A stretch of DNA of 64,000 bases. It comes from Balanoglossus misakiensis (Eukaryota; Animalia; Hemichordata). This document shows, in pieces, positions 1 through 64,000 of the stretch (position 1 is its first letter; each line of letters opens with the position of its first letter). Both the position numbers and the translations under genes were made by a program. Location of the stretch: the NCBI GenBank assembly GCA_040954595.2, contig CM082596.2:9754461-9818460 (forward strand), written 5' to 3'. The notes under the pieces are model-generated. The model searched no databases and was not told where the DNA came from. It saw only the letters and a program-made list of their open reading frames with translations.

Positions 1-830
1 TTATGAGCTATCTCCCTCTTAGCAGCTAAATGTTTAAGGTGTGTATCTATATGTCTTGTCCTCCCTTCAACTGGCTGGAATTCAACATCCATGGGCAATG
101 TGGGATGCCGACCTTATAACACATAATACGGGCTGAACCCACTGGACTCTTGAGGACTAACTCTATACGCGAAAAGCACTGAACTTAGGTACCGATACCA
201 ATCTTTCTGTTTATTATCGACAAACATGGACAGCATGTCGACTAGGCAACCATTGAAACGTTCTGTAAGGCCATTGGTCTGTGGACGATAAGGGGTAGAA
301 ACTTTACTCTGGATGTTGAAATATTTGCAAGTTTCGTGAACTACCTGGGATAAAAAAATTCGATCCCTCATTACTCAGCAAAACTCTGGGGCTTCCATAA
401 GTAGCAATTACTTCATCAAACAAGATCTTAGCAACTGTCAGCTCGTGCATTACGTAATGGATATGCTACTGGAAACTTAGTAAAGTAATGAGTAAGTACT
501 AAGATGTATTTATGGCCATCATAAGTTCTAGGGAGGGGTCCCACAATATCCATACCCAGTCGGTCCCAGGGTCCTGATACTGGAATAGGTAACAACTTAG
601 CATGAGTAGGGGGTGTGGCTCTCTTTCGTGTGTGACAATGTGCGCATGTCTTTACGTACATGTCAACATCCCGGGGCATCCTTTCCCAAAAATACCTCTG
701 TCTTAAAACTCCCAACGTTTTAGTGTATCCTAAATGTCCCGCTAAAACACAATCATGAGCCCACCGCAGCACATAATTTCTTGAGGACTTAGTTATCACA
801 ACCTGTCTAACACAATCTAATTAACCAGCT
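1..830 (-). mobile_element. Ty3/Gypsy integrase fragment (HHCC zinc finger + catalytic core), frameshifted
   Basis: ORFs 428..799 (AHDCVLAGHLG..KT, CAHC, PW..LGMDIVGPLP) and 114..371 (TPYRPQTNGLTERFN) carry typical Gypsy integrase motifs. Bases 1-610 recur at about 5882-6520 and 9527-10860. Confidence 0.92.
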
Positions 831-899
831 GATTTCCCCTTGTTTCCAAAGATGGAAGAGAATAATCTAACGGGAGATGGGAGTACCTCAGGCTACTGA

Positions 900-1385
900 G
901 TTCGTTCCCTTCCTCATGTACTTTACTGGGCGTATTTGATGTACTATAATAATTATGGATAATAAATGAACGTGGATCAGGTACGTGTCTCCATGGATCA
1001 CCTGGAAGTGAAATGGTTATTCCAGTGAAAGTGCCGTATAAATATTTTACTGGAGTTTTAGATTTTATTTCTGATAAACGAACACGATTAACGCCGGCTA
1101 TTTTGGCAGCTTAGGTGTTGGCCTATTCGAATAAGAATTTTCTTCCCATGCGAGTTGTAAACACTTTGGATACAGTGGTCAAAATTAAGAAAAACAGTGT
1201 TGTTGGAAAGTTTTCGCCCTTGCCCTGTAATAGTCGAATAATCCCACTCGATAATAATGCCATTAATTGTGTCTCACCTGAAGGGCCCCATACACAGAAA
1301 GAGACGGATTATTTGATGGGTCAATTGAAGCTTAATGAATTAGAGATAACTAAGGCTCAGCGTAAACAGCTTAGAGATGTTTACT
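900..1385 (+). mobile_element. Gypsy pol fragment (region between protease and RT), degenerate
   Basis: ORF 1115..1396 ends in ..ELEITKAQRKQLRDV, the usual lead-in to Gypsy RT. The RT resumes at about 2665, after the Penelope insertion. Confidence 0.6.
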
Positions 1386-2662
1386 GCACAATATAGAAGC
1401 TTTTGTTTCAGGGCAAGGGGCTATAATCCACATAAGATCGACCATGACATCAACAAAGCTAAGAACCTAGACAGAAAACAACTCATCAACGCCAACCACT
1501 CGAGCCCCAGACGACACAACCAAAGAATTCCCTTGGTTGTCACCTTCAATCCTGTCCTCCCCAAAATTTCCGACATTCTCACCAAACACTGGCGCATTAT
1601 TTCCAATGACACAGAAATAAACAAGGCCATTAAGGAATTACCAATAACAGCGTACAAACAATCCCCCAACATGAGGAAGATCCTTGTAAGAGCAAACCTG
1701 AAAACCACACCCATCGATCGCACTACTGGCGACACCAAACGATGTGGCAAATGCAACCAATGTCCCTTTATTTCAGAAACAGACACCATCACAAGTACAC
1801 ACACCGGCAAAACCCACAAAGTCATTGGGAACATCAAATGCACTACCCGCAACCTTATCTACATCATAACCTGCCAGAAATGCCTAAAACAATATATAGG
1901 CGAAACAAAAAGAGAATTCAAACGACGCCTATATGAACACATCTACACCATCAAAAATAACAAACCCACCCCTGTCTCAGAACATTTTAACCAACCTGGT
2001 CACAACCTCAGTCACTTTCATGCCAGTGGCCTCTGCAAAATGTTCAGCCCCAACACACAAACCCGACGTCAAAAAGAACTCTACTTCATTACTGAGTTTG
2101 GTACCCTATCGCCAAATGGTATCAACCGTAAGGAGGGATGATGCCTCCATACCATGTTCCTCTATTCTCATCTCACCTGGGGGGTCTACATTTGATCTTT
2201 CTGCCCCACACTAGGGAGTCAGTTTCCAACACCATCACTGTACTTCTCGATACGCTGCAACTTCGTATCAAGGTTGGTTTCTCTCTTCATTCTACACATA
2301 TATAGTGATTTTATTCCCATGAAATGTACAACTTTTGTCATTACCATTCATTTTTTAACCTCTAGTCACACAGAGACGCCTTTTATTGTAATGCCAATTT
2401 TGTTAATTTTCTGAAATTTACTGCTTTTTACCACATACCTATTTTAACCGATTCCTATCGTGTTTTATTTGTTTCCATTAGTATACCCTGAAGAAGGCAG
2501 TCTGTGTACTGCCGAAACGTTGGTTTTAAATAAAGATCATTCAGAAGACAGGAACTACGGTCGAGCATATTTTATATTTTACACTCTGTTCTACGTCCGA
2601 TGTGCTCCCGCCTTCCGCTGAAAACTTCGATAGTTGTAGTTGGACTGACTTTCCTACCTACC
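1385..2662 (+). mobile_element. 5'-truncated Penelope-like retroelement (GIY-YIG endonuclease + 3' pseudo-LTR region) inserted in Gypsy pol
   Basis: ORF 1377..2141 has C..C..C, NLIYIITC..C..QYIGETKR, R..EH, V.EHFN and the P.G.N terminus of the PLE GIY-YIG domain. A hammerhead and AATAAA follow. Boundaries are approximate. Confidence 0.9.
2486..2523 (+). ncRNA. Minimal type I hammerhead ribozyme motif (PLE-associated)
   Basis: cc-CTGAAGA-a-GGCAGT(ctgtgt)ACTGCC-GAAA-CGTT-gg. Both core boxes are present, helix II is a perfect 6 bp, and helix III is the palindromic AACGTT. Confidence 0.85.
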
Positions 2663-3400
2663 CTTTTGTTGAGTCTAGTGGTCGTTTAGGTAACTGTGAT
2701 GTAATCAAACATAGAATACGATTACAAGAGGGCGCTGCCCCGTTCCGTCGACCTTACCGAGTAACGCTTGAGAAAAGACGTGAACTTGAGCGACAAGTTG
2801 ATCAGCTGTTAGAACTACATATTATCGAGTCGTCTACTTCACCGATTGCTAGTCCAATAATTTTAGTCAAAAAGCCTGATGGTTCGTGGCGTTTTTGCAC
2901 AGATTTCCGTCATTTAAAAAATATTACAGTGCCTGATTCGTTTCCCTTACCCAGAACGGACGAATATCTTGAAATGTTAGGCAAGAATAAGCCTCAGTAT
3001 TTTTCGACGCTAGACTTACAGTCAGGATTTTTTCAATTGGAATTAGATGAAGAGAGTACACCAAAAACAGCTTTTGTCACACATCAAGGTTTATATCAAT
3101 ACAGGAGACTTGCCCAGGGGTTGCGAAATAGTCCCATGGACAGGTCCTTACATTATTTCTGTGAAGGTGGGTCCTATTAATTACAAGTTACGTTTCATAT
3201 ATAGCACCAGGAATTATCGCAAAGTCATACATGTGAATAGACTAAAAAGAGCTTATTTGCACCACTCCGACTTTGACTCATCCTCATCTGATGAGTCGTG
3301 TGAAGAAAACGGTGTCCCAGAAACCACAAATTATGAAAATGATACCCTAGAATTGGTGCTTGACACAGAACATGTTTTAATTTCTCGAATGCATGTTCGC
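2663..3400 (+). mobile_element. Gypsy RT N-terminal half joined directly to the post-integrase C-terminal region
   Basis: RPYR, SPIILVKKPDGSWRFCTDFR, FPLP, YFSTLDLQSGF, TAFVT, GLRNSP, then at 3137 an abrupt switch to WTGPY..KVGPINYKL..VIHVNRLK. Confidence 0.9.
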
Positions 3401-4239
3401 ATCTATCATCTCATTCAAATTTCGTGTCCTTTCCCAACAATTTATGTATAGGCCTAGCAATGATCGAGAAATTCTTTATAAACTTTCTAAAATAATTGGG
3501 CCAACCCAAAAATTATTTCAACTGTGTGACAGTATGAGGACGGGGATATTCTTTAACAACTGTTACTTTACTCTTGTCAGCCGCAATTCCATCCTTACCA
3601 GTAGGACAAACCTCCAAATTTAGCGACTGCCTACAATATGTCTGCGCATGCTCACACCCTGTATTTGCATATACTGACGTCCCTGGCATGGAAATGCGGA
3701 AGTATTTGTCGAAGTTCGCGCTTGGATGTTATCGGCCTGCTTTTGATGTTATGTACATCGACTTTCGGGTATTTTCGGTTTGAACTTGTATGTCACACCC
3801 TCCCTTCCAGCATGGTGTCGTGTAAACAGGGTAAGTAAAAAAATTCAGTCGAATTTCATGAAAATCGATGTCCGTGTGACCATTTGCCCGCCATGATTCG
3901 AATCGACATAACAAGCAATAGAACGTACCAGTTTAAAAACCATCGATCTGAACCTTCTATACCTAGTTTAAGTCATGTTGAATGAAACAATGTCTTCAAA
4001 CAGCAGATAATCTAATGGGGGACAATGGAGGACGGTTTTTGCGAATGGTTTGCTCACTTCCGGTGTGCTAGATTTGTCAAAGCGCGTTTTCACGTGTACG
4101 GGTATAGGTACATGCATGTACCTATTTCACTTGAACTTGTTTTCCAATGTTTTGAAAGGATCGGGTAGGTGACGTTGCTTTCTGAACCGTGCCTCTTTCT
4201 TCCCCAACAGGTCCAACTACACGTGGTCCTAGTGGCCAA

Positions 4240-4410
4240 GTTATCAACGTGATTTTTGAAAACCTGATATGGTAATTTATCACTTCCTACAGTTTTCCTA
4301 AGTTTGGAGTGATTAACAACTTTGGTTACCTCCTCAAGTAAGATGTTATGATTTAAAACAGTACTATGATGGTAGCCTTCTGTCAACTGCATTTCTAGTT
4401 TCATTTCATG
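4240..4410 (-). mobile_element. Decayed LINE ORF2 fragment (pre-RT region), duplicated at about 7885-8055
   Basis: ILLEEVTKVVNHSKLRKTVGSDKLPYQVFK resembles the 'EEV..L...KA.G.D.IP.E.LK' LINE motif. Confidence 0.55.
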
Positions 4411-5493
4411 TTAGTAATGTGTGGTTCAGTTGCTATTTACATTACACAGAGACTATGAAGCCCTTTCTGAATTCCATTGTTCTCAATAAATTACACAAAC
4501 ACATGATGTACAGAAATGAATATATTTAAATCTTTATTTCTTAAAACCTGGCAACAAACAAACAAATAAGTGTGTATAAACATGAATAAATATTTCAACT
4601 TTTAATAAAAAATATGGTCTCTTGATTCATTTTTGATCAGCCCCCTTCCCCCATCATTGATTCTACTCATGTAAATGTGTTTGCTAGCATAATTTAGACG
4701 GCGTCGCTGTTCACTAAATATTCTATCTTTAACTTCTTCTTGCCGTAAGTCTTCTTATTCCCCACTTCACTATTCCTGTCTGGTGTCTTTTCATTTGACT
4801 GAAGGTGAAAAGTGTAAAGACGTTGTTAATGCGCTTGACACACATGCAGTAAATAATAAGGTGTAAATATAAATATGTGAACAGCGTCAACAAGGTTATT
4901 ATGTTCAAATACTAGTATATGATGATGCGGACAAACAACTTTGCTCACTGGACGATGCTGACATGGTCATGGTAATTATCTGATCACATGCTTTGTTTAT
5001 CAACGTACACCCAGGTATTTCAGGCTATAACTATGGCGAAAACTGTGTGTAATGCTATTCAACCGGACTTAGAAACGTGTGAAAAGTTGCTCCTAGTGAC
5101 GGTATGGTGTTCGCATGTCAAAGTTCCGCGAACACAGTGTATGTACACACTGGCATTTCATTTCGATGGCACTCCATTTCTTCCAGATAATACAAAAAAC
5201 ACAATCAATGCATGTTCTAAACACACTACGACCAATTCAAATTATCATGAAAATGTATTACCGTTGATGGTTGCTCCATTATCCTGCCCGGGATTAAAGA
5301 CTGGGTCGATTATCCACGCAACAGAAGATAGACCGTCGACCGCCATGTGATGTTCCATAACATAACCTGGGTCAGATGACGTGACCTTTGTTCAGCTTCC
5401 GGCAACATGTCATATCGCACATGCGCGTTGGAGCTAAACACTAAGTAGCTAATTAGTTGCGCATACGCAAGTCGCTAAATTTGGAGGTTTGTC

Positions 5494-6520
5494 CTACTGC
5501 TTACTGATAACATGACCCCAAAATTTAACACTCTTTCTCATAAATTGACATTTGCTGGGTTTTAATTTCAATCCAGCTTGACGTAACCTGGTTTGGACAG
5601 TATCAATGTGTTGTAGATGCTCCTCAAAAGAGCTGCTTAATATAATAATATCATCAATATAACAAAGCACATATTGCCACATAATATTGCGTAACACGTG
5701 TTGCATAGTACGCTGAAAACAACTGCACTTATGTACGAATTTCTTATTAACTGCTGGTTTAACAGGAGGTGTGTATAAATATACAGGATCCCCCACTTTA
5801 AGATTTTGCGACCGTTGGATATTTTTATCATAACGGTCCTTCATATTCTGTTGATATCGATCTGTATTCTCTTTGGCGATTTTATGAGCTATCTCCCTTT
5901 TAGCAGCTAAATGTTTAAGGTGTGTATCTATATTTCTCGTCCTCCCCTCAACTGGCTGGAATTCAACATCCATGGGCAATGTGGGATGCCGACCTTATAA
6001 CACATAATACGGGCTGAACCCACTGGACTCTTGAGGACTAACTCTATACGCGAAAAGCACTGAACTTAGGTACCGATACCAATCTTTCTGTTTATTATCG
6101 ACAAACATGGACAGCATGTCGACTAGGCAACCATTGAAACGTTCTGTAAGGCCATTGGTCTGTGGACGATAAGGGGTAGAAACTTTACTCTGAATGTTGA
6201 AATATTTGCAGGTTTCGTGAACTACCTGGGATAAAAAAAATCGATCCCTCATTACTCAGCAAAACTCTGGGGCTTCCATAAGTAGCAATTACTTCATCAA
6301 ACAAGATCTTAGCAACTGTCTCAGCTCGTGCATTACGTAATGGATATGCTAATGAAAACTTTGTAAAGTAATGAGTAAGTACTAAGAAGTAAAGTAATGA
6401 GTAAGTACTAAGATGTATTTATGACCATCATAAGTTCTAGGGAGGGGTCCCACAATATCCATACCCAGTCGGTCCCAGGGTCCTGAAACTGGAATTGGTA
6501 ACAACTTAGCATGAGTAGGG
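5494..6520 (-). mobile_element. Gypsy integrase core and C-terminus fused to the RT C-terminal half (scrambled order)
   Basis: ORFs 6382..6615 and 5995..6252 are integrase. ORF 5494..5979 is the integrase tail ..KKFVHK followed by SCFQRTM..YIDDII..LKLKPSKCQF..GHVIS. Confidence 0.9.
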
Positions 6521-6525
6521 TGTGT

Positions 6526-7231
6526 TGTTCTCACACACAAAAAATAGAAAAAAAGTGGTCTCGAACCAAGATCAGTTGACACCTTCAGGTAAAAGGCTAG
6601 CCTTCCTGAAACCATTCGCCATCACGATGTGTACTCGAAAAAGTCGGAAATTTTCCGCACTATATTGCAGCATTACTCCAATGATCTTATTTGCACCGCA
6701 GCGATGCATATACGAGTTCCCTGCACCGCAGCGGTGCGAATAAGAGTTTCCTACCCCGCAACGATCTGACCGTTCTTTATTCACTCCTCGGCGACAAAAA
6801 TGTTTTATTACGGCCTAAATAACGACTTTTTCGCTCCTTGGTTGGTCATGCGGACGGAAAGACACGGTTTTAGCGAGTTTATTTTTCTCTCTGCTGAGCA
6901 CTCCGTATTCAGACTTGCCCAAGTGAACCACGACAAAAAATGACCAAGTTTCCCTGCATGTTTCTTGTACCCGACAGATAAAAAACGCAGCGTAGATATT
7001 GAAATGAATTGGATTTATGAAAATGATAAAAATTACAATGGTAATGTCGTTAAAAGTTCTCACAAAAAAAAAATAGAAAAAAAAAGTGGTCACGAACGGA
7101 CATCAGTTGACACCTTCAGGTAAAAGGCTAGCCTTCCTGAACCATTCGCCATCACGATGTGTACTCGAAAAAGTCGGAAATTTTCCGCACTATATTGCAG
7201 CATAACTCCAATGATCTTATTTGCACCGCAA
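6526..7231. repeat. About 1.3 units of the 533-bp satellite
   Basis: Same sequence as the units at 10868-13113 (catcagttgacaccttcaggtaaaaggctagcc at about 6570 and 7101). Confidence 0.9.
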
Positions 7232-7536
7232 TGTTGATATGGAGACAGAATCAGTGTGGTCTCCCTCAACGTCTGGTTCAGTCCCATCAATCAATCAATC
7301 AAGCAACAAAGTTTATATAGCGCCAAAATCCCCCCCCCATGCTCTACAGTTGTAGCCGTTATAGTAGGGTTTTCCTTCAAGATGAAACCAGACACGCTCT
7401 CAGTGCCCTTGTAATCAGGGATGTCTGTCAGAACTTCGTTATCTGTCGTTTCGTATCGCTGCATTACGGTTAACTCTAACGGGGATTCTGTTTCAGTCAT
7501 TCTAGTTACAGATTTAGTATCAGCGCCAGTATCTTC
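7232..7536 (-). pseudogene. Duplicated fragment of the Thr/Ser-rich exon of the lectin-like gene
   Basis: Near-identical to 16849-17154 (LELTVMQRYETTDNEVLTDIPDYKGTESVSGFILKENP). Confidence 0.9.
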
Positions 7537-9138
7537 GAATCTTCGAATCGACATAACAAGCAATAGAACGTACCAGTTTAAAAACCATCGATCTGAACCT
7601 TCTATACCTAGTTTAAGTCATGTTGAATGAAACAATGTCTTCAAACAGCAGATTATCAAATAGGGGACAATGGAGGACGGTTTTTGCGAATGGTTTGCTC
7701 ACTTCCGGTGTGCTCGATTTGTCAAAGCGCGTTTTCACGTGTACGGGTATAGGTACATGCATGTACCTATTTCAATTGAACTTGTTTTCCAATGTTTTGA
7801 AAGGATCGGGTAGGTGACGTTGCTTTCTGAACCGTGCCTCTTTCTTCCCCAACAGGTCCAACTACACGTGGTCCTAGTGGCCAAGTTATCAACGTGATTT
7901 TTGAAAACCTGATATGGTAATTTATCACTTCCTACAGTTTTCCTAAGTTTGGAGTGATTAACAACTTTGGTTACCTCCTCAAGTAAGATGTTATGATTTA
8001 AAACAGTACTATGATGGTAGCCTTCTGTCAACTGCATTTCTAGTTTCATTTCATGTTAGTAATGTGTGGTTCAGTTGCTATTTACATTACACAGAGACTA
8101 TGAAGCCCTTTCTGAATTCCATTGTTCTCAATAAATTACACAAACACATGATGTACAGAAATGAATATATTTAAATCTTTATTTCTTAAAACCTGGCAAC
8201 AAACAAACAAATAAGTGTGTATAAACATGAATAAATATTTCAACTTTTAATAAAAAATATGGTCTCTTGATTCATTTTTGATCAGCCCCCTTCCCCCATC
8301 ATTGATTCTACTCATGTAAATGTGTTTGCTAGCATAATTTAGACGGCGTCGCTGTTCACTAAATATTCTATCTTTAACTTCTTCTTGCCGTAAGTCTTCT
8401 TATTCCCCACTTCACTATTCCTGTCTGGTGTCTTTTCATTTGACTGAAGGTGAAAAGTGTAAAGACGTTGTTAATGCGCTTGACACACATGCAGTAAATA
8501 ATAAGGTGTAAATATAAATATGTGAACAGCGTCAACAAGGTTATTATGTTCAAATACTAGTATATGATGATGCGGACAAACAACTTTGCTCACTGGACGA
8601 TGCTGACATGGTCATGGTAATTATCTGATCACATGCTTTGTTTATCAACGTACACCCAGGTATTTCAGGCTATAACTATGGCGAAAACTGTGTGTAATGC
8701 TATTCAACCGGACTTAGAAACGTGTGAAAAGTTGCTCCTAGTGACGGTATGGTGTTCGCATGTCAAAGTTCCGCGAACACAGTGTATGTACACACTGGCA
8801 TTTCATTTCGATGGCACTCCATTTCTTCCAGATAATACAAAAAACACAATCAATGCATGTTCTAAACACACTACGACCAATTCAAATTATCATGAAAATG
8901 TATTACCGTTGATGGTTGCTCCATTATCCTGCCCGGGATTAAAGACTGGGTCGATTATCCACGCAACAGAAGATAGACCGTCGACCGCCATGTGATGTTC
9001 CATAACATAACCTGGGTCAGATGACGTGACCTTTGTTCAGCTTCCGGCAACACGTCATATCGCACATGCGCGTTGGAGCTAAACACTAAGTAGCTAATTA
9101 GTTGCGCATACGCAAGTCGCTAAATTTGGAGGTTTGTC

Positions 9139-10860
9139 CTACTGCTTACTGATAACATGACCCCAAAATTTAACACTCTTTCTCATAAATTGACATTTGC
9201 TGGGTTTTAATTTCAATCCAGCTTGACGTAACCTGGTTTGGACAGTATCAATGTGTTGTAGATGCTCCTCAAAAGAGCTGCTTAATATAATAATATCATC
9301 AATATAACAAAGCACATATTGCCACATAATATTGCGTAACACGTGTTGCATAGTACGCTGAAAACAACTGCACTTATGTACGAATTTCTTATTAACTGCT
9401 GGTTTAACAGGAGGTGTGTATAAATATACAGGATCCCCCACTTTAAGATTTTGCGACCGTTGGATATTTTTATCATAACGGTCCTTCATATTCTGTTGAT
9501 ATCGATCTGTATTCTCTTTGGCGATTTTATGAGCTATCTCCCTCTTAGCAGCTAAATGTTTAAGGTGTGTATCTATATTTCTTGTCCTCCCCTCAACTAG
9601 CTGGAATTCAACATCCATGGGCAATGTGGGATGCCGACCTTATAACACATAATACGGGCTGAACCCACTGGACTCTTGAGGACTAACTCTATACGCGAAA
9701 AGCACTGAACTTAGGTACCGATACCAATCTTTCTGTTTATTATCGACAAACATGGACAGCATGTCGACTAGGCAACCATTGAAACGTTCTGTAAGGCCAT
9801 TGGTCTGTGGACGATAAGGGGTAGAAACTTTACTCTGAATGTTGAAATATTTGCAGGTTTCGTGAACTACCTGGGATAAAAAAAATCGATCCCTCATTAC
9901 TCAGCAAAACTCTGGGGCTTCCATAAGTAGCAATTACTTCATCAAACAAGATCTTAGCAACTGTCTCAGCTCGTGCATTACGTAATGGATATTGTTACGA
10001 TTGTACTACGAATGCATATAATTTAAATATCAGTGGTGGATGAACAATAAGGGTGTACGTCATTAACATAGCGTTAGCTGTAGTAGCCGAACACCTGTGT
10101 ATTTAGAAAATTACGTTAGGCTTTTGATTTTTGACTCTCGGCAACGGCAGTCAAGTGGCGTGAGCCGTCCAGAAAACAGACAAGTTGAGCTCGGCCATGA
10201 GCGACGGGGACTGGAATCTTGTAATCCACGTGGGAGCTCGGTGTTGAAGTTCAGCACGTCGGTATGTCCTGTTGGTTTGAATTCAGCGTTGCTCTCGGAC
10301 TTAAAATGCATGTCTACGCCTGCAACTGTAAGTGAAGTGAACCTGTTACTTTCTTCTGAGAGGACTTCAGGAAAGAAATGTGTGAGAAAGCAGCACGCCA
10401 GCGTGAACCAGCGTCGGGTCGGTGCGGAGAACTCACGGAACACTGAATTATCGCGTCCGCTCACCACGTGTGTAATATTACCACGGAACTGATACAAGTT
10501 TCTTGAGGACATTACAATATTTCAGTAAGAACCCTAGTAACATTTAAGTTTCAGTGCTTGTACTATGATATTATTTTTCTTCCTGTGACAAATAGATTCG
10601 CAGTGAAACATATAACTTTGGGTGTACTGTGTATCATTGTTGTTGCTGTCTGGGTGTTTGTGTTGCGAGTTTTCGGTTCGTAACAATATGCTAATGAAAA
10701 CTTTGTAAAGTAATGAGTAAGTACTAAGAAGTAAAGTAATGAGTAAGTACTAAGATGTATTTATGACCATCATAAGTTCTAGGGAGGGGTCCCACAATAT
10801 CCATACCCAGTCGGTCCCAGGGTCCTGAAACTGGAATTGGTAACAACTTAGCATGAGTAG
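9139..10860 (-). mobile_element. Second copy of the scrambled Gypsy integrase/RT fragment, interrupted by a solo LTR
   Basis: ORFs 9139..9624, 9640..9897 and 10724..10957 match copy 1 almost exactly. Confidence 0.9.
9993..10685. mobile_element. Solo LTR, 693 bp, with 4-bp TSD ATAT
   Basis: Termini TGTTACGA...TCGTAACA, with ATAT at 9989-9992 and 10686-10689. The empty site ggATATgctaatg is present in copy 1 at about 6342-6354. Confidence 0.92.
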
Positions 10861-10867
10861 GGTGTGT

Positions 10868-13113
10868 TGTTCTCACACACAAAAAATAGAAAAAAAGTGG
10901 TCTCGAACCAAGATCAGTTGACACCTTCAGGTAAAAGGCTAGCCTTCCTGAAACCATTCGCCATCACGATGTGTACTCGAAAAAGTCGGAAATTTTCCGC
11001 ACTATATTGCAGCATTACTCCAATGATCTTATTTGCACCGCAGCGATGCATATACGAGTTCCCTGCACCGCAGCGGTGAGAATAAGAGTTTCCTACCCCG
11101 CAACGATCTGGCCGTTCTTTATTCACTCCTCGGCGACAAAAATGTTTTATTACGGCCTAAATAACGACTTTTTCGCTCCTTGGTTGGTCATGCGGACGGA
11201 AAAAAAGGGTTTTAGCGAGTTTATCTTTCTCTCTCCAGAACACTCCGTATTCAGACTTGCCCAAGTGAACCACGACAAAAATATGACCATGTTTCCCTGC
11301 ATGTTTCTTATACCCGACAGATAAAAAACGCAGCGTTGATATTGCAATGAATTGGCTTTATGAAAATGACGTAAATTACACTGATAATGTCGTTAAAAAT
11401 TTTCACACAAAAAAAGAAATAGAAAAAAAAGTGGTCTCGAACCAACATCAGTTGACACCTTCAGGTAAAAGGCTAGCCTTCCTGAACTATTCGACATCAC
11501 GATGTGTACTCGAAAAAGTCGGAAATTTTCCGCACTATATTGCAGCATAACTCCAATGATCTTATTTGCACCGCAGCGGTGCAAATACGAGTTACCTGCA
11601 CCGCAGCGGTGCGAAGAAGAGTTCCCTACCCCGCAACGATCTGACCGTTCTTTATTCACTCCTCGGGGACAAAAACGTTTTATTACGGCCTAAATAACGA
11701 CTTTTTCGCTCCTTGGTTGGTCATGCGGACGGAAAAAAAGGGTTTTAGCGAGTTTATCTTTCTCTCTCCAGAACACTCCGTATTCAGACTTGCCCAAGTG
11801 AACCACGACAAAAATATGACCATGTTTCCCTGCATGTTTCTTATACCCGACAGATAAAAAACGCAGCGTTGATATTGCAATGAATTGGCTTTATGAAAAT
11901 GACGTAAATTACACTGATAATGTCGTTAAAAATTTTCACACAAAAAAAGAAATAGAAAAAAAAGTGGTCTCGAACCAACATCAGTTGACACCTTCAGGTA
12001 AAAGGCTAGCCTTCCTGAACTATTCGACATCACGATGTGTACTCGAAAAAGTCGGAAATTTTCCGCACTATATTGCAGCATAACTCCAATGATCTTATTT
12101 GCACCGCAGCGGTGCAAATACGAGTTACCTGCACCGCAGCGGTGCGAAGAAGAGTTCCCTACCCCGCAACGATCTGACCGTTCTTTATTCACTCCTCGGG
12201 GACAAAAACGTTTTATTACGGCCTAAATAACGACTTTTTCGCTCTTTGGTTGGTCATGCGGACGGAAAGACACGGTTTTAGCGAGTTTATTTTTCTCTCT
12301 ACTGAGTACTCCGTATTCAGACTTGCCCAAGTGAACCGCGACAAAAAATGACCAAGTTTCCCTGCATGTTTCTTATACCCGACAGATAAAAAACGCAGCG
12401 TAGATATTGAAATGAATTGGGTTTATGAAAATGATAAAAATTACAACTGCAATGTCGTTAAAAGTTCTCTCAACAAAAAATAGAAAAAAAAGTGGTCTCG
12501 AACCAACATCAGTTGACTCGTTCAGGTAAAAAGGCTAGCCTTCCTCAACCCTTCGCCATCACGATGTGTACTCGAAAAAGTCGGAATTTTTCCGCACTAT
12601 ATTGCAGCATAACTCCAATGATCTTATTTGCACTGCAGCGGGCAATACGAGTTCCCTGCACCGCAGCGGTGCGGAGAAGAGTTCCCTACCCCGCAACGGT
12701 CTGACCGTTCTTTATTCACTCCTCGGGGACAAAAACGTTTTATTACGGCCTAAATAACGACGTTTTCGCTCCTTGGTTGGTCATGCGGACGGAAAGACAC
12801 GGTTTTAGCTAGTTTATCTTTCTCTCTGCTGAGCACTCCGTATTCAGACATGCCCAAGTGAACCGCGACAAAAAATGACCAAGTTTCCCTGCATGTTTCT
12901 TATACCCGACAGATAAAACACGCAGCGTAGATATTGAAATGAATTGGATTTATGAAAATGATAAAAATTACAATGGTAATGTCGTTAAAAGTTCTCAAAA
13001 AAAAAAAAGAAAAAAAATGGTCTCGAACCAACATCAGTTGACACCTTCAGGTAAAAGGTTAGCCTTCCTGAACCCTTCGCCATCACGATGTGTACTCGAA
13101 AAGTCGGAAATTT
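10868..13113. repeat. 533-bp tandem satellite, about 4.2 units
   Basis: Identical spurious ORFs are offset by 533 (11150/11683, 11347/11880, 11393/11926). Units carry GCACCGC-A-GCGGTGC palindromes. Confidence 0.93.
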
Positions 13114-14092
13114 CACCTCAGTCGATTACACCATTAATAAAAACGCCTAGATAATATTGCTCTCTGTGAAGTATTTAACAAAAGCAGGAAAAACAAATCC
13201 TGAGTTAATTATGTTTCTGTTGTTTTTACTAAATAATGAAAATAATAATTATTATTATTTCTTATATAGCGCATAACATAATGGACTAAAATCTCAATGC
13301 GCTTTACTACATGATGAAAAGTACACTACAAATACAAGCTAAAAAATTCGACATAAAAACGCTAACAAGGTATATAAAAGTTGTAAAAAGTGTAAAAGAA
13401 TTAGTGTATAAATGCTTTCATAAAAAGATGGGTTTTAAGTATAAGTGGTCTTAATTCTAAGTTTAAAATTGCTCAGCTAGAAAATCCACAATAAGCATTT
13501 TCATTTTAATATAATTCAGTTCCCGATAATGATGAACATTTCCTATATACACATCGTTTGAAGCCTCCAGAGCTGTCAAATTTCTCCCATTTTTTCCACA
13601 ATAAAATACTTCAAATATCATTTAAAATCCCCAGCATTAAGTCATATAACTTGTATTTGCATCAGTTTGTCTTCTATTGGAGACACTTACCACGTTAGCT
13701 GCAGTGTACTGTTTGTATGGAGGCTGATGAAATGGGTGCGGCTCACATTAAATATATAATGTGAATAATTTGCAAAATACAGCCATAATTGTGCGTCGAT
13801 GAGATGTTCATGTTTGCCTTATAGTATGTACCAATCTATTTAAAGTGGGATAATAAAGTAATGAACATAATGTAAACAGTGGCAGTTCTTGAGGCTTTTT
13901 GGGGAGCACTTTGTCATGATTGACAGTAAAACCAGCCAACAATAAATATTGGAAAGAGTGTATAGTTACCATGGACGCCCTGTTTTGACGTCACCATTAA
14001 TTAACTGTAAACAATTTCCATCCTGTTTGTTTACATGAGAGTAAAAATCTGGCCGAAAAAAAAATTAACACCAATTATTCATTTTGGCAAGA

Positions 14093-14243
14093 TTTTTCAC
14101 TCTGGTGTCTACAAGTGGGATGGAAGTTGTGTGTGGCGAATGTTGATTCACTATATGTCCACATGTAGAATAACATAATCCATGTCTTGTATCAAACATA
14201 ATTAATAGAAAAGGGCCGCGAGAGAGAGACTTTGTCCCTTTAA
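14093..14243. mobile_element. Terminal fragment of a TTAA-AGGGACAAAGTC MITE family (Kolobok-like); relatives at 23035-23315 and about 45815-45934
   Basis: gtcttgtatcaaacataattaat..gagagactttgtccctTTAA is shared by the three loci (reverse-complemented at 23035). Confidence 0.7.
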
Positions 14244-16474
14244 TGTTGTACAGCCGCATGTCCTGTCCGAGTCAAGAATGTTTGAAAGTACAGGTGCAGG
14301 CAAAATAACGATCAGCTATCAAACATTTCTCCTCAACAGTGTATGGCAGAGACAAAATTGGACATGTTTTATCATTGGTTAATTTAAATGTACACAGTCG
14401 ATAATCTTACAACTGAGCTGGAAGAGGCGGGGGGGGGGAAGACTGTAATATGTTTGGACCGCCAAGAATACCTAATCAATGTGGACGCACAGATGGCCAT
14501 TGGTATGATAATGAGTGTGCTGTAAAAAGAAAGCTCAAATTCTATTGGTTGAATATTTTTAGACTAGAAGCCTGTTGAATGTCAGATAGCAGAGGATCCC
14601 TGAATCAGTATAAAATTTGTAGTAGTTTGAAGTGTGTATTAGGGTCATTGACATTGTCTTGATTCACAATAGTAGAGATCGGTAGGCAGTTTATGTAAAT
14701 TGTAATGCAAAAGTTATTTATTATACTTGTAATGTGATTTCAGATAGGTATTAAAATAAAAGTATCATAATGTAATTATAATCCAGTTTTAATAATTCAA
14801 GAATTACCGGTTGTTATTTTAGTGCCAAATTTACATACATCAATCTGAGTGCTCAACTGCTCACCTGCGTCCCAGAAAGAAAATTTGGCAATGTGGCAAG
14901 CCATTCCCAACCTGAAGAGGGTTTTATACCAGGGTGGGGAAATATAGTTTCATGTTATGTTATTTGAAATTGACCAATATAATTTCCATCACTCCACTAT
15001 TAAAGCCACCAGATCCAAAAATAGTGTGTTAACACATTTCTTCCCAATCAGTGCGGCGTACGAACGCGTACAAAGGGTTGAAAATATGACTGGATGATAT
15101 GACAGGGGGGATGCAAACATTAAAGTTATAAATGGGGGAGTTCCGATCTGCATTTTCCCCACCTGTCTTGTTATTTGCTAATCCAAAATAAAAGCTATCA
15201 CATTTCCAATTAAGCACCTGCAAACAACTTAATCTGTGTGCCCCGTCCACAGATTAAGATGATAAAGTAAATTTCGGTTAGCGAGTACTGGGTATAACAA
15301 GAGGATCAAAGAGAGATGGATTGTTCTTTTTAACAGATTTGAGCAATGTAAACAAATCATATGGTTCTCTGACATTCACGATAAACATGCAGCACTATAG
15401 ACATTTGTGTTGCAAGATTTGAATGAAATTCATCTCCGCATGTGAAGGAAGGACAGACCGAAATTTGTACGCCCCACTGGAACATGGCGATCGGGACAAA
15501 CAAAACTATTGCAATTACCTCACAACCATCAACTACTGCCTTGGGCGGTATTTCGAATTCCGTTCCAGGAAAAACAACAACAACACATATGCGAAGTTAT
15601 AAGTGATAGCGAAAGAAAGTATGTACGTTTATTAAAATAACACTAATCATAATCAAATAATTCCGATCATATCCATCCATATTCCAAATATATTCAATCA
15701 ATTATCACATTTATATGGCATATTGTACAGACAAACAAAACACAATACAGCACAGGTATTACAGTAAGTCCAAAAAGATATCCTCCAGTAGTTGAATGTA
15801 CGCATGTGCACATAATAACTACCTAGGTCCATAGTGAATATGTCCTCTATACATTGGAAACCTACGATAATTAATACACCTGTGTCACATTTGTTCAAAA
15901 ATAAATGTAGTTACAATTCAATTCCAATACGGTTTAAATGCTGACCTTTTTATTTAGCTTAATCTTAATTATTAAATGTAATAAATCGACAGTGTTGCGC
16001 TTAATGTAAGAGAAACCTAACTAACAATCATAAATAATATTTTGCATTCGATCATTGAATCAATAACACGGATAAAGCTCAAAGCCAGAACAGTATTCTG
16101 TCATTTTTCAACTTCGGAGCAGGGTCTAGGTTTCTTACAAAACGCGAAATCCCGAGGATCAACACAATATGCACAGCCAGATATGCAGCGAAAAAGCCTA
16201 GGATTAGAACCATGAAAGTGTTGTCATTGTTACCGAGTTCGTCACCTGTCAAGAAAAAAAATTGATAGCAAAAAAGCTTAAAGTGCAGAATATGAGGCCT
16301 TGGGCTATAGGCGTGGACAGGATTCATTCGGGTTACTTGTGACGTGGGCAGGATCCATTCAGGTTACTTATGAAATACAGTATTATATATTTGCGAGCAT
16401 AACCATCTATATATTCAATAAAATCACTAGGCAAATATATTTTACCATTGACTGGTAAATGGCCAATCAAAAAC

Positions 16475-16485
16475 CACACACACAT

Positions 16486-16520
<35 letters not shown>

Positions 16521-16523
16521 CAC
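16475..16523. repeat. (CA)n microsatellite
   Basis: Read directly. Confidence 0.9.
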
Positions 16524-19500
16524 AACATCAGCAGCACAGCGTGGCCTAGCACAGACAACCATAAATGCAGCCAGAAGACAAAACCATGAAAGAAAGATGC
16601 ACGGACCTCTGGCAAAATAAAGAAGTGATATCATGCAGGTGTTTCAAAAATATTAAGGCCGCCCAGTCTCATTTTATATTATTTGATTGTGTTTTGTTTC
16701 TACAATTGTGATTGTGAAGCACAGTGGGCCTATACTTACAGCGGGGCACTTTCGAATAGCCATCGACAACACTAATGCTTGGGAAATGTTGGCACAGTGG
16801 ACCTTTACATGCAGTATGTTGAGAGAAGATGCTGGCGTCGATTGTATCTGTTGATATGGAGACAGAATCAGTGTGGTCTCCCTCAACGTCTGGTTCAGTC
16901 CCATCAATCAATTAATCAAGCAACAAAGTTTATATAGCGCCAAAATCCCCCCCCCCATGCACTACAGTTGTAGCCGTTATAGTAGGGTTTTCCTTCAAGA
17001 TGAAACCAGACACGCTCTCAGTGCCCTTGTAATCAGGGATGTCTGTCAGAACTTCGTTATCTGTCGTTTCGTATCGCTGCATTACGGTTAACTCTAACGA
17101 GGATTCTGTTTCAGTCATTCTAGTTTCAGATTTAGCATCAGCGCCAGTATCTTCTGTGACATCTGTTGACATTTTTGAATAACTGGTGTCAGTAACATCA
17201 GAGCTAACATGGTCTGTATACCCAGGTGTATTCGACACTGGTTCACCTGTAATGTAAAACCCACAAGATATAACTGGTTTAGGATAAGTGGTATTCAAAG
17301 AAGCGTTGGGTCACAAAAGGGCGCCATGATTACTTCGGGTTGTATTAGTGATTCATTGAAGCATGTTAGGTCCATATCTGACAAGAAACTGCCACGCTGA
17401 ATATTGCAATTTCTGGTAACATCATTCATTCAAACTGCAATAAATCGATGGTGCAGATCGGATACACCTCTTAGTAAAACGGGTTTCCCGTTTATTTTTG
17501 GAGGACGTTTACACTTATTTTGTCTGCCGGTAATGTGGATAATGTAACGTTCTCGCGACGAAGGTTTTATTAGACACGCAAGAGAGAACCAATACAAGAA
17601 GTGGCGATGCAGTTCTTTTCTGAGATGGCGACATTTCAGTACTTGCATGTCGCAACCGTTCGTGACTCAAGTTACATCTATTTAGAGTTCAACATATTAA
17701 CAAACATGGTACAATTATTACGCCACAACTTTGCAATACAATGAAACTGCACACATTAGAAACCCGACCAAAATCCTAAAAGGTCGCCATTCGTCTTTAC
17801 TTCATACAAAAAGTATTGCTTAACCAATTTGCATGGGAGTCTCTGGTTTACTGTTGAACGATTTGATAAAGTTTAACATATACACCTACCATATCGACAG
17901 ACAAATCTTCGATAAAGTAGACAATCATCCAAAATGTACAATTTTGTGGCTCTAAAAAATTACAATAAAAAATCGTTACTAATTCTGTTCAATACGATTA
18001 TCAGGAAAAATCATTAAAACATGTTATCAGCTGAATCTGAATTGTGTCACATTCCTTAGGCTTCATTAAAGGGCGACGAACGCCTTATGCGCATGAGCCA
18101 AACTAGAGACTCGGGCAGTATGCTGTTATAACAACAGACAAGATGGCGGAGACTAGTCTGTGTTGGAGATCAGGAACAGACAACAAATTGGATTAAACGA
18201 AGGGACAAATCTAAAGTCTCATATTCGGCGCCCATGCAATAAGAAAGGATGCGGATGCAGCCAACTATTTGAATGTGCCAAAGGCAAACTTTGCAGAACA
18301 TTTGGGTTGGACGTATTGTTTGTACATACGAAAGTACGCACATGCGCATAAGATGATCGTCGGCCTAAGCTACACATCCTTACTCAACTTGATGCACATA
18401 TGTGCTCTACTTATAGATGGAGACAACAGATCACGGACGCGCAGTCACTGTACATTTTCTAGTTAACATAGCAGTACACCTTATCTAGACGAAACTGTTT
18501 ACTGTGGATACATTGCGTTAGAGTGTCTAATTGTGATGGTGTTACATTCACCAATATTCTGCTAGGGAAACATGGTTTAGTGAAGACAAATAAATAATTA
18601 CAAATCCGCTCGAATACATGTTCTCCAAGGGCTACCGTATGGCTGGTGGTCCGCCCATGGTAAGTAAGTCAGTGGTGTCCCATCATAGTGCGTCCATTTA
18701 TCCTCTGTATGGAAATGCATACCATCTATCCACAATACTCTTTACAGAAAACCTTTATTGACGTAAAAAATAGAATTGATGTCAGGCCGGACAACTATGA
18801 CTTCTTGCTTGTGATAGGTTTAGTTTATAGTGGATGCAACAAAAAGTGGAATGGATAACCGTTTTTTTTTAGTAAAGCATGTTGCTTTTTACCTGTTTTC
18901 AAATTCCGTTTTCCTGAATTTCAAAATTAAATCCGCAACGAGTAAAAATTCGTTTGCGTTCTCGGGAAAGTTCACGTATACGGGCGTTCCGAAGGTTGCA
19001 ATACATAAACAAACTCGCCCTCGATCGACCTTCCGTACCACGTAGACAACATGACAGTGACACTTGCGGCATAATTTTTTTACGTATAGCTTCGTTGACA
19101 TGACTGCTTGGTACATGGTACACGGTATGTATGGTGAACGAATGTCAAATCCAGCATCATCATCGAGAGGTTTGCTTTACGTGCGTGAGCGAGCCATGTT
19201 AACTGCGCGTGATTCAAGAGCAGACGACATGTACCGACGCAGTAGGAAGAAAAAAATAAACAAATCGCCGTTCGAGGTCGGGTTTGGAAATTAATAAATA
19301 TCGCCGTATTTATTCTGTTTATGTTTGCATTTTTTTTTTACCCCTTAAAATGTTCGCATTGTTCGAAATCCTCCGTTATTCAGACGGAAATTGTACACGT
19401 CCACTGGTTCTTGGGCGCGTCGCGCGTCCATCGAATAACACGATACATTATAAGTAATAATGTATAGCTATGACGTCTCAAAATTCACTGGTATTGATAA

Positions 19501-20714
19501 AGCTATATTACATATATTACATATGGCCTGCCGTTTACGTTTACACCCCGTTTCTTCATCTGACACTTGCAGTATCCTGTTTGCGACATACTGATGCCGA
19601 CATCTGTGAAAGTCGCAGTCGTTGTGCTAGGTTACTTGCTGATATTTAGGACAGGTTTTTCAGGTTGTGTTGTAGGAATCTTTTCAATTATCTTGTTATG
19701 TCGTTATACAATGTATGTTCCTCTGGCATGGCGATGTATACATTTCTGGGTGCCACTAGTTGTATGACTAGTAAACAACATTGTCCAATGAAAGATGGGA
19801 GTGTGGTGTAACTAGCCTATAAAAAATTGTGATATCATCGTAGTGTGACCTGTCCACGAAACAACCAATATCGTTGCCTGATCTCGTTTCTTTAATTTTC
19901 GGATGGTGTTCTTATGGTGTTTTCGATGTTTTCGTCTAAAATGGGAGTATCATATGTAATAATAATGTAATAACAGAACCCGATGGCGAGATCGTGCTGC
20001 AACAGAATACACCACCAGCACTCGTTCAAATACCGCGCTTGATCCATCTGGTCGTGGGGTTCTGTCATATTAGCCGTTCTACATCAAAGGCCTCGCCAAT
20101 AGAGATCTCGTTGCAAATATAAATCGCACAACACGCAGGTCAGGTCAGACCCCTTTAAAATTAAAACAACATTACCATATTACACCACAATGTGCACCGT
20201 AATTGGTGTCTGTTCCAAACACCAAATCCATTACTGCGATACTTCTATCTATACTCGAACCGTCTGAGTGAACAAAGTGACCATTAGTCTCTCTATCATT
20301 GGCGTCGATCCAAACGAATTCTGTAAACCATTGCAAAGAGGAAAAGCATGTTGAACGTTGAGTAATACATGTAGATTTGTTTACTTTAAAAGTCATGTTG
20401 ATTATTACAACAATTATACTTCTGAGTGAGAAGACATCGTTCGTATGAACAAGCAGTAATGACAAAGTTGGGTACTCTATTACTCTTTACCGGAATGTGG
20501 TAGGACATCACCTCGCCAAACCAATAACGCTATAAAGCTGACAACTATATTCATGGTCTCTTGGTCGTAAAACCTCAACAGATGCCCACTGTCCTGCTCA
20601 CATGCTCTTTTTGCTTCCAGCCACGTTGTTTCATAGTTGGAAAGTTTCAACTCATTTTCGATCAGGGATATAAGCTCTTGGGCTGAAACACATGGCATTT
20701 ACAAACATGATTAA

Positions 20715-21314
20715 GATGGTTGGAAAGGCTATTTTTGAAGCAAAATCTCTCAATGTTTGTGAATTTATTTTCGCAAGTTAGAATAAAGATAATGACTTGA
20801 AATTTGCAGCATGTATTCTTAACAAACTAAAAAGTGAGGGAAAAATATGACTGTAAAAATATCTGCTAAAATTATGAAATTTGATACGCCTAAATATAAA
20901 TATTCATAATTTTACAAAATATTGATTGAATCTTGACATGTTTTCACAAATTATTGAATAATTTGTATTCATTTTAAAATGAAGCAACCCCTCCAGCAAT
21001 GTATGGGACACTTTCAGCAAAAACTTATTTTTTTCAAAGTTATCACTCAGGAAAATTTAAATGCCCTTGGCTAGGGGAACCCGTCCTTGTGCGCATAGCC
21101 TAGGAGAAGTCTTCCCCTAGAGGGCGCTCAAATAAGGCTCCCTAGCTTCCTTGCCAGATGTATGAAATTAGGTATCATAAAACCAGCCATATCTTGTTAC
21201 ACGTTTATTGCCCCGAATTTTTCATAAGTTTAATTTTTCTCTAATACATTTCTAGATATAAATTCAGTGTTTTTAAATGAAATTTTAACTGACGCCCTAG
21301 CCTTTCCAACTACC
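20715..21314. mobile_element. TTAA-flanked MITE (Kolobok-like) in intron 1 of the lectin-like gene
   Basis: TTAA-gatggttggaaaggcta ... tagcctttccaactacc-TTAA, imperfect 17-bp TIRs. Confidence 0.7.
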
Positions 21315-21983
21315 TTAAGATCTTGTGTTGGCAGTACAGTTCTAAATCTGAACTAGAATGTGCACGTTAATTTAAAAACGTGTATTGTCTACATTAACTT
21401 CAAGTATTTATAGTGTTGGCAACTGATGGTACATAGATTGAACGTATATTCTGACATTTAATAACAGAATTCAAAACTGTTATGATTTGTGATCATTGTC
21501 ACTTTCCTCGAAATGACATGTCTATGGCAAGATAATGAAGTTGTTAAACACTGCTACTCTTATACTGAGATTACCATCAGGAATACATTAAAGTGGAAAA
21601 CATGAAAATTGTCTACAATACCGTTCACTGTCACCTCGGTATGTGAGAAAATTACCACGGATACAATACTAAAGTAGCACAGCCATCGATGTAGTTGTCC
21701 CATTGTTGAGCGAATATAGTGACGTGTGTGACGTGGTATATCCACGCCTTTAAAACCGCTTCTCTCATGTGCGCACAAGATTATTCCATCATACAATAGG
21801 CGTCATGTTTTTTCGATCGACTTTATGTACAATTGCCTCTAGAGTACTACATGTGTTGAATTTAACCCTTTCAAGCCCAGAACCCTCTATAGATGTCCAA
21901 CCTTCCCATGGAAAACAACTGGTTTGGACTGGACTATAGTGGTGAAAGGGGTAAAAGAATAATCAACCTCTAATTTAAATAAT

Positions 21984-22482
21984 CCCATATATGGTAAACA
22001 ACGTGTGTCTAAGTCTTTTATTGATGTTTTTATTAGATATATTTTGGAAGAAGCATGCTTGTTTAATCGTCGGAAACCAAGAATGTAGTACTGAATTTAA
22101 AGGAATACAATACTTCTAATTTGTATATTCCCATATATAGACAAAGGGGTGTGTCCAAGTCTTTTATTGATGTTTTTATTAGATATATTTTGGAAGAAGC
22201 ATGCTTGTTTAATCGTCGGAAACCAAGAATGTAGTACTGAATTTAAAGGAATACAATACTTCTAATTTGTATATTCCCATATATAGACAAAGGGGTGTGT
22301 CCAAGTCTTTTATTGATGTTGTTATTAGATATATTTTGGAAGAAGCATGCTTGTTTAATCGTCGGAAACCAAGAATGTAGTACTGAATTTAAAGGAATAC
22401 AAAACTTCTAATTTGTATATTCCCATATATAGACAAAGGGGTGTGTCCAAGTCTTTTATTGATGTTGGCATTAGATATATCT
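21984..22482. repeat. 146-bp tandem repeat, about 3.4 copies
   Basis: gaatgtagtactgaatttaaagg occurs at 22081, 22227 and 22373. Confidence 0.93.
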
Positions 22483-23034
22483 TGGGAGACGTGTAAACTG
22501 CGGAAATGTCGAGCAAATCTCGTGACAATTGCAAGGGAGTGGATGGTTGTTAGTGAAGATACCAAACGCGAATGTGAGTTGTTCTGTGCACGCACCAGAT
22601 GGCTGATAGAATTCGCGTGCCGCACAGAAGAATAAAGCATCGAGTTTCGTAGCATGTTTACGCCATCAGCACATTGTATCGAATTCAGGTACGATGTAAC
22701 GTTATCCTATACCACAATATCCCACCTAAGGCATACATGCAAAATTACTTCTGCTGCGGCGAGAGGTCTCAGAGAGGGAAAGTCTCACTATACAATCCCA
22801 CGACAGTCAAAAGATAAAACTAAAAAAATTCGGTCTAAGTTTGGTACACTTTCTGTTCATTTTGTTTAAATGGGAGAGTTCCCGGAGACGAGGATGGTAA
22901 CTGTACTTGTATAGCAAACAGAGGTAGAAGTACAGTGAATTATTGTTGTATTTCAACAAGATTGTTTCTGTATATCACTCGGTTTGAAATCCCTACAGTG
23001 TTTGGATCTGACCATTTTCCGTTGATATGTAATC

Positions 23035-23315
23035 TTAAAGGGACAAAGTCCTCTCTCTTGCTGCCCTTTTCCATCAATTATGTTTGATACAAGATACCGT
23101 TTATGTTAATGTACATGTGAATATGTAGTGAATGGACGTTCAATCACACACAACTTCCATCCTGCTTGTATGATAAGAGAGTAGAACCTCACCCAACATG
23201 AATTGATGGTAGAGACCAATTATTTAAATTGGCGTGATTTTTCACTCTCGTATCTACAAGTGGGGTGGAAGTTGTCTGTGGTTGAGCGTTCATTCACTAC
23301 ATATACACATGTACT
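23035..23315. mobile_element. MITE with long imperfect inverted repeats (TTAA-AGGGACAAAGTC family), right end truncated
   Basis: About 23111-23187 is inverted relative to about 23240-23314, and the terminus is shared with the copies ending at 14243 and 45934. Confidence 0.65.
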
Positions 23316-23353
23316 TGGAGATAAATATTCTTAGCCTTATAGTTCAACCACAC

Positions 23354-24657
23354 AAAGAAGTATTTTTGTGATAAATTGCAACTGTCTGTAGCCTCTGGGA
23401 AGGACCACAAAAAATGGCAAGTCATCAATGAAATTTTGAACAAAAATTCAAAGGTTAATGCTCCACAAAAAATAAAAGATGACAAACACCCCGGGAATTT
23501 TGTTACTAAAAATATTGATATAGCTGACGCCTTTAATTCTTTTTTTTGTCAACATTGGACAAAATATAGCATCACAAATACATTGTAGCGCTATCTAGCA
23601 TCACAAATACATTGTAGCGCTAATTTCAATGATTGCCTTGGTATTCGTCATTTTCATTCTTTCTTTTTCCATCCTGTGCATTCTGGTGATATACTCAGAG
23701 AAATTAATGTATTAGATCATTGTAAAGCTGCTGGTTTTGATGATATTTATCCAAAACTTGTAAAGGAATCAGCTGATTATATTACAGAACCATTTGCTCA
23801 TATTGTTAATATTTCCTTGTCACAGGGTATTTTTCCAGAGAAACTGAAAATGGCAAGAGTAACACCAATTTTTAAAAAGGGTTGTGTTCATGATATAGGA
23901 AATTACAAACCTATCTCTGTCTTGCCAATCTTTAGTAAGCTGTACGAGTCTATTGTAAATAAGCAACTGTGTTCTTTTTTTGAAAAATTTGATATTCCCA
24001 CTAACAGCCAATATGGATTTCGTAAGAAATTTAGCACCAATTTAGCTTTAGCAGATCTCACAACTGAAAAAGCACATTGATAACGGTATCTTCATTGATT
24101 TTTAAAAGGCATTTGATACGATTAACCACACAATTTTGTTAGCTAAGCTATGCCACTATGGGATTAGGGGATCCACACTTAATTGGTTTAAGACTTATAT
24201 AGAAGACCGACAACAGTATGTCAAGGTCAATAATTATACTTCAAAAGTGAAAAGGATCTCCTGTGGGATTCCACAGGGATCAATTCTAGGTCCACTTCTT
24301 TTTCTAGTATATATAAATGATATCTGCAGGTCCTCAGACTATTTTCAATTCAGGTTATTTGAAGATGATACCAATTTATTTTGTTCAGATAAGCAGGACA
24401 AAATCGATCTTGCCACTCTGAATGTTTAGCTAACTAAAGTACAGACCTGGTGTAAGTCAAATAAACTTACTATTAATATTGACAAAACAAACTATGTTAT
24501 TTTCAAAACAGCCCAGGCAAAATTTAATCCTGAGGGGGATTTATATGTCTCTGATTTACCAATACGAAATGTTTCATCTGCTGTTTATCTTGGAGTTACT
24601 CTTGACTCATCATTATCCTGGAAGTCTCACATCAACATTATTTTTAAGAAGGTTAGC
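23354..24657 (+). mobile_element. Internal RT fragment of the same CR1/L2-group LINE as 26480-30473, more degenerate
   Basis: Matches 28444-29736 with extra stops, deletions, a small tandem duplication at about 23567-23620, and FADD changed to FEDD. Confidence 0.92.
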
Positions 24658-26479
24658 CATGATCATACATGCGTTTTTCTTTAAAAATGTCCCTAACAGT
24701 AATTTTCATCCTGACTTTCATTCTGACATAACAGTTATATGTTGAGATGACTGTCCATGATACGATGCAGGATGCAAAAATATCACACTGAAGCCATTTA
24801 CATATGACAATTACCTGGAAATAAATATTCTAAGCTTAATAGTTCAACCTCACTTGCGTTATTTGTTTCATTTTTTCTCAAATTGGTTTAAATAAATGCA
24901 TTAACGGGCATTTATTTGAATCTGGTTATTCTCTCAGAATTTTTGTTTTATGTTTCAACCACATCACACATTTTCTTGTTCTCCTGCCTGGAATTTATCC
25001 CAAAATGTCTATGAGTCAACAAGTCATGTTTACGTGTGTAGACCATTCTTACTATTAAGAAATGCATTCAAGTCCGGGCTTGAATGCATTTTTTGTCAAC
25101 AAAAACACATGCTGGTAGAGTTGAGAAGACAAATACTAATCCTGATATAGGGAGCCGAACAAGAAACCATGGTTTACACACAGAACAATAAAACTGACAA
25201 AATAGTCACAAGTTACAGATAGTTGTGCCAGTTTTATTATAGAGATTAATGACGGAAAATGCACTTTTGTCGAATAGAGTGTCTGTTTCATAGCCAGCGA
25301 CTTATGACAGTTACAAGGCCAACAAAGATGTTTTCCAGTTGCATGGAGAAGCTTCGATAAAGATTTAATAAACTAGCATCTCTGAAATCATGTACGCCTA
25401 TTTTGGGACCTCTCTGTTAGCATATAGCACAACTGCAAATTAATTGACAGAGAAATATCCATGTGTGCACATATCGTGCACTTACTGTGTTGCGATAGGC
25501 TCTGGCTACCTGAGCCTTGAAATGCATCGTCGCCCGGGCCGGTTGCGTGTTATACTCGAAATAACCATTTGCTAATTTCTAACAGCAATTACTTTTCTTG
25601 TAGATGTTCACTTAGTAAATACAGTTTAATTTTTCGTGTAATACATATACATTATTCTCTATTTCGGTATGTGGTGTTTTACAGTAAGATGATAAGATTT
25701 CTTGGGCGATGGCTAAAGTATCTTCGTCCTGTTCTTTCTTCCATTGACATTACAAATAACTTGCTGCAAGTTTATACATATGATATCCATAAGTCATGTG
25801 TCAAAATATTCTTTCCCACTTTACATGTGCACAAGTTTTCACTGTGTGAAATGTTCTGTATCCATCGAGTTACAGCAGAATCCATTTTGATGGATTCTTA
25901 CAATATACAATGGAATCCACAGAGAATCCTTCGATATCCTCTACATGGTATCCAGCATAAGAATATACAATGGATTCTCACAGTATCCACAAATCTTTGG
26001 TATTTGAGAATACATTTCAGAATCCTTTGTGGATACCGCTGGATACTGTTACCACAATGCATTGTGGTATTACTGTCTAACAGTAAGAGCGGGAATCCAT
26101 CATTCAAACCATTGGATTCTGTTGCCATTATGCATTTTGGGTTTCAAAGGCGAAGTTGAGCATAGCAACATGGAAGGGTCACCAACAAAATTTTAAAAAT
26201 CTTAAAAGTTTGAAACATTGTATTTTTCACATAACTGACTAATTACTCGGGCTTCATGCTAATGGTTGCGATGTCTAAGCTAAAGTGGACGTTCAGCACT
26301 AATATGCAATTTGAACTGAGATTAAGCCATGATTTCTCTCTAAGTAGTAATTGATTTAAACATTTAAATTCTCTGTGCTCTTGGTTCAGTCCTGGACTCT
26401 ACCGCTTTGGTGTGTTACAACGCATATTGTTTAATTTTGTATGCTTGGTCGAGAAATGCACAATAGCTTGGTTAAATTG

Positions 26480-29400
26480 AGAGGTAGGTGTATCTTGAAA
26501 TAAGAGGCATACCAGAATTGCCAAATGAAAATACTGATACAGTAGCCCTGAAAGTCATCCAACTCATAGAAAAAGACATAACCAGTTCAGATATTGACGT
26601 GTCACATCGAATCAAGAAACGTCAAGCACTCGGCAATGAACACATTGACCACGGTACCAATACCCGGTTTCCTGCCGCAATCATTGTGCGTTTCACCAGA
26701 AGAAAAATTCATGACGCGGTCTACAAGCAACGCAAAAATATGTCTCGCTTCAAAACATCGGACATTGGCTACCAAGTAGAAAACAAGATATACATCAACG
26801 AAAATCTGACACCAGGACGAAGATCTTTATTCACAAAGGTAAATGCCAGAAGAAAAGAATATGGATGGAAATACTTGTGGACGCAATACGGAAAAATCCT
26901 GAAAAAGAAAGTCGACGGGTCACCAACTGTCTACATTCCGAATGAGGAAAGTCTCGCCAAAATCTGCTAGGCGTCCTTTAACTACTACATCATAGTGTAC
27001 AAGCAAACTCATCATCGGCGAAACCACAGACCACTTCTTGCAAAGTAACTATAATTGTAAGTCTTATACTTTGGACGAATTTAATGCAAACGATTCCCTT
27101 CTGACTCTGCAGTCATTTTCAACTCTTCATTTGAATATTAGATCGATCAGACGTCACTTTGATGACTTGTCAGTTGTTCTGTCGCTATTGAAATGCAAAT
27201 TTTCTGTCATTGCCCTCAGTGAAACATGGCTAGACCCAGGTGTTGATGCATCATTATATAACCTCCCTTCATACAACTTTGTTCATAAATGTAGAGCTGT
27301 TTCCAGAGGAGGAGGTGTTGGTCTCTATTTACACGAGTCGTTATCATACTCTATAATAGACTCAGTTGTTCTCCAACATTGCGAATGTCTTTTTGTTGAA
27401 ATCCTACTTGAAAAAAGCAAGGTCATCATAGGTGTCATATATCGCAGACCAAATACACCTACTCAGGAATTTTTAACCAGTTTATCAGATTGTCTTGATA
27501 ATCTACGCATTACCAACAAAAAATGCGTTTTACTAGGGGATTTCAATATAAATATAGATGGCGATAACACTGTCTTTAATGAATATATCGCTACTCTTAG
27601 TGGTAATAATTTTTATCAAATCATGGATGTACCGACCAGAATAACTACTCACACCTCCACATTAATAGATCATTGTCATGTAAATTTTCGTGACCAGTTC
27701 ATTGAAAGTGAGACAGTATACACATGATGACTGACTATGAGGGCAACAGTGTATTTTGATGACCGAGGGTGCTGCTAGTCACAACTAAAACAGTCTTGTT
27801 TTCCCGAGGGCATAGCCCGAGGGAAACAGACTGTTTTGGTGTGACTGGCAGTCCCGAGGTCATTAAAAATACACTGTTGCCCGAATATGTCAGTCATCAT
27901 GTGTTTTATAACACACCAAACCGATCGAACTGATGCCCTAGGCAACAGTTCGAAATGACTAATGTCACGTGACGTCGTATTGACGAATCACGATCGAGGG
28001 TTCGCTGCATGGTGTGTTATAATACAGACTGATATAAGTGACCATTATCCCATCTTTGCCATCTTTAAGGATTTACGCCATGTATTCAATGTTGAAACAA
28101 CTGATTTCAAGTGTGATTTTTCTTTATTTGATCCAGTTTCTTATAAAAATGACTTTGCAAATATTTCTTGGCAGGATGTTTACGACTCTAATGATCCGAA
28201 TGTTGCCTATAATACCTTTTACAAATTGTTTCATGATATGGCAACAAGACACGTGCCAGTCAAACGGTGTTCAAACCAGCGTAAGCGCTTACGGAAACCA
28301 TGGATCACAAAAGGACTTCTGGTCTCAATTAAAAACAAGCATAAGATGTTCTCCAAAACAAAACGCCATTCTGCAAGCTCATCTATTCATCAAGAGTACA
28401 AACTTTATCGCAACCTGTTAACAAAGCTGATGCGACGAGCAAAAAAGAAGTATTTTTGTGATAAATTGCAACTGTCTGTAGCCTCTGGGAAGGACCACAA
28501 AAAATGGCAAGTCATCAATGAAATCCTGAACAAAAATTCAAAGGTTAATGCTCCACAAAAAATAAAAGATGACAAAACCCTGGGAATTTTGTTACTAAAA
28601 ATATTGATATAGCTGACGCTTTTAATTCTTTTTTTGTCAACATTGGACAAAATCTAGCATCACAAATACATTGTAGCACTAATTTCAATGATTACCTTGG
28701 TATTCGTCATTTTAATTCGTTCTTTTTCCATCCTGTGCATTCTGGTGATATACTCAGAGAAATTAATTTATTAGACCATTGTAAAGCTGCTGGTTTTGAT
28801 GAAATATATCCAAAACTTGTAAAGGAAGCAGCTGATTATATTACAGAACCATTTGCTCATATTGTTAATATTTCCTTGCCACAGGGTATTTTTCCAGAGA
28901 AACTGAAAATGGCAAGAGTAACACCAATTTTTAAAAAGGGTTGTGTTCATGAAATAGGAAATTACAGACCTATCTCTGTCTTGCCAATCTTTAGTAAGCT
29001 GTATGAGTCTATTGTAAATAAGCAACTGTGTTCTTTTTTCGAAAAATTTGATATTCTCACTAACAGCCAATATGGATTTCGTAAGAAATATAGTACTAAG
29101 TTAGCTTTAGCAGATCTCACAACTGAAATATCAAAGCACATTGATAACGGTCTTGTTACCTTTGGTATCTTTATTGATTTTAAAAAGGCATTTGATACGA
29201 TTAACCACACAATTTTGTTAGCTAAGCTATGCCACTATGGGATTAGGGGATCCACACTTAATTGGTTTAAGACTTATATAGAAGACCGGCAGCAGTATGT
29301 CAAGGTCAATAATTGTACTTCAAAAGCGAAAAGGATCTCCTGTGGGATTCCACAGGGATCAATTCTAGGTCCACTTCTTTTTTTAGTATATATAAATGAT

Positions 29401-30473
29401 ATCTGCAGTTCCTCAGACTATTTTCAATTCAGGTTATTTGCTGACGATACCAATTTATTTTGTTCAGATAAGCAGGACAAAATCGATCTTGCCACTCTGA
29501 ATGTTGAGCTAACTAAAGTACAGACCTGGTGTAAGTCAAATAAACTTACTATTAATATTGACAAAACAAACTATGTTATTTTCAAAACAGCCCAGGCGAA
29601 GTTTAAGCCTGAGGGGGATTTATATGTCTCTGATTTACCAATACATAATGTTTCATCTGCTGTTTATCTTGGAGTTACTCTTGACTCATCATTATCCTGG
29701 AAGTCTCACATCAACATTATTTTTAAGAAGGTTAGCTAAAAAATCGGTATTATTTCATATGTACGCCATTATCTCCCTAAGTCTATAATTTTATTATTAT
29801 ACAATTGTCTTATCCTTCCCCATATAATGTATTGTAGCGAAATATGGGGAAATGCGTATAAAACCTATTTAGATTGTATTTTCAAATTGCAAAAGAGACT
29901 TGTAAGACTTATAACATTTTCTAGCCCCAATACACATAGTGCACCACTTTTTCAGCAACTTGGAATTCTTAATGTTTACAAACTCTGTAAATTTCAAACG
30001 TGTGTTTTTGCGTATGATCTAAAGGCAGGGCATTACGCCCACTCACTAGATCGCTATGCTTCATTTGTATCACACAAATATTTTACAAGATTTGCCTCTA
30101 CTGATAAGTTTACGCTTCCCAAAGTAAAACTTACTTCATCTCAAAATAATTTATACTATTCTATTGCCAAGCATTGGAATGAAATTCCTACACAAATAAA
30201 ATCAATTCAATCAAGGAATTTATTTAAAACCTCTCTGAAAATGTTTCTGTTGAGCATAGATTAATTTAACCTCTTTTATAAACCTGTTTACTTTGTCACC
30301 GCGTTGTTTGACTACCAACTATTGTTTTGTGATATGAATTGGCAATTATATTAATTGTTTCAATGATTTGTATGTATTTAGGGCCAGGGACACGACTAGT
30401 TCCACTAGAACTACTTCCCTGGTCCGCACCAGTTATGTAAAATGCATCTTTCTGGTGAAATAAACTATCTATC
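26480..30473 (+). mobile_element. CR1/L2-group LINE, 5'-truncated within ORF1; ORF2 (APE + RT) disabled
   Basis: ORF1 tail 26488..26970 (LEIRGIPE, IIVRF, IYINENLT). APE: HLNIRS, LSETWL, GGGVGLY, GDFNI, PTR..TLIDH, SDH. RT: NYRPIS, QYGFR, DFKKAFD, GIPQGSILGP, FADDT, YLG. Frameshift at about 28570-28635, stop at 29737-29739, 3' end AATAAA-ctatctatc. Confidence 0.95.
27718..28021. mobile_element. Hairpin-type non-autonomous element inserted in the LINE endonuclease domain
   Basis: Splits ..IESETV | IQTDISDH... A long palindrome (27721-27903) is followed by a second inverted pair TTATAACACACCA...TGGTGTGTTATAA. No clear TSD. Confidence 0.85.
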
Positions 30474-30854
30474 ATCAACATCATCTGTGGCACAACGCAT
30501 CAAGTCGCACCAGCTCAGGACAGCCGTTCAATTATCCAATGCTTGCCAGGAGTTATAACAAGGTAATATATGTAACATTTTTTCCTGCTAAAGTATGCTC
30601 TAGCCTCAACTGGTTGAATGCTTGTGTGGTAAAACAACCGTCTCATCAGAAAAACAAAACAACTTCGAGGAATTTTCTGTTCTCTAGAACTTATCAGATT
30701 TACTTTACCAATGTAATACTGTGATCATAGAATTCTCGACCAGTTGTATCCGCCTGTCAAAAATGTATTGAAATGCATGAAGTGACTAGAGCCATGGAAC
30801 ATGAGACCTCCATCAGAACAAAAGTCAATTCCACATAAATGTAGTTCCAGGTGT

Positions 30855-30935
30855 AAAAGGCATGTCCAGTTGAAGGTGCTAAAAGGCATGTCCAGTTGGA
30901 GGTGCTAAAAGGCATGACCAGTTGGAGGTGCTAAA
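30855..30935. repeat. 26-bp minisatellite, 3 copies
   Basis: aaaaggcatgtccagttggaggtgct repeated. Confidence 0.85.
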
Positions 30936-32135
30936 GCATTGCATAATAACAAAAGGTAATCATTATGTATGTTTATTTGTTTCCCCACGGGAATGAGTCA
31001 TCTGGAAGGAGTACAAACTCAAGCACAGAAGTTCATCCAAAGTCAGGAATTTATTATTGAAGCATTCAACTGTGAAAGTTCAAAAGCAGACAGGCGTTTG
31101 CCATCACCACAATTACAACTCAGAAACAATGGCCCCGGCCCAGAATACATTATGAATCAAGGAACCTAGTGTAACACGAACATAATTGCAAACACAAACA
31201 TATACATTTCTTAATAAAAAAGATAAAACATGAATTAAAATTACTACATCCCAAATAGGTCCCATTGTACTCCTAATCGAAATAAAACAGTAAATGGAAT
31301 AAAAGTTCTGAATTTACACATTCCGTGTCCAATGCAAAACAGCATGACTAGAGCATGCTTGAACAAAATTCCGATCGTATATCTCAATTATTATAGTGGC
31401 TTTCTTTCTAAAACTAAAGGCAGCAAATATCGGTGATATTTAATGCCATTTTCTAGCTGCAAGGTCACATGGGAAATTTTGAGGGAATGGGCGTAACCCC
31501 ACGATTATTACTCTCATGCAGAATCCATCAAAATCAAGCAAAGGATTTCTCTGGGAACTGTTACAGAGAATCCACTGAAATACTGTAAAGGATTCTATTG
31601 TGGATTCTGAAAGTGTTCCATATTTGACAGAATCCACTATTGGATTATATGTGGATTCTCTGAGTATCCACGATGGATATCTCAGGATTCTACTGGATTC
31701 TGTAAGAATCCACGAAAGAATCCACAACAATCCTTGGTGGATTCAGGCTATTTCACACAGTGTTTGATGGTGTATTTAATATTAAGGCCCATTGAGGTGA
31801 ATTTTGCACAGCAGTCTCCAGTCCAAAATACATAAATACATAAATGAACCTCTTATAACAGTTGTCGTCATTTCCAGAACAGTGTTGCTTTTGATGTGAA
31901 ATGTCAGTTGTTACAATTAAAAGTTCTCATTGAACATTGTGTTGGAATAAGTTGAGATAGGAATAAGCTTAACATAACACTGCTCTTAGTCAAAAATCGT
32001 CACCTTCCTAGCATGCAACATTGTGTCGCCTACCTTGTCAAGTGATTTGAAGGTAAGACCACAATCAGTTAAAAATGCAGAAGTTTGATAAAATAAAATG
32101 ACCACAAGTTTGACAAATTTCATTACACTATCACG

Positions 32136-33315
32136 TTTTTAGGTCCCATTGGTATGTACCATGGGACCTTATGGGATTGATTGCGTCTGTATGTATGGAT
32201 GGATGTATGGATGGATGTATGTCTGTATGTCCGTCCACATCAACAACTTGAAAACCACAGCGCGTATGACCTTGATATTTGGTGTGTAGATGCAGGCAGG
32301 GCTGTAGATGGGAGTTTGTTCAAATGAAGTTGTCATTGCCAAAAATATGCAAATTAGCTGGGAAAATGTGACAAAACTCGGTAACTCAACAACCACTGGT
32401 CATATTGATTTGAAAATTGGTATGCATGTACCTTATATCAACCTCATACAGTCCTGTATGTTTTGAGCTAATATTATCGATTTCCTATTTTTTATGCATT
32501 TTTTTTTATTTTTCCATGTTATTCAATAAAAAGTCTTCATTTCTCAAAGTGATGGGCTTACTTCTTTGAAATTTAGTATGAAGCTTCCTAATGATTGTCT
32601 GAGTAACCATAGTTTTGTTCAAATTGTTGCAAAATTTGCATATTTATTATTTTGAGCAATATTTGCCATATTTGGTCAATTTTTTTTTTCCTTAAAACCG
32701 CATGCCAGATGGCTTTGCAATTTGGTAGGCATGTTCGTAGGGGTAACCTAAGTAATATGCTGTAAAAAAAATTTATATCTGCATAAATGTGTTATCGGGG
32801 AAACTTTTGCAATTTTTGTCAAAATTTTTTTTGTCTGAAACTGCTTGTCATATTGCATTGAACTTTGGCAGCATGTTCCTTGTAGTGATTGAAGTAAGAT
32901 TTGCAAAATTTTGGTGATATTTGCATATTTGTGTTTTTGCCACTTTTGAACAAATATTTTCTGTGAAACTGCTTGTTGGATTGCTTTGAAATTAGTTTTT
33001 TCTCTGATTGCTTTGAAATTTAGGATATAATTTCATAACACATGTATCTGTTCCAGGGCTGACTGAAAGAAGTTGCTTCTCATTTGTGTTTGTACAGACA
33101 ATTTTTGGTCATTTTTTTTTCTAGCATCAGTTGTAAGACTGCCATGACACATGACAGTTTATTGGGCATGTTCCTTATTAATTTTTTTACATTCCATATT
33201 TCTATATGGTAAGATCATATCTGATAGCAATGTCACCTGTAATTTTTATCTGGTGTGTCACTGTTTCCGCATAATCCTCAAATGGGACCACAGTGTCCTT
33301 GACGCTATTTTTTTT
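32136..33315 (+). mobile_element. Helentron-associated non-autonomous element (HINE/DINE-like)
   Basis: T-run + AGGTCCCAT..ATGGGACCT inverted repeat, (GTAT/GGAT)n microsatellite, and 3' ATGGGACC..gtccttgacgcta + T-run. Both ends match 55564-58100 in reverse. Confidence 0.75.
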
Positions 33316-35796
33316 CATTTTGATGCTTGAAATGAGGTAAAATCTGTTGTTGAGATTAGCATTCCAATGGCGCTTGGGTGAAGACGTTTGCTGGTGAAGC
33401 TGCGCCACCTAAGTCTAATTTGCAAGTCTTTCTACCCGCTTTCTCAGCCGTTACCCCTTCTAGTAGTTTCATAATTTTATTGGTATTTTAAAAATGTTTT
33501 CCTGTTTTTTTTGTTTACTTTTTTATTTATTTTTTTACTTTTTGTTGATTGTAATGCTGTATGGCGTACCAGTCATTTCAGTACTTTTACTATTTTATTA
33601 CCATTACGAATAGTCAGAATACAGGGATGACGCCGTTATGGCGTTAGCCATTCACAATATATGTGACAGCTGGGTTGACATAGCTATATAAAGTGCTGTA
33701 GACACAGTGACGTGACAGAGCCTGAAATGTATGCCTGTCCTATCACTGCATGTATAGGATCGTGGACATGGGTTTGAATACAGAACTGTAATATAGTCTG
33801 AATGATTTTTTTCTCTCCAATATACACACAATTCTGCCTGTAGAGGCTACATTGGCCCAATTTTCTAAAATATATCTCTTGAAATACAATATCTACTCAA
33901 CATGTCATGATTTACTGTATACTTGTTCGAGCGGTATCCTTATGACAGTCACACCTAGGCGACTCCACTGAAGTCTCTGGATAATAAGCGGACACGCGAA
34001 CATGCATTAAATACACGTAAACTCCTCGACTGTGATTTACACGAAAAGCCGAAACGGCGGAGGGAATCACCATCAATCACCCAACACTCACGCAGGGCAG
34101 CGATCTGCAGTAGAAAAAATAATGCCAATCGGCATGGCAAAGTAACACTTAAAATTTACATGTCCATACATTTATGAGACGCATGTGCTGAATGGTACTG
34201 TGTCCCGGAAGCTTGAATTGCCTGATTAATAATTAAAACATGCAAATATACCACAGCCTCTTATGGCAATTCAGAAACTATCGCTCTAAAAGGACCATGG
34301 TTGCGACAATATTTGCCAAAAAGCTGTATAAACTGTAGCTCATGATAATTCCTGACTTTAACGCGATCTGGTAGAAAAGTGTTTGCTTGTTTGTTACTTG
34401 ATTGTGGTGGAGTGTTATTTATTTGCTAGCGACTAAACAAACATTCTGAGCTATAAATTAAGTGTGTTGAGTGGTTTCTGTCAAAGTCTATACCCGTAAA
34501 GCCAATATAACAAACAGTATTTAATCTTTTAGACTCATAGTAAATTGCTTCTGATATGTACCTGTACATATCAAGCTGAACAGACAGCATGTCAATAAAC
34601 TTCAAACTAAACCATCAGAATATCAAAAACAACAATACCTAGGGAATAGTCACAGAAACCTAATTAATGGAAGGTCAAACTTATGACTTTTATAGTGGTC
34701 TTGTGTGGACAGGGATGTCATTTACACTTCTTTACTTAGTACATGAGTGAGTGTGAACACGCTGATATTAATAACAATTCAATCGATGTTGGCTAATAGG
34801 AACAATAGTAAACGTTTAAGTTTTAATACAATAAGTATGAATTAACTTGAGCGGTGCTGATAACAATTACACACTGGAGGCTGGTACACATGGAGTCTCA
34901 CTGACTCCAACATGTAATCAGATACAGGTGAAGGCCATTCTCTATAAGAGCAATAAAATATCTGACAGTTTTATGACAGCTGGTCAATATTTGCCTTAAA
35001 ATGTTTGCCAACGTGGTTCTTATATACTCCCTTTCTTATCAGTACGTGTGTGGTGGGTCATGTGTCAATTGCCCTTGCATAAAATCTCAAGAGATGCCAC
35101 TTTTGCATTATTTTCATGATTTTATTTTACAACTTAGATTGGTCTATCTTAATATGTCATAATGTCATACAACAACAGCAAGGGACTCTTTTTGGAACTG
35201 TCTTTTCGACAAAATGAGCATTACTGTTTCTACAACACTTTACAACTCAAATGATCTTGCCTTCATTGCTAATATTTTAGGAGATAGAATTTACATGGTT
35301 GACTACCAGGAGTCTGGTGAACAAGCAACTCTTCAAGAAAGTGTGCTGGACCTTGTACAAATATGCCTTGCGAACTGAATTTAGTACCGTGAAATGCTTC
35401 TTGTCGGAAGCCATCTTATATAATTTAGTATAGTAGTACCTCTGTAATTTAATGTGTTGATGTAACTCTTCTCATTTCGAGGAGGAATAAAGGAACAACA
35501 ACAACAACAAAAACAACTCCAAACAGCATGCTAATATACCCTTACTTCACTTGTCAACATTGCCTGTGGGTGTGTAATGCTATCACAGATTTTACTACTT
35601 TTACAAGCAAATATGCAACTTGTCTTCAAAATATGTGTTTATTGAATATATTTATTTATTTATTTAGAGTCAAATGTTTTTGGTGACATTTGAATATTTA
35701 GTGGAAGGTATTTTATACATAAATTGTGGGTTCCAACATATTGTTGGGAGTAGCACAAGAAACTTCAGTGGCCACATAGAATTAATTTTCAACCTT

Positions 35797-35947
35797 CAGT
35801 AAAACCTGTCAAAACCAAACCCTGTCTAATCTTGAAACCTGTCTATACTGAACACCGTTTCAGTCCCTTCGACATAGAATCACATATTAAAAGAACCTTT
35901 ACAATTTCTTCAGTGCCTTCAGTGTTCTGTTCAGACAGGTTTTACTG
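35797..35947. mobile_element. Tc1/mariner-type MITE (CAGTAAAACCTGTC TIR)
   Basis: cagtaaaacctgtc...gacaggttttactg-TA. A relative lies at 43376-43545. Confidence 0.7.
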
Positions 35948-38084
35948 TAGTTAATATCCCAAATGTCATAGCAGCTGCCCCTTTAAAACAAATTCTTTTC
36001 AAAAAATGTGTTTCTAATAGATTTGGTCAGGTGGAAAGGTATGTCACACACTGTTTGCACTGAACACTGAAGTGGTTGCCATTTTATTGACACAAATTGA
36101 ATGACACGATGCATCACATTAGACTTACGGGTAAACCATTTTATTGTTAGGGGAGTGCAGCTTAGTTTCTACTCTGCCTATTCTCTGATTTTTTTTTCTT
36201 ACTATTTGGCAGAGGCAAAATGCAGACTAGTTATGGAAGTGTTCCTAAGTAACTATGCATAAATTATTTCTATTAATCTAAGCACAACATGTAAAATATA
36301 AATCAACCAGGTAGACTCATGTCTCCCCCTACAGTAATGGTGACAATTCCTATCATAGTACCCAACTTACTCAAGTAAACACACTTAATGTTAGCAAACA
36401 GTCCTATAGATATAGCCTGGACCCCTGTCCCATTCCTGCTGCTGGTAGTGACAGCAGGGTTAGAAAGTGGGCAGAGAACAAGAGTATCTTACAGGCCTCT
36501 TTCATGACCCCTGTGTGACCTTACATCCTGGTGATTTGTTGGTTTGACATCATTCATCATTCAATGTTAAATACAACAGCTAATCTTTCTAACACAGGCA
36601 ATGTTTAACAGTTTTGTTCAAGGATGAGAAAAAATGCATTGATTTAATAGCGTGGTTGGTAAACTCGAAATTGTATACTCACACCAACAAAATTCCAGGA
36701 TCAGGAGGTCAAAAGGGGTCATAAAAGTGGCATGATATAGCTTAGTAGCCAGTGGTGTAATATTTATATGAACTGTGCAACTTCATGCATATTTCAATGT
36801 TATAAGTATTGACTGACATATAAAATTTCTTTGCGATGTCGAAATTCAATGAGAAGAAACAAAAGCCAAAAGTTACCACATTTTATACTGACAATGATTT
36901 TTTTTGTACAGTTTACCCTATGGATCCAGCTATCATAAGAATAGGTCCAATAATTGTAGCTTTGGTGGGCTGGTTGATCGCTGACGGGCTTGATCAACCA
37001 GCCCATCTAGGCTACAATTTTTGCAGCTATCATAGGAAGGGCACATTCGGAATACCCCCCACTGGGCAAAAAGGTTGATATACATTCAGTATTTTCACGT
37101 ATATGGACACGTAGATTAGGAATATGCGCAAGTATACAATAGTCTGCACAGTTGTACATCTACAATCTGCACCACGTATATGTGACGTATATTCACGTAT
37201 ATGGAACATACCAATGTGTTAGTATACGTGCACGTATATCTATGAAGATCACGGGTGTGCACAACGCAGACCAATGCAGATCAAGTGCACACTATAAACA
37301 TTCCAACGTATTTGTACACATTCTCAGTGCATATCTTCCTTGCTATTTGCATGACTGTGTTATTAGCATACGTTACATCATCATCACAGACATTTACATT
37401 TGCATAGTTGAGTTCACATTCCTGGTATTTTTACGTATATTTAATGCAGACCCTTCCAGAAATTACCATACATTATGTCATCATTGTTGGCAAATATTTG
37501 CAAAATAATTTTGGGGTCATATTTAAATTACCCCAAAGGTCACAATTCTGGGGTCATCCTTCATTGTCAGGATTTGACCTTTCCTTGTTATTCACCTTTG
37601 CTGTAAATTTGTTACTATTAATCTGCTTTGAGATGCAACTGCATCTCAAAGCAGATCAATAGCAACAAATTGGTAAATGCATATTTCAAGCCGATACACT
37701 TCCTCCTATCGTGCATCAACAAAAAACTGCTCACATAATAAAATTCACTTAAAAGGTAATTTTATTTAAAACATATAAAATGATTAAAGACATTACATGG
37801 ACAAAGAACAAAGTGTTTTGTTTTTAAATGCAAACCTAAAATCTGAAAAATAATCCTCAAAGTCTAGCTTCATTCAGTAACTCCAAAATACCATGAAAAA
37901 ATTTGCTTCATCTGACATCAGATCGCCTGCTTTCACCATGTTATCCTATTAAAGGGGAAATCAGGCGTAGTTGATTTCTACATAATTTGGTAGCTTTGAT
38001 GTCACTCTTTCAGAAAAAAACATATTCGCCATGTATAGGTCGCGCGATTTTTTACAAAATCTAGGGAAAGTTGGCAGAATTTCC

Positions 38085-38441
38085 AATATGGCGTTTACTG
38101 TAATTTGAATCATGGGAAAAAAAGCGCCAGGACCAACTTCCGCCCACCTTGGTGTGGGTGATACCATTTTCCGATTGGTATCACTGCATCACAAGCTAAG
38201 CGTATTTGCATATTTTTCATGGGTTATAGCTCATGAAAACTGTCAATAGATGACAAATTTTCGACTTTGCTGATGATTGTTTATCAACTGATGCAAAGAA
38301 CAAACAATAGCTATGAAAATACGCCTAGTCTGTGACACCCAGTGACACCAATCGGAGAATGGTATCACCCACACCATGGTGGGCGGAAGTTGGTCCTGGC
38401 GCTTTTTTTCCCATGATTCAAATTACAGTAAACGCCATATT
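38085..38441. mobile_element. MITE with about 100-bp TIRs
   Basis: aatatggcgtttactgtaatttgaatcatggg... and its reverse complement ending at 38441. The mirrored spurious ORFs 37961(-) and 38332(+) arise from this. Confidence 0.85.
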
Positions 38442-38474
38442 TAATTTAAGGAGAAACCAAAAATGTACAATTAA

Positions 38475-39269
38475 GATGGGTCCCTGGGATCTTTGTGCTC
38501 GTTGCTATGGGCCTTTATAGGACACTACACTCAATTTTGATCGAAACCGTTATGAACGTCCGACAAAGGGCTTGTAACTAGTTAAAAATACGCACGATTG
38601 TGTGCACACCCCCTATCTGAGTATGTTTACGGCAGCTACCGCCCGGCCATAGGCCGCCAAGCTAATACGGCAAAGCAGCGGTCAGCGATAGCGTGCGCGT
38701 CCTGTAACCACAGTAACTGGATCGAACGCTAAAAATCCAATGTTTTGTACACAGAGATTTTGTACCGTTCACAAAAATCCCTAAGGCTTTTTTCACAGGC
38801 GACGTAGGCCAGCCAAATTTGACCTGCTTGTTGAGAACGCACTTCCGCATAGTGTGACGGATCGTTTTTTCGGTTTTCGTCGTGTTAAGAAGCGATACCA
38901 GTGGAAGAGCGCGTCCAAAAACACCCAAAATCGATGACTTTTTCAGGTGTGGTACGGGTATGCTGAAATCGTAGGATACAACGATAATATTCGAAAACAA
39001 AATCTGTCACGATCTTCCCTGGTTCAAGCAACTAATGAATACGTATCAAGTTCGTTTTTGAGGTCACGGAATAAAAAGCCTTAGGCTTTTGAAATTTGAC
39101 CTAGCTAATTTGCATATCAATGGCGTCAGGGGGCGCGCGCTCACAATCGTGCAGATTTTCAACTAGTTACCAGCCCCTTGTTAGACTCTGAAAATGGCTT
39201 AGTCCAAATCGGGGTGTAATGTCCTATAAAGGCCCATAGCAACGGGCAAAAAGATCCCAGGGACCCATC
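38475..39269. mobile_element. TTAA-flanked non-autonomous DNA transposon (Kolobok-like) with about 140-bp imperfect TIRs
   Basis: TTAA-GATGGGTCCCTGGGATCTTT ... AAAGATCCCAGGGACCCATC-TTAA, with RR..YY termini. Confidence 0.82.
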
Positions 39270-41870
39270 TTAAGAGAAATAACAACACGTTCAATTTTAC
39301 TGATCATACATCTTTAACACAATTTCTCAAAGAATGTTTGGTAACTGGCTTTCAGCATCTTTGCTATTGTCAACGTTTTGCCATCTCTAAACATCATGAA
39401 GAAAATAGCTTAGAACGAGTACCCTCGTAAACCACTCAACATTTTGTGTGTTTGTTTGTGTGATACCATGAGGCGATCGATGATATGGTCAGGGCATTAT
39501 GGCCAAAGGGGACCATACCTGTCCTTTCTAATAAGGGCTACACAAAGAGAACATTGTTTCTTGTTATCTAAATTTGACTGCATGGGCGAATTACATTTTC
39601 AAGCTGTTACGTACCGATCCCAACATGAAAATTTAGCATTCAAGGCTTTTGAATGAAATTAAGATGAAGAGAATTTAACTGTCCCTGCATACACCTATGC
39701 AACTATGAAGGACACTATGATTTCTGTGTTTATAATGATTCATCTTGGCGTGTATGTGATCATGCACTATCCTAGTCTAGTATCTAGCCGTCAACTTTGC
39801 TTCCAAAAATAACATCTAGATCAAGCATGCCACTGGCCCAATAAAACCTGATAGCCAAGTGATCATAGGTTAGCATGACATTAAACTGAGTGCGGCTGAA
39901 ACACTGTTCGCTTACAATCGACAATTGTGTCACCTTGAATGAACTCGCACAGGTCAGAAAGGTCATTGTCTGTTGATATGGTAATTGGTATCTATGTGGA
40001 GTGAGCCACTGAAGAGATGCTAATCAGACTCGAGAATGATTGACTATACAGTAATACAGACATAGATTGAAAACTTTGGATTGTGATAATAAAATATGAC
40101 GAGCAATTTATTACTAGTAAAAACTTTGTACGTCCAGCACAAACAACAAACAGTTTCCATGATGTCATTGTTAAAAGTTGTGTGCCCCACTCACAGTCTC
40201 TCGATCCAACACAGACACCCCACTCACAACTGACGGATAGACTGACTGACTGATTCACCTTTCCACAGATGTTTGGACAGTCATTTGATGTCTTGTAGAA
40301 CAAGTCAGATTCATGGACTAATATTTTAGGCGTACAAAACGCGCATAGCACAGAGCTGGTTTGAGCTGACTTGCAATTGGAGCTAACATGCAAATGTGAG
40401 CACACATATATTGCCGTGTCTACAAGTTGCTGTCTGCAGTGTTGAATTTCATCGACAATTTGTCAAGTTTTCACAACTTTAATTTTGCTGCGAAACGTTC
40501 TGTCCGGGTGGTAATTTGTAAATGTTGTCGTTCAAATGTTTCAGTCCACTTGAACCAAGAAAAATCTCAGCAGACGGATATTTATTCTGAAACACCTGTT
40601 GATAGATTATGGGTGGTCATGATGAGACGGACAGCGTAAATTCAGTTCAAAAGTAACTTACCTGTGGGTCTTTATCTTCCTGGGAAGCCATTGCATTGTT
40701 GTGTCATTAACATTGCCTTGAAATTCATTCACAAATTACACCATAGCCCGATGTTGCAGTCTTGAGTTCAACTGGCAAGTTAGTTTTGTTGGGATTGCGT
40801 CGTCTAGCTAATCATTTGATTTTGAAGACTGTATCTGTATAAAAGTCAATAAGTAAATACAAGCTGCACTACAAAGAAAAATAAGCATCTATTTGTCAGA
40901 ATCATGATGGCACACAGAGTATTTATGAAACTGTTATCAGTTTTGCAGATTCGATTGTACACAGCCATAAATGGCAAAACAATCCCTGCACAAAATGTAA
41001 ATATAATGGGTCAAACAAAATATATTGCGGAAGCTGCAATTAATATTACACAATTCTCATTCCACGTTCTCATGTTGGTTTTTGGCGACATTCATGTGAT
41101 GGTAATGACTACTTGGTTTACTATTGCAATGTGAAGTTATTAAATTAATTTGCTTTTTCATAAATAGTGGAACACATAACTGAAGTTTTGTGGGCCAAAC
41201 TTGACTTCATATCTGCACTCTTCATTCTGTCAACATTTAATTAATCCACATTAATTGTAGAGTTATCGAGTCAGTCAGAGCAATTAGCACCCTTCCCAGG
41301 TACTCAAGCTTTAGACTGTCAGCAGTCATCACTCCCCAGGCACGATCACAACTCCCAGCATTTTTGTAGCAATGATATAAAATTATTCATGTCATTGTTG
41401 TTAGTGAAACAAATTGTTTTTCAACCACATTCTTGAACACCAATTATTGTGTCTGTAATTAAGCTATTGTGTTATTTCTCACATACTTAAAACATAAATT
41501 GCTAGAGAAAAACTACAGAAGGAAAGTGTATACAGAATGACAAAAGGAAAATATATGAATGTCGAAAGATTGTGAATTTCTACCCTCCCCTGGTGGTGAT
41601 ACACTCAGGGTCAATAGCTATCCATGCATGTTCCCAAAACTATCACAGAGAAGGGGACGCTTTTCGGTATCATCACTGTCTTTGAAAATGATAAAAAATG
41701 GTACATCTTACAACATGACAATGTTCAAATGAGATTTGAAATACGGATGGGTGTCTAAACCATAGTTCTTTATATTAGAAACATTGTTATTGCTTTATAT
41801 TTGTATTATGGCATTAACTGTCCCAGTTTTTGTAAATTAGGAGCTAAGGGGGCTTTTGTCTCATTTTCTT

Positions 41871-41871
<1 letters not shown>

Positions 41872-41906
<35 letters not shown>

Positions 41907-41917
41907 TATATATATAT
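41872..41917. repeat. (TA)n microsatellite
   Basis: Read directly. Confidence 0.9.
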
Positions 41918-42452
41918 TCAGACAGTGTTTTATTCAGGATGGTATCAGCAGGGGGTATATGTCCCCCTTCGCCAGAATATTTGAGGGTGATTCCACTCTG
42001 GCAAGGGGGAATGTTATATCTTCAACATGTGAGTAACATCATTTTAAAGGGCACTCAGGTGCCCCTTTGACAATTAAATTTCCAGGGGGTACCAACACAT
42101 CAATAGGAGGTGAATCCAAATTGTCTTTTTGTTGTTGAAAATTCCTGGAAATGTTATGGACAGGCAATGTCTATTTTCCCTGAGAGTGCCAGCACCGGTT
42201 TTGTATTTCTGTTTTCCTGTTGCCCTTTGGAGATCTTGCTGCTTTGTCTTGGAGAAGAGTGATTGTGTTGTCTTTGTTTTCTCACAACATGATGTCATCA
42301 TTTTGTATTCAAATTGGCGTACATGATCATGTTTTGGCTTCATAATTTTTCATTAATGAAGATTTCAATGTTTTCCTTTTATATTACTGCTGTTTATGGT
42401 TGCATTTTGAGAATATTTTGATGAAAGAAATGTTGATTGTTGAATGTTACAG

Positions 42453-42551
42453 AATCTAATCAATGCCGCAGTGAAGGGTGATGTTGCAAAGATTCAGTCG
42501 CTGATAGCTGATGGATATGATGTCAATGCAAGGGGTAAATACCCAGGGCAG
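42453..42551 (+). CDS. Ankyrin exon A (N-cap-like), phase 0-0
   Basis: ttacag|NLINAAVKGDVAKIQSLIADGYDVNARGKYPGQ|gtaagt, 99 nt. Confidence 0.88.
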
Positions 42552-45500
42552 GTAAGTGTTCGTATTGACCAATGTTTTATACAGAGTCATCGCTCAGGGC
42601 TAGCGTTTGATATTTAATTTTTCACATGCGGTGCATGCAGGAACTTAAAAAAATTGTGTGTAACTGTATTTCAATTACGTGCAACAAAATAACGATAGAC
42701 AGCCTGGGTTTTTGGTAAGTAACAACTTTTAATAGAAATATCTTTTTAAAATAACGAATTTTGTTGAAATAAAATGGATTCTTGGTGCAAACAAGATATT
42801 CCTAATGTCAATTCTTCCACAAAGATAAACTTACAGACACGGAGAGGTCTGCTGCAAGCAGTATTTTTAGGGGTCAACTATGGTGTTTCAAATTCTCTGT
42901 GGCAAGAACTAATTCTCAACTGGGGTGTTTTTCAAGGTCCATCGCACTATTCTGTTTGCAAATACATCATTGCAGTTTGCCACGCCGCTTTCTATAGCAC
43001 CCCTGATGCTGTTACTGTAGTAGCACTAGCTGAACCCCTGAAATGTTCCAGGACCACTTCAACTGTTCACATGTAATATTTTATGCCAGCATTTGAGCAG
43101 AGACGTTTCAGAAACATTTCAATGGTTATGAGTGACTGGCTTTTCACACAACAGTAACACTGAATCAACTAGATATCTATGAACTTCCAAAATACCACAC
43201 ACTCCCAAAATGATATCACAACACCACATTTAGATTGTGCAAAAACAGACCTACACTAGCCCACAAATATAAATAATCTCAATTCAGCGCAGACTTTTTC
43301 ATCAACAGTTCCAGTTTTACCTAGTGTGAACATGGTATCAGTCTACAGTTTGGTTCAATGTGGTTCAACCACATACAGTAATACCTGTCGAAATGGAACA
43401 TGCCGTATCTGGAAAACTGTCTATAATGAACACGTTTTCCTGTCCCCTTGACATAGAACCACGTGTTAAAAGAACCTTTACAAACCAGAAACGTCTGTAA
43501 ACTGAACAATTTCTTCTGTCCCTTTGGATTAGACAGGTTTTACTGTACATGTGTTTTGGTCATAGAGAATTGTCACTCAACCTTAGAAAATACTATTATT
43601 ATGATCTTTCAGATTGAAATCAATATCAGTCTATTACTGAAATAACACACCATCGTAATCGAAACCATTATTACAATAGTGACTGAAGCTCATTGTGATG
43701 AAATTCCTAGAGTTTCCTCATCAAAAGATCAAGCAGTTGACTCACATTGCAAGTATCAGATTTGTGATGTCATTTTTATTCCAACATTAAACGTCTTTAT
43801 TCCAGAATGATTCCACAGCATTGCATGCAGCGTCCTTCAAAGGTAAATTGGATGCTGTCAGGATGTTGATTAGCCATGGTGCAGATGTCAATGCGAAGGA
43901 TGAGGTACGTGAACTGACTTATCACTTTATTATGGATAATGTGGCCACACAATTGGATAATAAAAAAATGCCTTTGAAAAAGACCTAATTACAACACTCT
44001 TATTTTCATCCAAAATTACTTTGCATGATCCAAATTCAATGGGAAGAAACAAGCTAACCCTGAACAAGAAGAGGGAAAGGCCAAAAAGTATTACCCATAC
44101 TGATTTAGTTTTACTAACCATGATACCCTTGGGATCCAGCCATAGGAAGGACAGTGGGACACATTGCACTCTAAATTTAACAATCTTTACAATTTAGCCA
44201 AAGATGTTGAACCATAGTGTATTTGACACATTTGTTCCGAATGAATAAATATGTTCCAGAAAGTAAATTTTGATGCATTTTTTTGTGTTTCACCAAATTT
44301 AACAAATTTTTATTTTTTTTCAAGCCATCTCTGAAATTTTGCTGGCAATCTTTTTTTAAATCTTCCACATCCCCTCCATCCTTAGTTAAGCTATGGAGTC
44401 TAAAACATCCAATGTTAAAAACTATATGACCAGTCAAAGCGTTTTCCTCGCTGTTAGAATCAATTGAGATTCTTCACCGTCATTCTTTGATCTGTATTCA
44501 TTTTAACAGTCGGCAATTTTCATTTTGTGTGTAGAAGGACTGTGCATTATCCTTTCAAATCAGTCAGTATGCCATTCTTGCTTGTTTTTTGCAATATGGC
44601 TGATACTTTTGATATTTGTTTATTTATTTGTAGGTTTGTTTGTTTGTTTGTTTAAAGAAACCTCATATTACATTTCAATTTTTGTGACATTGTTCCCATG
44701 CTTCTCCTTCATTACTTACAGGATGGAGTCACCCCTTTGAATGATGCAGCAGGGTTTGGTGGTGAAGGCTGTGTCAGATTGTTATTGGAACACAAATCTG
44801 ATGTTACCATACAAACCCAGGTAAATACCAACTTGACTTCTGCAGGTTAATCTATCAGTATGGAATGATTTATTCATTCATTTTTTGTTTGTTTGTTTGT
44901 TTGTTTGTATGTTTTTTGTTTAAGGAAAATGACACATTACGTTTAATTTTTGTGACATTGTTCTCATGCTCCTCCTTCATTACTTACAGTGGGGAGACAC
45001 CCCTTTGCACTCTGCAGCAAGGAGGGATGTTGGTGAAGGCCGTGTCAGATTGTTATTGGAACACAAAGCTGATGTAACCATACAAAACAAGGTAAATACC
45101 AACCTGACTTCTGCAGGTAAATTCTAAAAGTATGAGCTTTCTCAATAGTGCCATTTCCTCTGTAGTTTTCTTAGTAAATTGTGTCTGGGATACAATGTAT
45201 ATATTTGTCCATTGCCCTTTGAATCAAAACTACTCCCTCCATTGGTCAGGTGTTGTACAGATAGACTGATGACAGTCCATGCCAATCCTATCACAGAACG
45301 TATCAGATAGGGTGATTGTCTGTCGGCCTCCAGCATCTGCCAACTCCTGTCTGGTACCTAATACAATTCATCATAAGGAGGTGCCATATAATTTGTCACT
45401 GTCCTTTGAATCAAAATTACTTCCTCTCGGCCAGACACAGGCAAGTATTGATTCATTATGGTGATGTGATTGTCTCTCCTATATCTGAGACATTTGATCT

Positions 45501-48500
45501 CCACTGTGAGCAATTTGGAGTTATGAGAAAGGGGGATTGTCTCCAGCATCTGCCAAAAACTGTCTTGTTGAACATAAGGATGTTGTTGTTTATTGCATTG
45601 TTTATCGTCAATCTTTTGTGGTTTAAATAATAATCTCATTATTGGCACAGCGATTTCTGTCTGTCCTTCTGTAGACAGATTTTGTTCCACTCATATCTTG
45701 AGAGAAATTGAATCCAATGATATGAAATTTTGTATGTAGCATTGTTATGATAAGTTCTAGATCTGATAAGATTTTGGTGGGTATGGCTTATTAATAAATT
45801 CTCCTTTGCATATTTGTGTGTGGTCGAACGTTAATTCACTACATACACATGTAGAATAACATAAACAGTGTCTTGTATCAAACATAATTAATGGAAAAAG
45901 GGAAGCGAGAAAGAGAGAGACTTTGTCCCTTTAATATTCAGGAATTTACTTTTCTTGTATACGTACACTCTTATAATGATTGTAAATCTTGAGAATGGCT
46001 ATCAAGTTGACAACCCTCGCACAAGTACATCATGTACATAAACAAAAATAGTCTGGTTTGTGGAGCCTCCTCCCTTTTTTACAGGAAGTACTTTCAAAAT
46101 ATGTTTATGCAATCAGTCCACACTCATGCTCAGTTTTGTGTCAGAATTATAGTCATAGCAACATTTTGAGTAAGACTTTACCAGAAGAACTTGTTTTCAT
46201 TGCGGCTCTGATTGGGGCCGTTTTAAAAAGGGGTTTGTTTGGCAACTTTTAGGACCGAAGGACGGATGCGCAGCCATTGTCACATCACACATGTCAAGTT
46301 GGGGACTTGCTGGGGGCAGGGGTGCTTGTTGACGGTGCCGAGAGGAGTCGGCCAGTTTTAGCTTGTACTTCAGGCCGAATAGCACAGTGCCAACCCAATT
46401 TACCTTTTATAAACTTTATAAAATATAATACATTTTAACATTAAATTGTTCAGTCGGATGATTTTTTTCATCATAATGAGCAACACAGCGGCAGCATTTG
46501 GATTGCTCTTTCTCTTGGAAATAGCTCAAGCTTATAAAACATGAGGTCTGTGCGGCTCCACTCCTCAGCTTCTCATCACTGTCTGTCACTTACCCAATCA
46601 TTTCAAAGGGGGTGATCAAGATGGCCAGAACAGCAAGTTTTAACCAACCAGGTTCCAGAACCTGAGAGAAGGTGCTAAAAGCATGCAATAGATATATTGA
46701 TGAGATAAACATTGGGAACAATAGGATGAAGGGAAGTGTGACTGGTCCAATCTGTTCTGTTTTAGTGTGGGGCACGGCTGGAATGGTTACACAAATGTCC
46801 TTGAAAGTTAGTGCTACTGTGGCTTCCAATGTTATCTCTTATGAAGAGTTTTGATAATTTTGTTTGTTCTTTATATTACATGAAAAGAATGACTGCATTC
46901 ATTGCATTTAATTTTGTTTGCCACACATTCCCATTGGCCACAGTGTCCACTGAAGTCTTTCTTTGGTTATTAGACTTTTTGATGCAGTGCGATGGAGAAA
47001 GGGAATCAGTGTTAACTTTCTTCAGATGGTTTTTTTTGGTGAAATTCAAGTTTTTTTTATTTAAACGCTATTTATACAAATAACGAGTGACACCATTGCA
47101 CAACTCTACTTGATATTGTTGGACCACTCAGTAGAAATTTATTTTAATGATGATTGATTTATCCCTTGTCACATACAATTTCTCTGTTATTTCCCCTTTG
47201 ATCGACATCGTTCAGTCTGCACAGCTTGGCTACTTTGTGCTGAGAACAGTCTGATGCCCTCCTACAGGAAATAAACATAGTTTGGTTAGCTCAGATGTTT
47301 GATCTGTTTCCACATAAATCTCCACATATCTCAAATTTTTCATCATATTGGAGATGAGATGTGATTATTCAAAATTCTTCTGACAATTCTACTAAATGTC
47401 ACTGTAGTTGTTTGCTAAATCTTCTTCTATATTGTGCAGGTTGCAAAAATAAATTGGTCCCATTCACTAACATCACATCACTGTCAGTTTTTTGATAGAA
47501 AATCATAAATAAAGTTCAGTTTAAAATTGGTGTATTGGTTATCCGTAATGTTATCTGTTTTGCAAGTTGTCAAATTTGAGTTTGTTTGTGAATTATTTAT
47601 AGTAACTTTTCTTTCTGTATCAACTGGCAGATATTTTGTCAGAATTCTTTTAGCTCGTTAAAATGCATGTATAAAACTGAATTACACATCTTGTGTGTAG
47701 AGTCGATACTGTTTCTGTTCAAATGCCATTTACTGTTGGTTAATATTATCCACAAGGGAGTTTGCGATTATTTGTCGTTTGTGTGTTTGTTCGATCGTTC
47801 ATTTTAACAAAATAACCTCATGTTACATTTCATTTTTCTTCTCATCATGCTCCTCCTTCATTACTTACAGAATGGAGACACCCCTTTGCATTATGCAGTA
47901 AGAGGGTGTCGTGGTGAAGGCCTTGTCAGATTGTTATTGGAACACAAAGCTGATGTGACCATACCAAACAAGGTAAATACCAACATGACGTCTGCAGGTT
48001 AATTCTGTCAATGCGGATATATTTATTCATTTTATTGTGTGTTTGTCTATTTGTTTGTTTGTTTGTTTGTTTGGTTAAGGAAATTTCACATTACATTTCA
48101 ATTTTGTGACATTATTCTCATGCTCCTCCTTCATTACTTACAGACAGGAGACACCCCTTTGCATTATGCAGCAAGGAGGGATGGTGGTGAAGGCCTTGTC
48201 AGATTGTTATTGGAACACAAAGCTGATGTGACCATACAAAACAAGGTAAATACCAACCTGACTTCTGCAGGTTTATTCTATCAATGCGGATATATTTATT
48301 CATTTATTTGTTTGTTTGTTTGTTTACGAAAATTTCACATTAGATTTCAATTTTTTTGACATTATTCTCATGCTCCTCCTTCATTACTTACAGGATGGAG
48401 ACACCCCTTTGCATGATGCAGCAAGGAGGGATGATGGTGAAGCCCTTGTCAGATTGTTATTTGAACACAAAGCTGATGCTAACATACGAAACAAGGTAAA

Positions 48501-51500
48501 TACCAACCTGACTTCTGCAGGTTTATTCTATTGATGCGGATATATTTATTCATTTATTTGTTTGTTTGTTTGTTTGTTTGTTTGTTTGTTTAAGGAAATT
48601 TCACATTAGATTTCAATTTTTGTAACATTATTCTCATGCTCCTCCTTCATTACTTACAGGATGGAGACACCCCTTTGCATGATGCAGCAAGGAGGGATAA
48701 TGGTGAAGCCCTTGTCAGATTGTTATTGGAACACAAAGCTGATGCTAACATACGAAACAAGGTAAATACCAACCTGACTTCTGCAGGTTTATTCTATTGA
48801 TGCGGATATATTTATTCATTTATTTGTTTGTTTGTTTGTTTGTTTAAGGAAATTTCACATTAGATTTCAATTTTTGTAACATTATTCTCATGCTCCTCCT
48901 TCATTACTTACATGATGGAGACACCCTTTTGCATTATGCAGCAAGGTTTCGTGATGAAGGCCGTGTCAGATTGTTATTGGAACACAAAGCTGATGCTAAC
49001 ATACAAAACAAGGTAAATACCAACCTGACTTCTATAGGTTAATTCTGAAAGTATTGAAATATTTTTTTGTTTTTTTTTGTTTAAGGAAATTTCACATTAT
49101 ATTTCAATTTTTGTGACATTATTCTCATGCTCCTCCTTCATTACTTACAGGATGGAGACACTCCTTTGCATTATGCAGTAAGGGATGGTGATGAAGGCCA
49201 TGTCAGATTGTTATTGGAACACAAATCTGATGTGACCATACAAAACAAGGTAAATACCAACCTGACTTCTGCAGGTTTATTCTATCAATGCGGATATATA
49301 TTTATTCATTTATTTGTTTGTTTGTTTGTTTATGGAAATTTCACATAATATTTCAATTTTTGTGACATTATTCTCATGCTCCTCCTTCATTACTTACAGG
49401 ATGGAGACACTCCTTTGCATTATGCAGCAAGGAGGGTTGGTGGTGAATGCCTTGTCAGATTGTTATTGGAACACAAAGCTGATGCTAACATACAAAACAA
49501 GGTAAATACCAACCTGACTTCAGCAGGTTTATTCTATCACTGCGGATATATTTATTCATTTATTTGTTTGTTTGTTTGTTTAAGGAAATTTCACATTAGA
49601 TTTCAATTTTTGTGACATTATTCTCATGCTCCTCCTTCATTACTTACAGGATGGAGACACTCCTTCGCATGATGCAGCAAGGAGGGATGATGGTGAAGCC
49701 CTTCTCAGATTTTTTTTGGAACACAAAGCTGATGCTAACATACGAAACAAGGTAAATACCAACCTGACTTCTGCAGGTTTATTCTATTGATGCAGATATA
49801 TTTATTCATTTATTTGTTTGTTTGTTTGTTTAAGGAAATTTCACATAATATTTCAATTTTTGTGACATTATTCTCATGCTCCTCCTTCATTACTTACACG
49901 GTGGAGACACTCCTTCGCATGATGCAGCAAGGAGGGATGGTGGTGAAGGCCTTGTCAGATTGTTATTGGAACACAAAGCTGATGCTAACATACAAAACAA
50001 GGTAAATACCAACCTGACTTCTGCAGGTTAATTCTGAAAGTATTGAAATATTTTTTTGTTTTTTTTTGTTTAAGGAAATTTCACATTATATTTCAATTTT
50101 TGTGACATTATTCTCATGCTCCTCCTTTATTACTTACAGGATGGAGACACTCCTTTGCATTATGCAGCAAGGGATGGTGATGAAGGCCATGTCAGATTGT
50201 TATTGGAACACAAAGCTGATGTTTACATACAAAACAAGGTAAATACCAACCTGACTGCTGCAGGTTTATTCTATCAGTGCGGATATATTTATTCATTTAT
50301 TTGTTTGTTTGTTCGTTTACGGAAATTTCACATTATATTTCAATTTTTGTGACATTATTCTCATGCTCCTCCTTCAGTACTTACAGGATGGAGACACTCC
50401 TTTGCATTATGCAGCAAGGAGGGTTGGCAAAGGCCTTGTCAGATTGTTATTGGAACACAAAGCTGATGCTAACATACAAAACAAGGTAAATACCAACCTG
50501 ACTTCAGCAGGTTTATTCTATCAATGCGGATATATTTATTCATTCATTTGTATGTTTGTTTGTTTAAGGAAATTTCACATTAGATTTCAACTTTTGTGAC
50601 ATTATTCTCATGCTCCTCCTTCATTACTTACAGGATGGAGACACTCCTTCGCATGATGCAGCAAGGAGGGATGGTGGTGAAGGCCTTGTCAGATTGTTAT
50701 TGGAACACAAAGCTGATGCTAACATACAAAACAAGATAAATACCAACCTGACTTCAGCAGGTTTATTCTATCAATGCGGATATATTTATTCATTTATTTG
50801 TTTGTTTGTTTGTTTAAGGAAATTTCACATTAGATTTCAATTTTTGTGACATTATTCTCATGCTCCTCCTTCATTACTTACAGGATGGAGACACTCCTTC
50901 GCATGATGCAGCAAGGAGGGATGGTGGTGAAGGCCTTGTCAGATTGTTATTGGAACACAAAGCTGATGCTAACATACAAAACAAGGTAAATACCAACCTG
51001 ACTTCTGCAGGTTAATTCTGAAAGTATTGAAATATTTTTTTGTTTTTTTTTTGTTTAAGGAAATTTCACATTATATTTCAATTGTTGTGACATTATTCTC
51101 ATGCTCCTCGTTTATTACTTACAGGATGGAGACACTCCTTTGCATTATGCAGCAAGGAGGGTTGGTGGTGAAGGCCTTGTCAGATTGTTATTGGAACACA
51201 AAGCTGATGTGACAATACAAAACAAGGTAAATACCAACCTGACTTCTGCAGGTTTATTCTATCAATGCGGATATATTTATTCATTTATTTGTTTGTTTGT
51301 TTGTTTATGGAAATTTCACATTAGATTTCAATTTTTGTGACATTATTCTCATGCTCCTCCTTCATTACTTACAGGATGGAGACACTCCTTTGCATTATGC
51401 AACAAGGAGGGTTGGTGGTGAATGCCTTGTCAGATTGTTATTGGAACACAAAGCTGATGCTAACATACAAAACAAGGTAAATACCAACCTGACTTCAGCA

Positions 51501-54500
51501 GGTTTATTCTATCACTGCGGATATATTTATTCATTTATTTGTTTGTTTGTTTGTTTGTTTAATGAAATTTCACATTAGATTTCAATTTTTGTGACATTAT
51601 TCTCATGCTCCTCCTTCATTACTTACAGGATGGAGACACTCCTTCGCATGATGCAGCAAGGAGGGATGGTGGTGAAGGCCTTGTCAGATTGTTATTGGAA
51701 CACAAAGCTGATGCTAACATACAAAACAAGGTAAATACCAACCTGACTTCAGCAGGTTTATTCTATCAATGCGGATATATTTATTCATTTATTTGTTTGT
51801 TTGTTTGTTTAAGGAAATTTCACATTAGATTTCAATTTTTGAGACATTATTCTCATGCTCCTCCTTCATTACTTACAGGATGGAGACACTCCTTCGCATG
51901 ATGCAGCAGGGAGGGATGGTGGTGAAGGCCTTGTCAGATTGTTATTGGAACACAAAGCTGATGTGACCATACAAAACAAGGTAAATACCAACCTGACTTC
52001 TGCAGGTTAATTCTGAAAGTATTGAAAGATTTTTTTGTTGTTGTTTTTTTGTTTAAGGAAATTTCACATTACATTTCAATTTTGTGACATTATTCTCATG
52101 CTCCTCCTTCATTACTTACAGACAGGAGACACCCCTTTGCATGATGCAGCAAGGAGGGATGATGGTGAAGGCCTTGTCAGATTGTTATTGGAACACAAAG
52201 CTGATGCTAACATACAAAACAAGGTAAATACCAACCTGACTTCTGCAGGTTTATTCTATCAATGCGGATATATTTATTCATTTATTTGTTTGTTTGTTTG
52301 TTTGTTTGTTTGTTTGTTTGTTTGTATAAGAAAACACATTTCATTTCAATTTTTGTGACATTGTTCTCATGCTCTTCCTTCATGACTTACAGAAAGGAGA
52401 CCCCTTTGCATTTTGCAGCATATGTCATATAATTTTGTCATTGTCCTTTGAATCAAAACTGCTCACTCTGTCGGGTCAGGTGTTATACAGGCAGGTGTGG
52501 AAACGATTTGCATTCCTTTCTTTCTTTCTTTGTTAATCAATCAATTGTTGTTCTATTCATTGATCATCACCCCCCTGTATCATGAACATCACAAGGCAAT
52601 GCATTGAATTCAGCTCTTCCAGCTAGTGGCCGCACTTGCTTGATTTCCTGCGTGTGTCTCTGGGGATGAAAAGAATGCATATGCGTCTTTTCCTAATTTG
52701 CATATTTTGAATGGGTGTTCCAACGTGAGTAACCGTTCATTGACTTCCAGCTCGCATCGAATACACGTTAGGGACTGTTTTTACGGCTGGGGGGGGGGGC
52801 AAGTTTGGGTCATCGATTTTCAAAATCAGGCCGACCCCCCCTTCACCCTGGACCAAAAAATGATGACCCCCCCTTTGACAGACCCAAAATATGATGACCC
52901 CCCCCCCCCCCCCCCGCTGAAAACATTCGCCGTGCTGATCCTATGTACACTGTATGCAATAAAGGGAATGAGGCTCCTCACACCTCAATTATAAATTTCT
53001 TAAAGTAATTGAAGTATATATAATAGTATATCGTTGCAATAAAAAATATATGAACAAAATAAAATGACAAGTCAATACAATAGAAAATTTAAGAAAATTT
53101 TGTAAAATACGGTGCTCAAAGTTGCATTCGAATGAACTCTAAAGCAAATTAACTCAATGTTAGGCAGGACAAATTTTAATTTTGCCACTCCACTCAAAGT
53201 AAACATCGGGGGTAGGGTGGGTAGAAGTCTGCCGTGGTACACTAGACAAACCAGCGAATAAATGATATGTGGCGAAGAATGGAGGGGGAGGGGTGTGCGA
53301 GGGGGTGTCCCCCTCCCACATAAGAAAATTTTGTAAAATATGTAGCTCAAAGTTGCATTTTTATGAACTCAAGAGCAAATTATCTCAGTGTTTGGGAGGA
53401 CCTAAAATTTGACTTATAGGTGTGCGTGCCTCAATCATCTGATGAATGTATTCATCTATGAAAATTTGTGATCCATTTTCAGAACGTAGTGACTCCTTGT
53501 CAAGAGGCAGGAAGGAAGGCTGGGCGGGGTGCAGGCACCAATATTGCAAGAGCCTTTGTGGAATATCATTTTGACAATGAGAAAGTATATCAGGCAAGTA
53601 TTGAGTTAGATTTAAAAGGGCAAGGTTACTCACTTTTGATAAAACAGTGAAATTGTGTCAGTTACCGACCACCTCTATATAGTGGCCACTTTGTTACAGT
53701 CCCTGTGCAGTTAACATGGGCAATTATTGACTTGTATATACAGGCCACCTGTCTATTAAGGCCAATTTAGGAAAGTCACTCTGACTGGCCAATTTGGACT
53801 GTGAGATTTGGCTGTATTTCAGTTATTTACCAATTGGCTCTTTCTGTTGTTCTAAAAGATGCTCATTGACCAGTTTTATAAAGCTTACCGGCAACTCACA
53901 CCTGACACATGGATATTTAAATCCATTTATTTTTTACCAAAATTATTTAACAATAGTGTCCATAATATGCATGGTGTGGTATAATTGTCATAATCCTGTA
54001 CTTTACAGCTAGTTCATTTAAGCAATAAAACACCCCCAGCCATGGTATACCACTCGATTTTGACCAGTTCACGACATATACGCACTCGCTATCGCTCCTG
54101 CGTATATGTCGTGAACTGGTCAAAATCGAGTGTGTATATGTCGTGAACTAATCAAAATCGAGTGTTATACCATGGCTGGGGGTGTTTTATTGCTATTATA
54201 TTATGCCAGTATATTGAAACTTTGCATAAAACATTTTAAAAAGGCATTTTCTTTGACTATGCTATATGACTGTGGTATATGGCTAATATATCACAGTCAC
54301 GTGTCGTGTCTCGACCAATAAAATAGTGTGATTTACACCATCAATATACTGGTATAATATAATCAATCATATATGTTCTGTTTTCATCAATGAAAATACA
54401 GGCAGTTATAAACTCAGTGTATGACAGAGATGACAAAAGAGACCTGATCAACCATCATAAGGTACGTCATAATGTTGATAATAAATGGCTATGAAAACAT

Positions 54501-57500
54501 ATCATATCACTAGTGTATTTGAATTTATCTTCTATATTTATAACATGGAAAACATAAAACCAGACTGTCATATAAATTTTTAACTACATACTTATTCTAT
54601 TGTGCCAGCTAGGAAGGCATTAAAGGGACATTACCTATAACTTTTGGCTTTATTTCCAGATTTTTTTCCTTTTGTGTACAAAATGCAATTTCATGTTCTT
54701 CTCCAAACTGCATGCTAATATGCCCAGTACTCAACTTGTGTATATTGCCTGTCTCTGTAACAACCATTGTTATTGTTGACTCATGAATTCTAGTCCGGAC
54801 TTCAATTCAAATTTTGCAAAATAACAATGTTGAATATACACAAAGAGTACACAACTATCGAGGTGTGCGTCACAAAGAGATGACAAACTTATGCAAATAG
54901 AAGTTATGGAAAAAATATGTTAAATTTGGCAGCTCATGAGGCTTTAACTATGCATTATTTCTATAGTGTTAATGATAGCTTCCACATCATAAGCACATCA
55001 TAATAGTGTAGTTAACAATGTAAATTATATTTTTTGATACTAGCGTTTTTATCAATATCTTTTCTGAAGCAAAATGTCATGTGACTTCTTTGAAGACATG
55101 GTGTTTAATTGAAAGGCATGTAAATTGAGTGTAAAAATTCCCAATATATATAACACATAACATATCTGTTCAAATTCTGACAGGTGTTTTCCCGCCAAAA
55201 AGAATTCACAGCACTCATGAGACAACCTGGTGTCAAACGTAATACTACAAAGATTGTGTTAGCTGGATACGGTGCGAATGGCAAAACTACGCTCAAAGAA
55301 TCATTGCAGCGGGTGTGTAGAAATCTTTGATTATAAATGCCAATTATTGCTGTTTTTGAGGAGTGAAGGATTTGTGCAAATATTAAAGTTTTCATGAAGA
55401 CTACATTTCAGTGGAAATCAGGGTACATATTTTGTTGACCAACCAATTCTCCAAATATTTTATATTATTACAATATGATTGGCATTAATCAAGCTTGCTG
55501 ATTGGCCCGAGTCGCGGTTTATATCCTCAACGAGAAGACCTGAACCCTGAACAGTGAATAACTAAAAAATAGCGTCAAGGACACTGTGGTCCCATTTGAG
55601 GATTATGCGGAAACAGTGACACACCATAATAAAAATTACAGGTGACATTGCAAGCAGATCTGCAATAAGCATATCTGCTCTGGATGACAAGATATGGAAA
55701 AGTAGGTCAAAGGTCACCTGAGGTTATGCAAAATTTGGGCAAGAAATGTTGACCCTATACTGGTCCATGTTCAACAAAAATCAAACCTATAGCCCTATTG
55801 GTTAGCCTGGAATTAGGTATGCACATAATTAATGAGATATGCAGGTGTCACAGGTGACCCCCAATTTTGGCTTTTCAATTTTAGTCCCAACCCTCCAAAC
55901 GCTAAGTCTGTACCTGCTCTGGATGCCAAGATATGATAAAGTAGGTCAAAGGTCACCTGATGTCATGCAAAAGTTGGGCAAGAAATTTTGACCCTATACT
56001 GCATATACTGGTCCAGGTTCAACAAAAACCAAACCTATAGCCCTATTGGTTAGCCTGGAATTAGGTATGCACATAATTAATGAGATATGCAGGTGTCACA
56101 GGTGACCCCCAATTTTGGCTTTTCAATTTTAGTCCCAACCCTCCAAACGGCAAGTCTGTACCTGCTCTGGATGCCAAGATATGATAAAGTAGGTCAAAGG
56201 TAACCTGAGGTCATGCAAAATTTGGGCAAGAAATTTTGACCTCATACTGGTCTATGTTCAACAAAAACCAAACCTATAGCCCTATTGGTTAGCCTGGAAT
56301 TAGGTATGCACATAATTGATGAGATATGCAGGTGTCACAGGTCACCCCCCAATTTTGGCTTTACAATTTTAGTCCCAACCCTCCGAAAGCCAAGTCTGTA
56401 CCTGCTCTGGATGCCAAGAAATGGTAAAGTAGGTCAAAGGTCACCTGAGGTCATGCAAAATATGGGCAAGAAATTTTGACCCTATACTGGTCCATGTTCA
56501 ACAAAAACCAAACCTATAGCCCTATTGGTTAGCCTGGAATTAGGTATGCACATAATTAATGAGATATGCAGGTGTCACAGGTGACCCCCAATTTTGGCTT
56601 TTCAATTTTAGTCCCAACCCTCCAAACGCTAAGTCTGTACCTGCTCTGGATGCCAAGATATGATAAAGTAGGTCAAAGGTCACCTGATGTCATGCAAAAG
56701 TTGGGCAAGAAATTTTGACCCTATACTGCATATACTGGTCCAGGTTCAACAAAAACCAAACCTATAGCCCTATTGGTTAGCCTGGAATTAGGTATGCACA
56801 TAATTAATGAGATATGCAGGTGTCACAGGTGACCCCCAATTTAGGCTTTTCAATTTTAGTCCCAACCCTCCAAACGGCAAGTCTGTACCTGCTCTGGATG
56901 CCAAGATATGATAAAGTAGGTCAAAGGTAACCTGAGGTCATGCAAAATTTGGGCAAGAAATTTTGACCTCATACTGGTCTATGTTCAACAAAAACCAAAC
57001 CTATAGCCCTATTGGTTAGCCTGGAATTAGGTATGCACATAATTGATGAGATATGCAGGTGTCACAGGTCACCCCCCAATTTTGGCTTTACAATTTTAGT
57101 CCCAACCCTCCGAAAGCCAAGTCTGTACCTGCTCTGGATGCCAAGAAATGGTAAAGTAGGTCAAAGGTCACCTGAGGTCATGCAAAATATGGGCAAGAAA
57201 TTTTGACCCTATACTGGTCCATGTTCAACAAAAACCAAACCTATAGCCCTATTGGTTAGCCTGGAATTAGGTATGCACATAATAAATGAGATATGCAGGT
57301 GTCACAGGTGACCAATATTTTGGCTTTTCAATTTTAGTCCCAACCCTCCAAACGCCAAGTCTGTACCTGCTCTGGATGCCAGATATCTGAAAGTAGGTCA
57401 AAGGTCACCTGAGGTCACCCAAATTTGGGCAAGAAATTTTGACCCTATACTGGTCCATGTCCCACAAGAACGAAGCCTCTAGCCCTATTAGTTAGCCCAG

Positions 57501-60500
57501 AATTAGGTATGCACATAATTAATGTGTTAAGCAGGTACTACAGGTGAGCCCAAAATTTTGCCTTTTATTTTGGCCCCATTGTGCTCACTGACCAATAGAC
57601 AGTCACTGTACAGGACTATTGCACAGACCAGAATTCCACAATAAGACGTGGACATAGCTTAACCATAGAGGTATAAGTAAAGGTATAACTTTAATAAAAA
57701 GACTAAAAAATTCATAAAAAATAAAGCATCGATGATATCAACTTAACACTTACGGGTCGATGTGAGGTTGACATATGGTACATGCATACCAATTTTTAAA
57801 GCAATCTGACGAGTAGTTGTTGACTTTCAGAGTTTTGATAAATTTCACATTTTTCCAGCTAATTTGCATATTTTTGGGCCTGGCAACTTCGTTTGGACAA
57901 ACTCCCATCTACAGCCCAGCCTGCACCTACACACCAAATATTGAGGTGATACGCGCAGCGGTTTTCAAGTTTTTGATGTGGACGGACATACAGACATACA
58001 TCCATCCATACATCCATACATCCATCCATACATACATACAGACGCAACCGATCCCATAAGGTCCCATGGTATATATGCCTATACCAATGGGACCTAAAAA
58101 TAACCGAAATGGGACACATAGAACAGAACGCCTCGCCTCGCTCAGTGATTATTTCCCGCCAAATATGCTAAGTTTCACCTGGGAGGTCTTATATCCGGAA
58201 TCAAATACTCTCGCTTGCCGTTTATAAGTTTACAACCTCTAAATTGTGAGAAAATCATCACTTATGTTCATATATTACAATGCAGAACTTTGTGCAAGCA
58301 AAATTGACTCGACGGTCAGAAGAGAAAGCACCTTTACCAGGGAACATGCAGTACACACCAACACCCGCCATAGATGTAGCCACATTATCCATACCCAAGA
58401 TTGGCAAGTTCAGTGTGTGGGACTTTGCAGGACAAACAGAATACTATGTCACACATAATATGTTCCTAAGAGTCGAGAATGCAGTGGTTTTATTGGTCTT
58501 CAAAATGGCTGAGGACAAGCAGGATGTAGTTTGGACACCAAGAAAACTTATGCAACAGCAGAGACAAGAGGTGGGTTGTTGTTTTTTTTGTTACTGATGA
58601 TAAGTGATATTAATATTTTGGGCAATTATGGAATAAAGGTAAAGATGAAACTCAGAAAGGGCACAGTGCATATATTACAATATTTTTTTTATTACTAAGC
58701 AGTGCATCAGTGAATTAGGTGGTGCAATATTGTGAATGAAATTAAAGTAAAGATGAATGGCACAGTATATATATTTGTGAAACATTTATCTCTTTTTGTT
58801 TTTATCCAGATTTAGGGACTGATTGAATATAATATGATTGATGACTTTATATTCTTCTTCATGTCTTTCTTTAATAGGTGACATCATGGCTTGCATTCCT
58901 TAAGGCAATCATACCACAAGATATGGATGAGGGTGGGAGTAAACCAAAAGTGATATTGATTGGAAGCAAGGCTGATTTGTTGAAAGCTGAACACAAGAAA
59001 GAAGGTATGTTCAGTACATGTTTAGATAAAAGGTGACAAGAGCGAGGGTATTTACACAATTGGGAGCCTGGTGTGGGAGTACACTCAATCTGATTAAAAC
59101 CAGATGTAGTGTTGGGCGCTGTCTTTACCTTTGCTGATTCTTGGCTGTTCTGTTCGAAAGGGACACCCATACTACATCTGAACCTATGCAAAAGGAGATC
59201 TCATTACTATTCAACATTTTACCTATTCAGATAGTGTGATTGATGTAGAATTTCACCGGATGCTTTCAAAAAATACAAAACAGCACCAAAGTGGCCTCTT
59301 CTGTGTATATGTCCATACTTTGTAAATAAAAATCTATCAAGAGATCATTACTTTTTTCTTGATAGCTGAATTGGTGATGAGGGAAATACTCCAGACAGCT
59401 CAGAAGACCTTTGGCAAATACCTGAATATTCTTGATGAGACATTCATACTGAATTGTCACAACTCGCAGCATAATGATAAGCACAGATTGCGTGAATGTC
59501 TACGAAGTGCAAAGGTATGGTTTTATAGATATTCTGCAATGTGTGACTGGATTGAACATGTTAATTCATTAGGGCCATATTTGACAAAGGCATGCTTTAC
59601 ATCACCTTAATACTCTCATGTAATGCATAGAGTCCAAGAAAGCCAACTATCAGATAGTAATAACTGAACTCTTATCAGTGGGAAATAAGTCAAGGTTGTA
59701 TACTTTTGACTTACCGGGTATCAGAACTGTCTAAAAGGGCGTTCTCACTGGCACGTTTACACTGGTGCTACATCGGTGTAGATTTGACACCGACGGAAAA
59801 AAACAAGTGAGAACGCTTTACACCGGTGTTGGGCCGGTGTTAATTTGCGACAGCGATGGGTGGTGGGTCAGGGCCAGTGCTGGGCCAGCGCTCCGACGCA
59901 AATAATCAGTGAGAACGCAAAGATAAACAAACACCGTTCAAAAGCGCCACCCTGCAGTGCCTTTTGGGTATGTTTATTAGGTATAGCCCATTGTCTTTGG
60001 TCAGTTTCCATTGTTAAGTCAATCACACTGGATGCGAGTGGTTTTCAAACCATTCGCAGTTTGCCAGGTCTGCAACACTTCAGTCTGCTACCAACTTCCA
60101 GAAGGTTCTCTCGATCACCAAAAAGCCGAGGCATTTTCCATTTATGGATTAACATTCATTTACTTCTAAACATTATCAAAACTGTCACAAAGTCGTCTAG
60201 AACGTATATGCAGGTATATAAACTGCAACATGTTGCTGTAATGTCCTCGAGATCCTCAATTTTGTTAGTTGCCGTGTTGCTAAACATGGCCATTTAGACA
60301 GTGTTTATTTCAAAACAGTGGCCAAAAGTTTAGTGTGTGGACGCAAGGAGATTCTGTGGGCTAATCCCCTGTGTTTGCAGAGAGTAAACACTGGCATAAC
60401 ACCGGTGTCCAAACTTTTAGTGAGAACAAGACTTTAAATAATGGGCTGTGTCTGTAAAGGGTGAATATCACTGTTGCCAGTATTGTTCGAGTTGCTTTTC

Positions 60501-61453
60501 TGAATGTTCATTTCACCAAACAACAGTATTATGGGGGTCATCGTTAAACCCCGGTGCGGGGTATAAAAGACCCCCCAAATCAGTGGCGAATCTTAATGCC
60601 GTTTGACTGACAACAGACAACACCAACGATCTTGGCTCTATGAAAATCGGCCCAAACAGGTCCAAGCATAAAGAATTACACCACACAACGACAGTAGTTG
60701 GCTTTATAAACACACACAACATAAAGTTATCGACGAAAAAGTACACGAGCTTATGAAACAACGATGATTTTGGGAGAAATCTGGTTTCAGTGCTTTTCAG
60801 AAGCGTCCCTGGGAAACAATAACCACGCCATTCAAACAGTTGTCAATCGCGTGGAAGTGTGAAGTGTTCAATTATTTTCTGTGTACATGAGAGCAATTAC
60901 ACAGTCATTATGCACGACGACCACTCCCAAATAAACAACTATACAAACACACGTTAATCCGAACCCCAGGACTTTCCGCACCGGGGTTTAAGACGTTTTT
61001 GAAACATCTCAGATGAAATACTGGCGTAAATTATCATGTGTGAATGGTTTAAGTGGTCCTGAAACGTCTCAGATTTGAGACGGCTTTGGTCAGACCTGAG
61101 CCAGTTTAAGGATTAACACCTCTCCGCAACCCATTGTTTGTGTGTGTGTACACAAGGCGACTTAAAGGATTAATGCTCTGTGTTTACTATTGGCAAATAG
61201 TGTCTATGAAATGTTTTGAATTTTACCCTGTCTGGACATGAACCTGGTATATGTCGCTGTGTTAATGTTACAGAGAGAAGAATACATACCAAAGTTGTGT
61301 GCTAAGATACTTGATGGAAGAAGCAAATGGATTGTGAGCAGTTTCCCGGTCATCAAATGGAAAACATATATAGAAAGAGTGAAAGAGTTGGATCGTTTCA
61401 TTGATGAAGAGTTTCTAAAGAAAGCTACGAGATACCTTCACTACCTTGGGGAG
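42453..61453 (+). CDS. Multi-exon ankyrin-repeat Roc-COR (ROCO family, DAPK-like Roc) protein gene; start exon not identified, 3' part probably beyond the window
   Basis: 22 single-ankyrin exons (42453-52223, three with dead splice sites) followed by phase-compatible exons 53483-53593, 54402-54461, 55184-55312 (P-loop GYGANGKTT), 58286-58570 (YTPT, WDFAGQTEYY), 58878-59004 (ILIGSKAD), 59366-59514 and 61274-61453 (COR start, ..RYLHYLGE). Confidence 0.9.
43376..43545. mobile_element. Tc1/mariner-type MITE with TA TSD
   Basis: TA-cagtaatacctgtc...gacaggttttactg-TA. Confidence 0.72.
43806..43904 (+). CDS. Ankyrin exon B, phase 0-0
   Basis: ttccag|NDSTALHAASFKGKLDAVRMLISHGADVNAKDE|gtacgt, 99 nt. 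Confidence 0.9.
44722..44820 (+). CDS. Ankyrin exon C (diverged member of the cassette family)
   Basis: ttacag|DGVTPLNDAAGFGGEGCVRLLLEHKSDVTIQTQ|gtaaat, 99 nt. Confidence 0.75.
44990..45091 (+). CDS. Ankyrin exon D (cassette family)
   Basis: ttacag|WGDTPLHSAARRDVGEGRVRLLLEHKADVTIQNK|gtaaat, 102 nt. Confidence 0.8.
47820..52420 (+). repeat. Tandem array of 18 ~250-bp intron+ankyrin-exon cassettes plus one truncated remnant
   Basis: Exons: 47871-47972, 48144-48245, 48394-48495, 48660-48761, 48914-49012, 49151-49249, 49400-49501, 49650-49751, 49900-50001, 50140-50238, 50387-50485, 50634-50735, 50884-50985, 51125-51226, 51375-51476, 51629-51730, 51879-51980, 52122-52223. All are 99 or 102 nt and open. 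Remnant at 52393-52420. Confidence 0.95.
53483..53593 (+). CDS. C-cap-like/linker exon with a GC donor
   Basis: tttcag|NVVTPCQEAGRKAGRGAGTNIARAFVEYHFDNEKVYQ|GCAAGT, 111 nt, phase 0-0. Confidence 0.7.
54021..54363. mobile_element. Hairpin-type non-autonomous element (long palindrome + second inverted pair)
   Basis: agcaataaaacacccccagccatggtata...tataccatggctgggggtgttttattgct (54021-54194), then attatattatgccagtatattg...caatatactggtataatataat. Confidence 0.8.
54402..54461 (+). CDS. Linker exon of the ROCO gene
   Basis: atacag|AVINSVYDRDDKRDLINHHK|gtacgt, 60 nt, phase 0-0. Confidence 0.65.
55184..55312 (+). CDS. Roc GTPase exon with the P-loop
   Basis: gacag|VFSRQKEFTALMRQPGVKRNTTKIVLAGYGANGKTTLKESLQR|gtgtgt. 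Absent from the ORF track. Confidence 0.88.
55564..58100 (-). mobile_element. Helentron-associated non-autonomous element carrying an internal satellite array
   Basis: Termini are the reverse complements of those of 32136-33315, with (CATA/CATC)n at about 57986-58040. Confidence 0.78.
55675..57565. repeat. About 240-bp tandem repeat, about 8 units, with a 727-bp three-unit higher-order repeat
   Basis: cctatagccctattggttagcctggaattagg recurs every 239-249 bp. Identical ORFs at 56285 and 57012 are offset by 727. Confidence 0.93.
58286..58570 (+). CDS. Roc exon (switch I/II)
   Basis: gcag|NFVQAK..YTPTPAIDV..KFSVWDFAGQTEYYVTHNMFL..QRQE|gtgggt, 285 nt. Confidence 0.92.
58878..59004 (+). CDS. Roc exon (G4 motif)
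   Basis: aatag|VTSWLAFLKA..KPKVILIGSKADLLKAEHKKE+G|gtatgt, phase 0-1. Confidence 0.88.
59366..59514 (+). CDS. Roc C-terminal exon
   Basis: gatag|(A)ELVMREILQTAQKTFGKYLNILDETFILNCHNS..LRECLRSAK|gtatgg, phase 1-0. Confidence 0.85.
59737..60432. mobile_element. Possible PIF/Harbinger-like MITE
   Basis: gggcgttctcactg...tagtgagaacaagac degenerate termini, with internal AGTGAGAACGC and ACCGGTGT repeats. Confidence 0.45.
61274..61453 (+). CDS. COR domain N-terminal exon
   Basis: ttacag|REEYIPKLCAKIL..FPVIKWKTYIERVKE..EEFLKKATRYLHYLGE|gtaagt, 180 nt, containing the 'LH..GE' COR motif. Confidence 0.88.
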
Positions 61454-61528
61454 GTAAGTTTATTACAGAAATCGTTGCTGAAGACATTACCCCACTTGAT
61501 CAGTAGGTTAAGAAATCCATGGAGGATA

Positions 61529-61742
61529 CTGTAAAACAGGTTATTTCGCGAGCAATAAATTTTCATGAAATATGCGAGAGCCCCCAAAAATGTGAAAATA
61601 CAAAAGTCGCATAAAATGTTTTTTTTTCTTAGATAACAATGCAGTTAGTGAAATACGAGAAAGCCAAAATTAATCCATGCATAACAGTTGCTTCTTTTGA
61701 TATCGCGAAAATTTCCTGTCGCGAAAAGAACCTGTTTTACAG
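61529..61742. mobile_element. TA-flanked MITE (CTGTAAAACAGG TIR)
   Basis: TA-ctgtaaaacaggtt...aacctgttttacag-TA. Confidence 0.75.
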
Positions 61743-62080
61743 TATGAAGTCATACTACAAGAAAATGTTCTCGCAAAGTTTGGAGAAAGTACAGTACTGC
61801 AATTATGTTTATCACAGAACAATTACTGATGAAACCTTTCCAAAGACCAACAGGAGTTCTGAAAGTTTTCTAGAAATTCTTTAAAACCTATCAATGCCAG
61901 GGTTCATCAAAAATAGGGGGCATCATTGACTTAAACATATAAACCATGGGATGTGAAAAACAAGTACTAATACAGAAACCAGAAATAACGCTGGAAAATT
62001 GGTTGACAGGGGGTGTGCTTGTGTCAACCGTTAAGTGCACTCTTTGTTTGATCATGATTAGTGTCATACAAATTTAACCC

Positions 62081-64000
62081 TTAATAATAATAATAATAAT
62101 AATACTTTATTTCAGACTTTAAAAAAAAGTCCATATACCCAAAAGAGAGAAGAAAAAAAAACACTAATGAAAATACTCTGGAAAATCTGAAACTGAGACA
62201 CACACACACAAAAAAAAAACTCTGCAAAATTACATGATATACAATTGCTTTCGCCAATGTTTGAAAAATATGCTGTCAGTTGCTCTATCTGATGAACAGA
62301 TCGCATCAAGTAAAACATTAGAAGAATTTTCGAGTCTACACTTAAAACTGTACATATTGCGTCTAAAAACTTCACCAAGTGACAATACATGGTTTGTAGC
62401 AAACATACCCGATGCACTGCAAAATGGCGGAAGACCGAGAAGTCTTCTCCAAACATTATTGTACATAGTTTTAAATTTTTTCATCGGTTTAACTTTAAAG
62501 GATGCCCACAAACTGCAACAGTAAATATTACTACAATATGCCAAAAATACAACTTTCTTCACATCTTGACTACAATGTTGAAAATGTCTCAATAGCATGT
62601 TTGCTCTAACGCAAAATGCTCTTCTCTGTCGTTCAATATCTTCATTATCACAACCATCACAAGATATTACATGGCCCAGATAGGTGTGTTCAGGAACAAA
62701 CTTCAAAGTGATGTCATTAAGTTTAACCGAAGGAATTCTTTGAACGCTCATATTCTTCCCATTAAAAAGCATGCACACAGTTTTACTAGAATTATAAATG
62801 ATATCATAATCCTTGCCATAAATTTCACAAATTCTAAGAAGACGGCGTAGACCCTTAACACTTGGACTGAGTAGAGTCATGTCGTCAGCGTAACCTGAAG
62901 TGTTAGCGCTGACACCACACATGGTACAGCCAACTTTGGCTTTACAGAGTGCATTGATAAGATCATCAATGTAGACATTAAAAAGATAGGGAGAGAGTAC
63001 TCCCCCTTATCTTACACCGTTAGAAACAGAAAACAACTCTGAGGTTTCATTACCCCACAACACAGTAAACAATTGATTTCTGTACCAGTAATATAAAATT
63101 CGAACAGCATACAAGGGAACATTCCTGTCGATGAGCTTGTTAACCAGTTTAAAGTGATTAACTCTGTCAAAAGCTTTTGAAGCATCCAGAAAACAAGTAA
63201 ACACTGGTCCTCCATTGCTGGTGTAGTAGCTAATGATTTCTTTAAATGCAAATAAACACAGGTCAGTTGAATGTTCTCGCTTGAAACCAAATTGTAAATA
63301 ATGAGAGGTAAGAAACTCCTCACAACGAGAAAGTAAAATATGCTCAAAAACTTAAGAGAAAACAGTTGCTAGTGCTATCGGCCGGTAGTTACTGGCATCA
63401 CTACAAAGCTTAGTTTTATCCTTAATAATTGGAACTAAAATAACTTTGATAGCCTCAGTTGGCAGGTAACCATGAACAATCATAGCATTAATACAACAAG
63501 TCAAAATGGGTAAAATAGAGGAGTCTGAGAATTTGAGGTGCTCAGCTGAAATATTGTCAATGCCAGCTGTCTTGTCGTCAGGTAACTTATGTATAGCAGA
63601 AATTACTTCGTCTTCAGAAACATACATATCAGAAGAAAAGTTAACATACTTCATTTTCTCCTCGATGTCATTTTTACCAGTCTGAGCCTGGACAGAATTC
63701 AAAATATCACTGAAATGCTTGTGCCACATAATTGCAATTTCACTCTCACCAGTCGCTCCACCTACAGTGTCAGAAAGTGGCGTTTTTCTGCTAGTTTGCT
63801 TTCTGACTTCCTTCCAGAAGTCGTTCTGTTTGTGGCAGCATAAATTGTCAGCCATCTTGTCAGCCCTATTTTGATTCTCAATCTTTTTACAAGCACGTAA
63901 AGCATACTTAAAACGAGCTCTGAAAGATTTCTTGGTTTCAAAAAGCGGGCCTTGTTTAGGTTTACCCCCATTAACCCATAATAAAAACATGGAACGGGCA
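62081..64000 (-). mobile_element. LINE (L2/CR1-group-like) ORF2 RT and 3' end with (TTA)n tail, disabled by stops
   Basis: NYRPIAL, FLDASKAFD, GVR*GGVLSP, YADDM, YLG. In-frame stops at 63352 and 63007. AATAAA followed by (TTA)n at 62081-62111. Confidence 0.92.

Follow-up and report, generated by a model that had tools for sequence, protein, structure and literature searches.

A one-repeat ankyrin exon multiplied in four-unit blocks in a predicted kinase-less ROCO gene of Balanoglossus misakiensis

The locus described here poses the question of how an ankyrin domain came to be spread over a long run of near-identical exons, and whether that run forms the sensing part of a receptor or is a neutral product of repeat growth. 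The window, by which we mean the whole 64,000-nucleotide stretch of Balanoglossus misakiensis DNA that was analysed, had been given a preliminary description as holding 18 tandem units of about 250 bp, each joining one ankyrin repeat on a phase-0 exon to a near-identical intron, with exon indels of 3 nt only. Our analysis bears this layout out (Table 1): TRF returns a period of 250 with 17.1 copies and 90% matches, the exons measure 102 nt in 14 units and 99 nt in the other 4 and are all in phase 0, the introns span 138-171 nt, and Pfam Ank (PF00023) scores above cutoff in all five array exons scanned. The exons encode 16 distinct peptides and three of the exons are identical, all 18 exon+intron units differ from one another by at least 2 substitutions, the splice flanks are near-identical across units, and the minus strand holds no inverted array copies. 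The earlier count of 18 arrayed units stands but missed two older copies upstream, a and b, which share ∼83% identity with the array (82-84% when the a+b block is compared with array blocks), so that there are 20 full-length copies and one broken stub. None of the 18 array exons contains a stop codon, and none of the 20 copies a stop or a frameshift; the claim that no unit is so damaged thus holds for the array proper and fails for the 19th copy, which lies inside the interval originally noted and whose 3′ flank is similar to the sequence that follows copy b. The window also holds apparently non-coding arrays of 533 and 146 bp, and another of 248 bp, with its own three-unit period, lies in a later intron of the gene.

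Table 1. Features of the predicted ROCO gene and its ankyrin array (positions within the window)
Feature	Position	Strand	Remarks
Candidate first coding exon	40609..40635	+	ATG, 9 codons, phase 0; putative, one of 8 listed ATG-to-donor candidates
N-terminal cap, ankyrin-like exon	42453..42551	+	AG/GT, phase 0; 48-58% identity to N-terminus of P0003, P0010, P0012
Non-amplified ankyrin repeat exon	43806..43904	+	Pfam Ank E 3e-10; clusters with first full repeat of P0012
Older copy a of array unit, outlying	44722..44820	+	99 nt; sequence comparison with array
Outlying older copy b of array unit	44990..45091	+	102 nt; sequence comparison with array
18-unit exon+intron array	47871..52223	+	Each phase-0 exon codes one ankyrin repeat; higher-order period of four units; mosaics
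Array unit 5	48914..49012	+	Acceptor AG to AT; TLLH replaces TPLH; first AG downstream lies at +7, out of frame
Array unit 9	49900..50001	+	Acceptor AG to AC; TPSH
Array unit 12	50634..50735	+	Donor GT to AT; TPSH; first GT downstream lies at +25, out of frame
19th copy, truncated and frameshifted (breakpoint scar)	52393..52425	+	Acceptor intact
C-cap/linker exon	53483..53593	+	GC donor; putative; weak match to P0010 and P0012
Linker exon	54402..54461	+	Homolog alignment
Roc exon 1	55184..55312	+	Motif; P-loop GYGANGKT
Roc exon 2	58286..58570	+	DFAG; Pfam Roc PF08477 E 6e-8, above cutoff; 57-61% identity to P. flava proteins
Roc exon 3	58878..59004	+	GSKAD; motif and homolog alignment
Roc exon 4	59366..59514	+	Homolog alignment
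Roc-COR junction/start of COR-A	61274..61453	+	Aligns to about P0003 386-445; P0003 COR-A is 406-543

The gene that carries the array is predicted to be a ROCO gene without a kinase. Our 30-exon model on the plus strand comprises 1,097 codons with zero stops (996 without the three splice-dead units discussed below) and is collinear with P. flava homologs, and its exon limits coincide exactly with two annotated P. flava isoform differences, in that the 43 codons of Roc exon 1 distinguish one pair of annotated isoforms and the 92 codons of Roc exons 3 and 4 another. Almost all exons, within the array or outside it, are in phase 0. The homologs start 9-12 residues ahead of the first ankyrin-like exon, and the 9-codon length of the candidate first exon agrees with this spacing in three Ptychodera homologs; the cap exon, scanned alone, gave no Pfam match. 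The Roc domain is intact, with all of its exons present and the G1, G3 (DxAG) and G4 motifs that mark a ROCO protein. The switch-I region reads TPAID in the window gene and TPGID in the homologs. The array had been placed upstream of Roc-COR exons, which our gene model bears out for Roc; for COR only the start lies within the window, identified by homology alone, and we infer that the gene continues past the 3′ end. No kinase motif appears in six frames of the window, a scan that could miss a motif split by an intron.

The array has a higher-order history. Units four apart differ at 12.1 positions, compared with 19-22 at lags 1-3 and 5-7 (p=4e-4), and 96 of 253 site pairs are incompatible under the four-gamete test, with incompatibility concentrated in far pairs (93 of 200) relative to near ones (3 of 53; p=5e-5). 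The units are therefore recombinant mosaics, and the four-unit period together with the mosaicism points to diversification of the array DNA by unequal crossover or gene conversion, as had been suggested at the outset.

Not every unit is in working order. An invariant splice dinucleotide is lost in three of the 18 units, and six units carry TPSH instead of TPLH, a form found in 0 of 1,870 background ankyrin repeats. Seven units are splice-dead or carry TPSH, leaving 11 with neither defect, and the proposal that any unit could be swapped or skipped in frame is not supported. Cryptic sites near the dead ones are out of frame and the introns, if retained there, contain stops, so that skipping may be unclean. 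The splice dinucleotides show three variants in four columns, that is, a mutation rate no lower than that of the introns.

Neither purifying selection nor diversifying selection on the binding face was detected in the array. Exons diverge by 8.1% and introns by 7.9%. The array pN/pS of 1.5 (interval 0.63-9.2; low power) and the comparison of copy a with the array (pN 0.19, pS 0.05) are weak hints of excess amino-acid change; the ratio of 43 nonsynonymous to 6 synonymous variants is not significant (p=0.12), falling to 0.033 only with a kappa of 2 that the introns do not support. Once HMM edge columns are excluded, array variants are tolerated no better than random ones (p=0.35), and variability in the array fails to follow the constraint profile of ankyrin repeats (rho 0.09). 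Variation had been expected to concentrate on a ligand-binding surface, yet binding positions (set taken from PMC4308713) are not enriched in the array (p=0.25; low power), unlike in three of four relatives' arrays. Codons 8-18 hold 20 of the 39 variants, a cluster whose nominal p of 0.011 becomes 0.12 after correction for window choice. We rejected the argument that stop-free exons prove selection: 1.8 stops would be expected among the 39 variants of the 18 units, and because the probability of seeing none is 0.16, their lack is not in itself evidence for selection. Codon-model likelihood tests were set aside as uninterpretable, since fixed and free models were ordered inconsistently and recombination violates the model. 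We propose that the array is young and that the selection filter is not yet visible.

A broader perspective comes from the relatives. The closest are kinase-less ANK-Roc-COR-death proteins that databases label 'DAPK1-like'; P. flava contributes 16 of the 24 homolog matches, the family is expanded in acorn worms, and Pfam finds a kinase in 0 of 29 relatives scanned. The region that holds the array has 2 repeats in P0003, 3 in P0010 and 19 in P0012, and acorn-worm, brittle-star and amphioxus relatives each have ankyrin expansions of their own. In the repeat tree the P0002/P0014 repeats and those of Glandiceps P0015 each form their own supported group; its 33 columns do not separate window repeats from P0012 repeats, so the tree supports independent origin for P0015 and P0002/P0014 only. 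Among 40 ANK-bearing Roc-COR proteins, a set biased toward repeat-rich members, 12 contain at least 5 repeats that share 80% identity or more with a neighbouring repeat. In the relatives' arrays the framework is conserved and binding positions vary, with enrichment at p<0.05 in three of the four arrays (out of 16 relatives) that gave at least 6 extractable repeats. For P0003, structure comparison gives matches to the Roc-COR of LRRK and of C. tepidum, and its residues 730-846 match a death fold (TM 0.72-0.76). C-termini across the relatives comprise a death fold, Death+CARD+caspase, CARD+caspase, CARD and GT4-conflict, with starfish, amphioxus and brittle-star relatives bearing differing effectors (CARD, caspase, GT4), an NLR-like layout of sensor, switch and effector.

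Taken together, we consider it rather probable that the ankyrin domain of a ROCO gene grew by multiplication of a one-repeat exon+intron to 20 copies in four-unit blocks, mixed by likely germline unequal crossover and conversion, and that the protein is an intracellular immune or cell-death sensor. Since intron and exon would be copied as one and all junctions are in phase 0, misaligned recombination could add, delete or blend whole repeats without frameshift, and splice-dead units, if skipped in frame, might persist as a reserve under weak selection. In this reading ligand binding would fall to the ankyrin rod and GTP-dependent switching to Roc-COR, and signalling would pass through a death-fold domain at the C-terminus, which would lie beyond the window and is seen in the closest homologs; most of the diversity would stem from differences between alleles and between paralogs. 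The innate-immune role suggested earlier is retained as a likely immune or cell-death sensor role at the level of the family, because of the lineage expansion, the repeated separate ankyrin amplifications and the varied death, CARD, caspase and GT4 C-termini.

The sensor reading has to contend with an array that carries no selection signal, with 7 of 18 units defective and with an immune role that would derive from the architecture of relatives. A rival account, which we judge unlikely though to be taken seriously, is a near-neutral, runaway, minisatellite-like amplification in a dispensable or decaying paralog of a large family, yielding no useful binding diversity; the added repeats, being in frame or skipped, would be tolerated. 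Exons that diverge like introns, splice dinucleotides that mutate no slower than introns, the spread of TPSH to six units though it is absent from the background, and variability that ignores the constraint profile all agree with it, as do the apparently non-coding arrays (248, 533 and 146 bp) in the same window, the one in the later intron indicating that tandem amplification can arise locally without selection on a protein. A decaying paralog is harder to reconcile with Roc exons that are all intact with G1, G3 and G4, and with separate amplification of the same domain in several relatives, where the framework was kept and binding positions varied; the 20 copies free of stops and frameshifts count weakly against it (P=0.16 for the 18 array units).

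Regulated alternative splicing as the main diversifier, by which one locus would give many unit combinations across cells in a Dscam-like or brown-algal-ROCO-like manner, is improbable. Every junction is in phase 0, an annotated isoform (database model) of an amphioxus ANK-Roc-CARD relative lacks exactly 99 residues, or three repeats in register, and Ectocarpus ROCO genes are reported to yield splice variants (PMC11378527); however, phase 0 is common to nearly all exons of the gene, three exons are identical, and the near-identical splice flanks leave little to tell one unit from another. Tandem repeats are prone to assembly error, and a mis-assembled unit number or order could be imagined, which we hold to be very improbable given that the units are mutually at least 2 substitutions apart, that their variants are shared and periodic rather than random, and that similar arrays occur in homologous proteins from other assemblies. 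Least probable is somatic rearrangement into cell-specific receptors, hypothesised for Ectocarpus (PMC3341825): the array is recombinogenic, but the minus strand lacks inverted copies and germline block duplication fully explains the pattern.

The analogy drawn earlier with Ectocarpus ROCO and fungal HET-type NLR repeats is supported, and literature searches confined to open-access papers yielded no animal example of the design. The database label 'DAPK1-like' refers to DAPK1, an ANK-Roc-COR-death protein with an N-terminal CaM kinase. The window gene shares the predicted ANK-Roc-COR order, and its closest homologs end in a death fold; it differs in belonging to a multicopy family of variable repeat number and in that an N-terminal CaM-regulated kinase was found neither in six frames of the window nor, by Pfam, in 29 relatives. 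The role of the DAPK1 Roc domain is covered in PMC4104024. Brown-algal LRR-ROCO genes (Ectocarpus, Saccharina) are candidate immune receptors without direct functional proof (PMC3341825, PMC11378527), and the window gene resembles them in (i) a repeat domain ahead of Roc-COR, with one repeat per symmetric exon; (ii) an expanded gene family; and (iii) inactivated copies amid live ones (here three splice-dead units and one stub) with intragenic recombination (here p=5e-5). It differs in being animal rather than algal, in using ankyrin rather than LRR and phase 0 rather than phase 2, in near-identical introns copied along with the exon, in the absence of inverted copies, and in relatives with C-terminal death, CARD or caspase domains; positive selection, reported with splice variants for the algal genes, was not detected here.

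Fungal NLRs whose repeats have high internal conservation (HET-E/HNWD WD40; NACHT-ANK) likewise place near-identical tandem repeats, ankyrin included, next to an NTPase switch and an effector of death type; these repeats undergo concerted evolution, and unequal crossover is the proposed cause of their gain, loss and shuffling (PMC4986451, PMC13449251). The array has such concerted repeats, with a mean exon difference of 8.1% measured on DNA and not by the published protein-level index. The core is Roc, not a STAND ATPase (NACHT or NB-ARC), and the effector is C-terminal, judging from homologs, rather than N-terminal; in the fungi, repeat number has been shown to be polymorphic and the binding face to be under positive selection (PMC4986451, PMC13449251), whereas such selection was not detected in the window array. 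An LRR-exon system of thousands of genes also tandemly amplified an exon+intron unit of similar size at the nucleotide level, for which unequal crossover and ectopic recombination are invoked as for our array; it differs in its LRR, phase 2 and retrotransposon association, and no Roc switch is described in the passages of its source that were covered. Prokaryotic AP-GTPase (Roc-COR) conflict systems (PMC8195603) parallel the animal relatives in joining fast-evolving N-terminal repeats to Roc-COR and an interchangeable C-terminal effector (GT4, caspase, TIR), and differ in being bacterial, with LRR sensors and without exon cassettes.

A more far-reaching possibility, which we raise tentatively, is that a largely undescribed receptor system of marine invertebrates works in the manner of NLRs, with a Roc-COR GTPase in place of the STAND ATPase. 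Its ankyrin sensor, made of one-repeat exon cassettes, would be rebuilt by recombination from allele to allele, pared down by exon skipping and coupled to interchangeable death, CARD, caspase or GT4 effectors; the window gene would then be a sensor caught mid-expansion, whose hypervariable haplotypes would set pathogen or non-self specificity. At 4.4 kb the array fits one long-range amplicon, which makes the question of how long-lived invertebrates produce recognition diversity directly testable. If neutral, the array still gives a clear view of how repeat proteins grow when blocks of exon+intron units are duplicated. Should it prove functional and polymorphic, it would extend the recombination-diversified repeat receptors of brown algae and fungi to invertebrate deuterostomes, and would place the many genes labelled 'DAPK1-like' in one family of immune or cell-death sensors with a GTPase switch.

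The tandem array upstream of the Roc exons is real, and its design is kin to known systems in brown algae and fungi. In agreement with the preliminary description of 18 tandem ~250-bp units with stop-free, phase-0 exons, we find 18 units spanning 47871-52223 (TRF period 250, 17.1 copies, 90% matches); all 18 exons are in phase 0 and free of stops, measuring 102 nt in 14 units and 99 nt in four, introns range from 138 to 171 nt, and all five scanned exons pass the Pfam Ank cutoff. Three dead splice sites were overlooked in that description (see the table). The altered motif TPSH occurs in six units compared to none of 1,870 distinct background ankyrin repeats (gathered by HMM from 144 fetched proteins), and only 11 of the 18 units are both splice-intact and carry the usual TPLH. 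The array encodes 16 distinct peptides; the functional diversification that had been presumed is not apparent in the sequence.

Features of the array and of its surroundings, in window coordinates
Feature	Position	Strand	Remarks
GIY-YIG endonuclease ORF and RVT_1 fragment	1350-2141 and 2530-3180		ORF presumably Penelope-like
2.45-kb duplication	3897-6347 / 7542-9992		99.6% identity
~533-bp tandem array	10870-13113		91-95% identity
146-bp tandem array	21952-22489		
LINE-like element	26488-30264		endonuclease and RVT_1 ORFs; partial copy 23354-24657
Older array-unit copy a	44722		~83% identity to array blocks
Older array-unit copy b	44990		~83% identity to array blocks
Dead acceptor splice site	before 48914		
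Dead acceptor splice site	before 49900		
Dead donor splice site	after 50735		
Frameshifted stub after array	52393		
248-bp tandem array	55675-57566		7.8 copies, 91% matches; intron between first two Roc exons
LINE-like element	62230-63351	minus	reverse-transcriptase fragments (Pfam RVT_1); intron after last visible ROCO exon

A 30-exon model (40609-61453), with a putative first exon (candidate ATG at 40609) and a putative GC donor at 53593, gives 1,097 stop-free codons, or 996 with the three dead units skipped. Downstream of the array, in one open frame, lie GYGANGKT, DFAG, and GSKAD, and one exon matches Pfam Roc, which bears out the earlier assignment to the ROCO genes. The largest Roc exon has eight matches, all in Ptychodera flava (57-61% identity), and tblastn with four homologs recovered the window exons in the same order, the N-terminal cap exon being matched by three of the four, whose first residues lie 9-12 upstream. 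Two annotated P. flava isoform pairs differ by 43 residues, the size of window exon 55184-55312, and by 92 residues, corresponding to exons 58878-59514; these exact differences support the exon limits of the model. A motif search of the window in six frames and a Pfam scan of 29 relatives both turned up no kinase; the window gene is not a DAPK1 ortholog, which would carry one. The predicted structure of the P. flava homolog P0003 (pLDDT 83) resembles those of LRRK and bacterial Roc-COR proteins, with death folds matched by the final 117 residues (TM 0.72-0.76); in the window gene, the body of COR and a death domain, if there is one, lie beyond the window.

The proposal of unequal crossover and gene conversion gained support from the arrangement of the units. 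Mean differences between them are 12.1 at lag 4, 14.4 at lag 8, and 18-22 at other lags, with multiples of four averaging 14.4 compared to 20.7 otherwise (permutation p=4e-4); the intron is of a short type after units 5, 9, 13, and 17, and TPSH occupies units 8-9, 12-13, and 16-17. Among units 2-18, all four gametes occur in 96 of 253 informative-site pairs, namely, 3 of 53 within 25 nt versus 93 of 200 farther apart (p=5e-5), a distance dependence indicating that the units are mosaics. We infer that block duplication and mosaicism are the product expected of unequal crossover with gene conversion. Against this four-unit, mosaic pattern, an assembly error appears very improbable, and somatic rearrangement slightly more so.

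Divergence is 8.1% in exons and 7.9% in introns, and array pN/pS is 1.5 (bootstrap interval, 0.63-9.2). Of the variants across the 20 copies, 43 are nonsynonymous and 6 synonymous (p=0.12), an excess reaching p=0.033 if kappa=2, yet intron variants comprise 14 transitions versus 24 transversions. Observed array substitutions are tolerated no better than random ones (p=0.35), and variation in the array is not enriched at binding positions (p=0.25), defined as those randomised in a designed ankyrin library (PMC4308713). Among the 4 of 16 relatives whose repeats were extractable, enrichment was found in P0012 (p=0.034), P0015 (p=0.005), and P0077 (p=0.002) and was borderline in P0040 (p=0.064); binding positions vary in all ankyrins, so this reflects framework conservation and is no proof of positive selection. 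Copy a differs from the array with pN 0.19 and pS 0.05 (flanking introns, 0.08-0.13), a hint pointing the opposite way to the other tests. Overall, these low-power tests demonstrate neither purifying nor diversifying selection on the array. Near-neutral amplification within a dispensable paralog is unlikely, although it deserves serious consideration. Regulated splicing as the main diversifier is improbable. Of the annotated amphioxus isoforms P0166/P0167, one lacks precisely three ankyrin repeats, removed in register, a lead for exon skipping from database annotation. In the window the cryptic neighbours of the dead sites (+7, +7, +25) are all out of frame and introns retained at splice-dead units contain stops, so that clean skipping can only be assumed. 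At 25 nt into the array introns lies a recurrent CAG|GT motif (e.g., 50760), which could be an out-of-frame cryptic donor.

The most probable reading, which we hold with moderate confidence, is that misaligned germline recombination multiplies and blends in-frame ankyrin cassettes. These would make up the sensor in an ANK-Roc-COR(-death) protein that lacks a kinase and acts in immunity or cell death, with damaged units serving as a reservoir under weak selection. At the DNA level, the steps are demonstrated or strongly implied; analogy with relatives suggests that the window gene is expressed, skips units, binds a ligand, switches as a GTPase, and has an immune function.

The surroundings also readily amplify DNA that looks non-coding (the 2.45-kb duplication and the ~533-bp and 146-bp arrays). 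The 248-bp array has a three-unit higher-order period (248, 239, 240), one ORF tested in it gave no Pfam match, and it is apparently a local case of amplification without protein. A short ORF upstream in the LINE-like element at 26488-30264 matches Baculo_FP_2nd.

The window gene works like brown-algal ROCO genes with one LRR per exon (PMC3341825, PMC11378527) and fungal high-conservation NLRs (PMC4986451, PMC13449251), and its array structurally resembles Tetrahymena 90-bp-exon arrays (PMC6564038). Membership in the first two classes is ruled out, since its repeats are ankyrin rather than LRR and its core Roc rather than STAND. Bacterial conflict systems combine repeats, Roc-COR, and a variable effector, a layout shared by animal relatives of the window gene, as far as PMC8195603 describes it. 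We found no account of such an ankyrin-cassette ROCO design in an animal in searches of the open-access literature.

Of the 24 proteins found by a search with the Roc-COR region, 16 are from P. flava, 4 from Saccoglossus, 2 from Glandiceps, and 1 each from Branchiostoma and Amphiura. The region homologous to the array holds 2, 3, and 19 full repeats in P. flava P0003, P0010, and P0012. Judged on protein sequences, three identical repeats are present in P0002 and an amplified two-repeat unit in Glandiceps P0015, each forming a separate supported group in a 33-column tree in which window and P0012 repeats are not separable. At least 200 Roc-COR positions are covered by 58 of 162 fetched proteins, 40 of which bear ankyrin repeats; in a search favouring repeat-rich proteins, 12 of these 40 have at least five repeats that share 80% identity or more with a neighbour (four from P. 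flava, Glandiceps, Amphiura, and B. belcheri, and eight ENA records), and high conservation is given for 0.8% of metazoan ANK/TPR/WD proteins, by a different threshold, in PMC4986451. In the ENA records P0033, P0042, P0064, P0077, P0095, P0100, P0113, and P0135, a Roc-COR-like region comes after ankyrin repeats that number at least 21-46, many of them nearly identical. C-termini differ among 17 selected relatives, with Death+CARD+caspase in Asterias, CARD+caspase, CARD, and GT4-conflict in Branchiostoma, and CARD+Death in Amphiura; no effector was recognised in the nine very long ankyrin-rich proteins (eight being ENA records) among them. The caspase, CARD, death, and GT4-conflict ends of P0169, P0057, P0050, P0166, and P0040 (starfish, amphioxus, and brittle star) may represent an exchange of effectors within one ROCO family of animals. 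The window array looks young and partly broken, and the family-level picture appears more interesting than the array alone.

Follow-up and report, generated by a model that had tools for sequence, protein, structure and literature searches.

In the ROCO genes of brown algae one LRR is encoded per exon (Zambounis et al., PMC3341825; Teng et al., PMC11378527), and these genes are candidate immune sensors for which diversifying selection has been reported (PMC3341825, PMC11378527). Some NLRs of fungi contain ANK repeats of high internal conservation (Dyrka et al., PMC4986451; PMC13449251), put at 85% in PMC4986451. A search of the open-access literature found no ankyrin-exon arrays in animal ROCO genes. 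This article describes one in a window of 64,000 nucleotides from the hemichordate Balanoglossus misakiensis (assembly GCA_040954595.2, contig CM082596.2, positions 9,754,461 to 9,818,460), where, as judged from the sequence, the array lies inside an open-frame ANK-Roc-COR gene. The reading that we favour, at roughly an even chance, is that one-repeat ankyrin exons, 20 in all, form a young tandem array, likely produced by unequal crossing-over and gene conversion, and that its variation is probably near neutral, any tilt in one loop being mild. The exons that flank the array are the following, with related proteins cited as P0002, P0003, and so on:

42453-42551, + strand, N-cap ankyrin exon, phase 0-0, AG/GT ends; tblastn 58% to relative P0003 residues 10-40
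43806-43904, + strand, first full ankyrin exon, single copy; Pfam Ank E 3e-10; 54% to P0003 41-77
53483-53593, + strand, C-cap ankyrin exon with a GC donor (AG...GC ends), open in frame 0; by eye like the P0002/P0003 C-cap
54402-54461, + strand, linker exon of 60 nt, open, AG/GT ends
55184-55312, + strand, Roc exon 1 with P-loop GYGANGKT; 55-60% to four relatives
58286-58570, + strand, Roc exon 2 (WDFAGQ); Pfam Roc E 6e-8; 57-61% to 8 P. flava proteins
58878-59514, + strand, Roc exons 3 and 4 (58878-59004, 59366-59514)
61274-61453, + strand, first COR exon; 39-49% to the COR-A start of relatives; the remaining gene lies beyond the window

A 10-exon model that includes one cassette reads through 446 aa with no stop, and the flanking exons are intact. 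The Roc GTPase domain of ROCO proteins is recognized at 58286-58570 (Pfam Roc 33.4 bits against a cut-off of 27); a Pfam search of the COR exon 61274-61453 alone gave no match. The closest relatives are 'DAPK1-like' proteins of Ptychodera flava (~60% identity). In relatives the order of parts is kept and the number of full ankyrin repeats ranges from 2 to 19; the RefSeq model P0012 holds 19 repeats strung in series, and P0003 has a single repeat at the array's place. The relatives carry COR-A/COR-B and fold like LRRK/Roco, and the model of P0003 (pLDDT 82) matches the Roc-COR fold of LRRK1/2 and Chlorobium Roco. Their 'DAPK1-like' names are automatic only, with no kinase domain seen in these proteins: this DAPK1 hallmark had no Pfam match in P0002 or P0003, an absence that is read from the relatives, as the start exon of the window gene, further upstream than 42453, was not located. 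Of 10 relatives, three give a weak Pfam Death match (best E 0.0025), the MyD88 death domain is matched at E 0.075, and a death-fold end probably follows Roc-COR here, as in relatives. Linked for the most part one after another, the 17 splice-intact cassettes would form a long ankyrin solenoid preceding the Roc-COR GTPase switch, and the protein may act as an intracellular sensor whose binding surface is altered mainly by the gain, loss, and shuffling of whole repeats.

The 20 cassette-family exons of the initial annotation were all recovered, 18 of them in the main array and two upstream, and the array contains the following features:

44722-45091, + strand, pair of older cassette exons (44722-44820, 44990-45091), their DNA 81-85% identical to that of the main array
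47871-52223, + strand, main array of 18 cassettes, each an exon with one ankyrin repeat; in the 4 cassettes scanned, Pfam Ank E 8e-10 to 8e-7
48914-52121, + strand, four-unit higher-order repeat, present at least 3 times; mean differences at lag 4 of 8.6
48914-49012, + strand, cassette with acceptor AT in place of AG, predicted to be skipped; nearest downstream AGs out of frame
49900-50001, + strand, cassette with acceptor AC, predicted to be skipped from its splice-site reading
50634-50735, + strand, cassette with donor AT, predicted to be skipped from its splice-site reading
52393-52420, + strand, truncated, frameshifted remnant of a further cassette, with an acceptor and no donor; 88% match, unit positions 1-120

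The repeat unit of exon plus intron is ~250 bp long (period 250, 17.1 copies, 90% matches at the DNA level), and every one of the 20 cassettes encodes one ankyrin repeat in a phase 0-0 exon, of 102 nt in 15 cases and 99 nt in five. The cassettes have a mean amino-acid identity of 79%, above 85% in some subsets; three copies are identical to one another, and the 17 splice-intact cassettes encode 16 distinct peptides. Their introns measure 138-171 nt with identical strong splice sites. That haplotypes or reads have been stacked into a false array by the assembly is barely credible. The window does hold other near-perfect duplication (3897-6347 versus 7542-9992, 99.6%), but the 18 units of the main array all differ from one another, by 2-33 sites, with none identical as whole units, and their variants are structured in a four-unit period, with exon changes that preserve the frame. 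Mean differences fall to 8.6 at lag 4 against 15-18 at lags 1-3 and 5-7, a value reached in none of 20000 shuffles, and each of the exons 48914, 49900, 50884, and 51879 is followed by intron haplotype B. The four-gamete test is failed by 78 of 231 site pairs (Rm 5), and the cassettes are recombinant mosaics. Expansion likely proceeded by unequal crossing-over, and reshuffling by gene conversion. The locus offers a clear snapshot of ankyrin solenoid growth via exon-plus-intron duplication.

Among the 18 copies, 56% of pairwise amino-acid differences fall in codons 8-18 (11 of 34 codons), for which 32% is expected from length, in keeping with the description of variation as concentrated in one segment. 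All 11 of the peptides listed after the His are present, as are the turn variants (AN/VT/VY, Q/R/P, and D/N/T/G), and the segment has 14 distinct peptides among 18 cassettes; its clustering beyond chance is nevertheless borderline within the exon (best 33-nt window p 0.12, best 21-nt window p 0.044), and the introns cluster more strongly (p 0.001-0.002). The framework, said to be almost invariant, is largely so, with exceptions in TPLH, which reads TPSH in 6 of 20 cassettes, and in LL, which becomes FF or LF in two copies. Its near-invariance mostly reflects youth and homogenization, because similarity is equally high among the introns and among the exons. These introns had been described as differing mainly in microsatellite length, yet outside the microsatellite (n=17) their 113 columns contain 35 substitution alleles, with a second haplotype block among them, and the exon-versus-intron comparison finds them (pi 0.072) about as divergent as the exons (pN 0.088, pS 0.058). 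Most exon differences do change the amino acid, as first observed, since 33 of 39 distinct exon alleles are non-synonymous; neutral expectation already accounts for 72-77%, and the binomial p of the excess is 0.19 (kappa 1), 0.16 (intron kappa 1.18), or 0.047 (kappa 3).

It is also conceivable, if improbable, that the expansion is decaying, with most cassettes skipped or misfolded and a gene that, if working, uses few repeats. Splice sites have been lost in three of 20 cassettes, one truncated remnant follows, and the core Leu at ANK 8 is replaced by Ser in six cassettes, a residue never found in the relatives' [TS]PxH motifs (Leu in 67 of 68), in addition to the Leu-to-Phe changes of two copies. 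Core and conserved positions present no significant deficit of amino-acid change (7 on 19.7 sites; 8 versus 11.1, p 0.18), that is, no significant framework constraint. Against decay, however, the helix-2 stretch (ANK 20-29) holds only 8% of differences where 29% is expected, the flanking exons are intact, and none of the 20 cassette exons contains a stop or frameshift, indels being in-frame only, although just 1.3 stops would be expected in 20 exons (P(0)=0.27); the same absence weighs against near-neutral variation. On the favoured reading, as every exon is phase 0-0, cassette skipping keeps the frame, and splice-site loss would therefore be tolerated.

The initial annotation placed the variation on the DARPin binding face and attributed it to diversifying selection. 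Variable sites, mapped by alignment to DARPin chains and published positions, include library positions 3, 10, 14, and 33, but at position 5 just one of the 20 cassettes differs, and the hot spot is the helix1-helix2 loop (ANK 15-19; 10 alleles on 10.7 sites, p 0.003 uncorrected), which is constant in the libraries. Library positions hold just 36-38% of cassette differences (enrichment p 0.21 with 18 copies, 0.044 with 20). Among relatives, near-identical arrays were found in 5 of 163, and there 29-74% of differences lie at library positions (mean 50% versus 21% expected, at the protein level only). Arrays of relatives include those of XP_077996865.1, XP_070546715.1, and the Saccoglossus protein P0022, of which 11 of 13 repeats were used. 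In the P. flava array, which is independent, the helix1-helix2 loop again varies most (rho 0.37, p 0.03). Selection of new residues at ANK 3, 10, 13-19, and 33 of the binding rim, as in fungal NLR ankyrin arrays, is weighed against near-neutral variation, and we regard it as possible though doubtful. Segment pN (0.152) exceeds pS in the segment itself (0.026) and in the exon, as well as intron pi, while calibrated p values for selection lie at 0.07-0.29.

The per-codon dN/dS check gave nominal p of 0.002 and 5e-5 in a tree-based M1a/M2a-type site test, with omega of 3.1-3.6 in the segment versus 1.0-1.2 elsewhere; the same model also flags the core Leu-to-Ser site (0.99), which speaks against a selected rim. 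Under a recombination-keeping null, in which each allele's carrier set is kept (466 runs per setting, 16/18 units, grid version; observed 2dL 9.8 and 5.2), these values become 0.13-0.29. Tree-based per-codon dN/dS is inflated here because of recombination, and the tree-based test was rejected as selection evidence, the same-carrier-pattern null reaching the observed value in 13-29% of runs. The result carries a wider warning, as on such cassettes the null passes the nominal 5% line, a false positive, in 20-36% of neutral runs.

When the mutation spectrum is kept, tests give p of 0.07-0.2 (0.07-0.14 when scan-corrected), and these are not lower partly because the segment is G-rich (14 of 33); among the intron bases G varies most (10 alleles on 13 sites), and G-based intron rates predict 15.3 segment alleles where 20 are observed. 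With positions fixed beforehand from a relative, 14 are found against 10.6 expected (p 0.13), and p is 0.13-0.17 with the spectrum kept and 0.04-0.06 with a uniform spectrum. The segment N rate is 2.4x the pooled intron and synonymous rate (p 0.003, the segment having been picked after the data were seen), and allele placement gives p of 0.025-0.056 for N overall and 0.015-0.03 for the fixed segment, both computations having scored 2 synonymous alleles as non-synonymous. Every test tilts to an excess of amino-acid change, at a power that is low with 74 alleles. The excess of segment clustering over what would come from recent copying, shuffling, and mutation bias is borderline; selection for a binder library is possible, and the cassettes probably vary almost neutrally, any tilt toward amino-acid change in the helix1-helix2 loop being mild.

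The label of library would also need combinatorial use of the exons. Dscam-like choice of one or a few cassettes per transcript, yielding a somatic binder library, is very unlikely, even with all cassettes in phase 0-0, the single repeat of P0003 at the array's place, and the report that repeat exons of brown-algal ROCOs are alternatively spliced (PMC11378527). A stretch near 53270 can pair with the pyrimidine tract of the unit (-31.9 kcal/mol; p 0.017 for that intron, one of four introns tested), but the pairing is weak and G-U rich, the stretch is predicted to fold on itself (-22.8), and it would cover the acceptor rather than free it. The short introns with their identical strong splice sites impose no steric block, three copies are identical, and models of relatives hold their repeats in series. 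Skipping of ankyrin exons was found in none of four isoform or model pairs of relatives, which differ in Roc exons or the N-terminus, a weak result since the models are automatic.

A broader reading, which we consider unlikely, is that acorn worms possess an undescribed ankyrin-Roc-COR-death sensor family, the exons of which are amplified, converted, and variably spliced, with a binding rim diversified by selection, giving a receptor repertoire from one locus and an animal counterpart of the brown-algal exon-shuffling ROCOs. Were its selection and variable splicing true, an invertebrate deuterostome would be diversifying its receptors by repeat shuffling, as is known from brown algae and fungi, here with ankyrin attached to a ROCO switch, and an immune role would be indicated for a gene family that has automatic names only. 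Because the relatives' arrays vary at library positions, it is plausible that the family serves in variable sensing, in the manner of brown-algal ROCOs and fungal NLRs.

Compared with these systems, the gene has in common with brown-algal ROCOs a predicted Roc-COR and N-terminal repeats that are each one same-phase exon, duplicated and shuffled, with some copies splice-dead; recombination and inactivated repeat exons of the brown-algal type are both found (Rm 5, the four-unit repeat, three lost splice sites, and one remnant). The brown-algal repeats are LRR in phase 2, whereas those of this animal gene are ankyrin in phase 0, were duplicated with their introns as near-identical units, and include no inverted copies that we found. 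In fungal NLRs, as in this array, ankyrin repeats that are nearly identical adjoin an NTPase switch, evolve in concert, and vary at a few surface positions; internal conservation here is 79% in amino acids (20 copies) and 90% in DNA against the fungal 85%. Fungal-type NLRs are further marked by repeat-number polymorphism between individuals, whereas the cassettes described here come from one haplotype. In place of NACHT or NB-ARC the switch is Roc-COR, its repeats lie N-terminally and are intron-split, unlike those of fungi, and variation is concentrated more in the helix1-helix2 loop than in the inner helix and beta-hairpin. DARPin libraries (positions per PMC3308923) have the same 33-residue fold, but positions 2 and 5 are almost fixed in the cassettes, and positions 8, 15-19, 30, and 31 vary in the cassettes and are fixed in the libraries. 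Hemichordate 'DAPK1-like' proteins (such as XP_070546803.1, XP_070546715.1, and XP_070550397.1) have the same part order, ~55-60% identity in Roc, and, in XP_070546715.1, a GDTPLH/LLEHKA-type repeat common to both; the long P. flava array is old (53% mean identity) and the present one young (79%), with a derived one-residue insertion in 15 of 20 cassettes.

The cassettes form a real array in which each unit consists of one ankyrin-repeat exon and its intron, and related copies lie at three further positions:

47871-52223, + strand: main cassette array, 18 copies of a ~250-bp unit
44722 and 44990, + strand: two older cassette copies
52393, + strand: truncated cassette remnant

The exon of each unit is 99 or 102 nt long and encodes one ankyrin repeat. 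All 20 cassette exons are phase 0-0 and stop-free. A canonical splice site is missing from three of them (the acceptor at 48914 and at 49900, the donor at 50634), and the 17 splice-intact cassettes encode 16 distinct peptides. Within their first 26 nt, the array introns (47973-52121) hold CTGAC, which resembles a branch point, and a CAG-GT junction ~25 nt past the donor, at which splicing of the donor-less copy at 50634 would break the frame.

Single-copy exons for the N-cap and first ankyrin precede the array; downstream of it come a C-cap exon, a linker exon, the Roc exons, and the first COR exon. When modelled with ten exons, one of them a cassette, the gene encodes 446 residues with no stop. 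The C-cap exon has a GC donor at 53594, and the frame is kept into the next exon. The closest relatives are Ptychodera flava 'DAPK1-like' proteins (57-61% identity, 8/8 matches), followed by proteins of Glandiceps and Saccoglossus, which makes a hemichordate host likely. The predicted structure of one ANK-Roc-COR relative (P0003, pLDDT 82) resembles LRRK1/2 and bacterial Roco structures. Three of 10 relatives give a weak signal for a C-terminal death domain, and the corresponding part of the array gene falls beyond the window.

The initial annotation described amino-acid variation concentrated in one segment of an almost invariant framework. Every segment peptide that it listed was found, and codons 8-18 account for 56% of pairwise amino-acid differences, compared with 32% expected by length. 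The framework is indeed near-fixed, mostly because the array is young and homogenized, but the Leu of the TPLH motif is Ser in 6 of 20 copies, whereas 67 of the 68 corresponding motifs from relatives have Leu there. Most exon differences do change the amino acid (33 of 39 alleles), although this is close to the neutral proportion of 72-77%. Introns, which had been thought to differ mainly in microsatellite length, carry 35 substitution alleles on 113 non-microsatellite columns (π 0.072, versus exon pN 0.088 and pS 0.058). Units four apart differ at 8.6 sites, versus 15-18 at most other lags (0 of 20000 shuffles matched), and a second intron haplotype returns at every fourth intron. The four-gamete test is failed by 78 of 231 informative-site pairs, with at least five recombination points. 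Block duplication via unequal crossing-over, together with patchwork conversion, would give this pattern.

From such variation the annotation had proposed a selected, DARPin-like library. Segment pN is 0.152 against a local pS of 0.026 (bootstrap versus whole-exon pS, p 0.014), and non-synonymous alleles occur in the segment at 2.4 times the rate pooled over introns and synonymous sites (p 0.003), in both cases for a segment picked after data inspection. The suggested dN/dS check was significant in a purpose-built codon-mixture test run on one tree (p 0.002; 5e-5 with introns as neutral reference), but it lost significance against a recombination-keeping null in which the set of copies bearing each allele was kept, placement was random, and the tree was rebuilt (16/18 units, 466 runs per setting). 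This null reached the observed statistic in 13-16% of runs when introns were included and in 24-29% when they were left out; 20-36% of runs exceeded the nominal threshold. For the amino-acid excess, tree-free placement gave p 0.025-0.056; for the 11-codon window that scored best, it gave 0.03-0.14. Base composition by itself would account for 15.3 of the 20 segment alleles, since G makes up 14/33 of the segment and is the most variable intron base (on only 13 intron G sites). Tests that kept the mutation spectrum returned p 0.07-0.14 (scan-corrected), 0.015-0.03 (fixed segment), and 0.016 (exon-only non-synonymous versus synonymous); these and the tree-free tests counted two synonymous alleles as non-synonymous. 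With corrected scoring, variable positions preset from the P. flava array carry 14 alleles against 10.6 expected (p 0.13; 0.04 under a uniform spectrum), and non-synonymous alleles overall number 33 against 29.4 (p 0.20). All of the selection tests lean towards an excess of amino-acid change, with low power, and among those both calibrated and preset under the observed spectrum none is significant.

DARPin libraries, in the designs described in PMC3308923, randomize ankyrin positions 2, 3, 5, 13, 14, and 33, and in one case also 10; the binding face was taken from the account in PMC8229355. In the cassettes these positions carry 11 alleles on 20.7 sites, versus 0.37 per site at the remaining ones (p 0.21, or 0.044 when all 20 copies are used). 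Positions 15-19, a loop that DARPin libraries keep constant, carry 10 alleles on 10.7 sites; this loop also varies most in the older P. flava array and is thus a subfamily trait, which may mark a binding rim or mere tolerance. A Roc-COR profile yielded 143 clusters with E-values no higher than 1e-30. Tandem ankyrins were present in 53 of 163 proteins examined and near-identical arrays in five, where library positions carry on average 50% of differences versus 21% expected, clearly so in Glandiceps (p about 0.001) and Saccoglossus (p 0.0003). At this protein level, positive selection and framework constraint are not separable, and the sequences do show that ankyrin arrays with variable faces expanded repeatedly and independently in the family. 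The Glandiceps array (P0013, XP_077996865.1) alternates two near-identical repeat types, each varying chiefly at positions 3, 5, 10, 13, and 14; it is more cleanly library-like than the window's and better suited to a DNA-level selection test. A selected, DARPin-like library in the window's array is suggested but unproven.

The most likely product is a solenoid of up to about 20 repeats ahead of the Roc-COR switch, built mainly by serial joining of the splice-intact cassettes, with a surface that would be altered by whole-exon gain, loss, and conversion; the RefSeq model of the relative P0012 similarly has 19 repeats. Splicing might instead choose one cassette of many; here a docking-site scan gave a single weak match, predicted to fold on itself. 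Two purine-rich stretches, 53268-53290 and 46280-46303, could by prediction base-pair with the unit's pyrimidine tract (-31.9 kcal/mol) or its donor region (-27.8); this pairing is G-U rich, and 53268-53290 is predicted to self-fold.

Elsewhere, the intron that separates Roc exon 1 from Roc exon 2 holds a separate 248-bp tandem array (55675-57566, 7.8 copies, 91% matches), with a 99-bp inverted match at 33216-33313. Near-perfect duplications within 3897-13113 (3897-6347 matches 7542-9992 at 99.6%; ~530-bp units repeat at 10870-13113) represent recent duplication or an assembly issue. Reverse-transcriptase-like reading frames at 26700-30123 (+, from translations) and about 62900-64000 (-, by eye) presumably belong to a LINE-type element.

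In the open-access literature searched, no report of ankyrin-exon arrays in animal ROCO genes was found; mollusc TIR proteins with ROCO domains are described (PMC9334734). A sensor or immune role for the array gene would rest on analogy only. In the accounts consulted, fungal NLRs carry near-identical ankyrin repeats with the concave face under positive selection (PMC4986451; PMC13449251), and brown-algal ROCOs encode one LRR per exon and have shuffled as well as dead exons; diversifying selection is reported for them (PMC3341825), as is alternative splicing (PMC11378527).
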